Shown piece after piece: positions 1-64,000 of a stretch of 64,000 nucleotides of DNA. Numbering within the stretch: the first letter of the stretch is position 1; the number at the start of each line of letters is the position of its first letter. The notes beneath the pieces are model-generated. The model was not told where the DNA came from. It did not search any database and saw only the letters and a list, made by a program, of their open reading frames with translations. The translations under genes were made by a program, and so were the position numbers. Origin of the DNA: Deltaproteobacteria bacterium (GTDB lineage Bacteria > Desulfobacterota > Binatia > Bin18); contig JAYVFX010001253.1 in assembly GCA_043772795.1 (NCBI GenBank), forward strand, positions 1,448 through 65,447, read 5' to 3'.

Positions 1-44
1 ATCACTAGCAATAATCTCCACCTCCACAAGCATGAGCACCATAC

Positions 45-323
45 GTGGAAGGTTGGGGACAAAGAGCTGACGTTCTAATGAGGAGCCTTATCTTCCTTGG
101 CCCGCCTCAAGTCTTGAAACTAGTTCAAAACCCTGAGCCCAAGGTCCGTACATTTCTTATCGTCGCCCACGACGGAAGCTGCAATGTCCAGTTGGAGGTA
201 GACGAACCGTGGATGTCTGATAAAGCAATCGGGGATCGTCTCTCCGGAAGCGAAGGACTTCAGCTCCTAATCAGTTCGGCAGCCAATCACGTGCTGCACG
301 GAGGACAGTTTGAGCGGGCGTAA
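45..323 (+). CDS. hypothetical protein upstream of terminase (possible small-terminase-region ORF)
   Basis: ORF overlapping the start of the large terminase gene; no recognisable motif; position only. Confidence 0.2.
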   Translation: MEGWGQRADVLMRSLIFLGPPQVLKLVQNPEPKVRTFLIVAHDGSCNVQLEVDEPWMSDKAIGDRLSGSEGLQLLISSAANHVLHGGQFERA

Positions 324-1791
324 GATTGGGCTTTTTATTAAAGCGGACAGTTTTGCCAAGCGTATCTATCTGCAGAACAGGGAGCAGAAAAAGGCGACAT
401 TTTCCGCGACACCGTTACAGGTGAAGTGGATTGAAGCTATTCTCAGCAACCTGTATACGTTTCTGGCCATTGGTGGTGGAATCCGAGGGACGAAGACATT
501 TGCGTGCATTTCTGCGCTAATCATCCTTTGTAGGATCTATCCCCGATCGCGGTGGGCGATCGTCCGTAAAGATCTCCCAACACTGCGCCGCAACGTAGTG
601 CCTTCGATAAACAAGCTTCGGATCATGTCCGGTGGCTTTGTTGGTGAGCTAAATCAGAGTATTTGGACGTATACCTGTGCCAATGGCTCTGAGCTTATTC
701 TGTTTCCTGAGCAGTTTATCCAGGATCCGGAGCTAGAGCGTTGGAAAGGCCTCGAAGTAAATGGCTTTGACCTTGAGGACTGCTCCGAACTGAATGAGAA
801 GTCGGCAAACAAGGCCATTGAACGTGCGGGGTCTTATATAATTGCGCCAACGCCGGAGGATCCACGCCCGAAACAGCCCCCACCGCTTGTTTTGGCCAAC
901 ATGAACCCCTGCGCCAACTGGCCGCGCCGGTGGTTCTATGAGCCGTGGAAGAATAAGACCATCAAAGCACCGTATTTCTTCCTTCCGGCGACCATTGCAG
1001 ATAACCCATACGCCACGGACGAGTATAGGGAGTCATTGACTCATCTTCCGACTGAGGAGTACAATCGGTTCGTGAAGGGCGAGTGGGACTTTGTTGATAA
1101 TCCCAAACAGCTGATTAAGACGGAGTGGGTGTGGGATGCCCTGAACGTCGAACCGCGGGATGGAACATCATATCTTTCGTGCGACGTTGCCCGATTTGGT
1201 GACGATTTCACGATTATTGCGAAGCGCAAGGGCAACCACCTTCGCAAGATGATTACCATCAAGCACTACGACACGAACAGGGTCGGAAAGACCGTTGTTG
1301 ACGAGGCTACAGATCCATCCTTGCCCATCAGTGGAACCGATTGTAGGATAGATGCGGTAGGGCTGGGTGCGGGGACCGTTGACTACTGTCGGGATCATGG
1401 GTTGCCGGTGCGGGAGGTGGTGGCTGGTGGGAAGCCATTTTATCGGGCTGCTTCCCACCCCTCCCACTTCTTCAAGTTCAAGAACATCCGTAGTCAGATG
1501 TGGTGGGAGTTTCGGGAGATGCTTCGGACTCGCCAAGTCTGTCTCCAGATGGTGGATATGTACGGGGAACTCGTCTCCCTTCCGGAGAAACTGGTTGGAG
1601 ACTTGGCATCCGTAGAGTACGACATCACGGCGGATAAACTCGTCATGGTCGAGGAAAAGAAGGATACTAAGGAGCGAATCGGGCGGTCACCAGACGATGG
1701 GGATGCCATTGTGATGCTCTACTTTGACATGCCGCCACTTGCTCCAAGAACCATACTTCCGGGTAGCTCTCTCGTTTCCCGAGGATCCTAA
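310..1791 (+). CDS. terL: terminase large subunit
   Basis: N-terminal ATPase with P-loop-like GGGIRGTKT; C-terminal RNaseH-like nuclease with acidic motifs (ARFGDDFTII, DDGDAIVMLYF); first gene of the morphogenesis module. Confidence 0.75.
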   Translation: MSGRKIGLFIKADSFAKRIYLQNREQKKATFSATPLQVKWIEAILSNLYTFLAIGGGIRGTKTFACISALIILCRIYPRSRWAIVRKDLPTLRRNVVPSINKLRIMSGGFVGELNQSIWTYTCANGSELILFPEQFIQDPELERWKGLEVNGFDLEDCSELNEKSANKAIERAGSYIIAPTPEDPRPKQPPPLVLANMNPCANWPRRWFYEPWKNKTIKAPYFFLPATIADNPYATDEYRESLTHLPTEEYNRFVKGEWDFVDNPKQLIKTEWVWDALNVEPRDGTSYLSCDVARFGDDFTIIAKRKGNHLRKMITIKHYDTNRVGKTVVDEATDPSLPISGTDCRIDAVGLGAGTVDYCRDHGLPVREVVAGGKPFYRAASHPSHFFKFKNIRSQMWWEFREMLRTRQVCLQMVDMYGELVSLPEKLVGDLASVEYDITADKLVMVEEKKDTKERIGRSPDDGDAIVMLYFDMPPLAPRTILPGSSLVSRGS

Positions 1792-3596
1792 TGCCAACAC
1801 GAATCTTTGCCGGTGGGAAAGGGGACAGTGCCAGAGTCCTGACCAACGTACCCACCAATTTTTCTGAGGTGACGGTGGATCAGGCGAAAGCCATGTTTCC
1901 CAACTTGGCGGACGCCGAGGCGAATCGTCCGTTCATTGAGGGGGATCATTTTCAGACAGGAGATGCGTGGGTAGGTCCGGGTCCACGGCCAGGAGACTTG
2001 GCATACCGGGAGTTCTTGGACCTTCTTGAACCGGCATTCGTTTCTAAGAACGTCATCGACGAGGGATGTGGTCGCCTGACCGGCGCAGTAATTGGCTGGG
2101 AACCGCGGTGGGCGTGGGTGCCACGTCGGCACGATTTGGGGGAGAACCCACAGACACCGGAGGAGACAAAGGCCATTCAAGAACTCGAGGAGTGGATGAC
2201 GGACTGGTGGGATAAGCGTCAGGTCCACAGGGCACTCAAGAAGCTCATTTATCAAATGCTTTGGGCACGTGAGTCCTGTTGGCGCGTGTACGTACCTAAC
2301 GGCAAGCTCGGCGTAGCCGGTAGTGTGAAGTCCAAGGATCTCGAGGAAGCGCTAGATAAGATCTATCTTGACATCCCGGATGTAGGCGACGCTACGGTTT
2401 GGGAGCACCCTGACACGAAGCAGAAGCTTGGCATTGCCCTGTTCCGGAAGTCGGATAGAACGGAGCAGATAGAGCTATGCTACGTAAACGACGCGGGGGA
2501 GACTGCGATATCTATTCTGCCGGGAGTGGAGGACGGCGTGGCCAACGATTTTGGCAAGCATCTCACGATCTATGCTGTTACGGTTGAGAAGCCTTTGATT
2601 ACTGAACAGATTCGGTCACTTCAGATGGCTCTCAACATGACCCTGACCCTTCTTGAGAAGGGGTTGGTGGACAACCATTTCCTGGAGCGCCTGTTCACCA
2701 ACGCCCTCCCGCCCGGCCATTGGGTGTATGAGGAGGACGGCAAGACCCGCAAGGCGTATGTTCCGGATACCCGTAAGACGGGTGGACGGATGGACACGTA
2801 TCTTCAGGGTATCGACTTCACGGAGACGGATCGTGAGGGGGTTCAGAAGACCACGGTCAAGGATCCTGGTGTGCATATTCGGAACCCACTGGATCCCAAT
2901 GGGACGATCCAAGGGTCGGAATACTGGTATCAGGCACTGTTGGAGGCAATGCGTCAGGACCACATCCTGATCAACCAACTCGCTACACCATCCGGCAAGA
3001 GTCGTGAGCATTCTCGCGGTGACTTCATTGACTCGACCAAAGACCCGGTTATGCAGGCGGATCTGGCTGGCCGAGAACTGATTTTTACTGTGGCTTGCAT
3101 GGCGGAAGCCTTCATAGGCGAGGTTGGCAAGTGGACTAAGAAGTTTAAGCCAGTTTTCAAGTGCCGTCCAAATTATGGCCCCTTGAGTGTAGCGGAACGG
3201 CAGCAGAACGTGCTGGAGGCGGAGAAAGGATTCCTGAGTGATCAGACGGTGATGGCTCTCAACGGAACGGATGACGTTGATGCTGAACTGTCCCTGATTC
3301 GTGAGACGCCACGGGCCAAACTGTCCCTGTCCTCTCTGCAAGGTGACGTGATTATGAAGTGGGCCACGGACTTCCCGCGGGAAGTTGCGTTGACCATGGC
3401 CGGCTTCGCAGAGAAGGAGATCGTGGAGATTATGGGCTTGGTCACGGAGTCCAACTCTGTTGATCCGGGGGAGGTCCCCAAGATCACCGACGAGAGTGGC
3501 AACGAGCCCAAGCCTGCGAAGACCGGCAGCGGACGGTCGATCCCGCCTGCAGGCAATCGGGCGTCTACCCGCGCCAATCCGTCAAATGCCCGCTAG
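1791..3596 (+). CDS. portal protein
   Basis: 601-aa ORF immediately after terL with start/stop overlap; size and position typical of a portal. Confidence 0.55.
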   Translation: MPTRIFAGGKGDSARVLTNVPTNFSEVTVDQAKAMFPNLADAEANRPFIEGDHFQTGDAWVGPGPRPGDLAYREFLDLLEPAFVSKNVIDEGCGRLTGAVIGWEPRWAWVPRRHDLGENPQTPEETKAIQELEEWMTDWWDKRQVHRALKKLIYQMLWARESCWRVYVPNGKLGVAGSVKSKDLEEALDKIYLDIPDVGDATVWEHPDTKQKLGIALFRKSDRTEQIELCYVNDAGETAISILPGVEDGVANDFGKHLTIYAVTVEKPLITEQIRSLQMALNMTLTLLEKGLVDNHFLERLFTNALPPGHWVYEEDGKTRKAYVPDTRKTGGRMDTYLQGIDFTETDREGVQKTTVKDPGVHIRNPLDPNGTIQGSEYWYQALLEAMRQDHILINQLATPSGKSREHSRGDFIDSTKDPVMQADLAGRELIFTVACMAEAFIGEVGKWTKKFKPVFKCRPNYGPLSVAERQQNVLEAEKGFLSDQTVMALNGTDDVDAELSLIRETPRAKLSLSSLQGDVIMKWATDFPREVALTMAGFAEKEIVEIMGLVTESNSVDPGEVPKITDESGNEPKPAKTGSGRSIPPAGNRASTRANPSNAR

Positions 3597-3746
3597 ACAG
3601 AAGCGGGATAACACGCTTGTTAAGGCCACTGACAAAGAGCTGGACGCCATTTCCGAGGTTGGACCGCGGGACATTCCAAAAGCCGACCTCGAATGGCGTA
3701 GAGTGGCGCCCAAGCCGTTCCGGAATGCACTTGCGTCGAAAGAAGA

Positions 3747-4361
3747 ATGAACTTCACATGGGACCCTTCAACACAGCAGTATAGGCGGTCGAACGGGAGA
3801 TTTGTCTCCCGTTCGGAAGTTCGTGCCGCTTTGGACAAGGCTCTTGACCAAGAAAAGGTTTGGGCACGTATACTTGCCCAAGACTATCGTATGGGTCGCA
3901 TTACCTTGATGAAATGGCGTCAGGAAATGCGGGATGTCGTTAAGAGTGTCCATCTCTTTAGTGCTGCGCTGGCACGCGGTGGGTGGGCACAGATCACACA
4001 GGCAGACTATGGACGGATTGGAAGTGTGGTCCGTGGTGAGTATGGATATCTTGAGCGATTTGCGACTGGTCTCAGCAATGGCTCGATATCTACTGATGGT
4101 TCCTTTGTTGACCGTGCTAATATGTACGCTGAAGCTGGTCGAGATACTTATCATCAAGTTCAGCGTGTGGCGATGCGTGAGGCAGGATGGTGGTACGAAA
4201 GTAACAAGCTCAATCCTGCTGAGCACTGTACTGGTGCCGGAAGTTGTGTCGAGCAAACGGATAGAGGTCGTGTTGCCATTGGCAAACTGATCCCCATCGG
4301 GCGTCGTCGTTGTCTCCGGAAGTGTAAGTGCGATCTGGAGTATTGGCGGACTCTGCAGTAA
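3747..4361 (+). CDS. head morphogenesis protein (Mu F / SPP1 gp7-like)
   Basis: 204-aa protein after portal; sequence pattern resembles minor head MuF-like domain proteins. Confidence 0.45.
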   Translation: MNFTWDPSTQQYRRSNGRFVSRSEVRAALDKALDQEKVWARILAQDYRMGRITLMKWRQEMRDVVKSVHLFSAALARGGWAQITQADYGRIGSVVRGEYGYLERFATGLSNGSISTDGSFVDRANMYAEAGRDTYHQVQRVAMREAGWWYESNKLNPAEHCTGAGSCVEQTDRGRVAIGKLIPIGRRRCLRKCKCDLEYWRTLQ

Positions 4362-4362
4362 A

Positions 4363-4391
4363 TTGAGTATTGTGCCACTCGTGAATATATG
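4363..4391 (+). promoter_or_regulatory. sigma70-like promoter candidate (TTGAGT-17-TATATG)
   Basis: AT-rich -35/-10 pair with 17-nt spacer upstream of the scaffold gene; AAGGTGGAG ribosome-binding site before ATG 4442. Confidence 0.25.
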
Positions 4392-4441
4392 TTATACCTT
4401 CTTCAACTAGGTTTTTCCGTTCACACTCCCAAGGTGGAGCA

Positions 4442-5260
4442 ATGCCAGCATCCGACAATCCAACCCCCACAGGTGGGGCACCCGCCGCCCCGGCGGCACC
4501 AGCAGCGCCGGTAGCGGTAGTCGTGACTTCGCAGGAGCGTGACGACTTCGTCACTCGACTCATTGGTCAGCATGGGTCAGTCAACGCCGCTCTTCTGAAA
4601 ATCGCAGGTGAGCAACTGCGGTATCGGAAGCGTGCTCAGGCGGCGGAGGCCAGACTCACGGAGCTTCAAGATAAGCTCCCCACCGCAGATGCGGTGGTAT
4701 TGACTGGAGCAGAGGCCAAGGCGTACAATGATCTCAAGGCCAAGGGTGTGACGCTGGACAAGGTTCCAGCCAGACTCGCCACCTTGGGGGAGTTGGAGGT
4801 GAAACATACTGCCTCTACACGCGCGAATGACCTCAAGTCCGCGGCAGGGACCAAGTACGACAAGAAGGTGCTGGCAACATTGCTCGGCGCAACCCCCCTC
4901 GAATTCCAGACTGTCAACGTCATGAAAGAAGACAAGTCCGGGGTTGAGCAGATCCAGGTCCCTTACGTCGTTCTTGGCCAGGGTGACAAGGCGGTAAGGG
5001 AGACTCTCGATACCTATCTGGAACGTGAACACAAGGGTTTCATGGAGATCCTTGTGAGGAAGGATGGGGACGAGGAGAATGCGCCAAGTAATAACGGCTC
5101 CACCACGACACCGACAATGCCCAGACAGTCCACTTCAACTCCGGCTCCCAGTACAAAGGGAAAGGGTGCGGACATTCTGAAGCTTGTCGATCAGTCCATG
5201 GGGCAGTACCTCACGCCCGGGATGCGGCGTAAAGCTGAATCGGGCGAGAAGGCCAATTAG
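4442..5260 (+). CDS. scaffolding protein (putative)
   Basis: Ala/Pro-rich N-terminus, long charged helical/coiled-coil region, position immediately before capsid genes. Confidence 0.4.
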   Translation: MPASDNPTPTGGAPAAPAAPAAPVAVVVTSQERDDFVTRLIGQHGSVNAALLKIAGEQLRYRKRAQAAEARLTELQDKLPTADAVVLTGAEAKAYNDLKAKGVTLDKVPARLATLGELEVKHTASTRANDLKSAAGTKYDKKVLATLLGATPLEFQTVNVMKEDKSGVEQIQVPYVVLGQGDKAVRETLDTYLEREHKGFMEILVRKDGDEENAPSNNGSTTTPTMPRQSTSTPAPSTKGKGADILKLVDQSMGQYLTPGMRRKAESGEKAN

Positions 5261-5286
5261 GCTCACCCCCGCAGGAGTGTGACGCA

Positions 5287-5913
5287 ATGCCTCGCAGTAT
5301 GGTCACCAGTGGCGGCCCGACTATCGGCACAGGTCGATGGGCGGGTGACTACCTCGGAAGAGACAATCTCATTCCAGGTGGCGCCAAGGTCGATGCTGCC
5401 CAGTTCAAGTCCGACGACGCCGTCACGGTGGTCGTAGGGGCGGCTGGTGCAATCATCGGAGCAACTTCCGTTCCGGTAGGGGCCTTGTCAGGTCCACTTC
5501 CGGTCGGGACGCAGTTGTGGTTCGGCGGAGCGAAGGTCGCAAAACTTTCCGCCGCGGCACTGAAGAGCGCCGTGACTCTCATCGTCGAAGCGCTTCCAGC
5601 AGCGCTGGTCAATGCCGACACGGCAACGTATGTCGGCATCGGACCGAAGTACATTCCGAGTGGCACCATCGTCGGTCGCACGTATGCCGAACGTGATGCC
5701 CTGACTTCATTCGGTGTTCCTGCCGATGCGGACGATGAATTCTTTCTGATCGCATTTGATGTTACGGATGCGGTCAAGAACGATGATATTGAGCTCTACC
5801 GTCCGAACAACATGGTGTACGAGAACTTCCTGCCGGCGGACTTTGCCGCTGCGTCTGCTACGATCAAGGCCAAGATTCGCGGCTTGTATCGTTGCACCAT
5901 CGGAGCTGCATAG
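5287..5913 (+). CDS. head decoration / structural protein (putative)
   Basis: Gly/Ala-rich 208-aa protein directly upstream of the major capsid gene (lambda D-before-E-like arrangement); no motif. Confidence 0.25.
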   Translation: MPRSMVTSGGPTIGTGRWAGDYLGRDNLIPGGAKVDAAQFKSDDAVTVVVGAAGAIIGATSVPVGALSGPLPVGTQLWFGGAKVAKLSAAALKSAVTLIVEALPAALVNADTATYVGIGPKYIPSGTIVGRTYAERDALTSFGVPADADDEFFLIAFDVTDAVKNDDIELYRPNNMVYENFLPADFAAASATIKAKIRGLYRCTIGAA

Positions 5914-5915
5914 CC

Positions 5916-7013
5916 ATGCCTGACATTCAGAGACTACTCGATCAGATGGCGACGGCCGGCGCTGTCGACCGGATCGCGCGGAACCGCCTCGCGCAGTTCG
6001 GCACACGGGAACGGCCGCTGGTTGGTGCGGGTCTTCTGCCCGCCATTGACCAGATGGAGAACTCGTACACCGACGACTCTGTGCGGTATCGGACTGTCGT
6101 CGGTAACGCTGGCACGCGGTACTCCCCGGTCGTCCTGAAGGGGAACAACTACGTGGGCAGCGTCAAGGTGGAGCTATTCGACATCGACATCGGCTCCGAG
6201 CTCACATCCCGCGACTACGACGCGCTTATTCGGTATCTCGATCGGCGTGACGACATGGCGGCGATGGCGAATATCACGAACTTCCTCAACACGACCGTTA
6301 ACATGGGTCTGGAGGAGCTGCGTGAAGTGTACCGCTGGCAGGCGATCGAACTTGCCATCGTTCAGCGGCGTGGGGCGAACGGGTACAAGGAAGACATCGC
6401 CTACAGCAACCCTGCGGGTCACCGTGCGGTAGCTGCCTCACCGTGGAGCAACAGCGCGAACGACCCGATGGTGGACATCTTCAACCGCGCTCAGTTGATG
6501 GCGGACAAGGGGTTCAAGGTCTCTCGCATCTTCACATCCCGGTCTGTTCTCGGGATCATGGGGAACAACGACAAGATCCGCACCCGCGCTGGCGCGATTA
6601 CGGTCAATGTCGGTGGCGGTCTGACCGTGCAGGGTGGACGCGCTTCACTCTCACAGATCAACAGCATCTTCCAGGACAACGGGCTGCCTGCACCGGAGAT
6701 CCTGGACGAGATTTACCGTACTCAGCTCGGTACGGCGCGTTTCATCGGCTCAAACGTCATGATCTTCATCGGAACCACGGGACGCGATGAGACGATCGTG
6801 TTGGGAGATGCTGGTATCACGACAGAACTCCTGCCGAACGTGCTCGGTTACTACGGAGTCGGGCGGGCCGCTGGTCAGTCTGGTCCGGGTCGTGTTCTGC
6901 AGGCGGTGCACAAGACGGACAAGCCGCCTCGTATCGAGGCGCAGGGATGGGAGACTTCCGCGCCGGTTCTGACGGAACCGGAGGCGATCGCCACCATCAC
7001 CGGGATCGCGTAG
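5916..7013 (+). CDS. major capsid protein (HK97-fold, putative)
   Basis: 366-aa ORF from ATG 5916 (table ORF starts upstream in the same frame); size and position after scaffold/decoration genes; composition typical of coat proteins. Confidence 0.5.
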   Translation: MPDIQRLLDQMATAGAVDRIARNRLAQFGTRERPLVGAGLLPAIDQMENSYTDDSVRYRTVVGNAGTRYSPVVLKGNNYVGSVKVELFDIDIGSELTSRDYDALIRYLDRRDDMAAMANITNFLNTTVNMGLEELREVYRWQAIELAIVQRRGANGYKEDIAYSNPAGHRAVAASPWSNSANDPMVDIFNRAQLMADKGFKVSRIFTSRSVLGIMGNNDKIRTRAGAITVNVGGGLTVQGGRASLSQINSIFQDNGLPAPEILDEIYRTQLGTARFIGSNVMIFIGTTGRDETIVLGDAGITTELLPNVLGYYGVGRAAGQSGPGRVLQAVHKTDKPPRIEAQGWETSAPVLTEPEAIATITGIA

Positions 7014-7133
7014 TCGCAGTTCACTGCTTGTGGGATAGAAGCTCTGGGTTGTTAGTCGATCACCCGGTTGGCCTAGCCTCCTATCTTCTATTCCACAAGC
7101 AACCCACCTCACCGTCCAGCGAGGACATTTCAA

Positions 7134-7726
7134 TGAAGTACGTTCGGCTGTTCATCTGTCTGATAGCTCTGGTGGCGTTCACGCCTGTCGTGGCGCCTGC
7201 GGAGGTGATTTCAAAGCACGGCCAGCCGACGGTGCAGGCATCGCCGGCAAGTACCACAGTCCTGTCCCCGGACGTGACCGGACTGGTGCCTTTCGGCCTC
7301 TCCCTCGTGGGGATTGCCCTGATGGGCGCTACCAAGAAGGTAGGCCTGGCACGAACCTATCTTTTCGAAGGCCAATCGTACGGTCCGGGGGCGGACATTG
7401 ATGTTCCCGATACATTTCCGGATCTCGACGATGATGGAGAGGTCGTTCATGAGGAGGGCAGTGCCGCCGCCAAGAACGCCGCTAGAGCCCGATCGTTTAG
7501 CTCTCCACCGAATACCGGAGGCGTGAACACTGGAGAATCGGCCGGCGCGCAGGATGGCGCTGTGAGGACCGTCAGTGGCAAGACGAAGGGGGAACTCGAG
7601 GCCATGACCGTGGATTCGCTGGACGCACTCGCGGTCGATAGCGGCGTACCCGTCACGCGCGGTGACGGTGGTGAAGGGGATCCGCTGAAGGCGGACTACG
7701 TTAGGGCGCTCTCCAAGAAGATCTGA
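7134..7726 (+). CDS. secreted protein with N-terminal signal peptide, inside the head module
   Basis: ATG 7134 preceded by GAGGA; MKYVRLFICLIALVAFTPVVAPAEV signal peptide; Asp/Gly-rich mature region. Confidence 0.35.
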
Positions 7727-8136
7727 TGATCGCAGGGGCTGACCTCCTGTCCCCCTCAGGACCATTGGACACCTCCCTCTTCCCGGGGGAGGCGTCCAAT
7801 GTTGTTGAGGTTCGTATTCAAAAATATCTCGATGAGGCCTATAACGATCCACGCGTTGTTATTCAGCTGGATGCAGGACGAAAGGATAACCTTGCACGGA
7901 ACTATGCGCTGTGGCGGGCCTTTGATGCGGTCTACCTGCGCATGACCAGTCAGCCCATTGCTCTTGCTATCACTGACAAGGGTAGTCATGGGTTCTCGAA
8001 CGAACAGATCCGGAACATGAAGCAGTTGGCAGATAAGTACCTGGCCGATTTTAACGGCCTACTCGTGGTCTCCTCGGACACCGCCTCGCGCGGGCTGCCC
8101 GGTACCGTGAGTATCCGCAACACTGTGGAGTGGTAA
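7726..8136 (+). CDS. hypothetical virion protein (head-tail connector region)
   Basis: Start overlaps stop of upstream gene (ATGA); position between capsid and tail genes. Confidence 0.3.
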   Translation: MIAGADLLSPSGPLDTSLFPGEASNVVEVRIQKYLDEAYNDPRVVIQLDAGRKDNLARNYALWRAFDAVYLRMTSQPIALAITDKGSHGFSNEQIRNMKQLADKYLADFNGLLVVSSDTASRGLPGTVSIRNTVEW

Positions 8137-8139
8137 CTC

Positions 8140-8499
8140 ATGCTGACCGCACTATATGACATCGGCGCTCACCCACTTTTGAGCGGCAAATATGCCGGTC
8201 TTAAGACGGATGATGAGCGTGACGCTCAGCACCTAATGGCAGAAATGCTATTGGACCTCCGCACCCCTGCGTATACGGGTAATAAGGCGGAAGAGCTGGG
8301 ATATGCGGTGGTGATGCAAATCAATTTCCAGCTCGAGCATGGTCTTACTCCCGAGATCATGAAGTCTGTCAGCACAACGCACCCCGGGAATACCACGTCC
8401 TACCGCGATAGATATGTTTCGCCTGTCGCATGGGATATCGCCAAAAGGGTCACAGGCCGGACCACCATTGGTATGACTCCGCCCGGAATGGGTGTATGA
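8140..8499 (+). CDS. hypothetical virion protein (head-tail connector region)
   Basis: Position; 119 aa. Confidence 0.3.
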   Translation: MLTALYDIGAHPLLSGKYAGLKTDDERDAQHLMAEMLLDLRTPAYTGNKAEELGYAVVMQINFQLEHGLTPEIMKSVSTTHPGNTTSYRDRYVSPVAWDIAKRVTGRTTIGMTPPGMGV

Positions 8500-8990
8500 T
8501 CACGGTCGCGGTCAACTATAATCCGCGACTAACACGAGGGGAGCAGAATCTTCTGGCTATACCAAACCGTCTGGCCAACCTTCGCCCAGTCATGGTTGGT
8601 GCCATTGCACCAGCAGCCAACCGTATGCTTGCTCGTCATTGGGAAAGCAAAGGTGCGGCATTCGGCCACAAATGGGCAACATGGGCCCCGTCAACCCTCC
8701 GGAAGCGACTCGCAAAAGGCAACGCCGAGAAAGGTATCTTGCGGGATACGGATCATCTATATAAGACAATTATCCGGGTTCGTTCTGGAGATGATCGTCT
8801 TAGAGTGATTCAAGGTGGCCTACGCCTTCAGCTTAATACTCGTGAAGCCAAAGCCGTCTATCATCAGGTGGGTACACAGTTTATGCCGGAGCGTCAGGTA
8901 ATTCCTGACCCATTGCCGAAGTCCTTCCGAAGTGAGGTTCGTGCTCTGCTCCGCAAGTTCATCTTAAGTGGACGTGTAGAGCGTGATTAA
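8496..8990 (+). CDS. head-tail joining / virion morphogenesis protein (putative)
   Basis: ATGA overlap with upstream stop; basic 165-aa protein in the neck-gene position. Confidence 0.3.
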   Translation: MITVAVNYNPRLTRGEQNLLAIPNRLANLRPVMVGAIAPAANRMLARHWESKGAAFGHKWATWAPSTLRKRLAKGNAEKGILRDTDHLYKTIIRVRSGDDRLRVIQGGLRLQLNTREAKAVYHQVGTQFMPERQVIPDPLPKSFRSEVRALLRKFILSGRVERD

Positions 8991-9510
8991 TGCAACGGTT
9001 CGACTTCTGTCAGGATTCTGTAAGCATCCTGATCACGGCATCAATGAGATGGCGTCGACGTTGCCACGTCAGGCTTTTGGTGGACAACTGGCACCTCTGG
9101 CGCCACCACTGGTTTCAATCTTTAATGATGTGGACGACAAGAGTGTCGCCAAAGACCTGACGGCCCCTTCTTTACCTGCTGTTATCCTATGGGGTGACAG
9201 TTCGGCGGAAGTTAAGATGCGGGGATATAAGATCGCTCGCAACATAGTCGTTATTATTGCACTGGTTGCGACAGAGTCTGAAGATGATCTGGTGATGAAC
9301 GGTGCATCCGGTTATATTCTACGAGGTGGGTTGTTGACACTCGGAAGGTACAATAACCAGGATAAATCGGCTGGCTACCGGGAGCTAGATGGTGTGAGAG
9401 TTCTGGAGATTTCCAGTGTGGAAGAGCAACGTGCAACGGTGGCTGTTGGTGTGCAAAAGATGTGGGGTTGGTTGAAGGCCGATGTCACGGTAGTTGAAAC
9501 TTTCTCTTAG
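8983..9510 (+). CDS. tail completion / terminator protein (putative)
   Basis: GTG start overlapping the upstream stop; precedes the major tail gene. Confidence 0.3.
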   Translation: MINATVRLLSGFCKHPDHGINEMASTLPRQAFGGQLAPLAPPLVSIFNDVDDKSVAKDLTAPSLPAVILWGDSSAEVKMRGYKIARNIVVIIALVATESEDDLVMNGASGYILRGGLLTLGRYNNQDKSAGYRELDGVRVLEISSVEEQRATVAVGVQKMWGWLKADVTVVETFS

Positions 9511-9521
9511 GAGTCCTGTCC

Positions 9522-10304
9522 ATGCCAGCACAAGCCGCACCATCTAGCGAAAACCTGCTGCTCGGCAAAGGGCAGGTATATTTCGATCGACTGACCATTG
9601 CTGGCGTGACGCAGGGTATGCGTCATCTTGGCAATGTGGATTCGCTCGAGCTCGGAACCGATGATGATGTCATCGAGAAGTACAGCTCGATGGTAGCAGC
9701 TTCACCGCTGTACAAGCGTGTGAACCGCCGGCGCAACGTCACTCTGAAGATCACGGGCAACGAGTTCCATCCGGAGAACCTTGCCCTGTTCACGATGGGC
9801 ACACAGGCAACGCTGGCGCAGGCGGCCACGCCTGTTGTCGCAGAGGCGATCACCCCAACCACAATCAAGGGAATCTACTACAAGACCCTGAAGCTTGGTC
9901 CGATCACGGGGGTAGTGGTCAAGTTCGGGGTTACGTCGGGTGTTCTGGGCACTGACTACGCCATCACCGACGCCGCGACTGGTCTGGTTCGTGTTCTGCC
10001 CGGTACAATCCTGACTGGTGCAGTGACCATTGACTACACGCCTACGTCCTACGCCGCGGCGACTTCCCCGCAGGTCGTGTCTGGTGGTGCGCAGGGCGTG
10101 ATCGAAGGTCGTATGCTGTTCATTGGTGATCCGGCAGCTGGTCCGAAGGTCATGGTGAATGTCTGGCGGGCCAGCATCTCGCCTGACGGGGCACTTGCCC
10201 TGATCGGTGACGACTTCGGCACGATGGGTCTTACCGCTGCGGTGCTGGATGATACCACGAACCATCCGGCAAGCCCGTTGTACGAGGTCACGTACCTGCC
10301 GTAA
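9522..10304 (+). CDS. major tail (tube) protein
   Basis: 260-aa protein immediately upstream of the chaperone/frameshift/tape-measure triad; Thr/Gly-rich beta-type composition. Confidence 0.5.
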   Translation: MPAQAAPSSENLLLGKGQVYFDRLTIAGVTQGMRHLGNVDSLELGTDDDVIEKYSSMVAASPLYKRVNRRRNVTLKITGNEFHPENLALFTMGTQATLAQAATPVVAEAITPTTIKGIYYKTLKLGPITGVVVKFGVTSGVLGTDYAITDAATGLVRVLPGTILTGAVTIDYTPTSYAAATSPQVVSGGAQGVIEGRMLFIGDPAAGPKVMVNVWRASISPDGALALIGDDFGTMGLTAAVLDDTTNHPASPLYEVTYLP

Positions 10305-10335
10305 GCTTCAGAGCGGAGCTGAACGGAGGGCACGA

Positions 10336-10365
10336 AACTAGGGACGTCGCAGGGCGTTCCTAGTT
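10336..10365 (+). terminator. stem-loop after the major tail gene (AACTAGGGACG...CGTTCCTAGTT)
   Basis: Imperfect inverted repeat 30 nt after the stop; no U-tract. Confidence 0.2.
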
Positions 10366-10384
10366 GCTAACCGGGAGAGGTGCC

Positions 10385-10909
10385 ATGGAACAGGCTACAT
10401 TTGTCAAGACACGGGATACCCAGCCCGTGGAAGTTGAGGTTCAGGATCGTCGATTTCGTGCAATGCACGACACGACCTTTGAACAAGACATTTACATCAT
10501 GGGCATCCTAGCGGAGAGCGGGCTCCAAGAGCTAGCCTCTAGTTTCGATATCGCTAAGGACGATCTCAGTAATGTATCACAACAGGTCATCATTACCGCT
10601 TTTAAGCACGGGCGTCTTTTTGAGCTCGTCGCCGCTTCGATGGAGGAAGTTGGTAAGCCATGGACGATTGAGTCGGCCAGGGCAAATGCGGTCTTTTTCT
10701 CGAAGCTGACGGATGCAAAGGATAAACTCGCCCTGCGCAGTTCAATTGTGGCGGTAATTCTGGGTTTTTTCGTCAGCGGGCTATTGTCATCAAAGAATTC
10801 GGAATTCTCTTCGACAATCGCCCGCGGAATCAGGCTGGAACCTACCGATCCAAGCAGCGTGAGTGGGCTGCCGGAAGGGGACAATACGACTTCGGAGACT
10901 GGAACATAG
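10385..10909 (+). CDS. tail assembly chaperone (gpG-like)
   Basis: ATG 10385 with GGGAGAGG ribosome-binding site (table ORF starts at an upstream TTG); lies between major tail and tape-measure genes; contains the slippery heptamer. Confidence 0.5.
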   Translation: MEQATFVKTRDTQPVEVEVQDRRFRAMHDTTFEQDIYIMGILAESGLQELASSFDIAKDDLSNVSQQVIITAFKHGRLFELVAASMEEVGKPWTIESARANAVFFSKLTDAKDKLALRSSIVAVILGFFVSGLLSSKNSEFSSTIARGIRLEPTDPSSVSGLPEGDNTTSETGT

Positions 10910-11106
10910 TCATTCGGGAGCTGGCGAAGTATAACCCAGAACTATATTCGGTAGTGCTGAAGTGGCCAATGCGAGAGGGGTTGTTTGCATATCTCGCTAT
11001 AGTTAAGCAGGACGCAGAGGAGGCGTATAACCACGGCATGATGCTGTGGGCGCTTGGTAAGCTGAAAAAGCCTCCTACGTATCCGCGGGTGTTGACAGAT
11101 GGCTGA
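10726..11106 (+). other. -1 frame extension of tail assembly chaperone (gpGT-like fusion ORF)
   Basis: Frame -1 is open from 10726 to the TGA at 11104-11106; the T TTT TTC heptamer at 10765-10771 sits in the chaperone zero frame; the extension ends overlapping the tape-measure ATG at 11099. Confidence 0.4.
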
Positions 11107-14100
11107 CGATCTTGACGTTGGCATTAACGTCCACGGTGAAGGGGCGGATGTAGCAAAGCAAGTTGCTGAAGGCATTAAGCAGCTTCGCAAGGAATTAGAG
11201 CTACTAGCCAAAAAACAAAAGGCTGGATCCACGGATCAAAAAGCGGCCACGGCTGCGCTCCGTGAAAATGCGCGTGCCCAAAAAGAGCACGAGGCCGCTT
11301 TACGCCGCGCAACCACGGCTCAAAAAGCCGCGCTAGCTGCTACAAAGGCACAGCAAGAAGCCGTCAAGGGTCTAATTCGGGATGTTCTAGCACTGGCGGC
11401 TGTATTTGTCGGGGCTAAGACATTTAAGGCCTTTATCGACATGGGCTTGAAGTTCAATGAGGTAATCGAGACATCAAATCTCGGTATTGCTTCGTTGATA
11501 ACTTCCCAGACCAAGATGACTGATTCAACTGGTCAGGTCATTACTGGTGTGGAGAAATTGGGCATTGCTCAAGCCCTTGCAACGGATCAAGTCAATAAGC
11601 TCCGTATTGCGGGCCTCCGGACCGTTGCCACAACCGAACAGCTGGTCATAGCGTTCCAGCAGGCTACCGGCGTGGGTCTACGGTGGGGGTTGACGCTTGA
11701 CCAGATTCGGATCCTGACCGTTCAGGTATCTCAGGCGGCCGGTGCCCTTGGCGTGCCACTGAACCAATTGAACGAGGAGATTCGGTCCCTGCTTACCGGG
11801 ACCATCACTCCCCGTAATACCCGTATTGCTACGGCATTGGGTATTACCAACGCCCAGATCAAGCAAGCACAGCAGGCTGGTACACTATTTGAGTTCGTAA
11901 CCAAACGTCTGGAAGCCTTTAGCGTGGCTGGTGAAGCCACGGCTAAGACCTTCCGTGGTGTGATGTCTAACATCCGCGAGGCTATTGAGAATCTCGCCGG
12001 TGACGCCACTAAGCCACTGTTTGACGCCTTAAAGGTCAACGCCCAAAAAACTCTAGAGTCCATCTTTGACTTAGATACCGCAAGGGTATCTGATAGCCTC
12101 CGTGGTATCCTCGATGTTGCCCAAAGCATTTTCGGTGGTCTAGGCGACCTTCTTGGCAGTGCTATGCAGGCAGCTGTTGAAGGGGCACAAGAATTTAGTG
12201 GGTGGTTGCAGGAGAATGCTGGTCAAGTAGATCGTATTCTCCGGTCAGTGGGTTTACTTGGGTCCGAACTAAGGGATTTATCAGGTACTGTATTTGGACT
12301 CCTTGGTTCCTTTGCGCAGATTAGCGTCAAGACTGGGATTATTGGTAATATCATAGTGGGCGTTGGCGCGGTAGTAGCAGATATTCGTACAGTCCTCGAC
12401 GTTGTTCTTGTCGTGCTCGGTAGTATTGGCGCGGCTGTAATTAATGTTCTTATCAAGCCTTTTACGTTGCTGTTGAGGCTAGCAGCGTCTGCTGTTCGGT
12501 ATTTCGATGAGGATCTTGCAAATTCATTGGACAATGCCGCGGCTTCCGGTAATGAATGGGTTGAGAGCATAAATCAGGGAATTAGGGACTATTCAAAGTC
12601 TCTGACAGTTGGTAACACCGCCACAGAAATATATGCGGCGAAAGTCTTTGGCATGCGCAAAGCCTCTGATAACGCAGTTGCTGGCCTAAAAGAATTACAC
12701 GAGGCTCTTGATGCTACTTCTGAATTTGAGAAGTATCTGTCAGAGCTGTTGCTAACTGATCTTAAGAACAAGGTCATTGGCCAAAAGGAATACGCCTCTC
12801 GTAGCCGCGAACTTCAGCTGATTGTGGTGAATCAGCAGGTCGAGGCTCAATTGGCATATCTTGCTTCTTTGGATGCAACCAATGAGGGTGATCGCCAACG
12901 TACACGGACACTAATCCGCGAACTACGTCGACGGCAGGGTGCCCTTGAAAAGGACATCACTCTTTCGTCTATTGCGGAACCTGTGCCGCCAAAAGACAGC
13001 GCCGTTAAGCGAGGGCAGGGTGCCACTGCCTTGATTAAGGCGGAACTTGCTAACCGTCTAAAGGATCTCAAGATTTTGCTGGATAACCAAAAGCTTTCTT
13101 ATGCCCAGTATTATGCAGATGTCATTCGGGCAAATCAGGAAGCTATTGACAAGATGATCGCTGTTCAGCGCCGGTTGTACGCCGCGACATCCGACGTGGG
13201 CGCAAAGGAAAAAATTCTGGACCAAATCAAAATCTTTGAATCACAGAAGCTTCAGGTTGTTGAGGACAATAACGAGAAGCAGCGTGCGGATGAACTAAAA
13301 CTCCAGCAGGAGGTAACACAGGCGCACGTCCAACTTCTGAAAGATCAGGGTCGGTTCTCCGAGGCCCGTGCCCTGGAGATTGGAGATAGGTTCAAGATTC
13401 TGGTAGCACAATTGAAGGTCGAAGGCAATGAGGCGGGGGCGGATATTGTCTCCCGTCTGTTTGACATAGACAACGCTAAGGCCTCGCTGGATGAACTGAA
13501 CCGTAAGACAAAGACTGTTTTTGACAGTCTGGCTCTTACGTTGAGTGAGATCGACCAACAGCGTCAGGCCGGTAACATTACGGAACTGACTTCTCAGGAA
13601 CGTATTCTGGATGCTCACCGTCGTGCGCAGATTCAGCTTCATGGGTTGATTCCTTTGATGCGCGAATTCGCACTAATCACTGGTGATCCCGAACAGGTTA
13701 CTGCTGTCGAAAATCTTGCCCTTAAACTTCAGGAAATCTCTACCACTGTCATCCAGACAGCAGATCAGTTCTTTAGGCTGAAGTCAACGGCAAAGGAGGC
13801 TGGTACACAAGGTCTGGCAGATCTAATTGATCAGCTTACGGAAGGTGCCAAAGCCTTTGATGATATCTGGCGGGATGTTGCTCGCAGCATTGTTGCGAGT
13901 CTTCGTCAGATCGCTTCCCAAATGTTGGCCAACATACTCATACAACAGGCACTAGCCTTTTTTGGTGGCAGTATTGGGGCGGTGGGTGGGGTGGGTGGTG
14001 GGGGCACTGTACTACCTTCGGGGCAAGCCGGGGTAGGCGTAGCGCACGGCGGGTATGTTTGGGGACCGGGCACCAGTACCTCAGACAGCATTCCTGCCAG

Positions 14101-14398
14101 ACTAAGCAGAGGTGAGTATGTTGTCAACGCCGCCGCAGTTCGAAATGTCGGTGTGGACTTTCTACACGCGATCAATGAGAGCGCGGCGGTAGCTGTCGGT
14201 CCTCGTCGTCGCTCCCGTGGCTATGCGGAAGGTGGTTTGGTATCAAACGCACGGGGCTCAAATCTCGGTGGTTTTGAGGCCACGATTGGGCTCGAACCGG
14301 GCTTAGTTGCTCGACACATCGAATCCCAGCCGGGAACTCAAGCAATATTTAACGTGATCGCCAAGAACCGGAAGGCGGTCCGGGGAATGTTAGGGTAA
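11099..14398 (+). CDS. tail tape measure protein
   Basis: 1099-aa, highly helical, Ala/Leu/Gln-rich protein after the chaperone pair; Gly-rich C-terminal segment. Confidence 0.85.
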   Translation: MADDLDVGINVHGEGADVAKQVAEGIKQLRKELELLAKKQKAGSTDQKAATAALRENARAQKEHEAALRRATTAQKAALAATKAQQEAVKGLIRDVLALAAVFVGAKTFKAFIDMGLKFNEVIETSNLGIASLITSQTKMTDSTGQVITGVEKLGIAQALATDQVNKLRIAGLRTVATTEQLVIAFQQATGVGLRWGLTLDQIRILTVQVSQAAGALGVPLNQLNEEIRSLLTGTITPRNTRIATALGITNAQIKQAQQAGTLFEFVTKRLEAFSVAGEATAKTFRGVMSNIREAIENLAGDATKPLFDALKVNAQKTLESIFDLDTARVSDSLRGILDVAQSIFGGLGDLLGSAMQAAVEGAQEFSGWLQENAGQVDRILRSVGLLGSELRDLSGTVFGLLGSFAQISVKTGIIGNIIVGVGAVVADIRTVLDVVLVVLGSIGAAVINVLIKPFTLLLRLAASAVRYFDEDLANSLDNAAASGNEWVESINQGIRDYSKSLTVGNTATEIYAAKVFGMRKASDNAVAGLKELHEALDATSEFEKYLSELLLTDLKNKVIGQKEYASRSRELQLIVVNQQVEAQLAYLASLDATNEGDRQRTRTLIRELRRRQGALEKDITLSSIAEPVPPKDSAVKRGQGATALIKAELANRLKDLKILLDNQKLSYAQYYADVIRANQEAIDKMIAVQRRLYAATSDVGAKEKILDQIKIFESQKLQVVEDNNEKQRADELKLQQEVTQAHVQLLKDQGRFSEARALEIGDRFKILVAQLKVEGNEAGADIVSRLFDIDNAKASLDELNRKTKTVFDSLALTLSEIDQQRQAGNITELTSQERILDAHRRAQIQLHGLIPLMREFALITGDPEQVTAVENLALKLQEISTTVIQTADQFFRLKSTAKEAGTQGLADLIDQLTEGAKAFDDIWRDVARSIVASLRQIASQMLANILIQQALAFFGGSIGAVGGVGGGGTVLPSGQAGVGVAHGGYVWGPGTSTSDSIPARLSRGEYVVNAAAVRNVGVDFLHAINESAAVAVGPRRRSRGYAEGGLVSNARGSNLGGFEATIGLEPGLVARHIESQPGTQAIFNVIAKNRKAVRGMLG

Positions 14399-16116
14399 TG
14401 CCGGGCACCAATCCAACTCCGTTCCAAATACCTGTCTTGTTTCCGTTTGAACCGGATGGGGTTGACCCTATTGTCGAGACTGTGGAATATGTGACTGATG
14501 TCATTACTTCACATAATGATACGGAAGATCGAATTGCCTTGCGTCGACGTCCCAAGTTGCATCTCAAGTGGCGCATGACTGCGATGGACTTGGGTGAGGC
14601 TGGTCGGGCTGCTGGTCTGTTGTGGAAGATGGGCAACCGCTGGTATGTGCCTATGTGGCAACACGCTCGGCGTGCTACAGGACTGGACGAGGTTTTGAAG
14701 TCCTATACATTGGATATGATTGATGAGTTCATGGATTTTTCCGGAAAGGTGTTGGTTTGGAAGAATTCTAATACTTATGATATCATGGATTGGGTCGCGG
14801 ACGGCGCTGACGGCGTAGTCTTGTCGAGTGGTCCTGTAACAACCAAGAAGGATTTGGTGACGGGATCGAGCGGCGACGCGCAAGTGGCATTGAATGCGCC
14901 CGGATTGGACGGGACGCCAAATACCGCAACCACAATCACTGACTCCAGCGCTACCGTACAACAGCGCCGTGCGTTTATCGTGTATAGTGGTCTTCCAGCT
15001 ACGGTGGCTCGATATACCGAGCACTGGCTGGTAGCAAAGGACGCTATCACCACTCGGGCTCCATATTTTGAGCTGTATGCGAGCGGCGGAACGGCAGTCA
15101 CTATGGCAGCTTTGGCCTTGAATACACAAACTGGCCAGTTTGTGGTTGCTGGAGGAGTTGGCACCGTTCGGGACGCCGGAGCGTGGTGGTTGGTTTCCCT
15201 CAGCGGATTGACCAATGGCACAAATACTGCCGTATCCATGGCGGTGTATCCAGCACTGCGAGCAACATACAACGGCGCCAACAGCGTAGCCAATACGGGT
15301 TCGATCGTGGTGGCGCAATTGACCGGGGTGGTTGACGCTGCAACATCTTTTGTCCATAAGGCCAATGAGGTATTAGTGGTGCCTCTTGGGGTGGGTACGC
15401 TATCCCAGTCATACAAGATGAACCGAACGAATATTGTGGCCGGTGCAGATGTAGCCTTTGAATTGGACACTACATCCGCGGCGCAGATGCCAACCCTTAC
15501 TCCGACTCAGACTTTCCGTGGCTCTGAGCTTCTAAATATTCATCCTGACACCGATGATGGTGCGGATGAAGAACAGTGGACTCTTAGCTCCGAGCGTGTA
15601 GGTAGTGACTTAGGTCCTTTTCAGATTCGGTTGTTTGCTACATCCCCTGTGTTGGCGCGTAAGGCTCAGTGGACACTTACTGGGCGTGCGGAGTTCAATG
15701 TCTTTCGGAAGTGGCTAGCTACTCGCCGGGGACGCCGTGTGCCTTTATGGGTACCGACCTATCAGGATGACCTGACGTTAGTGGCTACTGCTCTTATCAA
15801 TGCTGGGTCCATTGATATTGCGGCTGTGGACTTTGCGAATAAGTTCATGGGGTCGACGACTCGCGTTAAGATTGCCGTGATTCAGAACGGTATCATAATG
15901 CCGTTGGTTGTGACCTCGGTAACAGTGCCCTCGACAGGTGTGGAACGGCTTTTTCTTGAGTCAACAACCACAGCTGCGGTTGGGTTGAACGCAAAGGTGT
16001 GTTTCTTGCTATACGCTCGTCTCACCGACGATAAAGTTTCCATAGAGTATCATAATATTGGCCTAGCTACGGTTGAGGCTGGTTTTACGGAATTACCGCG
16101 GGAAACCCCGGCGTGA
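14398..16116 (+). CDS. minor tail protein (distal tail / tip assembly)
   Basis: 572-aa ORF with start overlapping the tape-measure stop. Confidence 0.4.
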   Translation: MPGTNPTPFQIPVLFPFEPDGVDPIVETVEYVTDVITSHNDTEDRIALRRRPKLHLKWRMTAMDLGEAGRAAGLLWKMGNRWYVPMWQHARRATGLDEVLKSYTLDMIDEFMDFSGKVLVWKNSNTYDIMDWVADGADGVVLSSGPVTTKKDLVTGSSGDAQVALNAPGLDGTPNTATTITDSSATVQQRRAFIVYSGLPATVARYTEHWLVAKDAITTRAPYFELYASGGTAVTMAALALNTQTGQFVVAGGVGTVRDAGAWWLVSLSGLTNGTNTAVSMAVYPALRATYNGANSVANTGSIVVAQLTGVVDAATSFVHKANEVLVVPLGVGTLSQSYKMNRTNIVAGADVAFELDTTSAAQMPTLTPTQTFRGSELLNIHPDTDDGADEEQWTLSSERVGSDLGPFQIRLFATSPVLARKAQWTLTGRAEFNVFRKWLATRRGRRVPLWVPTYQDDLTLVATALINAGSIDIAAVDFANKFMGSTTRVKIAVIQNGIIMPLVVTSVTVPSTGVERLFLESTTTAAVGLNAKVCFLLYARLTDDKVSIEYHNIGLATVEAGFTELPRETPA

Positions 16117-16919
16117 CGTACCTCACTGACGAAACCTCTAATCTGGATCCTGTTGAACTCTATGAGTTCACATTCGGATCCCAAATATGGAGATTTACGG
16201 ATTCGGACGCGAACTATGTCTTCGCGGCTAATACGTATACACCAGAGCCAATTAGCAGAGGCGCGTTTCGCCAGTCAGATGAGGATGGTTCAATGTCCGT
16301 CGATGTCATTGTCGATGCGTTGAATCCAATCGCGGATTTCTTCCGTGTTCCATTTCTGCCGGCACAGCAGCTATGGCTTACAGTCTACCGCACCCATATA
16401 GGATCTGTGGACTTTGCGACTCTGTTCCGCGGTCGTGTCGGTCAGTGTATCTTTGAGGGTGGTACTGCTAAGCTGACCTGTGTGCCAATGAGGAATGCGA
16501 TCCAGAAATCCATCCCTGTACAATTAATCCAAAGGTTGTGTAACAACACGCTTTATGATCAACGGTGTAAAGTGAATCCGGTTACCTACAAGTTTGTAGG
16601 GACTATCAGTACATTGGTAGGTTTGGTTATCACCGTGACGGGTGTAGCTGGCACCAAAGCCACGGGATATTTTGACGGTGGATTTATCCAGAAAACCGGA
16701 ATACCGGCGGCCACCATTCTTGACCATACTTCTGACGGAATAACGGCAACAATCCGTTTGCTCTATAACCCCGGCTATATTGCTACTGATGTAGCTGATT
16801 TTTACGCAGGGTGTGATAAGCGCTATCCCACCTGCAGAGACAAGTTTGTGAATGTGATCAATCATCAAGGGTATCCACAATTCCCGACATTTGATCCATT
16901 CAAGGACGATATGGTCTAA
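16113..16919 (+). CDS. minor tail protein with Cys cluster (gpL-like, putative)
   Basis: 268 aa; seven Cys concentrated in the C-terminal half; position. Confidence 0.35.
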   Translation: MTYLTDETSNLDPVELYEFTFGSQIWRFTDSDANYVFAANTYTPEPISRGAFRQSDEDGSMSVDVIVDALNPIADFFRVPFLPAQQLWLTVYRTHIGSVDFATLFRGRVGQCIFEGGTAKLTCVPMRNAIQKSIPVQLIQRLCNNTLYDQRCKVNPVTYKFVGTISTLVGLVITVTGVAGTKATGYFDGGFIQKTGIPAATILDHTSDGITATIRLLYNPGYIATDVADFYAGCDKRYPTCRDKFVNVINHQGYPQFPTFDPFKDDMV

Positions 16920-19900
16920 TGGCACTATCGCTGCTTGCTTGGGTGGCAATTCAGGTTGTTCTGTTCGTGCTGCAGGCCCTTCTGGCCCCCAAGCCAGTTT
17001 TTCCTGAAGCGACTCCAGATGACCCCAAGGGCCCGCGCTCTGAGGAAGGGGAAGTATTGCCTGTTGCCTTTGGTGTTGTAAAGGTGCCGGCTAACGTCGC
17101 CTTTTTTGGATCAGTCAACGCTAGGGAACAACAGGAGAAGGTCAAGACCGGGTTATTCTCATCGAAGTATGTTACGATGGGATATGTCTACGAAGCCATT
17201 TTTCAGGCGATATTGTGTCACGGTCCAATTGATGAATTAGTAGATATCATTTGGGACGGCAATCGTTCTCTCGCCGCACAAGAGCTTGGTCCCGAAGTCT
17301 TTGGCCCAATGGAGATTAATGGCCAGCCGTCGTGGGGAGTGATAAGCGGTGGGGTGGTTGGCAACAAGACTGTTCCGGCTATACCATTCCTACGCTCCGC
17401 CGATGTTACCCCGGATGCAGGATTGCCGTTAGATACTACTAATACGGACTGGCTCTTTGGTGGGTATCAGCACGGCGGGGGTCTTGTGGGTCGAATGACC
17501 TTGTATTGGGGCACGCCTGTTCAGAATGTTGACCCAACGCTTCAAAGCATCATCGGGCCAACGGAGTTTGGAACACGCTATGAGAACATTTGTCATTGTG
17601 TATTTGGCCTTGCCTCTCCAGTGGCAAGGTTTCAGTATGGGGAACGTGCTACCCTGCCCGGTGTTGAGTTTGTAATCCGGCGCTGCCCAAACAATCTGGC
17701 CCTAACTGTTGGTCATAATGTAATGTCGGATGGTAGTGCCAATATTGCTGAGGCTATTTATGAAGTTCTCACTAACACTGTTTGGGGTCTGGGTCTTCCT
17801 AGCACGTATATTGATATCCCCAGCTTTGTTGCGGCGGGGGAAACGATGTGGTCTGAGGATCTGGGAATTAATCTCCTCTTGAACTCAGGACAGACGGGGG
17901 ATGAAATCATTACGGAGCTTTTGCGGTACGCAGATGGACAGGTCCAACAGCATCCCGTCACTGGCCTAATTGAACTGACTCTGAACCGCAACGATTATGT
18001 CGTAGCTAACTTGCCCGTTATCAATGAGGGCAACGCCTCTAACGTCAACTATACACGCCCGTCGTGGTCGACACTCAGGAATGAGGTACGCATACGGTAT
18101 ACGGCTCGGCGAGGGCCTTTCTTCAAGACAATTCCAACCCAACCAATTCAGGACATTGCCTCACAGCGCACGTTTGGTGAGACACATGCCGTGACATTGG
18201 ATTTTCCTGGTCTTATGAACCCGACTATTGCCAGCAAGGTCGGTGTACGATCTTTGCGCGTTCTTTCCACGCCGCTCGGCAAAGTTCGATTTGAATCGGA
18301 TAGAACTGCCGGGGACTTCCGTGTCGGTCGACCTTTCGTGATGGGGTGGGCGGACTTTGGCCTGTTTGCTCGTGTGTTTCGTGTAGCGTCCGCCAACTAT
18401 GGTACGCTCACGGATAATAAGGTCACGGTAGAAGCTGTCGAAGACGTATTTTCTCTGGAACAACCGCTCTATAATGTAACAGCGGATCCGGCTATCCCCG
18501 ATCCCTCACTATCTCTGCGCGGTGCGTTGGAGATTGAGCCAATCCTATCGGACGCTCCAACAACAGGAACTCTCATCCTGGACGTGAAGCCGGGCACTGG
18601 CCTAGTGACAAGTATTGAGTTCATGTCTCAAAGCGGTAACAGGACACCGTCTGCATGGCGCCAATCTGAAGGGATTACTGACTTCCGTGCCAGCGTAGAT
18701 AAACACGCCACTCTTCAGTCCACAATCCAGTGGCGTGTGAACGGGCATAAGAAGGACGGAACCACAGGCGTTCTTGCCAGCGGTGCTGTTCAGTTTGACG
18801 TTGAGGCACAACCACAGCGTCCTGAGGTTACGTTCGTGCCGGGTACATCTTTGGGGAAGATAACAGCTGTCGTTCGTACGGACGAGGATACTTATTCCGT
18901 CAAGTATGCAGTCTCCAAGGCCGGCCAACCAACACTCACCACGGTACGAGCAGCAGGCGCCACGCTACTCGGCGCTGGGCAAACCGAGGTGTCTTTCCCG
19001 GACGTGCTCACTTTAGCCGCTGGCGAGGAAGGGTTCATTACAGTACTGGCCTATGATGTAGTTGGAAACGAGTCGCAGCCCGGAACACTCAATGATCAAG
19101 CTACGGTTATTTATCCCGAGCTTCGCGCGACTCCTACTGAGAATGGCGCGCTCGGGACCTTGGTGTTGACGCCGGTGGATCCGCAGGGACGGCTTACGAA
19201 GGTGCAAATGGCGCCGGTGCTCGGGAACGCGGCACCCGTTTTTGCGGATGTTGCGCCGGTTGGCGGGACATATACACAAACCGTTGCGTTGATTGAGAAG
19301 CAGCCTAGCCGCATCGAGTATCGCGCCTATGCGATGGTTGGAGGAGTTGAGACGATTGTCGAGGAGCGTGGTGTGCGGTTTGCAGTGGGATCGCTTCCAT
19401 TGCCTCCGGAAGTCTCCTATCAGATCAATGTTGATGGGACTTTAACAGTAATCTCTCGCGGTGACTCAGATACTAACTTGACTCAGTTTGTGGTGACGCT
19501 TGACGCGCCTCCGACTGCTGCGCAAATTGATGCGGCGACGGATGCCGATAGCTCATTTATCGCACGCACAGCTGCCTATGTCTATAAGGTTGGTGGGATT
19601 ATTCGGAAACTTTCACCGGGACAGAAGTTCTATTTGGGTGTGCGCGCGTATAATACCCTCCTGACTGGTGCGCTCGGAACGAAGGGTTCACAGTTGGTGA
19701 TTCAAACGGATCAATGGGTTGGCCCTTCGGACGCGCGCGCGACGGTGAGTGTGGGATCGACTGGTGTGGATTCACGCTCCGTGACCTTTGCCGGGATCAC
19801 GCTCGGTGAGTTGACGGCGCGTGTTGATGTCTTTGTCCGGGAGTACCGCACTGATCCTGGATCAATAGTGAGCATTGCTGCCGTTGGACATAAGGCGCCG

Positions 19901-20698
19901 GGATCTCCACTGTTGGATGATGGATCAATCATTGTGCCGGTAGCGAATCCAAGCAATTGGTTGCTGGTGACGTTTGTCGCGACGGATGCGTTGAACCGCG
20001 TAGGGTCTGGAGAGTTGACCGGGCTGAATAAGGTAGGTGGGACCGTCACCGTTAAGGTGCAAGCGGCTGCCGCTCCGGCTGCTGCTCCCGCTGCACCGGC
20101 TGACTTGACTCTGGCGGAGTCAAGCCCGTCAGTGGTGAATTTGTCTATCCTCATGCCGGCTAGTAATTTGCCGGCCGTCCTCCGGATCTACCGGGACGGC
20201 GTAGCATTGACGGATGTGGCGCGTACCGCACTAGCTAGCGCAACGCAAGTGGTCTCGGATACCGGACGGACGCCGGGCGCATCCTACACATATCAAGTGT
20301 ACGGCGTGAGCGCCGCCGGGATATTGTCTGCAACAGGATCCCCTGTTCGTACTATTACTTTGAGTGGCGCTACTCTTCCTACTCCAACTCTCGCGGTGGG
20401 AACCTTTAGTCAGAGTCAAGGCGGGCTCCCCATCACAATCACTCCGGGCGGTGGATCTCCTGGAGGTGAGACGTGGACGCTGGAACATATGACGGAGACA
20501 GTGGACACTCCGGGATACGGGCCGTGGAGTAATGCGGAGATCGGGACAGCCGTATCATTTCTTCACGCTCATGGCGCCGGAGCTTTGTCGAAGAATGATA
20601 AACTCCGGGTCACGGCGTCAAAAGCCGGATATACATCTTCCCTTGCTAGTAATGAAGTGATCAAGAACATTCCCGTTTGGCAGGGACAGTTCGGATGA
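16919..20698 (+). CDS. tail tip / host-specificity protein (gpJ-like central fibre)
   Basis: 1259-aa protein with beta-rich repeats and an AAAPAAAPAAPA linker; position after minor tail proteins. Confidence 0.5.
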   Translation: MALSLLAWVAIQVVLFVLQALLAPKPVFPEATPDDPKGPRSEEGEVLPVAFGVVKVPANVAFFGSVNAREQQEKVKTGLFSSKYVTMGYVYEAIFQAILCHGPIDELVDIIWDGNRSLAAQELGPEVFGPMEINGQPSWGVISGGVVGNKTVPAIPFLRSADVTPDAGLPLDTTNTDWLFGGYQHGGGLVGRMTLYWGTPVQNVDPTLQSIIGPTEFGTRYENICHCVFGLASPVARFQYGERATLPGVEFVIRRCPNNLALTVGHNVMSDGSANIAEAIYEVLTNTVWGLGLPSTYIDIPSFVAAGETMWSEDLGINLLLNSGQTGDEIITELLRYADGQVQQHPVTGLIELTLNRNDYVVANLPVINEGNASNVNYTRPSWSTLRNEVRIRYTARRGPFFKTIPTQPIQDIASQRTFGETHAVTLDFPGLMNPTIASKVGVRSLRVLSTPLGKVRFESDRTAGDFRVGRPFVMGWADFGLFARVFRVASANYGTLTDNKVTVEAVEDVFSLEQPLYNVTADPAIPDPSLSLRGALEIEPILSDAPTTGTLILDVKPGTGLVTSIEFMSQSGNRTPSAWRQSEGITDFRASVDKHATLQSTIQWRVNGHKKDGTTGVLASGAVQFDVEAQPQRPEVTFVPGTSLGKITAVVRTDEDTYSVKYAVSKAGQPTLTTVRAAGATLLGAGQTEVSFPDVLTLAAGEEGFITVLAYDVVGNESQPGTLNDQATVIYPELRATPTENGALGTLVLTPVDPQGRLTKVQMAPVLGNAAPVFADVAPVGGTYTQTVALIEKQPSRIEYRAYAMVGGVETIVEERGVRFAVGSLPLPPEVSYQINVDGTLTVISRGDSDTNLTQFVVTLDAPPTAAQIDAATDADSSFIARTAAYVYKVGGIIRKLSPGQKFYLGVRAYNTLLTGALGTKGSQLVIQTDQWVGPSDARATVSVGSTGVDSRSVTFAGITLGELTARVDVFVREYRTDPGSIVSIAAVGHKAPGSPLLDDGSIIVPVANPSNWLLVTFVATDALNRVGSGELTGLNKVGGTVTVKVQAAAAPAAAPAAPADLTLAESSPSVVNLSILMPASNLPAVLRIYRDGVALTDVARTALASATQVVSDTGRTPGASYTYQVYGVSAAGILSATGSPVRTITLSGATLPTPTLAVGTFSQSQGGLPITITPGGGSPGGETWTLEHMTETVDTPGYGPWSNAEIGTAVSFLHAHGAGALSKNDKLRVTASKAGYTSSLASNEVIKNIPVWQGQFG

Positions 20699-23052
20699 CC
20701 ATTGCACGGCATATTTTCGATCCGGCGACCGGGCGTGCCATCTTTGTCACACCAGATGATCCATCTCTGGTGGGGATGGACGCGCCCATTGGATCGCTCG
20801 CTAATAAGGATGGTGGTGGGCGTTTGTGGTCGAAGTTCGGAGCAGCCATAACGGATTGGTCGGAGTTCGCAGCCTCATCTGGATTCCTTCCGTTGTCCGG
20901 AGGATCGCTTAACCCGGCTGCGATCTTAACAGTGCCCGGTCTCCTCACCGCACAAGGTGGATTGACGGTCTCCGGAGGCGCCGTATCTTTCCCTGCTGCC
21001 TCGATCGCGGACACAGCGCTCTCTACACAGATCCCGCGTAAGAATGCACAAGGGATCGATTGGACTGCGCCACAGCAGATGATTAGCACGTACTGGACAT
21101 GGACAACTGCTGGTGTTGCAGCTCCAACATTCACCACACGGTCCGCCGGCACGAAGATAGTGATCTATCCCTCGTTGTCGCCATCGGCATCTGATTATGG
21201 GATAGGCATGGATAGTGCCACGATGTGGTTTTCGGTTGCGGGCACTGGTCAGTTCTTTAAGTGGTATGGTGGCATTACACTCGCCGCGACATTAACAGGT
21301 GCAGGCGTTTTCACGGTAGGCACTGTGGTTGGTGCGTTGTCTGGAAATGCTACAACAGCAACGTCCGCGGCACGGCTAACAACGGCGCGTACGATTTTCG
21401 GACAGAACTTCGATGGCCAGGCGAATGTTGTTGGTGACGCTACTATCAATCGTTTGCTGGGTGGTGTGGGTGCTGAGTCAACGGGTGGAACGCTAGATTG
21501 GAACCATGTCACCAACTCCCGTTCCGGAAGCGGATATAGCCTGTTGCTTGGCACGGCCACCAATGGACCGGGTGGTGGATATTATCACCCATTCAACTTC
21601 GAGTATGTTACCAAGGATGGCAGCGGAGAACTCACACAGCTTGCCATTGCGTATGCCGCGAGCCCATCAGACGGTCTTCGGTGGCGTGGTCGCTACGGAG
21701 GCATTTGGTCTAGCTGGTACAAGGCAGTCAGCGCAGATGCATCCGGCAATGTGAGTATCAGCGGTACACTCTCCGTTATCGCTGGTGTATTAGTTAACGC
21801 GAACGAGATCCGGTGGACGAACAATCAGTGGATGTGGGCCACGGCTGGGCATCAGTCCTCACCAAACAGTATCAAGCTGTATGATCACTATTTAGCGCTT
21901 GGCGATCCACAGACCGCTGGCTCTCCCCCGGATACTTATGGCACGCTCCTGCATATCGCCGGTCGAAGCGCGCATCTCGACAGTCAATTGTTTTTCGATA
22001 GTGTGGGCAAGCTCTATTATCGGAATGCATGGTATGGGTCGGACGTGTGGAGCGCATGGCGGGACATCATCTCCGGGCTGGGCGGCACGATTGTCGGAAC
22101 GAACAAGCTCCTGTTCGGTACCGGCACCGCGAACGCGCTGGAGATCGGCGGTACGACCCATGTTACGAACTCCAGTATCTTTTCCAGTCCGAACCTCCAT
22201 ATTGATTCGACGAATGCCAATCACCTTTACCTGAATTATTACGCAACGGGTGGTGCAAATGTCATTGTCGGAGTGCCCGGCACATCCTCCTATAAGCTGA
22301 ATGTCGGCGGAGATCTGTTCGTAACTGGGTATGTCCGGCTCAGCACAGACGCGCTTGGATTGTACTCGCAGTTCTGGGGCATACATTTCCGGCCAATGAG
22401 TGCGCAGCAGTGGCAGATTATGTCTAACGCTGCATCAACCGTACAGTTGGCATTTGCCTTTAATACTGGTTCACACCAAGGATCAGTCTACGCGGATAGC
22501 GCTGGTTTCGGTCTGCTCGACTCTACTGGTACATATCGCGTTCGTGTCACAACGGCTGGTGGGTTCCTTCAAGAATCGTGGACAGTCTCGAAGAATCTGT
22601 TCATCAACACGGACGATCTCGGATATGGGCTCGTTGGCATCTACGCCGCAACAAAATATCGGTCTGTGTACGCTATGGGTGCAAGCTACCAAATGGCAAC
22701 TGACGGTTCGACCCTTGGCACGCTGTATGGAATGTTTTACGGATACGACGACGCAGGGGTTGGCTTCAAGAATATCACTGGTAAGACACTTCAGCACGGA
22801 TTGGGCATTGCATCCAACGGCGTGGCGCTATCATTCATAGGTAACGGCATTTGGACTAGCGGGAACATGTTTGGGGCATCTCTGCTTACGACTGCGCAGA
22901 TTACCTCCGGATCGTATGTCCAATCCACCACTTATATGAAGTCTGGGAGTTACTTTGAAGATGGTAGTAACAATAGGATGACAGCAATCATTCTGTCTAC
23001 GGGAGTGCCAACAGGAACAGCACAGCACGGCACCATCCACTTCCAGATTTAA
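20695..23052 (+). CDS. tail fibre protein
   Basis: ATG 20695 overlapping the upstream stop; Gly/Thr/Ser-rich 785-aa protein typical of fibre shafts. Confidence 0.5.
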   Translation: MTIARHIFDPATGRAIFVTPDDPSLVGMDAPIGSLANKDGGGRLWSKFGAAITDWSEFAASSGFLPLSGGSLNPAAILTVPGLLTAQGGLTVSGGAVSFPAASIADTALSTQIPRKNAQGIDWTAPQQMISTYWTWTTAGVAAPTFTTRSAGTKIVIYPSLSPSASDYGIGMDSATMWFSVAGTGQFFKWYGGITLAATLTGAGVFTVGTVVGALSGNATTATSAARLTTARTIFGQNFDGQANVVGDATINRLLGGVGAESTGGTLDWNHVTNSRSGSGYSLLLGTATNGPGGGYYHPFNFEYVTKDGSGELTQLAIAYAASPSDGLRWRGRYGGIWSSWYKAVSADASGNVSISGTLSVIAGVLVNANEIRWTNNQWMWATAGHQSSPNSIKLYDHYLALGDPQTAGSPPDTYGTLLHIAGRSAHLDSQLFFDSVGKLYYRNAWYGSDVWSAWRDIISGLGGTIVGTNKLLFGTGTANALEIGGTTHVTNSSIFSSPNLHIDSTNANHLYLNYYATGGANVIVGVPGTSSYKLNVGGDLFVTGYVRLSTDALGLYSQFWGIHFRPMSAQQWQIMSNAASTVQLAFAFNTGSHQGSVYADSAGFGLLDSTGTYRVRVTTAGGFLQESWTVSKNLFINTDDLGYGLVGIYAATKYRSVYAMGASYQMATDGSTLGTLYGMFYGYDDAGVGFKNITGKTLQHGLGIASNGVALSFIGNGIWTSGNMFGASLLTTAQITSGSYVQSTTYMKSGSYFEDGSNNRMTAIILSTGVPTGTAQHGTIHFQI

Positions 23053-23054
23053 TT

Positions 23055-23591
23055 ATGTCACTTCAACTTCGTGCGTATGACGCACTTCCTGTTGCTGGCT
23101 CTGTTGGCTGGAAGACCAATGCTGCGCGCATTCAGATTTATAATGACGGGGATGCACAGTTCGGTGCCAACGGATGGAAGCTCGTAAAGGCGGCGTGGTG
23201 GTACGAGAAGGTGCTAATACAGGAAGATCCACCTATTTACAATGAGGGGTGGCGCTACATTTTCAACTACACAGTGCCACCGAACGCACCACTGGCCCCA
23301 TCTCTCGACAGGGTACCGCTTGATGAACTGACATACCCGAAAAATGGTCTGGCGGGATGGACGCACCAGAGCCAGCCATATAGCGTCGAGGCACAGTTTT
23401 ATCGCTCAACGAATGGCGGAGCGAGCTACTTTCTTGCAGATGCAGTGGGTGGTGTGAGTGATACGACACAGAGTATCACGTCTGGTGCCGTGTACGACGT
23501 GGGGGATTGGGGATATGCCGTGATCTATTATATGAGCATCGACGGGAGTGTCCCAGGGCCGACAGCAACGTCTAGTGTACTGGTATTCTGA
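23055..23591 (+). CDS. hypothetical protein (tail-fibre-associated)
   Basis: Position directly after the fibre gene. Confidence 0.3.
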   Translation: MSLQLRAYDALPVAGSVGWKTNAARIQIYNDGDAQFGANGWKLVKAAWWYEKVLIQEDPPIYNEGWRYIFNYTVPPNAPLAPSLDRVPLDELTYPKNGLAGWTHQSQPYSVEAQFYRSTNGGASYFLADAVGGVSDTTQSITSGAVYDVGDWGYAVIYYMSIDGSVPGPTATSSVLVF

Positions 23592-23592
23592 C

Positions 23593-23721
23593 ATGAGAAT
23601 CCTTTTCTTGCTGGCGCTGGTCGCGATGTCGTGTTCGGATGGTCCTACTGCCCCCAGTAAGCGCCGGGTACCGGACCCGGACACTTGCCAGTTGCGTGGT
23701 GAGTGTGAACAGCAAGGCTAG
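23593..23721 (+). CDS. small lipoprotein (42 aa; o-spanin-like candidate)
   Basis: Not in the ORF track (under 60 aa). MRILFLLALVAMSC has a signal peptide plus lipobox Cys14; mature part Pro-rich with 3 further Cys; ATG two nt after the upstream stop. Confidence 0.3.
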   Translation: MRILFLLALVAMSCSDGPTAPSKRRVPDPDTCQLRGECEQQG

Positions 23722-23838
23722 GCGGTCATGGCCAGTTACTCCGGTTGAACCACCTTTGCCCTAGTCAGGGTTAGGCGGGCGTGTGTACTGGCGTTATACT
23801 ATTAGGTACGAACTATCTGCCAACCGGAGAGGTGGTCT

Positions 23839-24303
23839 ATGTCTATTGTCGTGTTGGTTCCAAACGCTTATCTTGAACCACTGGCCGGTGCACTCGACGC
23901 GTGGATCAAGTGGCTCCGTCCGGGGACGCTCTCTGCTAAGATTGGCACCCTGAAAGGGGAAATCCTGCCAATGGTGCAAGGCGTGTATTATGATCGCGAA
24001 GCGCTCATTGATGAGCATGCCGAGTGGGAAGAGGGAAAGCGGAAGGTGGAGAAGACGCTTGGTGCCAAGGGCGAGCTATTGCGGGAAGAAGTCATCATGA
24101 CAGATCCTAGGAAGTTTGTGACAGAAATGCGAGCTTTTTTGAACATCGAGCAACCCGTAATGCTCCCCTATCTGATGGAAGAGAAGTGGATCGAGGAACA
24201 AGCCAAGCAGCTCGTGAAGGATCAGATGGGACTGACAGCAGTAGACTTCGGCGCGCTCCGGTACATTCGGATCGGCTATGCCAAGATCAAGAAGGATGAA
24301 TGA
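23839..24303 (+). CDS. hypothetical protein
   Basis: 154-aa acidic protein; GAGAGG before the start. Confidence 0.3.
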   Translation: MSIVVLVPNAYLEPLAGALDAWIKWLRPGTLSAKIGTLKGEILPMVQGVYYDREALIDEHAEWEEGKRKVEKTLGAKGELLREEVIMTDPRKFVTEMRAFLNIEQPVMLPYLMEEKWIEEQAKQLVKDQMGLTAVDFGALRYIRIGYAKIKKDE

Positions 24304-24988
24304 TCGTGTTGGAACTAGATCGGCCTATCATATGACGCCCGCCAAGAAGCAGTCCAGCCCGAGCAGCACGCAGGGCGGGCCGGCCGTGGACGCGCAAGGG
24401 GTACCCGCGATCGACCCGACCGAGAATGTGAAGGCGCTGACGGAGGCAGCGAATCTCCGGCAGGACGACTTGCGCGACCTGAACAACCGCCGCATCGACG
24501 CCGAGCTCGCGCACCTGCACTTCGTCTCAGACCTTCGAGCGACGCACATGAAGGAGATCCGTGAGTTGGAATCGCGGCGCCTCGACGCCATCCGTCAAGT
24601 GGACGTGACGGCGGTGAAGACGGAAGCCGATCGGGCGCTCGCCGCCATTCAAGCGCTCGCGGCGACAACGGCGACGAACGCGGAGAATCTTCGCACGGCA
24701 CTCCAGAACACGGCGCAGACAATCGCCAAGCAGACGAGCGACACGGTGCAGCAGATCACGGAGCGCATTGCCGCGCTGGAAAAGTCGAGCTACGAAGGCG
24801 CGGGGAAGCAGGCGGTGGCCGACCCGATGATGGCCGAGCTGGTGACGACGATGAAGAGCTTGCGCGAAGGGCGGGCGACGGACGCTGGCAAGAGCGAAGG
24901 GTATGGCAACGTGAAAACCGCCGTGCTGTTCGTAATCGCGATCGTGGGCTTCGTGCTTGGCGCGCTCCTCCCGGTGCTGACGAAATGA
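24296..24988 (+). CDS. membrane-anchored coiled-coil protein (C-terminal TM)
   Basis: Long helical region plus C-terminal hydrophobic helix TAVLFVIAIVGFVLGALLPVL; lies upstream of the holin. Confidence 0.35.
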   Translation: MNDRVGTRSAYHMTPAKKQSSPSSTQGGPAVDAQGVPAIDPTENVKALTEAANLRQDDLRDLNNRRIDAELAHLHFVSDLRATHMKEIRELESRRLDAIRQVDVTAVKTEADRALAAIQALAATTATNAENLRTALQNTAQTIAKQTSDTVQQITERIAALEKSSYEGAGKQAVADPMMAELVTTMKSLREGRATDAGKSEGYGNVKTAVLFVIAIVGFVLGALLPVLTK

Positions 24989-25165
24989 CGCACTTCGTGC
25001 TCCGCTCTTTTCGCCGTCACGGCGTGGTGCATCAGGTCGCCGTCGCGCTCTGCGAATACCACAAGCCGGCGCTCGTCTACAAGGCGCGCAGCCAGTCGTG
25101 CGGGCGCGCGAGGAAGTGCTGCCCATGATCCACCTGACCGCTGACACTCACGAGAGGGACGAGGC

Positions 25166-25564
25166 ATGGGCCTGAAGAGCGCGTTGGCTGATTTCCCCAC
25201 GCAGAACGGCGGGACGGTGACGGCACTCGTGCTGATCCTCCTGACGGGATTCATCGTGTGCGCAAAGCTCGCGCTCGGTCAGCCGTTCCCGGATGGCTAC
25301 GACGGCTGGCTGACCCTGCTCGGCGCGCTGGCCGGCGTGAACGTGGTCGGGATGGTTGGCAAGCGGTTCACGGACATCGGCTACAAGCAGGCGGGTACAT
25401 CGCCGGTCACCGTCGAGGCGCCGAGTAGCGTCACGGTCACCGGTGTCGGAGCCGCCCCGGTGCCAGCAGCACCTCCTTCTGCCATACCTGCGTTGCGAGC
25501 GGCGGTGGTGAAGGTTGATCCGTCGGTTCCGGTGGGCACACAGGTTGAAGGCGAGGGTGACTAA
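25166..25564 (+). CDS. holin (two transmembrane helices)
   Basis: 132 aa; two hydrophobic helices and a Pro/Ala-rich C-terminal tail; stop overlaps the endolysin start. Confidence 0.5.
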   Translation: MGLKSALADFPTQNGGTVTALVLILLTGFIVCAKLALGQPFPDGYDGWLTLLGALAGVNVVGMVGKRFTDIGYKQAGTSPVTVEAPSSVTVTGVGAAPVPAAPPSAIPALRAAVVKVDPSVPVGTQVEGEGD

Positions 25565-26313
25565 TGGCGACGCGCGGCAGTAGCGCATGGCGGAACGAGG
25601 CGTGGGGAACGCCGGTCAAGGTCGAAATGAATCGACTCGTTGTCGGCATGGCTATCTATGCTGGTGGTCCACGCTTTCAGTGCCATCCTCTGGCGCGCGA
25701 AGCCTTCACACAACTTGGAGCGGTGTTTCTGCGCCACAGCTACATCGTGCGTCGATGCGGCGGGTATAACTACCGTCAGATCACTGGAGGTACGTCACTG
25801 TCGTCACACTCGTGGGCCACCTCAGTTGACGTGAACGACGATACGAATCCCTACCGGCGCGACAAGCTCGTAACGGATATGCCGAGGGCGATGATCCTCG
25901 ATGTCTATGCGATCTGCACGGTGGCAGGTGTGCAGGTATTCCGTTGGGGCGGTGACTGGGATGGGCGTCCCGAAGTGCCGAACAGCAACTATGACACGAT
26001 GCACTTCGAGATTATCGCGACGCCAGAAGAGCTTGCAGCGGGCTTCATCTCGTCGGCACCCGACCCGACCATGCCAGTACGGTGGCCGGTAATTCGTCGT
26101 GGTGCCGTGGGACCGGCCGTGACCACGCTTCAATTCATGCTTGGTATGGAGCGGGTGTCCGGACTCGGGACGTTCGGTCCACGGACTGAACAAGCTGTGC
26201 TCCTGTATCAAAGATCACGTGGCCTCGTGGTGGACGGCATTGTTGGCGCGGGGACATGGACGGCAATTCTTACCCAACAGCCTGTCGGCGTGTCCCCAGT
26301 TAAGATTCCTTGA
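25564..26313 (+). CDS. endolysin: M15 (VanY-like) peptidase with C-terminal peptidoglycan-binding domain
   Basis: SSHSWATSVDVND (near match to SxHxxGxAxD) and DTMHFE His motifs of the M15 fold; C-terminal PG_binding_1-like repeat (GAVGPAVTTLQFMLG...VVDGIVGAGTW). Confidence 0.75.
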   Translation: MATRGSSAWRNEAWGTPVKVEMNRLVVGMAIYAGGPRFQCHPLAREAFTQLGAVFLRHSYIVRRCGGYNYRQITGGTSLSSHSWATSVDVNDDTNPYRRDKLVTDMPRAMILDVYAICTVAGVQVFRWGGDWDGRPEVPNSNYDTMHFEIIATPEELAAGFISSAPDPTMPVRWPVIRRGAVGPAVTTLQFMLGMERVSGLGTFGPRTEQAVLLYQRSRGLVVDGIVGAGTWTAILTQQPVGVSPVKIP

Positions 26314-26327
26314 CCAGAGGTTAAGTT

Positions 26328-26732
26328 ATGCCGCTCCTAGTCCCGAACAATGGCGAAGGAATTGCGATTGCTGCGTTCCTGAACAAGACTGCTCCACAGG
26401 ACCAGACCTTGATCCTGTACCAGAACAACCTGACGCCAGCGGAAACTGACGTTACGGCTGGGTACACGGACGCCACGTTCACGGGTTATGCATCCAAGGC
26501 TCTGACTGGAGTAGGATGGACTGTCGTGGAAGGTGCCCCGACCAGTGCATCGTTTGCCCAGCAGACTTTTACATCCACCGCTGACCAGACCCTCCAGAAC
26601 ATCTATGGGTACATGGTCAAGCAGGTCACGTCTGGCAAGATCATGTGGGCGGAGCGATTCTCAGCGGCTCCATATGTTATCACCAACAACGGCGATGCCA
26701 TTCTGGTAACGCCTACCATCACGTTTGACTGA
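26328..26732 (+). CDS. hypothetical protein (beta-rich)
   Basis: 134 aa, Thr/Ala-rich. Confidence 0.3.
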   Translation: MPLLVPNNGEGIAIAAFLNKTAPQDQTLILYQNNLTPAETDVTAGYTDATFTGYASKALTGVGWTVVEGAPTSASFAQQTFTSTADQTLQNIYGYMVKQVTSGKIMWAERFSAAPYVITNNGDAILVTPTITFD

Positions 26733-26743
26733 GGACGAGGATC

Positions 26744-27034
26744 ATGGCGAAAAAGGACTTCCCACGCAAGGGTGCATGGGCCAAGTTGGCGGATGGTACC
26801 ATTGGTATCATCAACTCCATTCAGGGCAACTCTGCTGAGTTTCATACAGTGGATGCCAAGGGGGAGACTGTTGCTGTGACTGGGGCGTACAAGGACGGAG
26901 AGCTGATCAGTGGTGTCCCGTTGGAGTTTTTGCAGCAGGCCCAGCTCTCCGACATCCCCAAGCCACGGCGCCCAGCCATGGAAAAGGCGGTGCTCCTCGG
27001 CTATGCCAAGGAAAAGACGCCTCCCAAGGGGTAA
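26744..27034 (+). CDS. hypothetical protein
   Basis: 96-aa ORF with AGGA before the ATG. Confidence 0.3.
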   Translation: MAKKDFPRKGAWAKLADGTIGIINSIQGNSAEFHTVDAKGETVAVTGAYKDGELISGVPLEFLQQAQLSDIPKPRRPAMEKAVLLGYAKEKTPPKG

Positions 27035-27177
27035 GATATGGTCCACCGTCAAGAACTGCTCGGTGGAGACAAAGAACCTATAACGGAGGATACAGATATG
27101 TGGTGGGCCGCTCTGGCATTCGCGTTCTGGATTGTGTCCGTCATCCTCTGGCCGTCGTAACGGTGGCGACCTACACG

Positions 27178-27501
27178 ATGGGCCAAGCGTTGGCAGCGGC
27201 ACGGGTCATTCTGGTACCGCTGCAAACGGATGCACGCCTGAGCGCGGCGGATAAAGCGCAGATCACACAGTGCATCGCCACAGTAGACGATGCGTTGGCG
27301 AATCTGCGGGCCGATAACACGCTGCCGACGAACAAGCGCACGAGCATCCCGAACGCGCTCAAGGACCGATGCACGGTGCTTGATGTTATGGACCGCACGA
27401 GGGCGTTTGCGCCGGGCGAACTCTACAACGCAATCGACCTGATGTTCGACTGTCAGGTGGCGCTTCGCGCAGGCACGCCAACGATCGACACGACGCTGTA
27501 A
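27178..27501 (+). CDS. hypothetical protein
   Basis: Internal ATG of table ORF 27100..27501; helical 107 aa. Confidence 0.25.
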   Translation: MGQALAAARVILVPLQTDARLSAADKAQITQCIATVDDALANLRADNTLPTNKRTSIPNALKDRCTVLDVMDRTRAFAPGELYNAIDLMFDCQVALRAGTPTIDTTL

Positions 27502-27507
27502 GGCCCC

Positions 27508-29715
27508 GTGGCGATCACCAGCCCGGTCCTCGCGCTCAACGAGTTCAACGTCGCCAATCTCGGGACGTATGATACCGGCGCTGTCGTCCTCACCGCTGGC
27601 CGTCGCTACTTCCTGTCGGTCCATAGCTACAAGGCGACGGCGGCGGCGACGGTCACGTCCGTCACGCACAATCCCCTCGGCACGCCGCTGGCGTTCGCGC
27701 TGGCGACAGACGGCACCACGCCAGCGGGCGTCACTTATGCCACGCTGTACCGACTAGAGACGTGGCACGTTGACGTCGGGACAACGACGGCGAGCGCGCT
27801 TATCCGTATCGTCCTCTCAGCTACTGCGTCGGCCGCCGGATGGATTCTCTGGTACATCGACGGCGAGGACAACACCGGGACCATCGTGAAGGTGGTCGTC
27901 GCGACCGGTACGGGCACGAGCAGCCTCGTGACCATGAACACGTTCGGCGCGACGGACAACCTCGCCGTCCTCTACTCGGCGGTGACCGGGAATCTCCAGA
28001 ACATCACCGTCGCCGAGAGCCGCGTCGAACTGGCCGAGTGCGACGAGACGGAGCGGCAAAACAGCGCGTTGCACTATCGCAACCCGCACAGCAGTGACAC
28101 GACGCTCACGGCCTCGTGGACGACGAGCCTCGCGTGGGCGGCTATCGGGATTGAAGTCAAGGCAGGAGTCACTAGCACACAATATCCGTATACTGGCACA
28201 GGCGGCGGTGCCTTTGCAGGAACGGCACTCTCCAGTCGTGTTCGTGCTGCTCCGATTGCAACTAACGGATTAGTATCTGGTGGCACTGCACCTGCCCCAC
28301 GTCAGAGAGTCACGGTTACTACAGGGGGTCTAGTTTCTGGTGGCGCTGCCGTCACACTTCAGACTCGGTCTTATAGCTACACCCCCACGGGAGGCCTAGC
28401 ATCCGGCGGTGCCAGCCTTACCCTCCGGCGTCGCTCCACTGTTGGAGCTGGTGGGCTCATAGCAGCCGGTGTGGCAACGCTACGCCGTACAATTGCTATC
28501 GTGGCTGCTGGTGGGCTAATCACAGCTGGTGTCGCACCTGCCTCCCACAGAACCGTAGCTCCCGCACCCACTGGCGGGATTACTGTCTCGGGTACAGCAC
28601 CAGCCCCACGTAAACGCGTAACACTGCCGACAGGCGGCGCAGTCTTTGGTGGTACGGCCCCATCTTCTAAAGTTGGGATCCAAAGCTACCAGTATGTGGG
28701 TACTGGTGGTGGGATATTCGCAGGCGCCGCACCTGTTCTGTTCACAAAGGTACAGATCGGGACAGGTGGTCTGCTCGCCAGTGGCGCCGCACCATCTCTA
28801 CGTAAGCGATCGGCCTTCCCTACTGGCGGTATCGTGGCAGCCGGCACGGCACTGGTCCCGCGCAAGCGCTCTACGATCGGCAATGGTGGTGGGGTCTTTG
28901 GCGGCACCGCCCCATCGTCCAAGACCGGTGGTGCAGTATCCTATCCGTATACTGGCACGGGCGGGGCGACGTTTGCCGGTACGGCACCTACAGCGTATCG
29001 TCGAGCTAGGGTCGGATCCGGTGGACTAACATCTGCCGGAGCCGCCCCTAGCTCGAGGGCGCGCAGGATGGTGCCAACGGGCGGCGTCGTCATTTCCGGA
29101 ACCGCTACTCCGGTACGCAGCCGGGCAACTATAGGATCTGGTGGCTTAGTTGCAGGTGGTGCGGTGCGTCCGGGATGGCGACGAGTAGTGGCGGTTTCTG
29201 GTGGGGCTACGTTTGGCGGGACCGCCCCAAGCAATCTTGTCATTATTCCACTTATACCCCCAGCCACATATATCTCGGTGGCTACATCGGCCACAGAAGT
29301 GTCTCTGGCTGGCAGTAGGTCTAAACTGGAGCCTGTTCCCTCAATTAGCGACCTCGTCCTTTCACCTTCGGAGTCGACACTTAAGATGAGCACACATTCG
29401 ATGGTCGCGGGGGACACAATTCCCCCAATTATTGCAACCCTATCCTGGCCCGCATCTATATCTGCCGTGCATCCGGACCTGACGGATGCCGCTTCGGTCA
29501 CGTTCCGGATGGAGAAGATATCGGACAATTCTGTTATCCTCAACCTATCCCCGGCAGAGTTTCTGGATCGGGTTGCCAGAATCGTGAGATACCCGTGGCT
29601 TGCTGCATTGGTAGCAGGGCAGTATCGTGGTAAGTTTCGTGTCGTGTTCAATAACGGGGATGTTCTCTCCGTTCCTACGCGTAATTATTTGACCATCAAC
29701 GTGGAGTTACCATGA
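27508..29715 (+). CDS. tandem-repeat protein (~20 copies of a ~20-aa P-TGG-x-x-x-G-x-A-P-x-x-R-x-R unit) with distinct N- and C-terminal domains
   Basis: GTG start; residues ~230-590 are periodic Gly-rich repeats (TGGLVSGGAAVTLQTR..., TGGIVAAGTALVPRKR...). Confidence 0.45.
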   Translation: MAITSPVLALNEFNVANLGTYDTGAVVLTAGRRYFLSVHSYKATAAATVTSVTHNPLGTPLAFALATDGTTPAGVTYATLYRLETWHVDVGTTTASALIRIVLSATASAAGWILWYIDGEDNTGTIVKVVVATGTGTSSLVTMNTFGATDNLAVLYSAVTGNLQNITVAESRVELAECDETERQNSALHYRNPHSSDTTLTASWTTSLAWAAIGIEVKAGVTSTQYPYTGTGGGAFAGTALSSRVRAAPIATNGLVSGGTAPAPRQRVTVTTGGLVSGGAAVTLQTRSYSYTPTGGLASGGASLTLRRRSTVGAGGLIAAGVATLRRTIAIVAAGGLITAGVAPASHRTVAPAPTGGITVSGTAPAPRKRVTLPTGGAVFGGTAPSSKVGIQSYQYVGTGGGIFAGAAPVLFTKVQIGTGGLLASGAAPSLRKRSAFPTGGIVAAGTALVPRKRSTIGNGGGVFGGTAPSSKTGGAVSYPYTGTGGATFAGTAPTAYRRARVGSGGLTSAGAAPSSRARRMVPTGGVVISGTATPVRSRATIGSGGLVAGGAVRPGWRRVVAVSGGATFGGTAPSNLVIIPLIPPATYISVATSATEVSLAGSRSKLEPVPSISDLVLSPSESTLKMSTHSMVAGDTIPPIIATLSWPASISAVHPDLTDAASVTFRMEKISDNSVILNLSPAEFLDRVARIVRYPWLAALVAGQYRGKFRVVFNNGDVLSVPTRNYLTINVELP

Positions 29716-30323
29716 AAAGGATTTATTGGATAGGCGTGGCGGTACTCCTGCTGGTGGGAGCCGTATGGTTGTGGTCTCGTCACAAAGGTAATGAGCCCAA
29801 GATCCCGATTGAGACTCAGAGGACTCTTGACTCTTTGAAAGAGACCTCATGGGAATTCAAGCATCAGAAGGATTCCATTATCCGAGTGGTGGTATATGAT
29901 ACAGTGCAGGCGATCCGCGCAGAAACAGCCGCCCGTCAAGCGAGAGCCCGTGCCCAAACGGAACAGCACCGCGCCGATTCGTTGGCCATGGTCGCCCGCA
30001 CGTCAACCGACTCCGCCTCAACGTGGCGACAGGCGTACGAAGCCCGCACTGCCGAGGCAGTCGAGCTGCGTACGACAGTCGCGGCGAAAGATTCTGCTTA
30101 TCGTTTTGAGCGGGATGCTCGACAGGCCTTATCAGTTCTCTACGGAGCCGATACTACCCGGCGTATAGCAATTGAACGGGTAAACGCGGATCTGGTCAAG
30201 GCAATTGCGCGTTTGGAGCAGCCGTGCCGGGTTATTGGGCCAATTCCCTGTCCCAGCCGTACTGCCTCTGCCATACTTGCCGGAACTCTAGGCGCAATCG
30301 CAGGAAATCAGGTAAAACGGTAA
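29712..30323 (+). CDS. type-II membrane protein with coiled-coil ectodomain (i-spanin-like candidate)
   Basis: N-terminal TM (IYWIGVAVLLLVGAVWLW) followed by Ala/Arg/Glu-rich helical region; ATGA overlap with the upstream gene. Confidence 0.35.
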   Translation: MKRIYWIGVAVLLLVGAVWLWSRHKGNEPKIPIETQRTLDSLKETSWEFKHQKDSIIRVVVYDTVQAIRAETAARQARARAQTEQHRADSLAMVARTSTDSASTWRQAYEARTAEAVELRTTVAAKDSAYRFERDARQALSVLYGADTTRRIAIERVNADLVKAIARLEQPCRVIGPIPCPSRTASAILAGTLGAIAGNQVKR

Positions 30324-30469
30324 AAAACGCACCCCGCCGTGGTACCCTGCACGTATTAAAAAGTATGGGGGTATACCAAGACCTGCGTAATGGGGTGCGG
30401 TGGGTTGTAGGGGAAGCCGGGTGGGTTGGCGGCAATTGTGGGTGTTAAATTACAAACGGGGAGGGCGTT

Positions 30470-30811
30470 TTGGGAGGGTATACAAGGGAGCAACAACGGG
30501 AAAAGAGGCTTTTAGTCCAGTATGGGCTCACACAGGCCCAGTACGATACTATGTTTGTGGCTCAGGAGGGGTGTTGCGCTATCTGTCGCAAAGTTCCGAA
30601 GCCAGAAACAATTCTCCATGTCGATCACTGCCATATAACAGATAAGGTTCGAGGTCTGCTTTGTAGTCAGTGTAATACAGGGCTAGGATGTTTTCGCGAT
30701 AGTGTGCATTCATTGCTTCGAGCAACGGCCTATATTGAAAAGACCGATACACAAAAGGTCCTCAGTAGACGCCTGCTAAACAGGATTTTTGGTAAGTTGA
30801 GAAAAGGTTAG
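30470..30811 (+). CDS. recombination endonuclease VII (HNH-fold Holliday junction resolvase)
   Basis: CAIC...HVDHCH...GLLCSQCN zinc/HNH signature of the Endo VII family. Confidence 0.6.
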   Translation: MGGYTREQQREKRLLVQYGLTQAQYDTMFVAQEGCCAICRKVPKPETILHVDHCHITDKVRGLLCSQCNTGLGCFRDSVHSLLRATAYIEKTDTQKVLSRRLLNRIFGKLRKG

Positions 30812-30911
30812 TGATCTTGTGAGGGAAACGGTGCGAACCTATATTGTTTGGCAAGGGTGCCGACCGTAGGCCCCCGGCGGTACCCTGTAGGTTACAGGGG
30901 CAGGAGGGGTT

Positions 30912-31145
30912 ATGAAAATTCGCGCGCTGGTGCAGGTGCATGAGAAGAGAAGGACGTCGTACAATCAGGGTCAGGAAAGCGTCATCATGCACCCGGTACA
31001 TGCGGGTAGCAAGATTCCTGAAGCGGAGACATTTAGTTCCGCGACGCCGAGCGGGGAGATTACCCTGCTCATGAAACAGGACGTAGCGGATCACTTCGAA
31101 CTGACGAAGTTCTACTACGTTGATTTTACACCGGCCGAGCAGTAA
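30912..31145 (+). CDS. hypothetical protein
   Basis: 77-aa ORF with GGAGGGG before the ATG. Confidence 0.25.
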   Translation: MKIRALVQVHEKRRTSYNQGQESVIMHPVHAGSKIPEAETFSSATPSGEITLLMKQDVADHFELTKFYYVDFTPAEQ

Positions 31146-31220
31146 CGGCTAGCCGGGTCGGTTGCTTGGCGGAGCTTTAATTGGCTTCAAGCGGTCGATG
31201 CGGCACCCACGAAGGAAGTA

Positions 31221-31445
31221 ATGTCACAAGAGCAGGCAATCAAAACTGTCTACGCCCTCCGCCACCGTGCTGAGAATAATCAGCATAAGTGCAAGTGTGA
31301 GGAATGTCTTGCCATTAAGCAGGTCTGCCACCTAGCCAGACAAGCACTCTCCCAACAGGAAGCCAATGAACGTCGAAGACGCCGTCCAGGTGGTCCGAGG
31401 CCATCCAGACTACCGGGTTTTGGAAAAGTTCAGCCCGGTCAATAG
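31221..31445 (+). CDS. hypothetical Cys-rich small protein
   Basis: HKCKCEEC...C motif; overlaps the next ORF if that ORF starts at 31366. Confidence 0.2.
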   Translation: MSQEQAIKTVYALRHRAENNQHKCKCEECLAIKQVCHLARQALSQQEANERRRRRPGGPRPSRLPGFGKVQPGQ

Positions 31446-32250
31446 CTATAAAAGGATGGATGATAGGCCTCTAAAGGTTGGGGCTTATGTTGATACGGAG
31501 ACAACCGGCGTTGACACCCGTAAAGACAATATCATCGAACTCGCTATAGCCAAGTTCCGGTACGATGATGACGGCCAGATTTATATCGTTGGCAACGGCG
31601 ATTCTTTTCTCAATGATCCCGGCGTCCCACTAGATGAGAAGATTCGTAGTGTAACAGGCATTACGGATGAGGATGTCAAGGGGCAGGTGATTGACGCCCG
31701 TAACGTGGATGATTTGCTGTCGGACGTTGATCTAGTTCTGGCCCACAATGCCGGCTTCGACCGACGGATGTGCGAACGGTACTTCCACAGATTTGCCGAG
31801 CTTCCGTGGGCCTGTGCCCAGAATGATATTCCGTGGCGCCGGGAGTTTGGTTCGCCGGGTCTGGCCCTAGAAGTCATTGCCACATTTGTCGGCGGCATCT
31901 TTTACAACGCACACCGAGCCCTGATTGATTGCCAAGTCGGCATTCACATGCTGAACGCCAAGGACCGCGGCGGCAAAAGTGCCTTGCTGTACGCCATCCA
32001 TGCCGCGAGTGAAGACAGCCTCCGCGTGTGGGCCATTGGCTCCCCGTTCCATACCAAAGACATGCTCAAAGAGCGTGGCTATCAATGGAATGATGGACGG
32101 GATGGTCGCCCCAAAGCGTGGCACCGTAACATGGGGCAGGATAATGAAGACATTCAGGAGGAAATCACATGGCTCCGCACCAACGTAGGAGCCTACCCAG
32201 AGGTGACCAGTACCTCAGCGCTGGACCGTTATAGTGTTCGGGAACAGTGA
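31366..32250 (+). CDS. DnaQ-like 3'-5' exonuclease (DEDDh)
   Basis: Exo I YVDTETTG, Exo II LAHNAGFDRRM, Exo III YNAHRALIDC; alternative start ATG 31456. Confidence 0.6.
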   Translation: MNVEDAVQVVRGHPDYRVLEKFSPVNSYKRMDDRPLKVGAYVDTETTGVDTRKDNIIELAIAKFRYDDDGQIYIVGNGDSFLNDPGVPLDEKIRSVTGITDEDVKGQVIDARNVDDLLSDVDLVLAHNAGFDRRMCERYFHRFAELPWACAQNDIPWRREFGSPGLALEVIATFVGGIFYNAHRALIDCQVGIHMLNAKDRGGKSALLYAIHAASEDSLRVWAIGSPFHTKDMLKERGYQWNDGRDGRPKAWHRNMGQDNEDIQEEITWLRTNVGAYPEVTSTSALDRYSVREQ

Positions 32251-32522
32251 CCCCTATTACCCCTATTACGTGTAGGTTATAGTAGGGGTGAAAAAATTAA
32301 TTTTTTAGAACTCGGGAACACCCAATAAGGTAATAGGGACACGACCTAAGTCGTTGTAGTATAATGGGATAGGACCCTATTAGGTCTACTAGACAGACCC
32401 AATCGTACGGTAATAGGACCTAATACGTTTTCCACGGAAGGGTAAGGCGCACCACCTTACAGTCAGAATTGTGTGGTTGGACAGGTAGTCTGCCCGTGTC
32501 ACGTTATACCTAAACAGGTATT
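32251..32522. repeat. iteron-like intergenic region: at least 5 copies of CCCTATTAC / GGTAATAGG in both orientations plus an AT-rich tract
   Basis: Tandem CCCTATTAC x2 at 32252-32269; inverted copies near 32329, 32409; variants CCCTATTAGG near 32385 and CCTAATAC near 32418; GAAAAAATTAATTTTTTAG; TATAAT at about 32361. Confidence 0.5.
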
Positions 32523-32810
32523 ATGACTAAGAAAAAGGGCTCCAATGACGCAGGCAGGACACGTGCAGGAAGGTATTATGATCCTGGCCGTAACCCAGCC
32601 CCAGTCAAGAAACTCTCCGCGGAAGGTGCCCTGCCCGGTCCTGTCCTCAACAGTCGACCCCACCGGAGACAACGGGCTAGGATGACGTTCATTCAGCAGT
32701 TTGAGCTCGCACGGGAAATGGGGTTTCCACGCCCCACAAAGCCTGCTGAAGCTATTGGCCACGAACTAGGTTGGGTCAAATGCTGGGAACGCGAGTACGC
32801 CAAGCTATGA
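32523..32810 (+). CDS. hypothetical basic protein
   Basis: 95 aa, Arg/Lys-rich; stop overlaps the helicase start. Confidence 0.3.
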   Translation: MTKKKGSNDAGRTRAGRYYDPGRNPAPVKKLSAEGALPGPVLNSRPHRRQRARMTFIQQFELAREMGFPRPTKPAEAIGHELGWVKCWEREYAKL

Positions 32811-34336
32811 CCCGTCCCCAGTTTGACCCAGACCTTTCTGCTCCATACTGGCCGCACCAATTAGAGCAAGACCCGCAGATTCGGGTTCTTGATAGTGCTG
32901 CCCGTTTTTGGGCCACCGGCACAGGTAAGAGCCGTAGTGACATTGAGGACACGGCATGGCTGTATTCGCAGGGTCTGATCAACGCCGCCATGATTATTGC
33001 TCCTTCAGAGGTTCACCGCCGGACGTGGGTCAATAAGGAACTTCCCAGATGGCTTCGAATGCCGGATGCGAAGTACATTGACTATAAGGCCAAGTCCAGT
33101 TGTGCGCCGTGGGAGTACAATGAGCTCGAGGCCTTGGTCGAACATCCCGGTCTCAAGATCATAGTGATGTACTATGAGGCTCTATCATCTAAGTCTGGTT
33201 ACGACTTTGCTGCCCGGTTCCTGCGCAGTGTAGGACTGTCCAAGATTACACTGGACGAGTCTCACCGCATCATGTCCCCAAGCTCACTCGTCAGCATTCG
33301 CGCGCGCAAGCTTCGTGGTGAGTCTGCTGTCCGTCGCATTATGACCGCCACCCCCACGGCACAGGGCTTGGAGGATCTGTACACCCAGTACGCCTTCCTC
33401 GACCCCGCTATTTTGGATGTAGCTACCAATGCGGAGTTTCAAGGCATGTACATCCACAAGGTCAAGGTCAAGGGAACGAATTTCTTTACAACGGTAGGAT
33501 ACAGAAACGTCAAGTACCTCAATAAGCGCATTGCCTCGGTCACCTTTATTGCTAAGGATCCACCGGGCATGCCAAAGCAGTCTTGGAATGAGGTACCGAC
33601 CACTCTTTCTGATGAACAGTGGAAGGCCTATCGGGAGATGAAACGGGACTACCAGACGCAACTGCGAACTGGAGACTGGGTTGACGGCGAACTAAGTATT
33701 GTCCGCCTCAAAAGGCTCCAGCAGATTGTGGCGGGGCACCTTCCAGTTCCTGATCCCAATAATGAACGTAAGAACAGACAGATTATATCTCTTGACTGTC
33801 CCCGTGTGCGGGATACTCTTGACGTGGTCCGTGGCTGCCCCCATAAGGTAATCCTCTGGGCACAGGAACACTATGAGATTGAGCGTCTGTTCACGGAACT
33901 AAAGCTCGCCGGTGTTGGAGCTGCAATGTATTACGGCCGCATCAAGAAAGGCGTCGCCCGTGACCGTAACATCGAACAATTCGAAGAGGATCCGACATGT
34001 AAGGTTCTTGTCGCCAACGACGCTATCGGTGGGACTGGACTCACCATCGTTGGGCGTGTGAAGGGTGAGCCGGTCAAGAATCAAGTGTTCTACAGCCATA
34101 CATGGTCCCGTATTCTCCGCATCCAGTGTGAGGGTCGGAACAAGCGGGTTGAGAATGAGGCGGATAGTATCATATACACTGACATGATAGCGTATGGCAC
34201 GACAGACATCCGTATTCGGAACCGCCGCAACCAAAAAGATGACATTGCCCAGTTGGTAGCGAATCCTAGTGAGATTGCTAAGCTTCTTGACGAGGATTTG
34301 GACTATGTCATCGACGGGACCGTCCTTAATGTCTAG
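32807..34336 (+). CDS. SNF2/DEAD-like superfamily-2 helicase
   Basis: Walker A GTGKS; DExH box LDESHRI; C-terminal helicase domain; ATGA-coupled start at 32807. Confidence 0.6.
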   Translation: MTRPQFDPDLSAPYWPHQLEQDPQIRVLDSAARFWATGTGKSRSDIEDTAWLYSQGLINAAMIIAPSEVHRRTWVNKELPRWLRMPDAKYIDYKAKSSCAPWEYNELEALVEHPGLKIIVMYYEALSSKSGYDFAARFLRSVGLSKITLDESHRIMSPSSLVSIRARKLRGESAVRRIMTATPTAQGLEDLYTQYAFLDPAILDVATNAEFQGMYIHKVKVKGTNFFTTVGYRNVKYLNKRIASVTFIAKDPPGMPKQSWNEVPTTLSDEQWKAYREMKRDYQTQLRTGDWVDGELSIVRLKRLQQIVAGHLPVPDPNNERKNRQIISLDCPRVRDTLDVVRGCPHKVILWAQEHYEIERLFTELKLAGVGAAMYYGRIKKGVARDRNIEQFEEDPTCKVLVANDAIGGTGLTIVGRVKGEPVKNQVFYSHTWSRILRIQCEGRNKRVENEADSIIYTDMIAYGTTDIRIRNRRNQKDDIAQLVANPSEIAKLLDEDLDYVIDGTVLNV

Positions 34337-34493
34337 TCTACAGGGGGTTGCTATTGTGTGACCCTGTACCACTATGTTACCTTGGTATTTCACCCCACCA
34401 TCGGTTGCCCCGGCAGACGGCTTAACCTTAATGAAATAGTCTGCCAACGGTTTTTCACACGAAGGAAGTATCCACATCGCACCCCCACACAGG

Positions 34494-35333
34494 ATGTCCA
34501 AAGCGCTAGTAGTGCTTTCTGGAGGGCAGGATTCCACAACCTGCCTTTTTTGGGCTGTCAATAAATATGGCGTAGAGAATGTATCCGCCGTAACATTTGA
34601 CTATGGTCAACGGCACCTCCGGGAGATTGAGGCTGCCTCAATAGTGGCCACACTGGCTGGGATTACACGCCACGAACTTGTGGTGATCGGTCCCATTCTT
34701 GCCGGTAAGTCACCACTGATCAATCCAGCGGAGCCACTGGAGGCTTACAACAGTTTCCCGGAAATGGACGCTACCATTGGGTCCCGTGTCGAAAAGACAT
34801 TTGTGCCGATGCGTAATGCCCTGTTTCTGACCCTAGCCGCTAACAGGGCGGCGGTCATGGGCTCCCGCAATCTGGTCACCGGAGTGTGTCAGGCGGACAA
34901 TGCTAACTATCCGGACTGCACCCAAGACTTTGTATTTCGGATGCAGGATCTGATCAATCAAGCCTTGGGCTATACGGAGTATGATGACCCGTGGATTCAC
35001 ATCGATACTCCATTGATTTTGCTTTCCAAAGCTAAGTCAATCAATCTCGCGTTGGATATCCCCGGCGCGTATGGGGCACTGGCCTACAGTCATACGTCGT
35101 ATGACGGTGCCTACCCGCCCACTGGCAAGGACCACGCTACTACACTCCGTGCGGAGGGGTTTAGAGTGGCGAATTGGCCGGACCCTTTAGTTCTTAGGGC
35201 AAAGTCGGAAGGACTGATGGAGTTACCTAATACGGATAACTACGCCACCGATAGGATTTCTGAAGCCCTGCGGGTGATTGGGGAAGACCTTGCCCTCGTT
35301 GCGGGTATTTCTCGGTGGTGGAAGGATCTATGA
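34494..35333 (+). CDS. queC: 7-cyano-7-deazaguanine synthase QueC (variant lacking the Zn-Cys cluster)
   Basis: PP-loop [44 protein letters not shown] match QueC; the C-terminal CxxCxxC region is replaced. Confidence 0.8.
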
Positions 35334-35923
35334 GGGATTATTCCCCGGTATCCCTCAAGGTAGCAGAGGATGCTGTCCGCACCCTATTATGCTTCATTGG
35401 CGAAAACCCTGATAGAGAAGGGTTAGTTGAGACGCCCATGCGTTTCCTAAAGGCTTGGGACGAGTGGGCTGCGGGGTATGAAAAGGACCCTCTCCGAATT
35501 CTCAAGACCTTCGTCGACGGTGCCGAGAACTGCGACGAAATGGTGATTGTGACCAACATACCAATCATCAGCAAGTGCGAACATCACCTTGCGGATATTA
35601 CCGGCTGGGCGCACGTCGGTTATATTCCTAATGGCAAGATTGTCGGACTCTCCAAACTGGCGCGCATAGTGGATCTCTATGCCCGACGTCTACAGGTTCA
35701 GGAGCGTCTAACAAACCAAATTGCCGATGCCTTGGTTGAGGGTCTAGCTCCCAAGGGAGTTGGGGTTGTCGTGAAGGCCACACACGCCTGCATGTCCAGT
35801 AGAGGCGTTGGCATTCAAGGTGCTCTCACAATTACATCCGCCATGCGTGGCGCGCTGCTTGAAAAGCCGGCAGCCCGTGCCGAGTTCCTATCACTGTGTG
35901 AATCTGCGGAGAGACAAAAGTGA
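35315..35923 (+). CDS. folE: GTP cyclohydrolase I
   Basis: ETPMRF..., zinc-site [43 protein letters not shown] motifs. Confidence 0.8.
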
Positions 35924-36077
35924 ACAAGTCTCTCTTTACAGGACGGGACGGTGAGACGCAAAAAGGCGGTTTCTTAAAGTCCGGCGAGTGCAAGCACTGT
36001 CACACAGTCAAGACACAGGTCCAGTTCTGGCACCTGTGGTGGTGTCCACTAATCAAGTTCATGAGGGTTCTAGACTG

Positions 36078-36581
36078 ATGCACACCTGTTTGATATCACG
36101 GGAAATTGGCATAGACATGGGTCACCGCGTGACCCATCATGAGGGCAAGTGCAAGAACCTGCACGGCCACCGCTATACCATTCAGGTTACTTTGGAGGGG
36201 TCCGTTGCCTCCAAGGGATCACAAGATGGTATGGTCCTGGATTTTGGGTTCTTAAAGGAACTCATGATGGACCTGATCGATGCCCCATGCGATCACGGCA
36301 CCTGCCTGTGGGTAGATGACCATGAACTCGCCCACGCTCTTGGACCCGGCTATGGGGGCGCGCGTAAGCAAGTCCTCGCAAACGGGTATGCTCTGACTCA
36401 ATGGGTGTGGGGCAAGCTGTATGTTCTAGACCGCGTACCCACGGCGGAGAATCTCGCCTACCACTGGTACTGTCGACTGGCGGAGCCCGTAGTAGAGCGT
36501 AGCCACGGCCGTGCCCGTATCCAGTCTATCAAGGTCTGGGAGACCCCGAACTGTTCTGCGGAATACAAACCCGGTCACTGA
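36078..36581 (+). CDS. queD: 6-carboxy-5,6,7,8-tetrahydropterin synthase QueD
   Basis: HH...CKNLHGHRY (CxxxHGH) PTPS/QueD signature; aligns to the E. coli QueD N-terminus from ATG 36078. Confidence 0.75.
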   Translation: MHTCLISREIGIDMGHRVTHHEGKCKNLHGHRYTIQVTLEGSVASKGSQDGMVLDFGFLKELMMDLIDAPCDHGTCLWVDDHELAHALGPGYGGARKQVLANGYALTQWVWGKLYVLDRVPTAENLAYHWYCRLAEPVVERSHGRARIQSIKVWETPNCSAEYKPGH

Positions 36582-36597
36582 TTTCCAACAGGTTATG

Positions 36598-36960
36598 AAC
36601 ACAGTGAACATTTTCCGTTCCAGACTCACCGTCGTTGCTGATAATAGCACGCCGGGGTCTAGTGGTCGGCTTTGTCTTCAACTCCCGGAGGAGATGGCCG
36701 GGTATGTTGGCCAGCGGATGAAGACCGTGGGCAGTTTCGGCAAGGACGGGGCGGTCATGTTTATCGTATCTGGAGAGGGACTGAAGGTAACGGCAAATCA
36801 CCAGATCTGGTTCAAGAATGGTGTACGTGACCACAATGTCCGGGAGAACTGGAAGAACGTGGTGTACATCCTTGAACAAAATCTCTTTGTGGTCACGATG
36901 TACGTGAAGATGGATACACCTGTTCCCGATTTGCCACCAGTGCAGGAGACATTGTTTTAA
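36598..36960 (+). CDS. hypothetical protein
   Basis: Internal ATG of table ORF 36511..36960. Confidence 0.25.
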   Translation, partial: NTVNIFRSRLTVVADNSTPGSSGRLCLQLPEEMAGYVGQRMKTVGSFGKDGAVMFIVSGEGLKVTANHQIWFKNGVRDHNVRENWKNVVYILEQNLFVVTMYVKMDTPVPDLPPVQETLF

Positions 36961-37244
36961 TGCCACGACAAATTAAGCCATTTGAAGCCTATGGCATAAC
37001 GAGAACTCCTATGGGCGTAATCCATATTCTTCCAGTGGGACAGCAATCTGTTCTCTGCCGTAACAAGTCTCAGTCTTTAGGTACTTGGACTCAACCATCA
37101 GTGAGCTTGAAGTGGGATAAAGTTTCCTCCGTTGTAAACTGTGAAGAGTGCGCGAAAGAGCATATAAGGTATATTCGGCAGCAAAGGATAGATGCTCATA
37201 ATGCATACCGCAGACGTGTTCGAAAAGACAGAAATTGGAAGTAG
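36960..37244 (+). CDS. hypothetical small Cys-containing protein
   Basis: 94 aa; C..C...CEEC pattern. Confidence 0.25.
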   Translation: MPRQIKPFEAYGITRTPMGVIHILPVGQQSVLCRNKSQSLGTWTQPSVSLKWDKVSSVVNCEECAKEHIRYIRQQRIDAHNAYRRRVRKDRNWK

Positions 37245-38159
37245 ATGAAAATCTACTTAGCAGGTGAGCGTGAGGGTTCCCGGAATGATACCATCAATAT
37301 TTGGCGCAATGCCAAACGTCGGTTGTTCTCCTATTATTATCACGGATATAAGACGGGTGGTACACCGTCTCAGCATATAGAAGGCGCTCGGACGATGGAT
37401 CTCGAATTGTTTCTTGACAGTGGGGCATTCACGGCGTTTACAAAGAAGGAGCAAATTCCAGTGGAGAATTATGCCAACTTCGTCAAGGAAACGGAAGGCT
37501 ACTGGTCGGTCTGCTCATCACTTGACGTTATTGGAAGTGGAGAAGCGGCTGCTGCAGCTTCGTACAATGTCTTCAAGCAGTTACGGGGATTGGGTGCTGA
37601 TGTTATCCCAGTTTTTCACGTCAGAGAACCTGACCACTGGCTACAAAGATATATCGACGAGGGCTATGATTATGTGGCCATCGGAGGTATGGTTCCGGAG
37701 TCTACGTCGTGGCTAATGGACCGGCTGGATCACCTGTGGGGGATGGTAATGACCAACCCCAACGGGAGCCCCAAGATCAAGACGCACGGATTCGGATTAA
37801 CCGTGTTTTCCTTGATGTTCCGTTATCCGTGGTTCTCCGTAGACTCGACCTCGTGGTTAATGACGGGCGTCTATGGGGCCTGTGTGCTCCCTACGTCAGC
37901 CGGCATCAAGCGCGTGTTCTTTTCGGAGCAATCACCACAAGCAAGGAAGCTCGATGGCTGGCATTACCATGCCTTAACACTAGTACCCGACGATCCTCGG
38001 AAAGCCTTAGTCGATTCAGTGCTCGAGAAATACGGCGTCACTGCGGCCCAGTGTGGTGAGACCTATCAGTATAGGGATATGGTCAATGCGGCGGTCTACC
38101 AAGACCTAGAGTCCATGGGCGTGAACGAGTTTCACATCCGGCAGGAGACGCTGTTCTAG
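37245..38159 (+). CDS. dpdA: DpdA-like DNA-guanine transglycosylase (TGT family)
   Basis: MKIYLAGER..., FLDSGAFTAF catalytic-Asp region, HGFG; embedded in the queC/folE/queD/queE cluster. Confidence 0.55.
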   Translation: MKIYLAGEREGSRNDTINIWRNAKRRLFSYYYHGYKTGGTPSQHIEGARTMDLELFLDSGAFTAFTKKEQIPVENYANFVKETEGYWSVCSSLDVIGSGEAAAAASYNVFKQLRGLGADVIPVFHVREPDHWLQRYIDEGYDYVAIGGMVPESTSWLMDRLDHLWGMVMTNPNGSPKIKTHGFGLTVFSLMFRYPWFSVDSTSWLMTGVYGACVLPTSAGIKRVFFSEQSPQARKLDGWHYHALTLVPDDPRKALVDSVLEKYGVTAAQCGETYQYRDMVNAAVYQDLESMGVNEFHIRQETLF

Positions 38160-38575
38160 TGAAAACTGTTTACCTTGCTGGCCCAATCGCCGGCTGCACG
38201 GATGAGGAAAACTACGGCTGGCGCCGCGAGGTCAAACTCAAGCTCCGGGATCAGCTCCGATTCCTGGATCCCACGGACCGAGACTACCGTGGCTATGACC
38301 GTCATACTGGTGCTGGTCTCATGCGACCGGAAGATTGCACCAAGCTCGTAGAGGACGATATTGCCGATATTAAGGCATGCGACATCATGTTCGCGTATGC
38401 GTGGAAAACATCTACGGGAACGTCGATGGAGTATGTCTACGCCAGGAAATATCTCAAGATCGTTGTGTCTGTGTGCCCGGAACAATACATTAGTCCTTGG
38501 ATCCAGTACCACTCGGACTATGTAGTTAAGGGCCTTCGGGAAGGTATATCGGTTCTTTTTGATCTTAATTTCTAA
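38159..38575 (+). CDS. nucleoside 2-deoxyribosyltransferase-like protein
   Basis: GTG start; VYLAGPI motif characteristic of the NDT/Rcl fold. Confidence 0.45.
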   Translation: MKTVYLAGPIAGCTDEENYGWRREVKLKLRDQLRFLDPTDRDYRGYDRHTGAGLMRPEDCTKLVEDDIADIKACDIMFAYAWKTSTGTSMEYVYARKYLKIVVSVCPEQYISPWIQYHSDYVVKGLREGISVLFDLNF

Positions 38576-39579
38576 TGGCCACCATCAAAGATTGTGATCT
38601 CCTGGCCCGCGTTAAGTGGATTACTGATGCGGTATCCAGTACTAACCTTGGGTTGCCAGCGCTTCATAGCTACCTTATCCGTGGCGGTAATATCCATGCA
38701 ACTGACGGTCGGATGGTGGTGGGTACACCATTTCCCTTCGAGGGTGATGTACTGGTGCCCGCCAAAGAATTCGAGCGGGTACTTGCTAACCGTCCCGATG
38801 GCGACTTCTCTTGGGAATTCGAAACAGACCGAATTGTTCTTAAACGAGGCCGCTTTCGCGGACGCATTAAAACATTATCAACTGAAGCATGGGTCTATCC
38901 CACTAGTCTTCCCGACGGTCTTTCTGATCTCCCCGAAGGTCTTATAGAGTCATTGCGGTGTCTCCTCCCCTTTTGCTCCGAAAACGCGACAAAGCCGTGG
39001 GCCACTTGTATCGGCATCATCGGTCCCTACCTGTACGCCTCCAATAACATCGTCGTAGCCCGGACTCGCTGCACGACTGGGCTAGCAGTCCCTGAATTCC
39101 TCCTACCACGGTGGGCGGCAGAGTTTGTAGTCAAGAGAGAGGAGGGTCTGGTGGCGTGGGCTTGTGAAGATACCAAGGCTACGTTCATGTGGGAGGACGG
39201 GTCTTGGATGCGGAGCAACCTAGTTGACGCTCAGTACCCACCTGTTCAGAAAGTTCTGGACGCTCATTTTAAAGGCGACATAGATGTTGAGATTACTGAT
39301 GCGTGGCGCAAGACAGTTCTTCGTGTCGGTCGTACTACAGAGGACCCCGTCATTAGGCTTCGCGCTGACGAGGTGCGTGGTGCTAATGGTGAAGTTCTTT
39401 CTGTTGAAGATGAGGCAGGTACGCCTTGCCCAGAGGGACTCGAAGAAACAGTTTGGGATCTTCGCTACCTTGAGGACGTTATTAAGATCGCCACTCATTG
39501 GAATCCCCGGACCTACCCCGCCCCCGCCCCGTGGCGAGGAGAGTGGGTCGAAGGAATCATAGCGGCACGCCGCGATTAA
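38575..39579 (+). CDS. DnaN-like DNA polymerase sliding clamp (putative)
   Basis: N-terminal pattern parallels beta-clamp domain I (LL..V..AV....P.L....L.......ATDG...V...........VLVPAKEF..VL..LPDG); 334 aa. Confidence 0.45.
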   Translation: MATIKDCDLLARVKWITDAVSSTNLGLPALHSYLIRGGNIHATDGRMVVGTPFPFEGDVLVPAKEFERVLANRPDGDFSWEFETDRIVLKRGRFRGRIKTLSTEAWVYPTSLPDGLSDLPEGLIESLRCLLPFCSENATKPWATCIGIIGPYLYASNNIVVARTRCTTGLAVPEFLLPRWAAEFVVKREEGLVAWACEDTKATFMWEDGSWMRSNLVDAQYPPVQKVLDAHFKGDIDVEITDAWRKTVLRVGRTTEDPVIRLRADEVRGANGEVLSVEDEAGTPCPEGLEETVWDLRYLEDVIKIATHWNPRTYPAPAPWRGEWVEGIIAARRD

Positions 39580-39581
39580 TG

Positions 39582-39827
39582 CCCATGATAGAAGAATCTA
39601 GATGCTTGGCATGTAATGTCAAGTTTCTTTGGGATCCAGCCAAAGAAGCAAAAGCCGCAAGACTTCTCTGTTCCGGGGACTGGGAAGGCATGCGCAAGTA
39701 TTATGTGAAACATGGCTTCGTGATTACGGGCCAGCGGTACTTTGACGACCATGTCTGGAACTACCTCACCCACCTAGAGGCCATGAGGCGGAAAAATGTT
39801 CGGGCAGAATCCAGTAGCAAAGAATGA
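39582..39827 (+). CDS. hypothetical protein
   Basis: Internal ATG of table ORF 39498..39827. Confidence 0.2.
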   Translation, partial: PMIEESRCLACNVKFLWDPAKEAKAARLLCSGDWEGMRKYYVKHGFVITGQRYFDDHVWNYLTHLEAMRRKNVRAESSSKE

Positions 39828-40503
39828 GATAACTGGCGACGGCCTTGAACTTCGGGTCGTTAACGGGGCACCGTGGTACACCTTGCAGGGCGAGGGACCA
39901 TTCGCCGGGGATGGTGCGGTCTTTCTACGCCTACATGGGTGCCCGTTGCGGTGTTTCTTCTGTGATACTGAATTCAGCAACCCAGCGGACCCCGTGGTCA
40001 ATGTTGGGGATCTTGCGGACATGATTGAGGCGGCGGCTCCCGGTTGGTGCAAGCTACTCGTCATCACCGGAGGGGAACCTGTGCGGCAGAATCTCGCCCC
40101 GTTGATCAACATTATGATCCGGGACGGGTGGACGGTACAGATTGAAACCTCTGGCATTCTGTGGCAAGATTGTCTTACGGATACAGTCATTATCTGTTCC
40201 CCCAAGACTCCTACAATCCACGAAAAGATTCGTGTCCACGCCCACGGGTTCAAGTACGTGATACAAGCAGGACATGTGGACGATGAAGATGGACTACCAC
40301 TGACCAATACTCAGGATGAGGGTGGGAAGACACATCGGTTAGCCCGTCCAAAGCCGGGGACACTGGTTCCGATATATCTGAGTCCCATGGATGAGTGTGA
40401 TCGAATCGCCAATGAGGCGAACATGGCCGAAGTCGGACGCATTGCCATGAAATACGGGTACCGAGCTGGCGTCCAGCTCCACAAGTTGATGGGGTTGCCG
40501 TGA
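39796..40503 (+). CDS. queE: 7-carboxy-7-deazaguanine synthase QueE (radical SAM)
   Basis: TLQGEG...FLRLHGCPLRCFFCDT (Cx3Cx2C radical-SAM cluster in QueE context). Confidence 0.75.
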   Translation: MFGQNPVAKNEITGDGLELRVVNGAPWYTLQGEGPFAGDGAVFLRLHGCPLRCFFCDTEFSNPADPVVNVGDLADMIEAAAPGWCKLLVITGGEPVRQNLAPLINIMIRDGWTVQIETSGILWQDCLTDTVIICSPKTPTIHEKIRVHAHGFKYVIQAGHVDDEDGLPLTNTQDEGGKTHRLARPKPGTLVPIYLSPMDECDRIANEANMAEVGRIAMKYGYRAGVQLHKLMGLP

Positions 40504-40859
40504 GATTCCATACCGTTCAACTGCCCGCTGTTCTAACAGTGGAAGATATAACTGTGTTGCGTCACTACGTGACGTTGGACGACGGAACAGTTCATTTTCA
40601 AGAGGAAGAACTTCAACGGAACGGCAATGAAATTGAATCCCGTCGCACGGAGTGGCAACAGGTCAATACTCCACACGCGGAGCCTCCAGTCATAGGCCTG
40701 ATCGATTTCTGTGGTAGACCAATGGCCATTCGTGCAGACGGCCAAGCCTACATCTGGGGTCAGGTAGAAGTAGACCTCCCCGATGCAGGTAAGGCGCTAG
40801 TGGATATGTGGGCACCGTTCCTCCAGAAGGTGCCGATCGGTGGGCAAGACAATGGTTGA
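40500..40859 (+). CDS. hypothetical protein
   Basis: 119 aa. Confidence 0.25.
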   Translation: MRFHTVQLPAVLTVEDITVLRHYVTLDDGTVHFQEEELQRNGNEIESRRTEWQQVNTPHAEPPVIGLIDFCGRPMAIRADGQAYIWGQVEVDLPDAGKALVDMWAPFLQKVPIGGQDNG

Positions 40860-41601
40860 AGAAGTCCTCGACCACGGCCTTGCGCGCCTTGTAGATCACA
40901 TGGGCAGTGATCTATCCATCGTCCGTGCAGCTCGGGTCAGTTACGATGCGGCATGGCGCGCCGGGGAGGATGAGGACAAGGACAAGAAGCTGATGCGCCG
41001 GCTCTGGTCAGGTAAAAGCAGCTCCGCCACGTCGCTCCCGGAGCTGCCGAAACATTCAACCCCGTTTGAGTCTGTGACACTCACATTTGAGATCACGGCG
41101 CCGATCTTCGTGTTTCGTCAGTGGCACCGCCATAGGACTCAGTCGTACAATGAGCTATCCGCGAGATATAGGGAACTGCCAGAGATGTTCTACTTACCAC
41201 AGACTGCACAGATTGGCATCCAATCCACGTCCAGTAAACAGGGTCGGGAAGAGGGGGCGTATGCTGTCACCAGAGAACAAGAGCTGGAACTTGTGGATTC
41301 TCACTGTAAAGGCTCCTTTCGTCTTTATCACGCATTGCTCCTTTCTGGCTGGCCCAAGGAACTGGCTCGTATCGTGCTTCCCTTTGGCACGTATAGCCAT
41401 ATGTTCACGACCATGAATCTCCTGAACTTCTTCAAGTTCGCAAGTCTCCGGTGTGATCCTCATGCGCAGTATGAGATTCGGGTCTATGCTGAAGCTATGG
41501 TACGGATGGTAGAGGTAATCGCTCCCATTGCCACATCATTATTTCGGGAAGCTAACGCTATTCCGATGAAGATGTATCTCGATGGCACGAAAGCGCCGTA
41601 G
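40840..41601 (+). CDS. thyX: flavin-dependent thymidylate synthase ThyX
   Basis: ThyX signature RQWHRHRTQSYNELSARY (RHRxxxxxxxS). Confidence 0.75.
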   Translation: MGKTMVEEVLDHGLARLVDHMGSDLSIVRAARVSYDAAWRAGEDEDKDKKLMRRLWSGKSSSATSLPELPKHSTPFESVTLTFEITAPIFVFRQWHRHRTQSYNELSARYRELPEMFYLPQTAQIGIQSTSSKQGREEGAYAVTREQELELVDSHCKGSFRLYHALLLSGWPKELARIVLPFGTYSHMFTTMNLLNFFKFASLRCDPHAQYEIRVYAEAMVRMVEVIAPIATSLFREANAIPMKMYLDGTKAP

Positions 41602-41687
41602 GAGTTCTTTCCTGAAGGCCCAGGTTGGTGCCGCTAAGAAGCGGAAGCGCACACCATGCAAGAAGTGTCGTCTAGACAGATATCTAG

Positions 41688-42371
41688 ATGAAAACGGACT
41701 CTGCCTCGTTTCCTGCAGCCCAAAGAAAGATGAAGATCGGAACTAAGTCGGTCCTGTTTGGCGCCCACTTCTTCCTGACCCACTGGTTCTTTGTGGCGTG
41801 GGGCTGGTATCTGCTTTATGGGCAGGGTGGTGTTCGCATCGGCACTATCCGGAAAGAGGATGATGAGGGGGTAGCTGTCAATTATCAAGTCTATATCTCT
41901 CTTCGCGACCCTCGACTGTGGATTGCGTTCTTCATTCACGACCTTGGGTATTGGGGCAAGCCAAACATGGATGGGCCAGAAGGGGAAACTCACCCTGAAT
42001 GGGCCTGCCGTGTGATGAATGAATGGTTTGGGGCTCCGTGGGGTGCGTTCGTTCTTGATCATTCACGGTTCTACGCTAAAAAGGGTAACCGTCCTGTTTC
42101 CCCCTTGTGTTACGCCGATAAGCTTGGCATAACTTTGGAACCCGCTTGGTTCTATTTGCCTCGGGTGCGGCTGACAGGGGAGATTCAAGAGTACATGAAA
42201 ATGGCCGCTGTTAATAGTCAGGGTCAGGTTACGGCAGAATCGGAGGAAGCATGGTACCGGAACGTGCAGGCATACGTCAAGAAATGGGTGGACGAGCACA
42301 AGGACGGGAAAGAGGACAGTTGGACACCCACCAATCGAGAGCCGGGGGATACGGTGGGAGTCTGGAAGTGA
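41688..42371 (+). CDS. hypothetical protein (possible HD-motif hydrolase)
   Basis: FIHDLGYWGK motif; hydrophobic N-terminus. Confidence 0.25.
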   Translation: MKTDSASFPAAQRKMKIGTKSVLFGAHFFLTHWFFVAWGWYLLYGQGGVRIGTIRKEDDEGVAVNYQVYISLRDPRLWIAFFIHDLGYWGKPNMDGPEGETHPEWACRVMNEWFGAPWGAFVLDHSRFYAKKGNRPVSPLCYADKLGITLEPAWFYLPRVRLTGEIQEYMKMAAVNSQGQVTAESEEAWYRNVQAYVKKWVDEHKDGKEDSWTPTNREPGDTVGVWK

Positions 42372-42492
42372 ATTATTGTCTGATCTATCTCGCCGGCACA
42401 GTTCAGGTGGTGGCGTGTGTCCGGAAGTGTGTAGCCCGCCAGAAATACCATCATGACGCACGGTACACAGTGGTGAATCTCAAAGTTCCGCG

Positions 42493-42795
42493 GTGAAACA
42501 GGTACCACGAGAAATCATTAGTGGTCGCCTATGGCCCATGACCGTTTCTGGTCATGGTCTTGTAGTCCCAATAACAGACCAAGAAGCCCTCGGATTCCAG
42601 CCGGGTGAAGTTGTCCTAGTAATGAGTCCGACCGGACTCAAACCTATGACGGTCACGGAGCAGCGGTTTGGTGTCACCGAGGACAGTGAAAGAATGCCCT
42701 TTGAAGTCCCGGTCTTAGATGGGCAAATCTATAACGGACCCGTAATGGCTTGGGCCATCCCGGATTGTTACCAAGTTGAGATCATACAGCTGTGA
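42493..42795 (+). CDS. hypothetical protein
   Basis: 100 aa. Confidence 0.25.
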   Translation: MKQVPREIISGRLWPMTVSGHGLVVPITDQEALGFQPGEVVLVMSPTGLKPMTVTEQRFGVTEDSERMPFEVPVLDGQIYNGPVMAWAIPDCYQVEIIQL

Positions 42796-44732
42796 TAGGT
42801 AAGTTCGGCGACGAGGATGGACTTTTGTGGTTACCTCCCCCTGCGGCAGTGCGCATTCGTGGCGCCACGGGGGTGCGGCAGCCCCGTATACACGTTCCAA
42901 GGGGTCCACTCCCGGAGTCCGATTGGGCTGCCCACTTAGATTTTCCTAGGCTGCATGGGCTAGTAGCTCTTGACTTTGAAACCCACGACCCTGATCTAGA
43001 CAATGTCGGCTCCAACTGGTGTCGTCCCGGAATTGGTGATGTTGCGGGAGTGGCAATTGCGTGGGCGGATGGAGAAAGATATTACCCCGTGGGCCATAAG
43101 AACGGCTATAATCTTGATAGAGAAACCGTATACCGCTATATCCGGTCATTGGCGGAGGATTCCACTGTCCAGTTTATATGCCATAACCTTCCGTATGATC
43201 TGGGATGGCTCTGGGGGCGTTTGGGTATTAAGCCACGCAATATACCGTACGACACTCAGTCTGCGGTGGCGCTCCTAGATGAGTTTCGTGCTCGGCATGG
43301 AGACGGGTATAATCTCAACGCAGTGGGCAGGGACTACTGCAATGTCTTAAAAGACGAAACGCTCCTGATTCAAGCAGCGGCCTACTTTGGTCTGGACCAC
43401 AAGAAGGATCTTTGGATTCTCGACCCAAAGTATGTCGGTCCGTATGGTGAGGGGGATGCAGGACTAACGCTTCAGGTCTGGAATGTAGTGGAGCCCATGC
43501 TTCGGGCTCAGAATCTCTGGAACCTGTTCCTGTTGGAAATGCGGTACTGCATGGTCATTACCGCGATGCGCATGGTTGGTGTGCGTGTTGATACTGACCG
43601 AGCAGTGCAGTATCGGGACGAACTAAAGGCACGAGCAGCAATTGACGCGGTGGAGCTTAAGAGACTTGTCGGCTTTGAAGTGCCTGTTCTGGAAAAGCCG
43701 ATGGTGGAAAAAGCACTCAAGGCAAGAGGTATTGACTGTCCTAAAACGGGGACAGGTCGTTTGTCAATTACCTCCCCTTGGCTAAAGACGCTCGACGATC
43801 CGGTCGCCAAACTTATCGTCAACATCCGGCGCTTAGATAAGGTCCGGGGTACCTTTATCGAGGGTTTCTTCCTTGAGCTTGCCACTAACGGCCGGGTATA
43901 CCCTCAGATCAATCCGCTTCCTACCGATGAAGCGGGGACAATCTCCGGTAGATCGTCTTGTACAAATCCAAATCTACAGCAACTCAGTGCGAAAGATCCG
44001 GAGCTGGCGAGAGATGTTAGAGGCTGTTGCCTCCCAGAAGAAGGGGCAGAGTGGGCGGCCCTTGACTATTCCCAGCAGGAACCAAGACTTGCCGTGCATT
44101 TCGCTTACCTTGCCGGTGTCCGGGGCGCGGCGACTGTGGTTCAGCAGTATCGTCGCAATCCAAGAACGGACTTTCATAACATGGTCAACGATTTGGCCGG
44201 GGACATTGGCAGAGGGCGTGCGAAGATCCTCAACCTCGCGCTGATTTTTGGTAAGGGCGAAGCCGCTACGTGCAAGGAACTAGGGTTCGATACTGAATGG
44301 GTTCAAACACGTTACGGTAGGCGTGAAGTAGCAGGTCCAGAGGGCAAAGAGTTTATTGAGAACTACCATAAGCTCGTGCCCTTTGTCAGTGGCCTAAAAG
44401 AAGCCTGTAAAAAGGCCGTCAAGCTTCGCGGCGTTATCCGTACCCTACTGGGCCGAATCTGCCGGTTTGGAGATGGTCGTAACAGTGACCATAAGGCCGT
44501 AAACTCGCTAGTTCAGGGCAGTGCCGCAGACCAGCTTAAAAAAGCCAATGTCGATATTTATGAGCAAACCGGGGTGATCCCTTTGGTCAATGTTCACGAT
44601 GAAATAGGCATCAATAAGTGGTCGGATAAACAGATTGATACGTGCGTAGAAATCATGGTAAATACGACACCACTCGAGGTTCCGGTTGTTGTGGACGTTG
44701 CCACTGGGCCTAATTGGGGAGAGGCACTGTAA
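42792..44732 (+). CDS. polA: family-A DNA polymerase with 3'-5' exonuclease domain
   Basis: Exo I LDFETHD, Exo II HNLPYDLGWL, pol motif A DYSQQEPRLAVHFAYL, motif B RGRAKILNLALIFGKG, motif C VHDEI. Confidence 0.8.
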   Translation: MIGKFGDEDGLLWLPPPAAVRIRGATGVRQPRIHVPRGPLPESDWAAHLDFPRLHGLVALDFETHDPDLDNVGSNWCRPGIGDVAGVAIAWADGERYYPVGHKNGYNLDRETVYRYIRSLAEDSTVQFICHNLPYDLGWLWGRLGIKPRNIPYDTQSAVALLDEFRARHGDGYNLNAVGRDYCNVLKDETLLIQAAAYFGLDHKKDLWILDPKYVGPYGEGDAGLTLQVWNVVEPMLRAQNLWNLFLLEMRYCMVITAMRMVGVRVDTDRAVQYRDELKARAAIDAVELKRLVGFEVPVLEKPMVEKALKARGIDCPKTGTGRLSITSPWLKTLDDPVAKLIVNIRRLDKVRGTFIEGFFLELATNGRVYPQINPLPTDEAGTISGRSSCTNPNLQQLSAKDPELARDVRGCCLPEEGAEWAALDYSQQEPRLAVHFAYLAGVRGAATVVQQYRRNPRTDFHNMVNDLAGDIGRGRAKILNLALIFGKGEAATCKELGFDTEWVQTRYGRREVAGPEGKEFIENYHKLVPFVSGLKEACKKAVKLRGVIRTLLGRICRFGDGRNSDHKAVNSLVQGSAADQLKKANVDIYEQTGVIPLVNVHDEIGINKWSDKQIDTCVEIMVNTTPLEVPVVVDVATGPNWGEAL

Positions 44733-44753
44733 TCACTATTTAACAAGGTCACT

Positions 44754-44966
44754 ATGAGTAGAACCATTGACGTAGAAGAACTCGAACGGCTATCCGAAAC
44801 ATTTCATGCCTTTACTGGCATGATTGCCCCAACATCCGACGGGTATATTCTTGGCGAGTCCGATGAGGACTATGAAGCGCGCCGGGAACGATGGCTGGCT
44901 TTTTGCTCTGCTGCCCGACGCCCCTCTGCACCGGCACCCAAACCACCGCAAGGGTTATTCGAATGA
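44754..44966 (+). CDS. hypothetical protein
   Basis: 70 aa. Confidence 0.2.
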   Translation: MSRTIDVEELERLSETFHAFTGMIAPTSDGYILGESDEDYEARRERWLAFCSAARRPSAPAPKPPQGLFE

Positions 44967-45059
44967 TTGCGGACACTCCCCACCCCTCGCCGTCACTGAC
45001 CGGCACCTATAGGCTCGCGCCCGCCCTTCACGCCTCCCCACTCCGAGCGGAGAAATAGT

Positions 45060-45488
45060 GTGAGGGAATCAACCCTCTGGAAGTGGATTGAAGCCAACCG
45101 TCCAGCATGGCTTGCTATCGAACGGTTTGAGCCAAGACATCCGCCCGGGATGGCTGATTGTTTCTGGACTGACCGTCGTTCCCACATTAGCGGTTGGTTG
45201 GAACTGAAGCAGTGTAGTGCTGGGGATCGAGAATACAAAGTCGGTCGGATCCCGAAGCTCGGTACCGAACAACCCATGTTCCTCCGGAGACAGGCGGAGA
45301 ATGGAGCACCATCCGGTCTGTTGCTTCGTATCGAGGATGTTGGATTCCTGCTCTGGGTATCTGATGGTACCCGCGAGTGGCCTAATATGATGCGGAGCAC
45401 CGAGGCAATTGGTTCTCAAACGGTCGCGTTTGGACTGAATGGCGAACGTGTCACTCTGGAAGAAATAATGACATACTTACTACCCTAG
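45060..45488 (+). CDS. hypothetical protein (possible VRR-NUC / PD-(D/E)xK nuclease)
   Basis: DCFWTD ... WLELKQ pattern compatible with a D...ExK motif. Confidence 0.25.
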   Translation: MRESTLWKWIEANRPAWLAIERFEPRHPPGMADCFWTDRRSHISGWLELKQCSAGDREYKVGRIPKLGTEQPMFLRRQAENGAPSGLLLRIEDVGFLLWVSDGTREWPNMMRSTEAIGSQTVAFGLNGERVTLEEIMTYLLP

Positions 45489-45561
45489 AAGTTGTGATAA
45501 CACGTACCGTACCCTACATTGGTAGTACAGAACCACCCTACGAAGGAAACACCCACATCTA

Positions 45562-46023
45562 ATGACAACGGCGGTAACTGAAAGACCGGCTGTGGTTTAT
45601 CTGATTGCCCAACCTTCCATCAGCCGGAAGAAAAAGCCAGTAAACATCACCCCGCTCTATGAACACGGCGAGGTGCGTCTTGTCCTGCCACAGGGCGATT
45701 CTCCAACCTTTACGCCCAAAAAGTGTTTTGATCTGATGTGCGATCGACTGTTCCCAGAAGAGGGGCAACAGTACGATCCTGACATCGATTACCTTGTCTG
45801 GGCAGGTGGTGATACCCTAGCGGCCCTTATGGCTGGCATGCTCTTGGCTGAGTATGAAATCTGGCATTTCAAGTGGCTGCGGTATGAACGCGCCCGGTTA
45901 TCAAATGGCGACCGAGTTGACGAAGGCGCTACCTACGTGCCTATCACAATAGACCTGTCGGACCCACAATTAGGCTTCGAGCTGGCCGAAGCAGGAGGAG
46001 ATGAAGCAAGTGACGATGATTGA
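45562..46023 (+). CDS. hypothetical protein
   Basis: 153 aa, acidic C-terminus. Confidence 0.25.
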   Translation: MTTAVTERPAVVYLIAQPSISRKKKPVNITPLYEHGEVRLVLPQGDSPTFTPKKCFDLMCDRLFPEEGQQYDPDIDYLVWAGGDTLAALMAGMLLAEYEIWHFKWLRYERARLSNGDRVDEGATYVPITIDLSDPQLGFELAEAGGDEASDDD

Positions 46024-46621
46024 CCTTCTCAGCGATTCCCCGGATAACCAACCTGTAGTTCCTGACAGCCCGGCACTCAAGAGTGTCAGTAAGCTGGCGG
46101 AGGAATACGGTCTACTTCAGGCGGACATTGCCACCCTGAAGGAGCGTATTGCGATCCGGGAAGCACGACTCAACCAGATCATAAAAGAGGCCATGCCAGC
46201 CGCCATGGAACAGGCGGGAGTATCCTCTTTTATCGCCAGCAATGGTCGTTCCATCAAGATCGATGAGATCGTGAACGGGAACATCCCGGCAGAGACTACG
46301 ATCGCGAAGGAAAGAGATCCTGATAAGAAGGCCGCACTAACCGCCCGTCGTATTGAGGCACTTGGGATCGTGCGTAGTAAATGGCCCGGTCTAATCAAGA
46401 CCGACCTGTCCCTGTCGTTGGGAAAGGGTGAGACGGAGCAGGCACTCCGCATCGCTGAACTGATTCGCACCCAGTTTAAGCTCAACCCGACCATCGACGA
46501 AACCATCCACCCGGCATCCTTGAATTCACACTTCAAGGAACTCAAGGAAAACGGGAAACTTGGAGACATTCCCGTCGAACCTTTTGCCCTGTACGTCGGC
46601 CCAATTGCGAAGATCAAATAA
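46001..46621 (+). CDS. hypothetical protein
   Basis: 206 aa. Confidence 0.25.
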   Translation: MKQVTMIDLLSDSPDNQPVVPDSPALKSVSKLAEEYGLLQADIATLKERIAIREARLNQIIKEAMPAAMEQAGVSSFIASNGRSIKIDEIVNGNIPAETTIAKERDPDKKAALTARRIEALGIVRSKWPGLIKTDLSLSLGKGETEQALRIAELIRTQFKLNPTIDETIHPASLNSHFKELKENGKLGDIPVEPFALYVGPIAKIK

Positions 46622-46635
46622 CATCGGAGACCAGA

Positions 46636-47658
46636 ATGCCGAAGGACAAGAAAGACGTACCAGCAGTGGAAACACCGGAACAAGATTCCACCACCGTAGG
46701 TGAGACCGAGATCGCCCAGTTTGCTATCGCCCCGCGCAGTGCTGGTGCGGTAGCAACGCTTGAAGACATCCAGACCCTGATGGTTCAGGATGCCGAAGAG
46801 GATCTCGGGTTCGGTAAGGATGACGTAGCAATTCCGTTTCTGCGGATTCTCCAGACGAACTCGCCACAGGTGAATCGCAAGAATGGCAAGTATGTCGAGG
46901 ATGCGGAGTCTGGGCAATTCTTCAACTCCGCCACGCAGAAGACCTTCTCGGGGGATGCCGGACTGTTTACGGTTCCGGTTCACTTCGAGCGGCAGGCAAC
47001 GCTGTGGTTGCCTCGCGGTGAGGGTGGTAGCGGAGGTGGGTTTGTTGCCCAGATCCCGCTCGCGGTCGCGGAAGAGCTTCTCAAGCACACGACCAAGTCC
47101 CCGAAGGGCAAAGACCAGACTCCGCCACTATCGGAGACTCAGGTCAAGAGCATGGACCCGAACAACACCCGTCCGATCATCGGTCTGGAGACGCCGAAGG
47201 TCTGTGAGGTGGTGATTTCGGCGATGTACTACATGCTCATAGTCGACAAGAATGATCCGGGTTGGAACGAGCCGGTAGCGTTTCCGCTCACGTCTACGCA
47301 GATGAAGAAGTCTCGGACGTGGAACGCCCTGATCAAGAATGCTCGGCTTCCGAACCCCAGTGGGGTCGGGTCGTATCGTCCGGCCATGTTCGCGTACTGC
47401 TACAAGCTCACCACAGTCCCTGAACAGAATGCGCAGGGAGAGTGGATGGGCGTTCGGATTCTTCAGGACCAACCCCTGATCAAGTACCAGAACGGTACGC
47501 CGACGGAACAGTTCCCCGGCGCCGCGTCCCTGTACCTCGCGGCTCGCGAGTTCAAGGAACTGGTCGCGCAGGGCAAGGTCCGGACCATCCCTGATGACGA
47601 TGCTGTCATTGATGATGGTGGTGGTCAGGGGGACGACGATACGCCGCCTCCGTTCTGA
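46636..47658 (+). CDS. ssDNA-binding / annealing protein with SSB-like acidic C-terminal tail (putative)
   Basis: C-terminus ...DDGGGQGDDDTPPPF resembles the SSB DDDIPF / T7 gp2.5 acidic tail ending in Phe; Gly-rich linker. Confidence 0.4.
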   Translation: MPKDKKDVPAVETPEQDSTTVGETEIAQFAIAPRSAGAVATLEDIQTLMVQDAEEDLGFGKDDVAIPFLRILQTNSPQVNRKNGKYVEDAESGQFFNSATQKTFSGDAGLFTVPVHFERQATLWLPRGEGGSGGGFVAQIPLAVAEELLKHTTKSPKGKDQTPPLSETQVKSMDPNNTRPIIGLETPKVCEVVISAMYYMLIVDKNDPGWNEPVAFPLTSTQMKKSRTWNALIKNARLPNPSGVGSYRPAMFAYCYKLTTVPEQNAQGEWMGVRILQDQPLIKYQNGTPTEQFPGAASLYLAAREFKELVAQGKVRTIPDDDAVIDDGGGQGDDDTPPPF

Positions 47659-47729
47659 TCGACCCGGCTTTAAGCCAGCAGAGGCCGGGGAGGTTGACCG
47701 GCCTCTGTTGTCTCCTCCTTTAACATCCA

Positions 47730-49274
47730 ATGGATTTAAGCCCGAATGATGTTAAGCGGTTTGCTGCTCTATTCTCAGGCTACCAAAAAGCCTACGGCAC
47801 GTACCAGATTAGAAATCTGGCTGCCGACGGTAAGGCCATTGGCAAGGCTCAGACGCTTAGGGGCGAACCAACCGAATCGATTTATCGTGCGCATCTTGAA
47901 GGTGCCGGTTCTGGTCTTGGCATTATCATGCTGCGTGAGGACAATACGGTTTACTTCGGGGCCATTGACTATGACGTAAAGACAATGGACCACGTAAAGG
48001 CCGAGGCTAAAATTCGTGCCTTAGAGCTGCCCCTTATACTATGCCGCTCTAAGAGTGGTGGGGGACATTTCTATTGTTTCACGAAAGAGCCGGTAGCTGC
48101 CGGAGACATGCGGGATCGTCTCAGTGAGTGGACTGCCTTGCTTGGCATGTCGGACTCAACCGAGGTTTTTCCGAAGCAAACCACACGAGTGAATGAAAAC
48201 GATATCGGTAACTGGATCAACATTCCATATTTCGAATGGGAACAGACTAACCGATACGCTATACACAACGGCAAGATCCAGACATTACTACAATTCCTCG
48301 ACGTTGCTGAGGGGAAGCTGCAAACAGGCATTAGCCTAGACGCAGCGGCTGTGGACCCCAATACTAAGCTCTTCGAGGAAGGACCACCCTGTCTCCAAAC
48401 ACTGGAGTCACAGGGCGGATTCGTGGTGGGCACAAAAAAGGAAGGCATGTTCAATGTAGCCGTCTACCTTCGTAAACGGTTCCCGGACGATTGGCATCGG
48501 AGGGTGGATGCGTATAACAACGCGATGGCTCAGTTACAGTCTGATGAGGTGCAGGGAATTATCAAGCAGGTTAACAAGAAGGCATATAGCTACAAGTGTA
48601 AGCAGGCGCCGATCAATTCTGTTTGCAATAGAAGACTTTGCCGGACACGAATGTATGGTGTTGGTGCGACGGATGACATCGAGAGCCGGGGTTACGCTAT
48701 TGGTGCGCTCACGCGATATGAGTCCAGCAACGGCGATGAACCGCTCTTTGCCATGGAAGTTAATGGACGGCGTGTACTGGTTACCACGCCGCAGCTTTAT
48801 TCCCGGGATGAATTCAACCGTGCCTGTATAAGTCAGGCTAACGTGATTGCCGTCCACATGACCCCGCAGCGATGGCTTACGTTCTTGAACCAGCTTCTGC
48901 CAACTGCAGATATCGTCCCCCTTCCGGAGGACGCCAGCCCACTTGGTCAGCTATGGCAACACATCCAAATGTTCCTGACCGAAGGTGTAGTGGCAACTGA
49001 ACGGGAAAAGATTCTCATGGGTGTGCCTTATCGAGAAGGTACCCAAATCTACTTCCGTTCTACGGACCTATTTAGCTACCTGAACGGGCGCCGTATCCCG
49101 TATAAGTCGCCCCAGCAGGTATGGGAACTTCTTCGCCAGCGTGGAGGGGAGAAGGACGGATGGAGTATCAAGGGTAGCTTCGTCAACGTCTGGAAAATGC
49201 CTGCGCCGGTAAAGACTGAAGAAGTCGTAGAAACCGGCAATGGCACCCATCCCGAAGAGAAAGAGGCCTTTTGA
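47730..49274 (+). CDS. primase-polymerase (AEP / PrimPol-type)
   Basis: PrimPol motifs GAIDYDV and SKSGGGHFYCF. Confidence 0.6.
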   Translation: MDLSPNDVKRFAALFSGYQKAYGTYQIRNLAADGKAIGKAQTLRGEPTESIYRAHLEGAGSGLGIIMLREDNTVYFGAIDYDVKTMDHVKAEAKIRALELPLILCRSKSGGGHFYCFTKEPVAAGDMRDRLSEWTALLGMSDSTEVFPKQTTRVNENDIGNWINIPYFEWEQTNRYAIHNGKIQTLLQFLDVAEGKLQTGISLDAAAVDPNTKLFEEGPPCLQTLESQGGFVVGTKKEGMFNVAVYLRKRFPDDWHRRVDAYNNAMAQLQSDEVQGIIKQVNKKAYSYKCKQAPINSVCNRRLCRTRMYGVGATDDIESRGYAIGALTRYESSNGDEPLFAMEVNGRRVLVTTPQLYSRDEFNRACISQANVIAVHMTPQRWLTFLNQLLPTADIVPLPEDASPLGQLWQHIQMFLTEGVVATEREKILMGVPYREGTQIYFRSTDLFSYLNGRRIPYKSPQQVWELLRQRGGEKDGWSIKGSFVNVWKMPAPVKTEEVVETGNGTHPEEKEAF

Positions 49275-50740
49275 CCACCCGTAAGGTCGAAATCATCCTC
49301 GGTCCTCCCGGTACGGGAAAGACGACTCGTTTATTGAAGCTCCTTGGCAAGTACCTTGAAGCCGGTGGGGCCCCTGATCGAGTAGCCTTTGTGTCCTTTA
49401 GCCGAAGGGCTATCAATGAAGTCGTTGACCAACTTGGGCGGAACCCAGAGGAATTTCCTTACTTCCGTACCATCCATAGCACTGCTTACCACTTTCTCGG
49501 CCTATCTCGAGACGACGTATTTTCATTCAAGCATTGGAAAGCGTTTTCCGAATTGGTGGGGCTCCCGTTTAGTAACGCTGGGTATGAGGAACCGTTGTGG
49601 GACGGCACTGCCGGTGACAAATGCATCGCGGTTTACAACCTATCGCGTGCTCGTGGTACCGATCCAGAAACGGAGTGGCGAAATGCCATGCTGCCTAATC
49701 TGTCTTTGGACACTCTTCATGAGGTGTTGAAAGCCTATGAGCGTTTCAAGAAGGTAAATGCTTTGTGGGACTTTCACGATATGATTGTTAAGGCAGAGGG
49801 TGAGTTACCTGTCGACGTGATGTTTGTGGATGAAGCACAAGACACAAGTCAAGCACAATGGCGTTTTCTTCGGAGGTCAGCCAGTGGAGTCCCCCGTATC
49901 ATTCTTGCCGGAGACGACGATCAGGCAGTCTACGCGTGGTCAGGAGCTGACGGTGATGCTCTCAGACGGTTCGAAGGCCATCGTCGGGTGCTACCTCAGT
50001 CCTACCGGCTACCTCTTGCAGTTAAGTCACTTGCCGATGACATTATCGGGCGAGTCCATCGGCGCGTCCCTAAGCGTTTCGATCCGCGTAGAGACGACTC
50101 CGGACGCATTGTCCAAGGTGAAGTCACTTGGCGAAGGGATGCAGCTACCATTGACCTAAGAGGCAAGGAGACTTGGCTCTTGTTGGCACGTAGTAACTAT
50201 CAGCTCGAGTCCTATCGCGAAATGGCCCGGTCGCAGGGCGTAGTCTATACCCTCCCGGACGGTACGTGGTCCAATAGGCTGCCCGCCGTTGGTGCTGCAC
50301 TTACGTATGAGCGACTCCGTAGGGGCAATGAAGCGCCACGGTCCGAGGTGCGTGCCATGTTGGCATTCACAGACCTGAAATTCGAGAAGCTACCCCCGAT
50401 GGTGGTCTGGACCGATGTCTACGGTGAGGCTGCTTTAGAAGTGCCGTGGATGGATGGGCTACCACACATCAGCCCCAGTGACCGTGAGTACATCCGGGCA
50501 TTGCGCCAAGGCGGGGAAAGCGTCACCCACACAGGGCGGGTTCGTATTGGGACAGTCCATAGTGTAAAGGGAGCCCAAGCCGATAATGTCGTGCTTAAGA
50601 GCGATATCTCTGAACGGGTTGCTCACGGTGCCCGGTTGGACCCGGATTCAGAACATCGGGTGCAGTACGTTGGGGTGACACGAGCGAAACAGTCACTTCA
50701 CCTAATTCTACCGTCTTCCGCAACTTACTGGAAATTCTAA
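49271..50740 (+). CDS. superfamily-1 (UvrD/Rep-like) helicase
   Basis: Walker A ILGPPGTGKTT; motif II VDEAQDTSQAQW. Confidence 0.6.
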   Translation: MTTRKVEIILGPPGTGKTTRLLKLLGKYLEAGGAPDRVAFVSFSRRAINEVVDQLGRNPEEFPYFRTIHSTAYHFLGLSRDDVFSFKHWKAFSELVGLPFSNAGYEEPLWDGTAGDKCIAVYNLSRARGTDPETEWRNAMLPNLSLDTLHEVLKAYERFKKVNALWDFHDMIVKAEGELPVDVMFVDEAQDTSQAQWRFLRRSASGVPRIILAGDDDQAVYAWSGADGDALRRFEGHRRVLPQSYRLPLAVKSLADDIIGRVHRRVPKRFDPRRDDSGRIVQGEVTWRRDAATIDLRGKETWLLLARSNYQLESYREMARSQGVVYTLPDGTWSNRLPAVGAALTYERLRRGNEAPRSEVRAMLAFTDLKFEKLPPMVVWTDVYGEAALEVPWMDGLPHISPSDREYIRALRQGGESVTHTGRVRIGTVHSVKGAQADNVVLKSDISERVAHGARLDPDSEHRVQYVGVTRAKQSLHLILPSSATYWKF

Positions 50741-50902
50741 TGGACTGGTCAGTGTTTCATGTGTGCGCCATCTATAGAACCCACCAGACGAGGGGTTGGA
50801 ACTGGTTTTTAACCCCAGCCATTGCGTTTGGCTGGGTTAAAAAGGTGTGGGTAAGGGTAGGGTATACCCCTAAAATGTGGTAAAACGCCGGAAGGGAGGA
50901 CT
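50741..50902. terminator. convergent intergenic region with stem-loops (putative bidirectional terminators)
   Basis: GGGGTTGGAACTGGTTTTTAACCCC and CCCAGCC-ATTGCGTTT-GGCTGGG hairpins between plus- and minus-strand transcription units. Confidence 0.3.
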
Positions 50903-51271
50903 TTAGTCCAGCGACGGGATATACTGAGCAGCCCAGTGAGGCATCCCATGAATAAACTTTCCGACATAGGTGTTAGCCGGTACTTTCATGGCAACCATGA
51001 ACTCAGTCAACGAGCATCCGAGGACGCTCCACAGAATCTCTCCCCGGACGTCCACACGGGAGATGACAAATTGCCCGGTCATGGTGTGCCATACCTGCCC
51101 ATAATTAGGCACCAGCGTCACCAGACAACACAGCGTCACCCAACGGTCCACTCCAACTAGGACCGTTGCGTGAGGGCAGTAAGGATAATCCTCACTAGAC
51201 ACGGATAGCTGTGTGAAGTCCCTGTTCTTCACTGTAGATATCCGTGATCCCATCAAAGGTGTACCATTCAT
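50903..51271 (-). CDS. hypothetical protein
   Basis: 122 aa. Confidence 0.2.
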   Translation of the reverse strand: MNGTPLMGSRISTVKNRDFTQLSVSSEDYPYCPHATVLVGVDRWVTLCCLVTLVPNYGQVWHTMTGQFVISRVDVRGEILWSVLGCSLTEFMVAMKVPANTYVGKFIHGMPHWAAQYIPSLD

Positions 51272-51578
51272 GGCCTAGATAGGTCCTTACCTGGACGGCG
51301 GGCACAGGACGCCACCATGGCCATCCATCATACATTCCTATATCCACTACTAGGTGGATACCACATCGTGGTGACCCGCCATAGTTAGTGGCAAAGACCT
51401 TTTTCTTTTCCCGAAAATGTTCCTCGATAAGTCGTAGACGGGCCTTGGCACGTTCACAAGACTCACCCCTCCCGGCATCAGAACATCCATAATTGTTGAA
51501 ATGAGATCGAAAATCATAGGTCCAGTCAATTGGACCCATATTCTCACCGATCCGTACTGTACGGGTTTCAGTCCTCAT
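51195..51578 (-). CDS. hypothetical protein
   Basis: 127 aa. Confidence 0.25.
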   Translation of the reverse strand: MRTETRTVRIGENMGPIDWTYDFRSHFNNYGCSDAGRGESCERAKARLRLIEEHFREKKKVFATNYGGSPRCGIHLVVDIGMYDGWPWWRPVPAVQVRTYLGHEWYTFDGITDIYSEEQGLHTAIRV

Positions 51579-51793
51579 GGCTCCCTCCCTGTAACTATCC
51601 GGTGTACCAGGTCGTATTCTTCCTGATAGTCACGACCATTATCATCCGTGACTGCAGCCGGGTGATAGACCATCCTGTGTCTGTTGACTTGAGTACATCC
51701 CCTACATAGCCGGATAAGATGGATGACATCCAACATCTTATCCTCTGGGATTGCTAGCGGTGTAGCATGGGTGCCGATTAGGGTGTGGGTCAT
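51575..51793 (-). CDS. hypothetical protein
   Basis: 72 aa; start/stop overlaps with neighbouring genes. Confidence 0.2.
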   Translation of the reverse strand: MTHTLIGTHATPLAIPEDKMLDVIHLIRLCRGCTQVNRHRMVYHPAAVTDDNGRDYQEEYDLVHRIVTGREP

Positions 51794-51943
51794 GGACCTT
51801 TGTTCACCTCGATCTCATCCACGTCTGTATGCTTGGTGATGACCAAGTTACCAGACTCGATCCGAACGGTATAATCGCTGACTGGCGTATACTGCTGCAA
51901 CAGTTGGATTAACTTTCTGATTTCCATGGCCTAATACCCCTGT

Positions 51944-53449
51944 TTAAGTGACTACGTCAACTAGTGTCCCTTGACTTCGCGTGATGGCCACATAGATCAG
52001 ATTGTACTCTTGCTCAATCTCCCAGTCCTTTTTGGCCATAGGACTTGGCATGAGTTTGTTCCGGTCGAGGATGTATACCGTATCCCACTCCCGACCCTTG
52101 CTCTTGTGGACTGTACTAAAGGTAAACAGCTTCGGAGCTTCCCCATCTGGGGTATCCCCAAAGAGCTTGAAGATTTTGTCGCGAAGGTCCTTAACCGTGT
52201 CATCCTCTTCCATGTTCTCCATGATCACAAAGAGGGTGCTGACCTTATCAGTTAGCGCTTCAGCTTTCTGATCCTGTTTCTTTTCAAGGAACTTCGCGAC
52301 TTCCTTTTTTAGGTAAGCCTCCAGCTTATTCCGTAGCACATCTAGGTCGCCAGTCTGCCATTTTCTGGTTAGGTTAAGCAGACCTCGACCGATCTCCTTG
52401 CCTTCTACATGGCATGCAATACCACGGCGAATGAGAGCAAAGGCCTGTGAAACAATCGGCGCTGTGTTGCGACACAGCATCGCGGCACTGTACGTAAACG
52501 CCTCGGGCGGTTGGGAGGTGAACTGGGCTGCCGTAAGTCCCGCCACAACCCCTTCGGGCGCGGACTCCGCTGCCGTAATGTGGGACACGTATTGGCGGGC
52601 GAGCTGGACTACAGCCTTTGGACACCGATAGGTGACCGTAAGCGGTAGTTCGGAGCAGTCAAAGTCAGCCTTGATTCGATCAAGACTGTCGTTGTCTGCT
52701 CCGGTAAACCCATAGATAGCCTGCTTCGGGTCCCCTACAAAGATCGCCCGTCCACTCGGCATGAGCATCTTCTTGGCAAGCTCGCGGCGGGCGGGATTGG
52801 TATCCTGTGCCTCATCCACGAGCAACCAGTTGTTCTGCCACATCCGGATACCGTGGACCAACGGTGCATAGAGCATATCGTCGAAGTCCACGACCTTGCG
52901 ACACTGTTCATTAGATACTGCAATGGCGCTTATGGCACGGTCAATGCCTTCACGTACAAGCCCATCGTCCCCCTCCGGGAGCGACGAATCGAGATTGTAG
53001 TGTTCGATCATATAGTCCCAAGCCTCGGTATCGTCCATGGAACAGATGACACCAAAGGCACGGTTCTTGGCCATAGAGACTAGTCGGAGCACAAAGTCTT
53101 GCTGTGCTTCTGGACATTTTTGAGCGATAAGGATATTACTGACCTTATCACGGTCAACCACAGGCTTTGTGTCCCGGCAGTGGTTCAGCCACGCACGGAA
53201 GCCGAATGAGTGGAAGGTGCCGGCACGGACGTTAGCCCCTACCTTGGCGCCCTTCAGCTTTTCCTGGATTTCCTTAGCAATCTTGCTATTATAGGCGGCA
53301 ATTGCCACATCACCGCCCATCATTGTCGAAGCGTTGAGAATGGTCAAGGTCTTACCGGAGCCTGCAACAGCAACCAGAATAAGGTTGCCGGAGGCTTCCC
53401 TGACCCATTTGTAGACGGCTCTCTGATGGGGGCTGGGGGTGTGGGGCAT
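51944..53449 (-). CDS. UvrD/PcrA-like superfamily-1 helicase
   Basis: Walker A AVAGSGKT; motif II LVDEAQDT; C-terminal VHKSKGREWDTVYI and YVAITRS motifs. Confidence 0.6.
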   Translation of the reverse strand: MPHTPSPHQRAVYKWVREASGNLILVAVAGSGKTLTILNASTMMGGDVAIAAYNSKIAKEIQEKLKGAKVGANVRAGTFHSFGFRAWLNHCRDTKPVVDRDKVSNILIAQKCPEAQQDFVLRLVSMAKNRAFGVICSMDDTEAWDYMIEHYNLDSSLPEGDDGLVREGIDRAISAIAVSNEQCRKVVDFDDMLYAPLVHGIRMWQNNWLLVDEAQDTNPARRELAKKMLMPSGRAIFVGDPKQAIYGFTGADNDSLDRIKADFDCSELPLTVTYRCPKAVVQLARQYVSHITAAESAPEGVVAGLTAAQFTSQPPEAFTYSAAMLCRNTAPIVSQAFALIRRGIACHVEGKEIGRGLLNLTRKWQTGDLDVLRNKLEAYLKKEVAKFLEKKQDQKAEALTDKVSTLFVIMENMEEDDTVKDLRDKIFKLFGDTPDGEAPKLFTFSTVHKSKGREWDTVYILDRNKLMPSPMAKKDWEIEQEYNLIYVAITRSQGTLVDVVT

Positions 53450-53889
53450 TATTCCTCGTTGGCCACTTTGTGGAGCTGTGTCGGTTTATGAAGTCTTTTC
53501 GCGTGCTTCATGGTCCAGCACCCGCCACCCTTGACATGGTCCGTAGCGTTACAGTGGTAGCAGGTACTGAACTTCATACCACGGTAAGAGCTTGCCAGCC
53601 GTACCACAGCAATGCAGTGCAGGGTGGTTGAGGCACTGACAATTTGGAGGTTCCGTTCTTTGTAACCGGGGCTCCACTGAAGATGCTGTGGGGGAAAGAT
53701 TTTCTTTTCCCGACCCAGTTTATCGGCTTCCTCCTCCGCCCAGATATCAATCCCGCCAAGGTGACAGTGGCCACTGACAAGGGTAGCATACGGTGGAAGA
53801 AGCAACTGCCAAATGATGGCGCGTGCTTCCCGCTCACCCTTTTCTGTGAACTTGGCAGCTTCGTGGCCTACGATGCCGATGTAGCTCAT
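53449..53889 (-). CDS. hypothetical protein (Cys/His-rich C-terminus)
   Basis: CYHCNATDHVKGGGC pattern; ATGA coupling on both sides. Confidence 0.25.
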   Translation of the reverse strand: MSYIGIVGHEAAKFTEKGEREARAIIWQLLLPPYATLVSGHCHLGGIDIWAEEEADKLGREKKIFPPQHLQWSPGYKERNLQIVSASTTLHCIAVVRLASSYRGMKFSTCYHCNATDHVKGGGCWTMKHAKRLHKPTQLHKVANEE

Positions 53890-54023
53890 CCGTAGATCCA
53901 GTGAAGAGTTATGGCAAAGGAGAATAAAAAATACAGGATTACGTTCAGGATCACCACTAGCACGAGGCTAGGATCCCGATAGTGTCTGAGGCTATTACGC
54001 TTACGATCCTCAAACCATTTCAT
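53886..54023 (-). CDS. small hydrophobic membrane peptide (45 aa)
   Basis: Not in the ORF track; MKWFEDRKRNSLRHYRDPSLVLVVILNVILYFLFSFAITLHWIYG; ATGA overlaps at both ends. Confidence 0.2.
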   Translation of the reverse strand: MKWFEDRKRNSLRHYRDPSLVLVVILNVILYFLFSFAITLHWIYG

Positions 54024-54400
54024 GACTTATACTCCTTTGCCATTTCCCGAAGCTGTTCCCGCGCCTTCTGGACCAGCTCCGAATTTTCGGTTATGTCGAC
54101 GTTCATCTTCCCACCCAGAAGCTGCGCCGCACCCATCGCCCCGGCAATAACGTCCGCGGCAAGGTTGAGGGGAACCATTTCCGGAACCTTCTCAATCTTG
54201 TCACCAACCTCTGCGGTCATTGCCAATTCCGCATTATGGTCTGTCACAAGAATACGGGTAGGGTCGTGGCGGAGCTTGGCAAGAATTGTGGATCCACACT
54301 CGGGGCAGTAGTTTGGCAGCCGGGGGTTGACCCAACAGAGTAGCGTGGCGCAGCACGGCGTGTAGATCAAACGGAACTTGACGCGCTCGTGTCTTTTCAT
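54020..54400 (-). CDS. hypothetical zinc-ribbon protein
   Basis: CC...CPEC pattern. Confidence 0.25.
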   Translation of the reverse strand: MKRHERVKFRLIYTPCCATLLCWVNPRLPNYCPECGSTILAKLRHDPTRILVTDHNAELAMTAEVGDKIEKVPEMVPLNLAADVIAGAMGAAQLLGGKMNVDITENSELVQKAREQLREMAKEYKS

Positions 54401-54606
54401 GTCTCGAACCGAGCAGTCACTTCATTGATGTCAAAAGCATCCACAAACAGCGCGTTGCCGACTTTGCAGAAGCTTGTTTCATCACAATCATCAACATCAG
54501 CATGACTGCACTGTCTGCTGTCACATTTCATGGCATGAGCGATAAGACGAAGATCCGCAAGAACCACAGCTCCCCGCAGGAGCTTTCGAATGAGCCATTT
54601 AGTCAT
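54397..54606 (-). CDS. hypothetical protein
   Basis: 69 aa. Confidence 0.2.
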   Translation of the reverse strand: MTKWLIRKLLRGAVVLADLRLIAHAMKCDSRQCSHADVDDCDETSFCKVGNALFVDAFDINEVTARFET

Positions 54607-54814
54607 TTTTCAGCAATCCTCCCGGCGCGTTGTACCGGGCGTAGAACTCTGCCCATACATCGGGCCACGCTACCTTGAGCTTTTCAAGGTTGTCAGTATC
54701 GGCCTGTCGCATGGCAGCCATGACCAGCGCGTAGAACGGCGGATCCTCTACTGCAATGACTTTGCTGATTTCATAGTCGAAGTGGCTCATGCCGTCCGAA
54801 ACCCCCAGTTGCAT
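54599..54814 (-). CDS. hypothetical protein
   Basis: 71 aa. Confidence 0.2.
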   Translation of the reverse strand: MQLGVSDGMSHFDYEISKVIAVEDPPFYALVMAAMRQADTDNLEKLKVAWPDVWAEFYARYNAPGGLLKND

Positions 54815-55209
54815 CCCTCAAGCACAGGATGACAGATGTATTTTGATCCGTCTGTTGTGTCAAGCCCAGCGTCGGCAGGGATTTCTACCAGCGCCCGAAC
54901 CCCGCACAACGGGCAAACATCACCGAAGGGCGGGGGCGGGTAGTTGGCGAATTTGTACGAGAGAAGCTGCTCAAGGACATTTTGCTTATTGCCCTTGAAT
55001 CCGAATGTGTGCTTGATAATATTGTGGCAGCTTACCCCACGGGAGAGGCCTAGACCCTTGATCTCCAACTTGAGACCGGCCATAAGCGTCATTACACGGA
55101 CCAGCTCCACGGCTTCCCTGCCCTTGATCACACCGTTGGGAAGGAAACCTGCGTGGGCACGTCGTACGCGCTCCTGACGCAGCTCTAGCGAAATTCCATC
55201 ATTGTCCAT
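54787..55209 (-). CDS. hypothetical protein (Cys-rich C-terminus)
   Basis: 140 aa. Confidence 0.25.
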   Translation of the reverse strand: MDNDGISLELRQERVRRAHAGFLPNGVIKGREAVELVRVMTLMAGLKLEIKGLGLSRGVSCHNIIKHTFGFKGNKQNVLEQLLSYKFANYPPPPFGDVCPLCGVRALVEIPADAGLDTTDGSKYICHPVLEGCNWGFRTA

Positions 55210-55276
55210 GACTACCTGTGTGGTTGGGGTGTCCTTATAAAGTAACTGTTTTCACGCCGGGTGTCAATCTCCGGTG

Positions 55277-55468
55277 TTAGCGGATTACCCACCTCACAAA
55301 GACCACGATCCCCCACCCGAACAATCCGCTAGCACAGAGTAGCGCACCGATCACTATGATCCATGCGCCCGGTCGCATCTGGGGCTCCATAATGCCTGTC
55401 CCCTCGCAATGGGCGCAGGGCTTCCCACTGACGGTCATTCGACCACCGCACACCGGACAGAGTGGCAT
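55277..55468 (-). CDS. small zinc-ribbon membrane protein
   Basis: CPVCGG...CAHCEG followed by a TM helix. Confidence 0.25.
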   Translation of the reverse strand: MPLCPVCGGRMTVSGKPCAHCEGTGIMEPQMRPGAWIIVIGALLCASGLFGWGIVVFVRWVIR

Positions 55469-55469
55469 T

Positions 55470-55934
55470 TTACGGCCGGGAGTGAAGGAGAGGAACCCAC
55501 CAAGCCGCGAGGCATCCGACGAACACGGCGCCGGCTGCCGCGACGTTCCGCTCCGCGATCAACCCGAAGATGACGCACGTCATGGCTAGGGCGAAGTCAA
55601 CAAGGAAGTCGCTCACCTTATCCTCTATGCCGTAGACTGTCAGGTCGCCGTGGATCGGGGTGATGATGTAGATCGTTCTGAGCACGATGTAGAATCCGAA
55701 CCCGCCGACGAGCGCGGCCCCGCTCGGCGTGATGCTCCACCAAAGGTTCCCGATCGCGAACGCGAGCCACGCGATCCCGCTGCTCGTCAGCACTTTCAGC
55801 GCGTGCTGGAACCAGACCGGCGCCGTGACTGGCCCGTCCGTGGCCATGCTGCGGAGTTTTTCCATTCGAGTCATGTCTGATACCTTTGAATGTAACCAGC
55901 GGATGTGAGATTGATGCACTGAAGAATTTCCCAA
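55470..55934 (-). CDS. multi-pass membrane protein
   Basis: 3-4 predicted hydrophobic helices. Confidence 0.3.
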   Translation of the reverse strand: MGNSSVHQSHIRWLHSKVSDMTRMEKLRSMATDGPVTAPVWFQHALKVLTSSGIAWLAFAIGNLWWSITPSGAALVGGFGFYIVLRTIYIITPIHGDLTVYGIEDKVSDFLVDFALAMTCVIFGLIAERNVAAAGAVFVGCLAAWWVPLLHSRP

Positions 55935-56401
55935 CCGGGAACATTCAGTGCGGCCGCCAGAATCTGGGCATTCCTGCGAACTTCCGATATACCGTGGCGA
56001 CGCACTGCACGGTCCACGGCCATAAATATATCGGTAGATGGGCTGGGGTCATGTTCCGTGTCCGCCTCGAAAGATTCCATGCGATCATCATAATCGAGCC
56101 GCCAATCGTCCATGGCGTATTCCTGCCAGTCTGTTTCTGATTCACAATATACATCCCCGTCAAAAACTTCCGACTCATATAGCTCGAGCTGATCAAGATA
56201 GGTATCCAATGCAAACCTCTCAAACTCCTTGGCGGCCTCACGCTTGGCGATCTGGCGCTCGATCTTCTTGTGAAGACGTCGGCTGTTGCGCTTGCTACCG
56301 GAGTTGCGCCGGGAGGAATGGATGTCCCCACCGTGACCGCGGAGGTTCCGCACGGCGCTTTTTGGCGCCGGATTCTCAACACGAATGCCGTAAGGACGCA
56401 T
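55871..56401 (-). CDS. hypothetical protein (basic N-terminus, acidic C-terminal half)
   Basis: 176 aa. Confidence 0.3.
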   Translation of the reverse strand: MRPYGIRVENPAPKSAVRNLRGHGGDIHSSRRNSGSKRNSRRLHKKIERQIAKREAAKEFERFALDTYLDQLELYESEVFDGDVYCESETDWQEYAMDDWRLDYDDRMESFEADTEHDPSPSTDIFMAVDRAVRRHGISEVRRNAQILAAALNVPGWEILQCINLTSAGYIQRYQT

Positions 56402-56495
56402 GTTTCTTGGCTTGTGATTGTTTGAAAACCCATGCCGGGCGATGTGCTCACCGCAGCCCCACCTAGCCCGTGGCCCTGAGCCACGCCGACAAATA

Positions 56496-56550
56496 GGGGT
56501 TGGGGGATTCGAACCCCCGTGCTACCCTTGTGGCTACCCCTACAACCCCC
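56496..56550 (-). ncRNA. tRNA-like minihelix element 1 (acceptor-like stem + T-arm; no D/anticodon arms)
   Basis: RNA GGGGTT-[25 nt]-GGGGG-TTCGAAT-CCCCC-AACCCC-T; canonical T-loop; 55 nt. Confidence 0.45.
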
Positions 56551-56598
56551 GCGGCGGGGTTAGAGGGCGGTTACTCACCCCCTACCCTGCCCGGTGAG

Positions 56599-57135
56599 TT
56601 ACCGCTTCCTGCCGCCCCCGCTCACCACGGCCTTCGCACCACCACCGGCAATGGAACCGGCGACCTGCGAACCACCCGACGCCGACGTGCCGGTGGCAGG
56701 AGTCGTGGCGACCGCGGCCGCAGACGCCGCGGGCTCGACGGCCGGCGCGACCACCGTACCAATGACGGCACCCTTGTCCTTGAACTTGTACACGCGACCA
56801 CGACCCTCGATGTTCGCATTGTGGATCTCACGGCCCGTCGACTTCTGGAGCCGGCTGAACTGGATCTTCACCGTGCTGGACATGCCCTCACGGGTACGGT
56901 CCGGGAACTTGACGACGAGCTTGTCCAAGACCTCCTTCTGGGTCGCACCCTCGGCCGTGTCGATCATCGACTTGATCGTGCCGATGACACCATCCGACCG
57001 CTTCTCGGCACGATCCTTCTTCGCCTGCTCCTTCTCCGCCGCCTTCTTCTCCGCGGCCGCCTTCTTCTCCGCTGCCTTCGCCTCGGTGTTGTTCGCCGGC
57101 GCCGTGGCCATGCCACCCTGCTCGTTGTCCGCCAT
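56599..57135 (-). CDS. histone-H1-like DNA-binding protein, paralog A (Lys/Ala-rich tract + winged-helix-like C-terminal domain)
   Basis: ATG 57135 with AAGGAG ribosome-binding site; AKAAEKKAAAEKKAAEKEQAKK tract; C-terminal domain paralogous to 62309..62854; the in-frame upstream extension to 57510 could instead be a fused N-terminal domain. Confidence 0.4.
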   Translation of the reverse strand: MADNEQGGMATAPANNTEAKAAEKKAAAEKKAAEKEQAKKDRAEKRSDGVIGTIKSMIDTAEGATQKEVLDKLVVKFPDRTREGMSSTVKIQFSRLQKSTGREIHNANIEGRGRVYKFKDKGAVIGTVVAPAVEPAASAAAVATTPATGTSASGGSQVAGSIAGGGAKAVVSGGGRKR

Positions 57136-57562
57136 GTAATGCTCCTTGAACGGAGTAGCGCTCTCTTTAACGAGAGCAATTACGCGATCCCGATTCTCCG
57201 GGGTGTCGGGAAACGCGCCGACCGGGAAGTCCGGGCGGGAGGTGTTCAGTATCTGTCGCAGAACTTCCGCAGGCACATCGTGGGTGTCATCCGTGTGCAG
57301 TAGCACCCGGATGGCAGCCACGGTGCGCATGCGAAGCTGATCGATATCATTCTGATCTTCGATCTTGACGAGCTCGAAGGCGGTGTTGCCGGGCATCTTC
57401 GAGAACAGGATCGCCACACTGGGGAATGGTGGCCTTGGATGGTTGATACTGGAGATTGGAGCGGCGATCGAGTTGTGCATGATACCTGTGTTTGGGGTGG
57501 TTTTGCCCAATGAGGTAAGGTCGCCTCAACCATTACCACCGTCAAGGGGCAATGTGCGGAAA

Positions 57563-57811
57563 TCACCGAAAGATTATTTTCCGTAGTTCCGTGGCTGTCT
57601 TGGCCAAGTCCTGAGCCGCTTTCGCCGGGTCTTTTGTGTCGAAGGTGGCGTGCCATACCACGAGTACAGCATCTGGGTCCAGTCCGCGCTCTTCACGAAC
57701 CTTGGGGCTAATCGTCTCTTTCTTGATGTGCCCCTCGTAGATCCAGATTTCACCCTTAGCGGTGGTTGCCGCCGTGATCGGTACAGCGTCGAGCGTTACT
57801 GCCCGGCTCAC
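57563..57811 (-). CDS. hypothetical protein
   Basis: 82 aa. Confidence 0.25.
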   Translation of the reverse strand: MSRAVTLDAVPITAATTAKGEIWIYEGHIKKETISPKVREERGLDPDAVLVVWHATFDTKDPAKAAQDLAKTATELRKIIFR

Positions 57812-58035
57812 AGCAGCTTCGCCAGCTTGGCAACCTTCGCCATCCGGGCGTTGTAGTTGTTCCGGTGACGTGGGTGAGGACGGCCAACGTCGTCAATCAG
57901 CCGATTGACAACTTTGGTCATCTTCACCCCTCGGGGCGACTTGCACTTCTTGCGCTCACCCTTCTTGACCCGCGCTTTGGGCACGTGGGTCTGCTTGGCG
58001 GGCTTCTTGGTGGTGTTCTTGTCTTTACGCCCCAT
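57808..58035 (-). CDS. small lysine-rich basic protein
   Basis: TAAGGAGAT ribosome-binding site before the ATG; KKPAKQTHVPKARVKKGERKK. Confidence 0.3.
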   Translation of the reverse strand: MGRKDKNTTKKPAKQTHVPKARVKKGERKKCKSPRGVKMTKVVNRLIDDVGRPHPRHRNNYNARMAKVAKLAKLL

Positions 58036-58089
58036 ATCTCCTTACCTGTGTGGGTGACCTAATGTAGTACAAGAATCGGACCCTGCAAT

Positions 58090-58129
58090 GGGGTGGGCAC
58101 GGATTCGAACCGTGCCACGACCGGCACCC
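58090..58129 (-). ncRNA. tRNA-like minihelix element 2
   Basis: RNA GGGTG-CCGGTCGT-GGCACGG-TTCGAAT-CCGTGCC-CACCC-C; the 5' G is the G of the upstream TAG stop codon. Confidence 0.45.
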
Positions 58130-58479
58130 TAGCTGTTCAGATAGTGGTCGGCAGGACCATAGAACAGGTCGAATTGCTTCTGCTCTTCTGTCAGGTCCAT
58201 TTCGGCAGCATCTTGGACCTCACCGTACGCCGACTCGATCGGCGCATTGCAGTGATCACAGTCCATGGGTTCGCCTTCCCAGTAGATGAACTGATCTACG
58301 ATGTGCCACTGTGGGTCGGTGCCGGGCTCTGCGCTGGCTTCGCTGCCGTTCTCACCATTGGCGCACCCGGCACAGATGACAGCGCCGTCCGCAAGCAAGT
58401 ACATAAGCGGGTAGAGACCGGGCCACGAAGAATGTGGCAGCTTCCCATCGCTGAGTCTTTCGAATGTCTTTGGCATCAT
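58129..58479 (-). CDS. hypothetical protein
   Basis: 116 aa, acidic; Cys pairs. Confidence 0.3.
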   Translation of the reverse strand: MMPKTFERLSDGKLPHSSWPGLYPLMYLLADGAVICAGCANGENGSEASAEPGTDPQWHIVDQFIYWEGEPMDCDHCNAPIESAYGEVQDAAEMDLTEEQKQFDLFYGPADHYLNS

Positions 58480-58685
58480 CCTCTCCGGACAGGAAGGATG
58501 GACTGCCAGAATCGAGCCGAGCCGATGTTCGATACGTGTGACGCAGAGATGTCGTAATGATCGGCAATCTCCTGTCGGGGCAGGTCCGCGGTTCTTACGA
58601 GGTGGTAGATATTGATCACCTCGTGGGGGTACAGCTTGTAGTTCTGGAAGTACACCCGGCGGACGTTCAGCTTACGCTTCATCAT
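58476..58685 (-). CDS. small helix-turn-helix DNA-binding protein (sigma region-4 / LuxR-like HTH, putative)
   Basis: RQEIADHYDISASHVSNI helix-turn-helix-like segment. Confidence 0.3.
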   Translation of the reverse strand: MMKRKLNVRRVYFQNYKLYPHEVINIYHLVRTADLPRQEIADHYDISASHVSNIGSARFWQSILPVRRG

Positions 58686-58700
58686 GCCTCCATTGTGGGG

Positions 58701-59201
58701 TTACATGCCTACGTGACGGCAGTTTTCGATCTTGTTCTCTACGCAGAAGGTGCAGCGATCATCCCCTTCGGCCATATCCCAGTCCATATCGTAATCCATC
58801 GATGGGATCTTGGTGTGCTTGGCAAGTTCAAGCATCCGGTCCACTTGCTTGGCTACACCCGCGCGGGTATAAATAGTCTTCATGACCATAACATCGGGCT
58901 CCAGTCCATCAATAGGCTCCACATCCGTCTCCGCCCGCACCGCGTTGTCTTTCACGTGGGTCAGCACATTCAGGGCAAACTGCATGTGCGACATCAGCTG
59001 TAGGCTGGTCATGCGATTCATCGTCACCTCTCGGACGGCACCGCCCGTGTTGGTGATCTGTTCGATGCGCCACCCGCCGCCCTGCCTGTCGAGTTGATAG
59101 GCACCGTTATCTAGCGAGCTGTTGGCTACCCTACCGCCCATCCCGGCAATCAGCCGAGCGAACACCAGCTTTACTTCCTTGTGGCTTATTCTTTTGTCCA
59201 T
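58701..59201 (-). CDS. hypothetical protein
   Basis: Internal ATG 59201 of table ORF 58701..59438. Confidence 0.3.
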   Translation of the reverse strand: MDKRISHKEVKLVFARLIAGMGGRVANSSLDNGAYQLDRQGGGWRIEQITNTGGAVREVTMNRMTSLQLMSHMQFALNVLTHVKDNAVRAETDVEPIDGLEPDVMVMKTIYTRAGVAKQVDRMLELAKHTKIPSMDYDMDWDMAEGDDRCTFCVENKIENCRHVGM

Positions 59202-59404
59202 TGTGACTCTCCGGGGACGACGATTTACTTGAGCTGTTCCAGCGCGTAGTCGACCAGCCCCCGCAGTTGTGTCAGGGCAATGCGGGTCTTGTTGATACTC
59301 ACATCGGCAAGGCGACGGTCTGCCTTGTCTGCTACGACCACAACGCCGCGGAGTGTACGGCGGACATTCTCGAGCTGCGCCTGATTGAGATACACTGTGC
59401 GCCC

Positions 59405-59614
59405 CTAGTAGGCTGTTTCCCGAATGATTTTCGCGCACTGCTCGGGCTCGATGTACAGATTGTGCGCATCCTTGCAGTACCGTTCCTCACGCAGGGTTAG
59501 GTTGCGGCCTAGTAGCCGTCGTACCTCGCGGATGTACTGTTTGAGTGTCATTGTGGGTCCTGTGTGGTGAGGCACTACCCTAAAGGTAGGGTCGGGACCA
59601 CGGTAAGTCAACAT
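59405..59614 (-). CDS. hypothetical protein
   Basis: 69 aa. Confidence 0.25.
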   Translation of the reverse strand: MLTYRGPDPTFRVVPHHTGPTMTLKQYIREVRRLLGRNLTLREERYCKDAHNLYIEPEQCAKIIRETAY

Positions 59615-59620
59615 CAGGTC

Positions 59621-60088
59621 CTACTGGATTTTACCGATCATGGCTTGTAACGACAGCTGCCGCAGCAGGGCAGCCAGTGGTGCCATTGGCACCCAGACGA
59701 TCGAGCGTGGGGCACAGAGCACCCCGTGGAATGGCACCTGTAGATTGGTAAGGTACTCAACCTGATCCGCCGGTGATGGTTGGCACGTACCGGCCGGGTG
59801 CGAATGGATGCTGGGCAAGTCGCCGCAGGTAGGTGGCTTAATGCCACTGGCAGTGCCGCGCGAGGACGTGTCTTCGGTCACACCGGTGATATCGTAGGCG
59901 GTATGCGACTCCGTGCGACGGGCCACATAGGATACGCACCACGTGCGTTCGGTGTTCCCGTACCCCGCCGCTAGCGTGGCGGCAACCTGATCCGGTACGT
60001 TGACAAACGTAACCAGATCCGCAGAGCTTTGCGCCCGGAGGGTGGGGGCTAACATCAGTGCCGTAAAGGCAAGTATGGAATGTCTCAT
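59621..60088 (-). CDS. secreted JAMM/MPN+ motif protein (RadC-like HSHPAG signature)
   Basis: From ATG 60088: MRHSILAFTALMLAPTLRAQ signal peptide; exact HxHx7Sx2D motif (HSHPAGTCQPSPAD) with upstream Glu. Confidence 0.4.
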   Translation of the reverse strand: MRHSILAFTALMLAPTLRAQSSADLVTFVNVPDQVAATLAAGYGNTERTWCVSYVARRTESHTAYDITGVTEDTSSRGTASGIKPPTCGDLPSIHSHPAGTCQPSPADQVEYLTNLQVPFHGVLCAPRSIVWVPMAPLAALLRQLSLQAMIGKIQ

Positions 60089-60369
60089 AATAGAGGGCAG
60101 GTGGGGAGTCGAACCCCACCCACTGACCATCTGCCCTTACCGCAGTTCCTTAATGTACCGTTCGACCCGACCTGCCGCAATGCGCAAGGCACATCGAACT
60201 CGACAGTGTAGTATGGGCCTACCCGGATCATCTGGGCAGTGTTGAGCTCCGGGTACTTTGCTAACAGTTCCCGGACAATCTCTTCCGTGCGGGAACGCCG
60301 CCCGGTACTTGCGAGCATATCCCCGATGGGCGTCAGGGGACCGGGATGCGGCTGATGTTCCGTGCTCAT
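60085..60369 (-). CDS. hypothetical protein whose last ~14 codons overlap tRNA-like element 3
   Basis: ATGA coupling at both start (60369) and stop (60085); no earlier in-frame stop. Confidence 0.3.
   Translation of the reverse strand: MSTEHQPHPGPLTPIGDMLASTGRRSRTEEIVRELLAKYPELNTAQMIRVGPYYTVEFDVPCALRQVGSNGTLRNCGKGRWSVGGVRLPTCPLL
60094..60136 (-). ncRNA. tRNA-like minihelix element 3
   Basis: RNA GGGCAG-ATGGTCAGTG-GTGGGG-TTCGACT-CCCCAC-CTGCCC-T; lies inside the 3' end of ORF 60085..60369 and 5 nt upstream of the JAMM gene ATG. Confidence 0.45.
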
Positions 60370-60617
60370 TTGGCACACTCCCGGCAGGGGCAGGTACCGG
60401 GGATGTGGAAGTTCCAGTTGTTGTAGTCACTGACTGCGCCGTACCCGTTGAATCCAATCTTAACCGGCACACGGAACGTCTGGTCCGGTCCGGGGGTGAT
60501 GCCGCCGTTGACTCGGCAGGTGATGTGCTTAGCTGCCTGCTTTTTGCCTGCTGTGGGCGTGGCGTAGTACACCTCATCCCGATACTTCAGGGTTTCGGCC
60601 TGTTCTTTGGTGATCAT
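60366..60617 (-). CDS. hypothetical protein
   Basis: Internal ATG 60617 of table ORF 60366..60767; 83 aa. Confidence 0.25.
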   Translation of the reverse strand: MITKEQAETLKYRDEVYYATPTAGKKQAAKHITCRVNGGITPGPDQTFRVPVKIGFNGYGAVSDYNNWNFHIPGTCPCRECAK

Positions 60618-60669
60618 AGAACCTGTCCTCATTTGGAGACAGCCACAGGGGCGGAGCGCCTCGTGACAT

Positions 60670-60712
60670 GGGGCTGGGCAGGAGTCGAACCTGCCCACTG
60701 GACCGTCAGCCC
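60670..60712 (-). ncRNA. tRNA-like minihelix element 4
   Basis: RNA GGGCT-GACGGTCCAGT-GGGCAGG-TTCGACT-CCTGCCC-AGCCC-C; the 5' G is the G of the upstream TAG stop. Confidence 0.45.
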
Positions 60713-60963
60713 TACTCGTCGCATAGCTCCGTCCATAGGACCGTGAAGATGGTGGTCTGCCTGACATGCCTGATAGCAGTCAGGGCGCTAAACGTGATGT
60801 CGCCCTCAGCCTCCTGTTCCTTGAGAATCTTGGTGGCGATGTGCGCCACTGCACGGTCGACAGCATCATCTGATCGAAGGTTGCCGGCAAAGGCGTGGGC
60901 TTCCTTGACGTCGGCATGGTCCTGGCCCTCGGTCGCTTGGGATGTTACGATGGTGATCCTCAT
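60712..60963 (-). CDS. hypothetical protein
   Basis: Internal ATG of table ORF 60712..61005. Confidence 0.2.
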   Translation of the reverse strand: MRITIVTSQATEGQDHADVKEAHAFAGNLRSDDAVDRAVAHIATKILKEQEAEGDITFSALTAIRHVRQTTIFTVLWTELCDE

Positions 60964-61346
60964 TACTTGACCTCCTGAAGGATGCTTAAGTTGACTTCGC
61001 CCCAAGCCTGCCAGATCACATACCGTGTTCCATTCTCTAGCGTCAGAGTCATTGACTCATAGACGCCCTTACCCGGCATGCTGTTTGCATTGCCATGTTC
61101 GATATTGACGATCTTGTGCCCCTTCAGGTCCGAGAACGCCACAGATACGGCGCGGTACTTCCGCGTGGGCTCATTCAGAACATCGAGCACGAACACCGGC
61201 AGGGTATGGGGGTTCACCGGCTCGCCTGTCCAGTTATCGATCTGGCGGCATTTCGGCACATGGTGTCTCTCCGTGATACAGGTGCAGTATGGGCACCGCA
61301 CCTTATCACGTAGGTTGCCGGCAGGTACAGCTCGGCGGGTCATCAT
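60963..61346 (-). CDS. hypothetical protein
   Basis: Internal ATG-ATG at 61346 overlapping the stop of the upstream peptide; 127 aa. Confidence 0.3.
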   Translation of the reverse strand: MMTRRAVPAGNLRDKVRCPYCTCITERHHVPKCRQIDNWTGEPVNPHTLPVFVLDVLNEPTRKYRAVSVAFSDLKGHKIVNIEHGNANSMPGKGVYESMTLTLENGTRYVIWQAWGEVNLSILQEVK

Positions 61347-61510
61347 CGCCCCCGAATGCCGGCATTGTACGCCAACAGAAACCAGCACATCGCGATCATC
61401 CAGAGCATGAAGCCCATGTACGGCAGGGCCGCCATGAGCAGGTTGCCGCCCCACATGAACGATAGGCCGAAGCCCGTGAACCCAATGGACAGCACAACTC
61501 GCCGGAACAT
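61343..61510 (-). CDS. small two-TM membrane peptide (55 aa)
   Basis: Not in the ORF track; MFRRVVLSIGFTGFGLSFMWGGNLLMAALPYMGFMLWMIAMCWFLLAYNAGIRGR. Confidence 0.25.
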   Translation of the reverse strand: MFRRVVLSIGFTGFGLSFMWGGNLLMAALPYMGFMLWMIAMCWFLLAYNAGIRGR

Positions 61511-61556
61511 ATGAACCTCCTAGGTGGATGCCGGTGCCCCCGGCAGGGTTAGACAT

Positions 61557-61599
61557 GGGGCGGGCAGGGAGTCGGACCCTGCCACATGACCATCCGCCC
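61557..61599 (-). ncRNA. tRNA-like minihelix element 5
   Basis: RNA GGGCG-GATGGTCATGT-GGCAGGG-TCCGACT-CCCTGCC-CGCCC-C; begins 1 nt after the upstream TAA stop. Confidence 0.4.
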
Positions 61600-61600
61600 T

Positions 61601-61876
61601 TTACAGGTCCTGCTCGCCGACCATGCGCATCAGTTGAAAGTACCTGATTTTGACGTTGGTGCTGGGGTCGGTGGGCGTGTGGCGGACCATGATGTACGCT
61701 GCCTCATCCTCACCCTCGCCCTCATAGAATGGGTAGGACGTGACCAGCACCGTCTGTCCGGTAATGGTGACGACCAGCTTGCCCGGCACGAACTGCAGAC
61801 TGAGTGAGTCTTGCTTGAGCTCGGCGGCAGTGTTCGGGAAGTGCCGGGAGACGAGACGTTCGTTGGTCACGGTCAT
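61601..61876 (-). CDS. hypothetical protein
   Basis: Internal ATG of table ORF 61601..61942. Confidence 0.25.
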   Translation of the reverse strand: MTVTNERLVSRHFPNTAAELKQDSLSLQFVPGKLVVTITGQTVLVTSYPFYEGEGEDEAAYIMVRHTPTDPSTNVKIRYFQLMRMVGEQDL

Positions 61877-62000
61877 GCCCTCAGGAGGGTGGTGAGCCGC
61901 ACGTCGATGATGATCGCGGGCGAGTTGTGGTCGTTGCCCCACGCGGCAGCTATGATAGCGGTGGCGGTGGCGAACTGTTCTGGGGTGAGGTGGTGGCAGG

Positions 62001-62150
62001 TCATGGGTTGTGGTACTCCATGCCGCCCATCGTGATGATCACGCCGACCCCGGCGTGATACCGTGCGCGGTGGCTGGGCAGTACGTGATCGCACTGCGGG
62101 CAGCAGTGCACTGCCGGACCGAACAGCCAGTCCATGAGCTTGGCAAGCAT
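62001..62150 (-). CDS. small Cys-His protein (49 aa)
   Basis: MLAKLMDWLFGPAVHCCPQCDH...; ATGA coupling to the downstream ORF; C-terminal in-frame part of table ORF 62001..62912. Confidence 0.2.
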   Translation of the reverse strand: MLAKLMDWLFGPAVHCCPQCDHVLPSHRARYHAGVGVIITMGGMEYHNP

Positions 62151-62308
62151 TGTGGGCCGTACCTGTGTGCTAGCCGGGCACCATTGTCCGGCAGGGGCTG
62201 GGCACGGGGTTGCACCGTGCGTGTTACCTACGCCAGCCGAGACAGTAGTACCGGGGCCGGTGGTGGGGTGACCTTCCCCCCACCCCAGCCCCTGTGCTAC
62301 TGGGTTAC

Positions 62309-62854
62309 TTACCTGCCAGCGCGAGCTGCGGCGCGGCGGGCTGCCTTGCCGGTCAGCTCGACCGGCGCCGCCACCTCTGCCGTCTCGATCTGCTCCGCCT
62401 GCACCACTGGCTCGGTCACCGCGGCCGGGGTCGCCTCCACCACCACCGCCGGGCGAACCAGCACCTTTTCGAACCCGTACACCCGGCCGCGGGTGATGTG
62501 CTTGTAGTTGCCGATCGCCCCGCCAACCTTGGCGAGCCGGCTGAACTGGATTCCCACCGTAACTGCCATGCCCAGCGGGTCGCGGGTGGGGAACTTCACG
62601 GTGAGCACATCGAGCACTTCCTTGCGGGTGGCGCCGGTGGGCTGCTCGAGCATGGAACGGATCGTTCCGATCACACCGTCCGCGCGCTTGGCGGCGTTGG
62701 CAACCTTGCGGGCATTCTTCTCGGTCGCCTTGGCGGCACGCTTGGCACGCCGGTCGGCATCGAGCAGTTCCTGCTTGCTGGGGGCGGGGGCGGCGGTCAC
62801 TTCGACCTGCGCGTGGGTCTCGGTCGTCTCGACCGGCAGGGTGTTGGTTTCCAT
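62309..62854 (-). CDS. histone-H1-like DNA-binding protein, paralog B
   Basis: ATG 62854; basic RRAKRAAKATEKNARKVANAAKR tract; DGVIGTIRSM...EVLDVLTVKFP...QFSRLAKVGGAIGNYKHITRGRVYGF paralogous to 56599..57135. Confidence 0.4.
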   Translation of the reverse strand: METNTLPVETTETHAQVEVTAAPAPSKQELLDADRRAKRAAKATEKNARKVANAAKRADGVIGTIRSMLEQPTGATRKEVLDVLTVKFPTRDPLGMAVTVGIQFSRLAKVGGAIGNYKHITRGRVYGFEKVLVRPAVVVEATPAAVTEPVVQAEQIETAEVAAPVELTGKAARRAAARAGR

Positions 62855-62912
62855 TGTATACCTTACCTTTGTGATGGTGGTGATACCTGCCCGGTACATT
62901 TGACCGGGGCAA

Positions 62913-62957
62913 ACTGGGTGGGGGATTTGAACCCCCGAAACACCGCCACTTGCCCAG
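62913..62957 (-). ncRNA. tRNA-like minihelix element 6
   Basis: RNA CTGGG-[16 nt]-GGGGG-TTCAAAT-CCCCC-A-CCCAG-T; an alternative ~88-nt fold reaching 63000 is possible. Confidence 0.35.
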
Positions 62958-63068
62958 TACCTACAACTTACCGCATGTACCACAACCTGTCTCCGCCCAG
63001 TGTGACCGCACCCTAGTAGTGTATGTCGCCCAGCACCTCAATTATGAGATACCCGGTGGGGTCTGCGG

Positions 63069-63245
63069 TCATTTTGACCCTGCCAGTATGCGGGCAACGG
63101 TTATCCGGCGGACTTTCCAGGCGGCTACCCGCGCGGCACTACGTTTGGCACACCCTTGGCACACAAAGTCATCCGCACGGTCCAAGTACACTAGGTCCGT
63201 TTCTTGTGTGGGGGCACCGCACCGGGCACATGGGTGTTCAGGCAT
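63069..63245 (-). CDS. small zinc-ribbon protein (58 aa)
   Basis: Not in the ORF track; MPEHPCARCGAP...FVCQGCAKR four-Cys pattern. Confidence 0.2.
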   Translation of the reverse strand: MPEHPCARCGAPTQETDLVYLDRADDFVCQGCAKRSAARVAAWKVRRITVARILAGSK

Positions 63246-63317
63246 TTGTTTCTCCGTAAATGGTTTCCGTACTGTACTGCTAAGGGGTTGGGTGGAGTTG
63301 CACCACTAACCCCGTTA

Positions 63318-63569
63318 CTAAATGCCGGTACCGGAGGGGCAGGTGTCCTCGTGGTAAAACGCATGGGTCACCTTTACCGTATGTTGGTCAGTCATGTCGC
63401 AAAACTGTACATCACCGTCCACTAGGGTAGGGTTCTCGGTCACCTGTACCTTGGCATGGTACCCTAGGGCATAGTAACCGAAGTGTGCTTTGTTCACGTG
63501 TCCACTTGTGTAGTACACACTGCGGTTACCCTCGTCATCGGTCAAAATGGCTATGGTGTACTTTTCCAT
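63318..63569 (-). CDS. hypothetical protein (first gene of the minus-strand block)
   Basis: 83 aa, His/Tyr-rich. Confidence 0.3.
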   Translation of the reverse strand: MEKYTIAILTDDEGNRSVYYTSGHVNKAHFGYYALGYHAKVQVTENPTLVDGDVQFCDMTDQHTVKVTHAFYHEDTCPSGTGI

Positions 63570-64000
63570 GGTGGTAACCCTGTGTGTGGGTGCGGTTGTG
63601 GTGGTGCAGTTGTATACCTATAAAGTACCGAATGTACCACAACCCGACAAGGGTTTTTGTGTCACCGTTACAATTTTCGGTAGCCTAAAGATGTAGTGGG
63701 GTTAATGGGGTATTTGTATACAGAAGGTGAAACAGTGGTGAGGGGTTACCGGACAATGCGACCCCCGCCCTTCCAACCCCTACCACAACCGGAATTTTTT
63801 CATCTACCCACTACCAGCCACGGTCAATTTGACCCATGGACACCCCATTGTATACAAATAACTGTCTCCTTTAGGTGACAGAATGCTGACTGTATACAAA
63901 TAGTGGAGCATTCTAGAGAATGTAAGTGTCCACTCCAGGCGACAGCCGGTGTGCGAAGGTGTCACCACGTTGAGACACCGATGGGTGACGGGGTGTCGCC
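63570..64000. promoter_or_regulatory. intergenic control region with three TGTATACAAATA copies (one inverted) and several GGTGACA/TGTCACC half-sites
   Basis: Copies at about 63711-63722 (inverted), 63849-63860, 63891-63902; partial TGTATACC at 63611; lies upstream of the leftward gene block and, across the window boundary, of the terminase region. Confidence 0.4.

Follow-up and report, generated by a model that had tools for sequence, protein, structure and literature searches.

The 64,000-nt window analysed here belongs to a 65.5-kb metagenomic phage contig. A five-gene 7-deazaguanine set sits within the replication module of this contig, with all genes on the plus strand. The features of the region are listed below, with the starts of FolE (35330), QueD (36078), and the small ORF (36595-36960) adjusted according to public gene calls.

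34494-35333, plus strand: QueC-family 7-cyano-7-deazaguanine synthase, 279 aa (PF06508, 2e-44; PHROG 1550, 1e-53; PP-loop SGGQDST)
35330-35923, plus strand: FolE, GTP cyclohydrolase I, 197 aa (PF01227, 8e-67; CEHH)
36078-36581, plus strand: QueD, 6-carboxytetrahydropterin synthase, 167 aa (PF01242, 4e-32; PHROG 2389, 4e-31)
36595-36960, plus strand: conserved 121-aa protein; proline-rich linker, then the tail LPPVQETLF at the C-terminus (homology)
36960-37244, plus strand: 94-aa ORF between the small ORF and dpdA (TAATG and TAG-ATG junctions)
37245-38159, plus strand: DpdA, phage-type (DpdA1-like) DNA guanine transglycosylase, 304 aa (PHROG 887, 6e-48)
38130-38156, plus strand: C-terminal tail of DpdA, FHIRQETLF, residues 296-304, candidate beta-clamp-binding motif (conservation)
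38159-38575, plus strand: NDT-superfamily protein, 138 aa (DUF4406, 1e-6; PF05014, 1e-5, below gathering score)
38575-39579, plus strand: phage-encoded DnaN-type (beta) sliding clamp, 334 aa (PHROG 947, 3e-34)
39579-39827, plus strand: 82-aa ORF between the clamp gene and queE (gene call)
39796-40503, plus strand: QueE, radical-SAM 7-carboxy-7-deazaguanine synthase, 235 aa (PHROG 2076, 2e-39; CPLRCFFC)

Gene content and preQ0 synthesis enzymes

The initial annotation had recognised the five genes at these positions, and their motifs (SGGQDST, CEHH, CKNLHGH, CPLRCFFC, and FLDSGAF) are all present. Searches against Pfam, NCBIfam/TIGR, and PHROG support each of the five assignments, that of DpdA through PHROG and not Pfam. 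The interleaved NDT-like gene, clamp gene, and small ORFs in the remaining gaps are also real. Neighbouring genes of the cluster share 1-4 nt at their junctions, a sign of co-expression. The mechanical folE ORF begins with GTG at 35315; at the ATGA junction, the folE start overlaps the QueC stop codon.

By 2019, this gene set was already known from many phages (PMC6884629). A similar layout of helicase, que genes, dpdA, clamp, and polymerase is found in phages Iggy, CAjan, MMDA13, NP1, AL-2, and BcepGomr, and is kept in the metagenomic relatives L005-L007. The genome is otherwise unrelated to Iggy (no megablast match), and no cultured phage has a TerL more than 31% identical to that of the window.

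FolE scores 209.9 bits against TIGR00063, over the cutoff of 181.6. QueD matches TIGR03367 at 7e-21, below cutoff, and carries an insertion of ~40 aa relative to the profile. The DpdL decarboxylase variant of QueD has the motif LxxxHRHxF (PMC10516641). QueD of the window retains CxxxHGH (as CKNLHGH), which rules out its being DpdL. The five best NCBIfam matches of QueE are all QueE models (5e-22 to 3e-15), all under their cutoffs, and QueE also matches PF04055 at 1e-7.

QueC scores 144.8 bits against TIGR00364, slightly under the cutoff of 150.3. Alignment to 3BL5 and 2PG3 places substitutions at all four canonical Zn-binding cysteines, with C...CxxCxxC becoming S...T(x2)H(x2)T. The identical loss occurs in the QueCs of Iggy, ZHS, and MMDA13, whereas CAjan QueC retains the cysteines. 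By these alignments, QueC is a member of a phage clade, Iggy included, that has lost all four Zn-binding cysteines.

The best PDB matches of the NDT-like protein are 4JEN, the CMP N-glycosidase MilB (3e-7), and 5VTO, BlsM. As judged from these matches, it is closest to nucleotide (NMP) N-glycosidases and would be an accessory nucleotide-metabolism gene. The 94-aa ORF has no family match, is not in public gene calls, and is absent from L005 and L006. The 82-aa ORF likewise has no family match and is not conserved in L005.

DpdA, its C-terminal tail, and the sliding clamp

DpdA matches no Pfam family at E <= 0.01 and matches the bacterial DpdA model NF041059 weakly (2.6e-4). A profile search against PDB sequences gave nothing significant (7UI4 at E 0.74). 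In alignment, the protein is 33-35% identical to the DpdAs of CAjan, Iggy, MMDA13, and ZHS; its identity to characterised enzymes is only about one third. The invariant residues include D58 (in FLDSGAF), H125, D162, H181, and D200, and the FLDSGAF and DS.SW motifs are invariant across the aligned phage DpdAs. PHROG and GenBank label DpdA homologues "queuine tRNA-ribosyltransferase". The AF2 model (pLDDT 93.3) predicts a TGT fold, and its 11 best PDB fold matches are all TGT structures (1J2B at 1e-7; TM 0.48-0.59). Unlike in TGT, neither a CxCxxC zinc motif nor a tRNA-binding (PUA) extension is seen in the DpdA sequence.

The C-terminal tail of DpdA is strongly conserved. F296, L303, and F304 are each at least 90% conserved among 77 homologues, the motif logo reads F-x3-Q-x-[T/G]-L-F, and a motif of this type occurs in ~115 of 120 homologues. 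The CAjan, Iggy, and NP1 DpdA tails are without Gln at the canonical position. Within the window, only DpdA and the upstream 121-aa ORF end in Q..[LM]F; these two unrelated neighbours share QETLF, and the codons that encode it differ. The 121-aa protein has no Pfam or PHROG match. L005 and L006 carry a homologue with 44% identity in the corresponding place, and throughout this small family the tail LPPxQxx[LF]F is conserved. By its sequence, the protein looks like a small domain with a docking tail.

The phage clamp lies two genes downstream of dpdA. Its AF2 model (pLDDT 89) matches the E. coli beta clamp in Foldseek (4e-19, TM 0.77); the clamp encoded alongside the DpdA tail thus has the DnaN fold. 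Beta-clamp clients include Pol III alpha, MutS, and MutL. Known clients resemble the DpdA tail in carrying a short C-terminal or linker-borne peptide in which Gln is followed three residues later by Leu-Phe. The binding consensus is QL[SD]LF, and the clients Pol II and UmuC carry the C-terminal motifs QLGLF and QLNLF (PMC3716654). The DpdA tail, however, lacks Leu at position 2, has Thr or Gly at position 3, and conserves an additional aromatic residue (Phe) at -7.

The match of the QETLF tails to the beta-clamp consensus, together with their conservation and the nearby DnaN-fold clamp gene, suggests clamp-tethered modification behind the replication fork. A functional analogue in eukaryotes is Dnmt1-PCNA. 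The odds are roughly even that the tail instead serves as a structural or dimerisation element or binds another partner, and that the tail of the small protein might serve to take over the host clamp. Residues 291-300 of the DpdA model have a pLDDT of 94, so part of the tail, which is modelled as coil, may pack against the enzyme body and not be free. The conserved Phe at -7 falls outside the canonical clamp motif, and TGT enzymes are dimers (PMC6884629). Docking to the clamp is favoured by the hydrophobic-x3-Q-x-T-L-F C-terminus common to two unrelated proteins, which in the small protein follows a proline-rich linker. The motif also tolerates acidic C-terminal extensions, an SSB-like DEDIPF tip among them, and every tail-bearing phage inspected has a gene for a DnaN-fold clamp within 0-3 genes downstream.

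Predicted modified base and comparison with known systems

The initial annotation had found no amidotransferase or reductase, and this is upheld by QueC length, Pfam scans, and tblastn. The 279-aa QueC contains no GATase domain. Pfam scans of ~50 predicted window proteins (all but ~10 structural/tail ORFs) revealed no QueF, ArcS, GATase, methyltransferase, or formyltransferase. When the window was searched by tblastn with a phage QueF-like protein, two Gat-QueCs, and YhhQ, only the QueC half of Gat-QueC matched. The identities of QueC, FolE, QueD, QueE, and DpdA, their key motifs, the TGT fold of DpdA, and the absence of a recognisable further modifier among the tested proteins are what the analysis shows. 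Because no QueF, QueF-L, GATase, ArcS, methyltransferase, or formyltransferase is present among the tested proteins, dPreQ0 is the best prediction for the end product, anchored by the analogy with Iggy. CAjan and Iggy genomes carry dPreQ0 (PMC6884629, PMC10516641, PMC10484667). By analogy with these two phages, we infer that the product is dPreQ0 rather than dADG or some other derivative, that replacement is partial and sequence-specific, and that the modification has a protective, anti-restriction role.

The closest characterised system is that of Pseudomonas phage Iggy (Iggyvirus), which has the same five enzymes and no further modifier. In Iggy, dPreQ0 is the sole modification measured, at GA sites and ~16.5% of G (PMC10484667). 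Iggy QueC, FolE, QueE, and DpdA are 55% (both QueCs cysteine-less), 49%, 38%, and 30-33% identical to those of the window, and both clusters lie between helicase and clamp plus DNA polymerase genes. The gene order differs, being QueE-QueC-QueD-FolE-DpdA in Iggy and QueC-FolE-QueD-DpdA-clamp-QueE in the window. In Iggy, QueC extends ~100-140 aa further at its C-terminus; unlike the window, Iggy lacks the NDT-like gene and the 121-aa ORF, and its cluster does not include ThyX.

Escherichia phage CAjan (Seuratvirus, Queuovirinae) carries dPreQ0 at GA and GGC (PMC6884629, PMC7544227). Like the window, it encodes FolE, QueD, QueE, QueC, and DpdA1, with genes for a DnaN-like clamp and a polymerase after them. 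CAjan DpdA is 34% identical to that of the window, has the same invariant residues, and ends in ...ELF. Its QueC, which keeps the canonical Zn-binding C...CxxCxxC, is only 38% identical. CAjan also has a YhhQ-like preQ0 transporter that is absent from the window by tblastn, and its polymerase is annotated as family B, whereas that of the window is family A.

Enterobacteria phage 9g, Pseudomonas phage NP1, and Vibrio phage AL-2 share the preQ0 pathway, DpdA1, and a downstream clamp with the window, and dG+ (archaeosine) has been measured in 9g DNA. Phages of this type have a class-II glutamine amidotransferase fused to QueC, a domain that the window QueC does not have; tblastn with the GATase half of Gat-QueC found nothing in the window. 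Campylobacter phage CP220 and Cellulophaga phage phiST, with DpdA3 and QueC* or DpdL, replace G completely with dADG or dDG (PMC10516641). They share FolE, QueD, and QueE chemistry and a TGT-superfamily inserter with the window, but their DpdA belongs to another subfamily and their last step is altered; the window DpdA aligns with the 9g/CAjan type. The Dpd system of bacteria (DpdA/DpdB/DpdC), associated with dPreQ0 and dADG in their genomes, performs the same base exchange with a TGT-fold enzyme. Its sequence similarity to the window DpdA is marginal, and neither DpdB nor DpdC was detected in the window.

Other roles for the gene set

It is unlikely that the same enzymes yield another product, either because the cysteine-less QueC stops at 7-amido-7-deazaguanine or because an ORF of the cluster converts preQ0 or dPreQ0 to dADG or an undescribed derivative. 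The atypical QueC, without a Zn site and slightly under its family cutoff, might in principle go no further than ADG, an end point suggested for the QueC* of Campylobacter phages. Candidate modifiers might be encoded at 36595-36960, 36960-37244, 39579-39827, or 40500-40859; the first of these, near dpdA, is kept in relatives without an assigned function, and phage surveys of such clusters continue to yield new derivatives and enzymes (PMC10516641). However, Iggy QueC is likewise cysteine-less, yet Iggy DNA contains strictly dPreQ0 (PMC10484667). Phages with full dADG use DpdA3, whereas the DpdA described here aligns with the CAjan/Iggy-type DpdA1. The 121-aa protein has no enzyme-like profile match, and even the closest relatives do not share the other small ORFs.

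A very improbable reading is that the que genes act as auxiliary metabolic genes, raising tRNA queuosine for translation tuning, with the TGT-like protein acting on tRNA. The database label of the homologues and the tRNA-guanine transglycosylases among the best fold matches fit this reading. However, the 304-aa DpdA has none of the tRNA-type features considered above (zinc motif, PUA extension, Pfam match) and groups with phage DpdAs from genomes that carry dPreQ0 (PMC6884629). QueF, QueA, and QueG, which are required for Q, are absent from the scanned window proteins, the window has no tRNA genes, and dpdA lies between replication genes, translationally coupled to the clamp operon.

A pre-replicative route, in which the NDT-like protein puts deoxyribose on preQ0 and, after phosphorylation, phage PolA incorporates the product with DpdA secondary, draws on an NDT-superfamily gene that overlaps the dpdA stop codon and on a homologue that Edwardsiella phage ZHS carries between its dpdA and clamp genes, but it is just as improbable, since the NDT-family matches are under Pfam gathering scores, the nearest solved relatives (MilB and BlsM) are NMP N-glycosidases and not transferases, the closest relatives L005 and L006 lack the NDT-like gene but keep the que/dpdA set, with MazG-like and nucleotidase-like genes in its slot, homologues occur in only three cultured viruses (four records), one shown with dpdA, no nucleoside or nucleotide kinase was detected among the scanned window proteins, and all known deazaguanine insertions are post-replicative via DpdA (PMC10516641).

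The region is thus read, with a probability of about three in four, as a module for 7-deazaguanine hypermodification of DNA in an uncultured tailed phage, in which preQ0 is made, DpdA inserts it, and the dPreQ0 product is protective. Every profile and motif test is consistent with the pathway first proposed, from GTP through preQ0 to base exchange by DpdA. FolE, QueD, QueE, and QueC would convert GTP to the free base preQ0. After replication, DpdA would replace some of the guanines in the double-stranded DNA of the phage with preQ0, and the resulting 2'-deoxy-preQ0 would shield the genome against restriction enzymes and further defences that target DNA. The gene set is of an already well-known kind, and the clamp-docking-like tail of DpdA is the one new lead. 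Through its F-x3-Q-E-T-L-F C-terminus, DpdA probably docks onto the DnaN-type clamp that the phage itself encodes; if so, base exchange would take place directly behind the replication fork.

Gene block and phage context

The genes between 34494 and 40503 probably encode, at odds of about three in four, a DpdA-dependent module for 7-deazaguanine modification of DNA, most likely in the form of 2'-deoxy-preQ0 (dPreQ0). The initial annotation placed QueC, FolE, QueD, DpdA, and QueE here; all five genes lie at its positions, and the motifs it quoted occur in the translations. Profile searches support each of the five assignments, with several scores under curated cutoffs.

Features of the gene block and its flanks
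Upstream of the block: SNF2 helicase
34494-35333, plus: QueC (PF06508, 2e-44; PHROG 1550, 1e-53), with the PP-loop ATPase feature SGGxDS
35330-35923, plus: FolE (PF01227, 8e-67; TIGR00063, 209.9 bits, above the 181.6 cutoff), with the zinc/active-site motif CEHH (KCEHHL)
36078-36581, plus: QueD (PTPS/T-fold, PF01242, 4e-32), with CKNLHGH, matching CxxxHGH
36595-36960, plus: small ORF of 121 aa; its tail (36931-36957) reads ...LPPVQETLF
36960-37244, plus: small ORF of 94 aa
37245-38159, plus: DpdA (PHROG 887, 6e-48); its tail (38130-38156) reads ...EFHIRQETLF
38159-38575, plus: NDT-superfamily gene, with NDT-family matches below Pfam gathering scores
38575-39579, plus: DnaN-type sliding clamp (PHROG 947, 3e-34; AlphaFold2 (AF2) pLDDT 89)
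39579-39827, plus: small ORF
39796-40503, plus: QueE (PHROG 2076, 2e-39), with the radical-SAM CxxxCxxC motif CPLRCFFC
40500-40859, plus: fourth small ORF, just past queE
40840-41601, plus: ThyX, after queE
42792-44732, plus: family A DNA polymerase, after ThyX

QueC scores 144.8 bits against TIGR00364, marginally under the cutoff of 150.3. QueD reaches 74.4 bits against TIGR03367 and falls under the 89.25 cutoff because of an insertion of ~40 aa; its catalytic Cys is intact. The five best NCBIfam matches of QueE are all QueE models, each below its curated cutoff. Gene junctions in the block are ATGA, TAATG, TAGTG, and GTGA overlaps, which argues for tight co-expression.

The window takes up most of a 65.5 kb contig assembled from a metagenome (ENA ERZ27315198, k141_6396467), and its gene content reads as a tailed-phage genome. 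A large terminase homologue, recognized through tblastn matches to annotated terminases, is followed by genes for the major head and tape measure proteins. A long replication and nucleotide-metabolism module occupies the plus strand from ~27.5 to 50.7 kb, and the window also holds a minus-strand block of small genes. No tRNA genes were found in the window, and an Rfam scan of it returned no family at gathering score and thus no preQ1 riboswitch. Megablast with the 6 kb region as query found no nucleotide-level match among 50,697 phage records, and no cultured phage has a large terminase more than 31% identical to this one, so no close cultured relative is usable for comparison.

Other genes of the replication region have features of their own. 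The N-terminus of the polymerase (42792-42850) carries the peptide FGDEDG[LV][LF]WLP, shared with the polymerase of the metagenomic relative L005, which could be a further interaction motif. The segments 45562-47658 and 47730-49274 hold three consecutive genes that match the Pseudanabaena phage Pam3 gp32, gp33, and gp34-like families and, after them, a gene for a protein with an archaeo-eukaryotic primase domain (AEP-TOTE). Two UvrD-type helicase genes (49271-50740, plus; 51944-53449, minus) face each other at the coding-strand switch.

The four small ORFs have no family match in Pfam and PHROG searches. The 121-aa protein combines a conserved core (WKNGVRDH) with a proline-rich linker and a tail of the form LPPxQxTLF, and its gene lies directly upstream of dpdA in two metagenomic (IMG/VR) phage contigs, L005 and L006. 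An exhaustive profile search of 1.84 billion representatives recovered only ~10 small clusters of its family, along with spurious matches to repeat proteins, and linked it to no known family. The 94-aa ORF (36960-37244) fits exactly between the 121-aa ORF and dpdA, with TAATG and TAG-ATG junctions. It is not called by the public gene caller and is absent from L005 and L006, and may be a lineage-specific insertion.

The DpdA transglycosylase and its neighbor

DpdA has no Pfam match, and the bacterial DpdA model reaches only 2.6e-4. As the weakest of the five calls, it was tested further. The DpdAs of the cultured phages CAjan (34%), Iggy, MMDA13, and ZHS can be aligned to the whole protein at 33-35% identity, and tblastn with the window DpdA matched 237 phage records, 49 of them from Escherichia or Enterobacteria phages. 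Residues D58 (in FLDSGAF), H125, D162, H181, and D200 are invariant across 81 sequences. H181 aligns with H187 of CAjan, and its mapping to the His at 'position 196' in the numbering of PMC6884629 is uncertain; that conserved His is absent from DpdA2 (PMC6884629), a family not detectable by direct sequence similarity to the 9g/CAjan-type DpdA. Searches of PDB sequences by phmmer and profile hmmsearch returned nothing significant (bacterial DpdA, 7UI4, at E 0.74), so the link to a fold is drawn from AF2 and Foldseek. A model built on 77 homologues (pLDDT 93.3, pTM 0.91) has as its top 11 PDB matches only TGT or arcTGT structures (E 1e-7 to 3e-4, TM 0.48-0.59), and DpdA is accordingly modeled with a TGT-superfamily TIM-barrel fold. 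By predicted fold, direct similarity, and conserved motifs, the protein fits a phage DpdA1 of the 9g/CAjan type, which would insert preQ0 into double-stranded DNA.

At its two ends the NDT-like gene overlaps the stop codon of dpdA and the start codon of the clamp gene, and a place for it in the core pathway was considered. Its product has as closest solved relatives the nucleotide N-glycosidases MilB (4JEN, 3e-7) and BlsM, not true deoxyribosyltransferases, and resembles NMP N-glycosidases. The gene is absent from relatives whose DpdA is 81% identical; among cultured viruses it occurs in only three (four database records), with dpdA shown here in Edwardsiella phage ZHS alone. Its absence from relatives and its N-glycosidase likeness mark it as an exchangeable nucleotide-metabolism accessory outside the modification pathway, and pre-replicative incorporation via this gene is unlikely.

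Predicted modification and the QueC zinc site

What tells the cluster types apart is the set of enzymes that work downstream of QueC or take its place. Gat-QueC, ArcS, or QueF-L leads to dG+, QueF to dPreQ1, and DpdM or DpdN to methyl- or formyl-dPreQ1, while DpdL, a QueD paralogue with LxxxHRHxF, gives dDG, and QueC* with DpdA3 gives dADG (PMC6884629, PMC10516641). None of the enzymes of these five types is detectable in the window. Pfam scans of ~50 predicted proteins, with about ten structural or tail ORFs outside the scan, found no QueF, ArcS, GATase, methyltransferase, or formyltransferase; DpdM and DpdN were searched for here through Pfam families rather than their own sequences, and several ORFs carry no annotation. 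When the MMDA13 QueF-like protein, the Gat-QueCs of NP1 and AL-2, and the CAjan YhhQ transporter were used as tblastn queries, only the QueC half of Gat-QueC matched, and the window QueC has no GATase domain. The absence of QueF, Gat-QueC, and an ArcS-like amidotransferase, as initially proposed, thus held in both the Pfam scans and tblastn. Pfam, PHROG, and tblastn rule out a Gat-QueC or QueF-L concealed among the small ORFs, and the intact CxxxHGH of QueD rules out that it is the DpdL decarboxylase.

The absent modifiers and the analogy with Iggy and CAjan both favor dPreQ0 as the most likely product, in agreement with the initial annotation. Pseudomonas phage Iggy has the same five genes without a modifier, and the QueCs of Iggy and the window are 55% identical. 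The only modification in Iggy DNA is dPreQ0, located at GA sites and amounting to about 16.5% of G (PMC10484667), which makes Iggy the best experimental anchor for the prediction. CAjan also has a plain QueC, and its DNA carries ~32% dPreQ0 (PMC10516641). By the same analogy, guanine replacement would be partial and motif-specific.

Judged by its features, the module belongs with the dPreQ0-type DpdA1 clusters that Queuovirinae-like siphophages, CAjan and Iggy among them, carry, and it would work like them. Clusters of this kind were already known from 182 viruses in 2019, and many more have been added since (PMC6884629, PMC10516641). It differs from the characterized clusters in that queE has moved behind the clamp gene, accessories (the N-glycosidase-like gene and ThyX) are interleaved, the polymerase is of family A, and the virus lineage is a different one. 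In L005 and L006, whose DpdAs are 81% identical to that of the window, the order is SNF2, QueC, FolE, QueD, 121-aa ORF, DpdA, clamp, QueE, and PolA, and the NDT-like gene, ThyX, and the other small ORFs are missing. The NDT slot of these contigs (L005 11166-12463) holds, by sequence motifs, a MazG-like pyrophosphohydrolase gene and a HAD 5'-nucleotidase-like gene. A FolE N-terminal domain of ~110 aa with a phosphoribosyltransferase-like motif (IIVDDILDSGET) is present in L005 (8111-9034; IMGVR_UViG_3300000033_000127), L006, MMDA13, and NP1 and absent from the window FolE.

The one defining feature of these clusters that the window lacks is the canonical QueC zinc site, which Iggy lacks too. 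Aligned to two solved QueCs (3BL5 and 2PG3), the window QueC has lost all four zinc-binding cysteines in its C-terminal part (residues ~199-223), where C...CxxCxxC is replaced by S...T(x2)H(x2)T. The same four-Cys loss is found in the QueCs of Iggy, Edwardsiella phage ZHS, Sphingomonas phage MMDA13, and L005; the CAjan QueC keeps the cysteines. A common replacement motif, SHT(S/A)YDG.(Y/F)PP...(D/N)H...LRA.GF, runs through the cysteine-less enzymes, which by their sequences form a phage clade that includes the QueC of Iggy. As Iggy DNA carries dPreQ0 (PMC10484667), the zinc site is apparently dispensable in this clade, though not by strict proof, since the hosts also have QueC.

C-terminal tails and the sliding clamp

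The gene two positions downstream of dpdA encodes the clamp. It has no phmmer match among PDB sequences, and its identity is settled by structure: in Foldseek, its model matches the E. coli beta clamp at 4e-19 (TM 0.77). Every cultured relative inspected has a DnaN-like clamp gene, either annotated or evident, 0-3 genes downstream of dpdA.

DpdA and the 121-aa protein both end in QETLF, and no other ORF of 40 aa or longer anywhere in the window ends in Q..[LM]F, a pattern with only four occurrences in ~17,500 residues of predicted protein sequence. Different synonymous codons encode the two pentapeptides, which argues against recent duplication. Conservation of the DpdA tail was scored on the 120 best homologues (46-92% identical). 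Q..[LFMI][FWL] falls in the last ten residues of 77 of the 120, compared with 1.6% of internal windows, and an [LFMI][FW] pair lies within the last six residues of 100. In most of the other 20, a short and mostly acidic extension comes after the motif, so that ~115 of 120 carry it once extensions are allowed. In one homologue (P0030, 58% identical), an extension of 26 aa comes after QQMLF, and its last residues, LDEDIPF, resemble the tip of the bacterial SSB C-terminus.

The logo of the DpdA tail is F-x3-Q-x-[T/G]-L-F, and the 121-aa family always ends in LPPxQxx[LF]F (e.g., QLTLF or QPTLFG). An F/L-x3-Q-x-T-L-F tail is thus conserved across two families of unrelated proteins. DpdAs of cultured phages end in RVMELF (CAjan), RIQELF (Iggy and NP1), MIQGLF (AL-2), QQGLFV (BcepGomr), ADLFS (MMDA13), and KQSLW (ZHS). 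Separately, the DNA polymerase gene is immediately followed by a 70-aa ORF (44754-44966) that has no family match and ends in ...KPPQGLFE, a Q-x-L-F-like tail past a proline-rich stretch.

The consensus for bacterial beta-clamp binding is QL[S/D]LF, as in QLGLF of Pol II and QLNLF of UmuC (PMC3716654). The DpdA tail fits it at Gln (position 1) and Leu-Phe (positions 4-5) and differs at position 2, where it has no Leu; some DpdA tails are without Gln at the canonical position. In the AF2 model the tail is coil, and part of it may pack on the enzyme, as residues 291-300 are modeled at pLDDT 94. A full-text search of the DpdA literature and a term search of PMC10516641 and PMC10484667 found no relevant mention of a (sliding) clamp.

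From these sequence patterns, a tentative proposal, which we put at somewhat under even odds, is that the tail of phage DpdA1 is a clamp-binding peptide and that DpdA rides the phage clamp behind the replication fork. DpdA and the 121-aa protein would both dock on the phage-encoded clamp through their C-terminal tails. Clamp-borne DpdA would install 7-deazaguanine on freshly replicated DNA directly behind the fork, and the 121-aa protein, from a small family not described before, would through its LPPxQxTLF tail act as another client of the clamp or regulate clamp-coupled modification. The coupling of Dnmt1 to PCNA is the eukaryotic counterpart of such an arrangement.

As a predicted modification module, the gene block adds one more uncultured phage lineage to the many viruses that replace guanine with 7-deazaguanine. 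This is not surprising, and it is useful for annotation and for predicting the resistance of DNA to restriction, Cas9, and sequencing chemistries. The parts worth follow-up are the cysteine-less QueC clade and the candidate clamp-docking tail. A whole clade of QueCs without the zinc site would mean either that the site is unneeded for nitrile formation or that these enzymes work differently. The tail offers a concrete, cheap-to-test mechanism. It could explain how an enzyme that exchanges bases after replication modifies tens of percent of its target sites while the DNA is being rapidly replicated and packaged, and it could explain why dpdA so consistently precedes a clamp gene.

Follow-up and report, generated by a model that had tools for sequence, protein, structure and literature searches.

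Minihelices resembling the top half of tRNA at gene ends in a phage early operon, and their relatives in other mobile elements

The window (the whole 64-kb stretch of DNA that was analysed) carries a phage early operon that would specify a polycistronic early mRNA, the minus strand being the coding strand. A Pfam search of its genes, whose calls also include independent calls on the ENA contig, gave no family, save a weak match to sigma-70 region 4. Gene g3 is paralogous to the C-terminal half of g20, and the operon is syntenic with those of the relatives L125, L126 and L248.

Six elements (E1–E6) lie in this operon, where an earlier sequence-only reading had located them (Table 1). Its count was right for these six but incomplete, as it had missed a seventh element (E7) and a degenerate eighth one (E8), which has lost its linker and is left as a plain interrupted hairpin. 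On the minus strand, which is the functional one, E1–E6 consist of a 5′ acceptor-like strand, a linker, a T-arm and a 3′ acceptor strand, in this order. The acceptor-like stem has 5–7 bp, the linker has 8–25 nt and contains GG, and the T-arm abuts the 3′ acceptor strand as in tRNA, the adjacency already claimed. Together the stems comprise about 12 bp, which is tRNA-like, and the loops (UUCGAAU in E1 and E2, UUCGACU in E3 and E4, UCCGACU, with C at position 55, in E5 and UUCAAAU in E6) are each closed by G53:C61. Minimum free energy folding gives this minihelix, devoid of D and anticodon arms as had been proposed, for E1–E6. The single-sequence fold of E7 favours another structure, so that the support for E7 is comparative. 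Plain hairpins additionally flank E1 and E6.

Table 1. Operon and tRNA-like elements of the window (structure: acceptor-like strand / linker / T-arm / 3′ acceptor strand; R1, family model)
Feature	Position	Strand	Structure	Stems	Surroundings	Match to R1	Relatives
Operon g1-g22	55871..63569	(-)			~22 small genes, leftward; hosts the elements		
E1	56495..56550	(-)	GGGGGUU / 25-nt linker GUAGGGGUAGCCACAAGGGUAGCAC / GGGGG-UUCGAAU-CCCCC / AACCCCU	7+5 = 12 bp; subtype with a long linker	g20 (56599-57480) and a 13-bp hairpin precede it	confined to T-arm, E = 0.036	positional orthologs L125 9219-9275 (loop UUCAACU), L248 11758-11802 (changes in both stems)
E2	58091..58129	(-)	GGGUG / CCGGUCGU / GGCACGG-UUCGAAU-CCGUGCC / CACCC	5+7 = 12 bp	first G is the G of the g17 (58129-58479) UAG stop	full length, 23.3 bits, E = 7e-4 (outside seed)	
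E3	60094..60137	(-)	(A)GGGCAG / AUGGUCAGUGG / GUGGGG-UUCGACU-CCCCAC / CUGCCC(U)	6+6 bp	within final 17 codons of ORF g11 (60085-60369, -)	55.3 bits (seed member)	
E4	60671..60712	(-)	GGGCUG / ACGGUCCAGUG / GGCAGG-UUCGACU-CCUGCC / CAGCCC	6+6 bp	first G is the G of the g9 (60712-60963) UAG stop	51.4 bits (seed member)	orthologs/paralogs L125 4911, L126 12186, L248 8142/8459 (acceptor-stem changes compensatory)
E5	61558..61599	(-)	GGGCGG / AUGGUCAUGUG / GCAGGG-UCCGACU-CCCUGC / CCGCCC	6+6 bp	starts 2 nt past the UAA stop of g6 (61601-61876)	48.5 bits (seed member)	same loop in L126 11711
E6	62913..62958	(-)	ACUGGG / 16-nt linker / GGGGG-UUCAAAU-CCCCC / a / CCCAGU	6+5 bp; one-base bulge separates the helices	upstream of g3; followed by hairpin CCCGGU-CAAAUGU-ACCGGG		orthologs with stems kept: L125 2966, L126 9903 (loop UGCAACU), L248 6766 (loop UUCGAAU)
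E7	62196..62238	(-)	GGCUGG / CGUAGGUAACAC / GCACGG-UGCAACC-CCGUGC / CCAGCC	6+6 = 12 bp	between g3 and g4		orthologs L125/L126 (GCAUGG...GGUGGG-UGCAACC-CCCACC-CCAUGC), L248 7435-7478, L249 9654-9694
E8 (degenerate)	63284..63313	(-)	GGGGUU-A-GUGG-UGCAACU-CCAC-CC-AACCCC		4 nt past the g1 stop		full elements after g1 orthologs: L125 2584-2623, L248 6418-6456

A descriptor scan of both strands of the window found exactly six T-arm hairpins, all on the minus strand between 56.5 and 63 kb, and in five of them the acceptor stem abuts perfectly; random sequences from a first-order Markov model are expected to give 2.0 T-arm hairpins and 0.46 full (abutting) matches. As the thermodynamic z-scores are weak (-0.5 to -2.1), the significance of the elements comes from the combination of motifs, their clustering and the comparative data, and not from z-scores alone. 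Together, these data confirm that the six elements are real and bear out the claim that they exceed chance. ARAGORN found no tRNA and no tmRNA in the whole window, in agreement with the reported lack of a cloverleaf, and no Rfam family matches the elements.

E2–E5 belong to a widespread family of elements of about 41 nt (consensus N6-GAYGGUCNNNG-N6-UUCGACU-N6-N6-RC). It is found in many IMG/VR contigs, frequently as gene-element-gene arrays (L057, L084, L085, L069 and L076), in the cultured actinophages HINdeR, Morgana, Dagobah and StAB, where it is unannotated, and in integrative elements of Streptomyces and Nonomuraea, whose gene content we take to be AICE-like. Its occurrences are restricted to mobile elements (phages and integrative elements), and plasmid operons are also among the carriers. 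The family is large and unannotated and spans many phages and actinobacterial mobile elements; no prior description of it was found. A pattern that left the acceptor stem and four of the six T-stem pairs free, and hence allows a non-circular test of structure, has 134 distinct genomic matches, of which 100 are fully paired and 121 combine a full acceptor stem with no more than one mismatch in the T-stem. The commonest total helix length is 12 bp (12 bp in 77, 13 bp in 50 and 11 bp in 29 of 181 members). Within the linker consensus GAYGGUC, G12 and G13 are invariant (68 sequences), and this GG looks like a mimic of G18G19 of the D-loop. A purine and then a C, each conserved at 80%, follow the stem and resemble the discriminator and C74. 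Over very different GC contents and hosts, conservation extends to the T-loop sequence, G53:C61, the GG of the linker and the 12-bp sum of the stems. The family, the likeness of the linker GG to the D-loop and sister elements with UGCAAYY loops had not been noticed in the sequence-only reading.

The relatives L125, L126, L248 and L249 carry orthologous elements whose stems are compensatorily changed and whose loops are conserved. In the orthologs of E7, the loop core is kept (UGCAACC; UGCAAGC in L249) and both stems are compensatorily replaced; the linker of L249 differs, whereas those of L125/L126 and L248 are conserved. Such comparative data contradict the suggestion, made from the sequence, that the elements are relics of a tRNA cluster, i.e. 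decaying and functionless remains of former tRNA genes. The T-arm and acceptor sequences are tRNA-derived in style and tRNA clusters are common in phages, but the same compact architecture, with both stems paired, recurs at many independent loci, the stems are maintained by compensatory changes, the linker is conserved, orthologs are kept across diverged relatives and remnants of a D or anticodon arm are absent, so that this origin is hardly credible. The elements could also act at the DNA level, as structure-specific recombination or priming sites (like integron attC or single-strand origins) bounding exchangeable cassettes in mosaic mobile elements. The gene-plus-element repeats do resemble cassette arrays, the presence of an element at a given site varies among close relatives (E2, and g11 together with E3), and the T-arm is an inverted repeat with a 7-bp spacer, like the core site of tyrosine recombinases. 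However, the arms covary and the loop is conserved, which is the opposite of what protein-bound duplex sites display, the features are tRNA-specific (T-loop, GG, 12 bp) and no recombinase is evident beside the arrays. Furthermore, G-U pairs in the stems outnumber A-C (78 versus 32), which points to the folding of one strand, the transcribed sense strand. A role as DNA sites is therefore very improbable.

The elements are co-oriented with genes and mostly start 0–11 nt past a stop codon. A same-strand frame of at least 60 codons ends between -40 and +12 nt of the element for 61 of 77 elements, compared with 14.7 for random positions and 16 for the opposite strand. The stop-to-element offsets have maxima at -7 to -11 and at 0, and the upstream stop is overlapped by or contained in the element in about 20 of the 61 (offsets 0 to +8). 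The description of the elements as intergenic fails for E3, which lies inside the 3′ end of g11. The stop of g11 overlaps the start of g12 (ATGA), and g11 is similar only to the N-terminal part of a longer gene of L125, which is itself followed by an element.

A location just past stops is the usual one for terminators, and in actinobacteria hairpins with weak U-tracts reportedly serve this purpose. The elements are nonetheless no canonical terminators. Factor-dependent or U-tract-less terminators, or pause sites, after single genes also seem improbable: no U-run follows the elements, as had been stated against simple terminators, nearly every gene of the arrays has an element with the next start 15–50 nt away, which leaves no room for a promoter, and the conservation of the T-loop and GG would be left unexplained. 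A somewhat unlikely, albeit weightier, alternative is that the elements are structural insulators or stabilisers of cistron boundaries that do not need tRNA enzymes. By analogy with REP sequences in Escherichia coli operons, the rods, as very stable and compact RNA structures, would block 3′-5′ exonucleases (PNPase) and/or 5′-3′ RNase J, or Rho loading, and would keep the decay of one cistron from its neighbour. This would fit GC-rich 12-bp rods placed directly past stops and 15–50 nt ahead of the next ribosome-binding site, the retention of E8 after its decay to a plain hairpin, and the further plain hairpins that flank E1 and E6. In addition, the related phage L127 carries at these intergenic sites a hairpin repeat of another kind, unlike tRNA, so that a generic hairpin function may suffice. 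Like the elements described here, REP sequences are repeated, structured, co-oriented and intergenic, just past stops within operons, but they are plain imperfect palindromes, are recognised in that form and are devoid of T-loop, GG linker and 12-bp ruler. A plain hairpin would be enough for insulation, yet conservation also covers the T-loop, G53:C61, the GG in the linker and the total of 12 bp, and the stability of the elements is unexceptional for their composition (see the z-scores above).

Our preferred, although tentative, reading is that the elements, encoded in cis, mimic as RNA the "top half" of a tRNA; RNase P, RNase Z and the CCA-adding enzyme would recognise them, and they would thereby punctuate or cap the polycistronic mRNA. 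The following model can be proposed. Once the elements are transcribed within the early mRNA, the acceptor-like helix and the T-arm would stack coaxially into a 12-bp rod with the T-loop at its tip, onto which the GG of the short linker would probably dock as G18/G19 of the D-loop do, giving a tRNA elbow. Host enzymes would then measure the distance from the elbow to the acceptor end: RNase P would act at the 5′ edge, and the 3′ edge would be read by RNase Z or by exonucleases and the CCA-adding enzyme. As the edges would be read in this way, the operon would be cut or capped directly past a cistron, which would determine where each gene segment ends and how stable it is, and might release a tRNA-like RNA of about 41–55 nt. 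RNase P, RNase Z and the CCA-adding enzyme gauge the acceptor/T-stack of tRNA, which is 12 bp long (PMC4919913). The 12-bp peak, the canonical T-arm (UUCRANY) and the linker GG suggest that the elements are read by such enzymes. Against this, position -1 holds A or C, whereas E. coli RNase P prefers U, no CCA is encoded in the elements, the C that is conserved behind the discriminator might be unfavourable to RNase Z, and sister elements at orthologous sites have UGCAAYY loops with a G at position 55, one of them (E8) having decayed to a plain hairpin. Moreover, as some elements overlap or contain a stop and E3 lies inside an ORF, an RNase P cut at such a place would produce a non-stop mRNA. 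The roles put forward in the sequence-only reading (RNase P/tRNase Z signals, CCA-adding targets or decoys) are plausible and consistent with all findings.

Bacterial RNAs with a comparable module are known. UUCGACU is a typical tmRNA loop, and the tRNA-like domains of tmRNA and YrlA share with the elements an acceptor stem, a T-arm and a stemless or reduced D-loop giving GG. The elements differ from them by the lack of the G3:U70 alanine identity, of an mRNA-like or pseudoknot domain and of a Ro60-binding helix, and by their multicopy nature and location at gene ends; neither Rfam nor ARAGORN gave any match to tmRNA. In Mycobacterium smegmatis, YrlA has an embedded tRNA-like module that RNase P cleaves in vitro and to which CCA is added in vivo (PMC4201824), so that the actinobacterial forms of both enzymes do accept modules of this kind. 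The sole full-length alignment in the Rfam scan is with mascRNA/MEN-beta (RF01684), whose scores (19–24 bits) are far below the gathering score (42.5) and thus indicate analogy, not homology. RNase P and RNase Z release mascRNA, likewise a small tRNA-like module, from a longer transcript, and CCA is added to it. It has a 7-bp acceptor stem, a D-like segment that contains UGGU, and a canonical T-arm, but is a product of a vertebrate nuclear lncRNA that retains a short anticodon-like stem.

This precedent of a stable excised tRNA-like RNA, to which the elements have only sub-threshold similarity, could favour trans-acting small RNAs, i.e. excised and accumulating top-half mimics of about 41 nt that would titrate or decoy a host factor recognising the acceptor/T-arm. 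Candidate targets are tRNA-targeting defence toxins (MenT/AbiE-type nucleotidyltransferases, acceptor-stem nucleases), RNase P, the CCA-adding enzyme and TruB/TrmA. The elements are multicopy (7–8 per genome here, 5–6 in L057, L084, L069 and L085), and the restriction of the family to mobile elements agrees with this proposal. Tandem elements also occur without intervening genes in L012 and beside a tRNA-Ser, in a tRNA-cluster-like layout, in L042, and free-standing small RNAs fit these better than punctuation does. The proposal is still rather unlikely: most copies are tied to gene ends in operons and have no dedicated, strongly expressed locus, G3:U70 and CCA are lacking, no candidate target was found, and the free variation of the stems implies that no specific tRNA identity is mimicked.

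Counterparts of the punctuation model are known from organelles. Plant mitochondrial t-elements with a GGTTCRANYCC motif direct RNase P/Z cleavage at mRNA ends, even within reading frames, and the excised RNAs gain non-templated C or CCA (Forner et al. 2007, PMC1920247). As with the elements described here, they lie in mRNA precursors beside coding regions, possibly at or inside the end of a reading frame, and combine a T-arm motif with an acceptor-like stem. However, t-elements are non-canonical cloverleaves of about 74 nt, few per genome, whose processing is observed, whereas the elements described here are bacterial, multicopy and found in mobile elements, have 39–56 nt, a GAYGGUC linker and no D or anticodon arm, and their processing is predicted. 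Mitochondrial tRNA punctuation likewise places tRNA shapes between co-oriented cistrons, often touching the stop, but its marks are functional tRNAs and not anticodon-less mimics in phage, integrative-element and plasmid operons. If the proposed reading is true, mitochondrial tRNA punctuation and the t-elements of plant mitochondria would have in these elements a counterpart from bacterial mobile elements.

The elements lie in a leftward operon of about 22 small genes (g1-g22) that extends over 55.9-63.6 kb, at the right end of a phage genome of about 65 kb. The sequence-only reading had reported six tRNA-like minihelices in it (E1-E6), and the minimum-free-energy folds of all six give the acceptor/T-arm architecture that it described. 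On the minus strand, each reads as a 5' acceptor-like strand, a linker, a T-arm and a 3' acceptor strand, the T-arm being set directly against the 3' acceptor strand as in a tRNA. The two helices total about 12 bp (11-13 bp across the window elements), and the acceptor and T stems probably stack coaxially. Loosening T-loop position 55 in the descriptor uncovered a further element, E7, and a degenerate one, E8, has complete positional homologs in two syntenic relatives of the phage.

Minihelix elements and other features of the window and of related loci (element structures: 5' acceptor strand / linker / T-arm / 3' acceptor strand)
Feature	Position	Strand	Description
E1		minus	GGGGGUU / 25 nt / GGGGG-UUCGAAU-CCCCC / AACCCCU
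E2		minus	GGGUG / CCGGUCGU / GGCACGG-UUCGAAU-CCGUGCC / CACCC
E3		minus	GGGCAG / AUGGUCAGUGG / GUGGGG-UUCGACU-CCCCAC / CUGCCC
E4		minus	GGGCUG / ACGGUCCAGUG / GGCAGG-UUCGACU-CCUGCC / CAGCCC
E5		minus	GGGCGG / AUGGUCAUGUG / GCAGGG-UCCGACU-CCCUGC / CCGCCC
E6		minus	ACUGGG / 16 nt / GGGGG-UUCAAAU-CCCCC-a-CCCAGU
E7	62196-62238	minus	GGCUGG / CGUAGGUAACAC / GCACGG-UGCAACC-CCGUGC / CCAGCC; between g3 and g4; non-canonical loop
E8, degenerate	63284-63313	minus	4 nt past g1 stop; linker gone; interrupted hairpin, loop UGCAACU
E8 homolog, L125	2584-2623		complete
E8 homolog, L248	6418-6456		complete
ORF g11	60085-60369	minus	reads through E3
Plain 13-bp hairpin	within 56560-56600	minus	over g20 stop, just 5' of E1; kept in L125, L126
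Plain hairpin	about 62886-62908	minus	CCCGGU-CAAAUGU-ACCGGG, just 3' of E6; kept in L125, L126
g3	62309-62854	minus	paralog of g20 C-terminal half
g20, C-terminal half	56599-57135	minus	paralog of g3
Palindromes	63610-63901		four copies of (T/C)TGTATACAAAT, centred on TGTATACA; non-coding right end, upstream of early operon
Motif CACAGGTA	55213, 57483, 58043, 62160	minus	8-12 nt upstream of early-gene starts; also in L125, L126
7-deazaguanine (preQ0-type) cluster	34494-40503	plus	QueC, GTP cyclohydrolase I, QueD (PTPS), radical-SAM protein
Two ORFs	37245-38159, 38575-39579		may include a putative DpdA-like transglycosylase
L127 (GCA_040384425.1 contig)	776-7000		two-hairpin repeat, GCAGAGGGC-hairpin-GUAAUGC, then CCGG-UCCCAAGU-CCGG
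L012	6880-7220	minus	gene-free tandem elements
L042	1120-1545	minus	gene-free tandem elements flanking tRNA-Ser
L084	7022-7096	plus	match to bacterial 16S rRNA positions 237-308
L252 (phage phiC31)	31424-31510	plus	unannotated tRNA-like sequence, gp13-gp14

A descriptor scan of both strands of the 64-kb window found exactly six T-arm hairpins. All six fall in a 6.5-kb stretch and on the minus strand, and five of them carry a perfect abutting acceptor stem (0.46 expected). The folding-energy z-scores are unimpressive (-0.5 to -2.1) and too weak as evidence; chance is excluded by the motif, its clustering and the comparison with other genomes, not by stability.

The elements were compared with known RNA types. 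As the sequence-only reading stated, they are not misread cloverleaves: ARAGORN gives 0 tRNA or tmRNA genes in the window, the tRNA clan of Rfam has no match at E <= 10 in the operon region, and a D arm and an anticodon arm cannot both fit in linkers of 8-25 nt. E1-E4 and E6 have the G53:C61 closing pair and 7-nt loop (U54-U55-C56-R57-A58-N-Y) of a tRNA T-arm, from which E5 and E7 deviate by C55 and G55, respectively; the acceptor and T stems sum to about the 12 bp of tRNA, which is also the mode of the family. CCA is not encoded after the elements, whose 3' flank reads R-C-N across the family and C-A-U for the window elements. E1-E4 and E6 carry the t-element motif GGTTCRANYCC with at most one mismatch and E5 carries it with 2, at gene ends as t-elements do. 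Rfam searches (E <= 10 on the operon region, E <= 1 on four family-rich loci) returned no family, only sub-threshold mascRNA: the scores for mascRNA-menRNA (RF01684) were 19.0 bits for E1 and 24.3 bits for family members in another locus (L200), below the gathering score of 42.5 bits. For tmRNA, ARAGORN being negative, the sole match is a local one of a T-arm to beta_tmRNA (11.7 bits). Bacterial Y RNA (YrlA) has no Rfam match at E <= 10 in the operon region, and a Pfam search of 30 window proteins brought up no Ro60-like family. Identity elements for AlaRS or HisRS were considered and dropped, as the acceptor stems lack G3:U70 and G-1. Regarding intrinsic terminators, a scan yields fewer sites than shuffled sequences and flags only E3, incidentally and with a weak tail; the 3' flanks are not T-rich, in agreement with the reported lack of U-tracts.

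The window elements belong to a much wider family. A pattern scan of IMG/VR with GGTCN{2,5}GNNNNGGTTCGAMTCC gave at least 120 loci; among those listed, the descriptor found at least 142 minihelices, at least about 128 of them clear of ARAGORN tRNAs, and at least 81 distinct ones have linkers of 7-13 nt. The consensus is about 41 nt long (N6-GAYGGUCNNNG-N6-UUCGACU-N6-N6, then R-C). R1, a covariance model built from a 42-sequence seed that includes E3, E4 and E5, matches these three over its full length with 48-55 bits, as seed members, and the non-seed E2 with 23.3 bits (E = 7e-4). Only the T-arm of E1 (E = 0.036) and E6 (E = 6.5) is matched, locally, and E7 is not found by R1; E1, E6 and E7 have the common architecture and form separate subtypes, whose linkers are longer or different. 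Independent members of R1 are present in Mycobacterium phage HINdeR (53.7 bits; unannotated, in the gp83-gp82 gap), Gordonia phage Morgana (47.8 bits; in the gp130-gp129 gap), both on the gene strand, and in the syntenic relatives L125, L126 and L248. BLAST also located the element in SWU2, Journey13, Sheen, Phlei, Streptomyces phage Dagobah, Corynebacterium phage StAB and several Gordonia phages; in Journey13 and Predator, CDSs are annotated over it. A genome scan gave more than 120 loci, nearly all from Actinomycetota (Streptomyces, Nonomuraea, Streptosporangium, Nocardia, Gordonia, Corynebacterium) and some multicopy. In bacterial genomes, the elements adjoin NUDIX, DUF2637 and HTH genes, a content that we take to be associated with actinomycete integrative/conjugative elements. 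The element is present on AT-rich contigs of IMG/VR too, so the family is not confined to high-GC hosts. Plasmids of PLSDB gave weak matches only. Phage phiC31, whose early terminators lack U-tracts, was checked for a link to them and has no family member; its unannotated tRNA-like sequence combines a D arm (GCUC-AGCGGAA-GAGC), a T arm (GCCGG-UUCGAAU-CCGGC) and an acceptor stem with an aberrantly long anticodon region. Likewise, no family element was found in D29, which was checked because an intergenic small RNA has been reported at 63-64 (PMC5712189).

A first covariation count gave 92% pairing, with double changes in 10 of 12 pairs, on sequences that had been picked for pairing; an unbiased test was therefore run in its place on 134 distinct genomic matches to a pattern in which nothing but the linker, the loop and two T-stem pairs is fixed. 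In 100 of these, pairing is complete in the six T pairs and throughout the acceptor, and 121 have a full acceptor with at most one T-stem mismatch. The likelihood that at least nine free pairs match by chance is estimated well below 1%. Stem G-U pairs outnumber A-C pairs by 78 to 32, so it is the sense strand that folds, and the total helix length in the family has a sharp maximum at 12 bp. Arms that covary freely, the excess of G-U pairs and a uniform architecture argue against two other views of the elements. Recombination sites acting at the DNA level are highly improbable on these grounds, and the suggestion of the sequence-only reading that the elements could be degenerate relics of a tRNA cluster is barely credible. 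In the family alignment, the linker type tracks T-loop position 59 (GGUC with C59, GGUU with U59, GGCA with G59), which could reflect a tertiary contact or merely subfamily history; as this association is not a base-pair covariation, the idea that linker GGUC forms a pseudoknot with loop GACU was dropped.

The same structures are conserved in relatives of the phage. Homologs of the g3 protein were found on metagenomic contigs, and synteny is kept in four of them (L125, L126, L248, L249), with elements at the same positions. In the E7-type element after g3, GGCUGG/CCAGCC becomes GCAUGG/CCAUGC and GCACGG/CCGUGC becomes GGUGGG/CCCACC in L125/L126, and stems are GGUAGG/CCUACC in L248 and GCCGGU/ACCGGC in L249; in all four the stems are fully compensated and the loop core kept, the linker being kept in L125/L126 and L248. 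Among relatives, acceptor position 4 of the E4/E5 type is C:G, U-G or U:A, and the loops are UUCAAAU, UGCAACU or UUCGAAU in E6 orthologs and UUCGAAU or UUCAACU in E1 orthologs. E2 and g11 with E3 are missing from L125 and L126; density reaches seven elements in 5.4 kb in L248 and six in 3.1 kb in L249. The more distant relative L127 has no clear family member and one weak descriptor match; most of its larger intergenic gaps hold a different two-hairpin repeat. Searches of 50,697 phage records detected no relative of the operon region (Megablast, blastn) and no terminase sharing 30% identity or more with that of the phage, neither the UvrD helicase nor g3 retrieved relatives from IMG/VR, and Pfam gave nothing useful for ten early-operon proteins.

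The elements are tied to gene ends. For 61 of 77 family members, a same-strand open frame of at least 60 codons ends at -40 to +12 nt relative to where the element starts, versus 14.7 for random positions and 16 for the opposite strand. The offsets concentrate at -7 to -11 and around 0, the following start codon is 15-50 nt onward, usually with a Shine-Dalgarno sequence, and several contigs carry gene-element-gene-element arrays. In the window, the first G of E2 and of E4 is the G of the UAG stop of the preceding gene, and E5 starts 2 nt past a UAA stop. E3 sits within the final 17 codons of ORF g11, whose stop overlaps the following start as ATGA; this overlap looks secondary, because g11 is similar only to the N-terminal part of a longer gene of a relative, and an element follows that longer gene as well. 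A further two frames terminate at E3 or just short of it, one of them (...RVERYIKELR*) at a UAA immediately 5' of it, so a frameshift or a truncated gene is possible at g11. Elsewhere, long runs of NNGGC pentamer repeats separate the tandem elements of L012 and L042, and the 16S-like stretch of L084 (27.9 bits, E = 2e-4) lies upstream of a six-element array.

RNase P, RNase Z and the CCA-adding enzyme read the top half of tRNA (PMC4919913). Four features of the elements would jointly make up what such enzymes recognise: a canonical T-loop whose closing pair is G53:C61, a linker that forms no stem and has an invariant GG in an A-Y-G-G-U context resembling that of a D-loop, a 12-bp rod and a purine-C tail. 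Direct precedents are also available, mascRNA being excised by RNase P and RNase Z. Plant mitochondrial t-elements, found via the very motif that the window elements carry, direct RNase P/Z cuts at mRNA ends and also within reading frames (PMC1920247), and YrlA of M. smegmatis contains an embedded tRNA-like module that RNase P cleaves and to which CCA is added (PMC4201824). Because of these features and precedents, the reading tentatively favoured is that of cis-acting tRNA mimics by which mobile elements would punctuate or cap their polycistronic mRNA, much as tRNAs do in mitochondria.

Several observations go against this reading. The stop codon overlaps the element in about a third of cases, which fits poorly with cleavage, and position -1 is occupied by A or C instead of U, which fits poorly with RNase P. 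UGCAAYY loops and one decayed hairpin at orthologous sites, as well as the substitute hairpin of L127, speak against tRNA mimicry, and the tandem gene-free arrays against punctuation. These weak points keep three other explanations alive: plain hairpins that would stabilise or insulate the transcript, which is rather unlikely; small RNAs excised as decoys, which is unlikely; and atypical terminators, which the lack of U-tracts and the terminator scan make quite improbable. Taken as a whole, it is quite possible that phages and integrative/conjugative elements, mainly those of Actinomycetota, hijack host tRNA maturation (RNase P, RNase Z and CCA-adding enzyme) through a previously undescribed class of top-half mimics devoid of anticodon, either for operon punctuation or, as a bolder option, to set free abundant tRNA-elbow decoys of about 41 nt against tRNA-targeting immune effectors. 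The 30 window proteins searched against Pfam include no recognised tRNA-related enzyme, in keeping with a reliance on host factors.

The phage further encodes QueC, FolE, QueD and a radical-SAM QueE-like protein, which makes 7-deazaguanine DNA modification likely, together with ThyX, a family-A DNA polymerase, an AEP primase, two UvrD-like helicases and proteins like Pam3 gp32-34. The paralogous g3 and g20 C-terminal half (about 50% identity, without Pfam family) are each followed by an element and have 2-3 homologs per genome in relatives. The palindromes centred on TGTATACA are candidate operator sites. The motif CACAGGTA (6 in the window, 1.8 expected) may be an extended ribosome-binding or regulatory motif, and L127 has CACAAAGGTAGG at the same place.

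None of the families of Rfam 15 is matched by any element, and none of the inspected phage records of GenBank annotates the elements. The full-text literature, of which coverage was incomplete so that an earlier mention may exist elsewhere, yielded no account of elements of this kind in phages or in mobile elements of actinobacteria, even under the literal loop sequence. Processing or punctuation elements that resemble tRNA are already known; the setting and the minimal form are new. The family is abundant yet unannotated in sequenced actinophages, including the culturable HINdeR and Morgana, and in Streptomyces genomes; a family model would improve annotation, avert spurious ORF extensions (E3/g11, the CDSs of Journey13 and Predator) and give a directly testable system. 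Substrate recognition by tRNA-processing enzymes could also be studied with the elements, which are minimal "elbow plus acceptor" RNAs of natural origin. If they are processed as proposed, bacterial mobile elements would order their polycistronic mRNA by tRNA-shaped punctuation marks, a principle hitherto described in mitochondria and for a few eukaryotic lncRNAs, and RNase P and RNase Z would be regulators of phage and conjugative-element gene expression.
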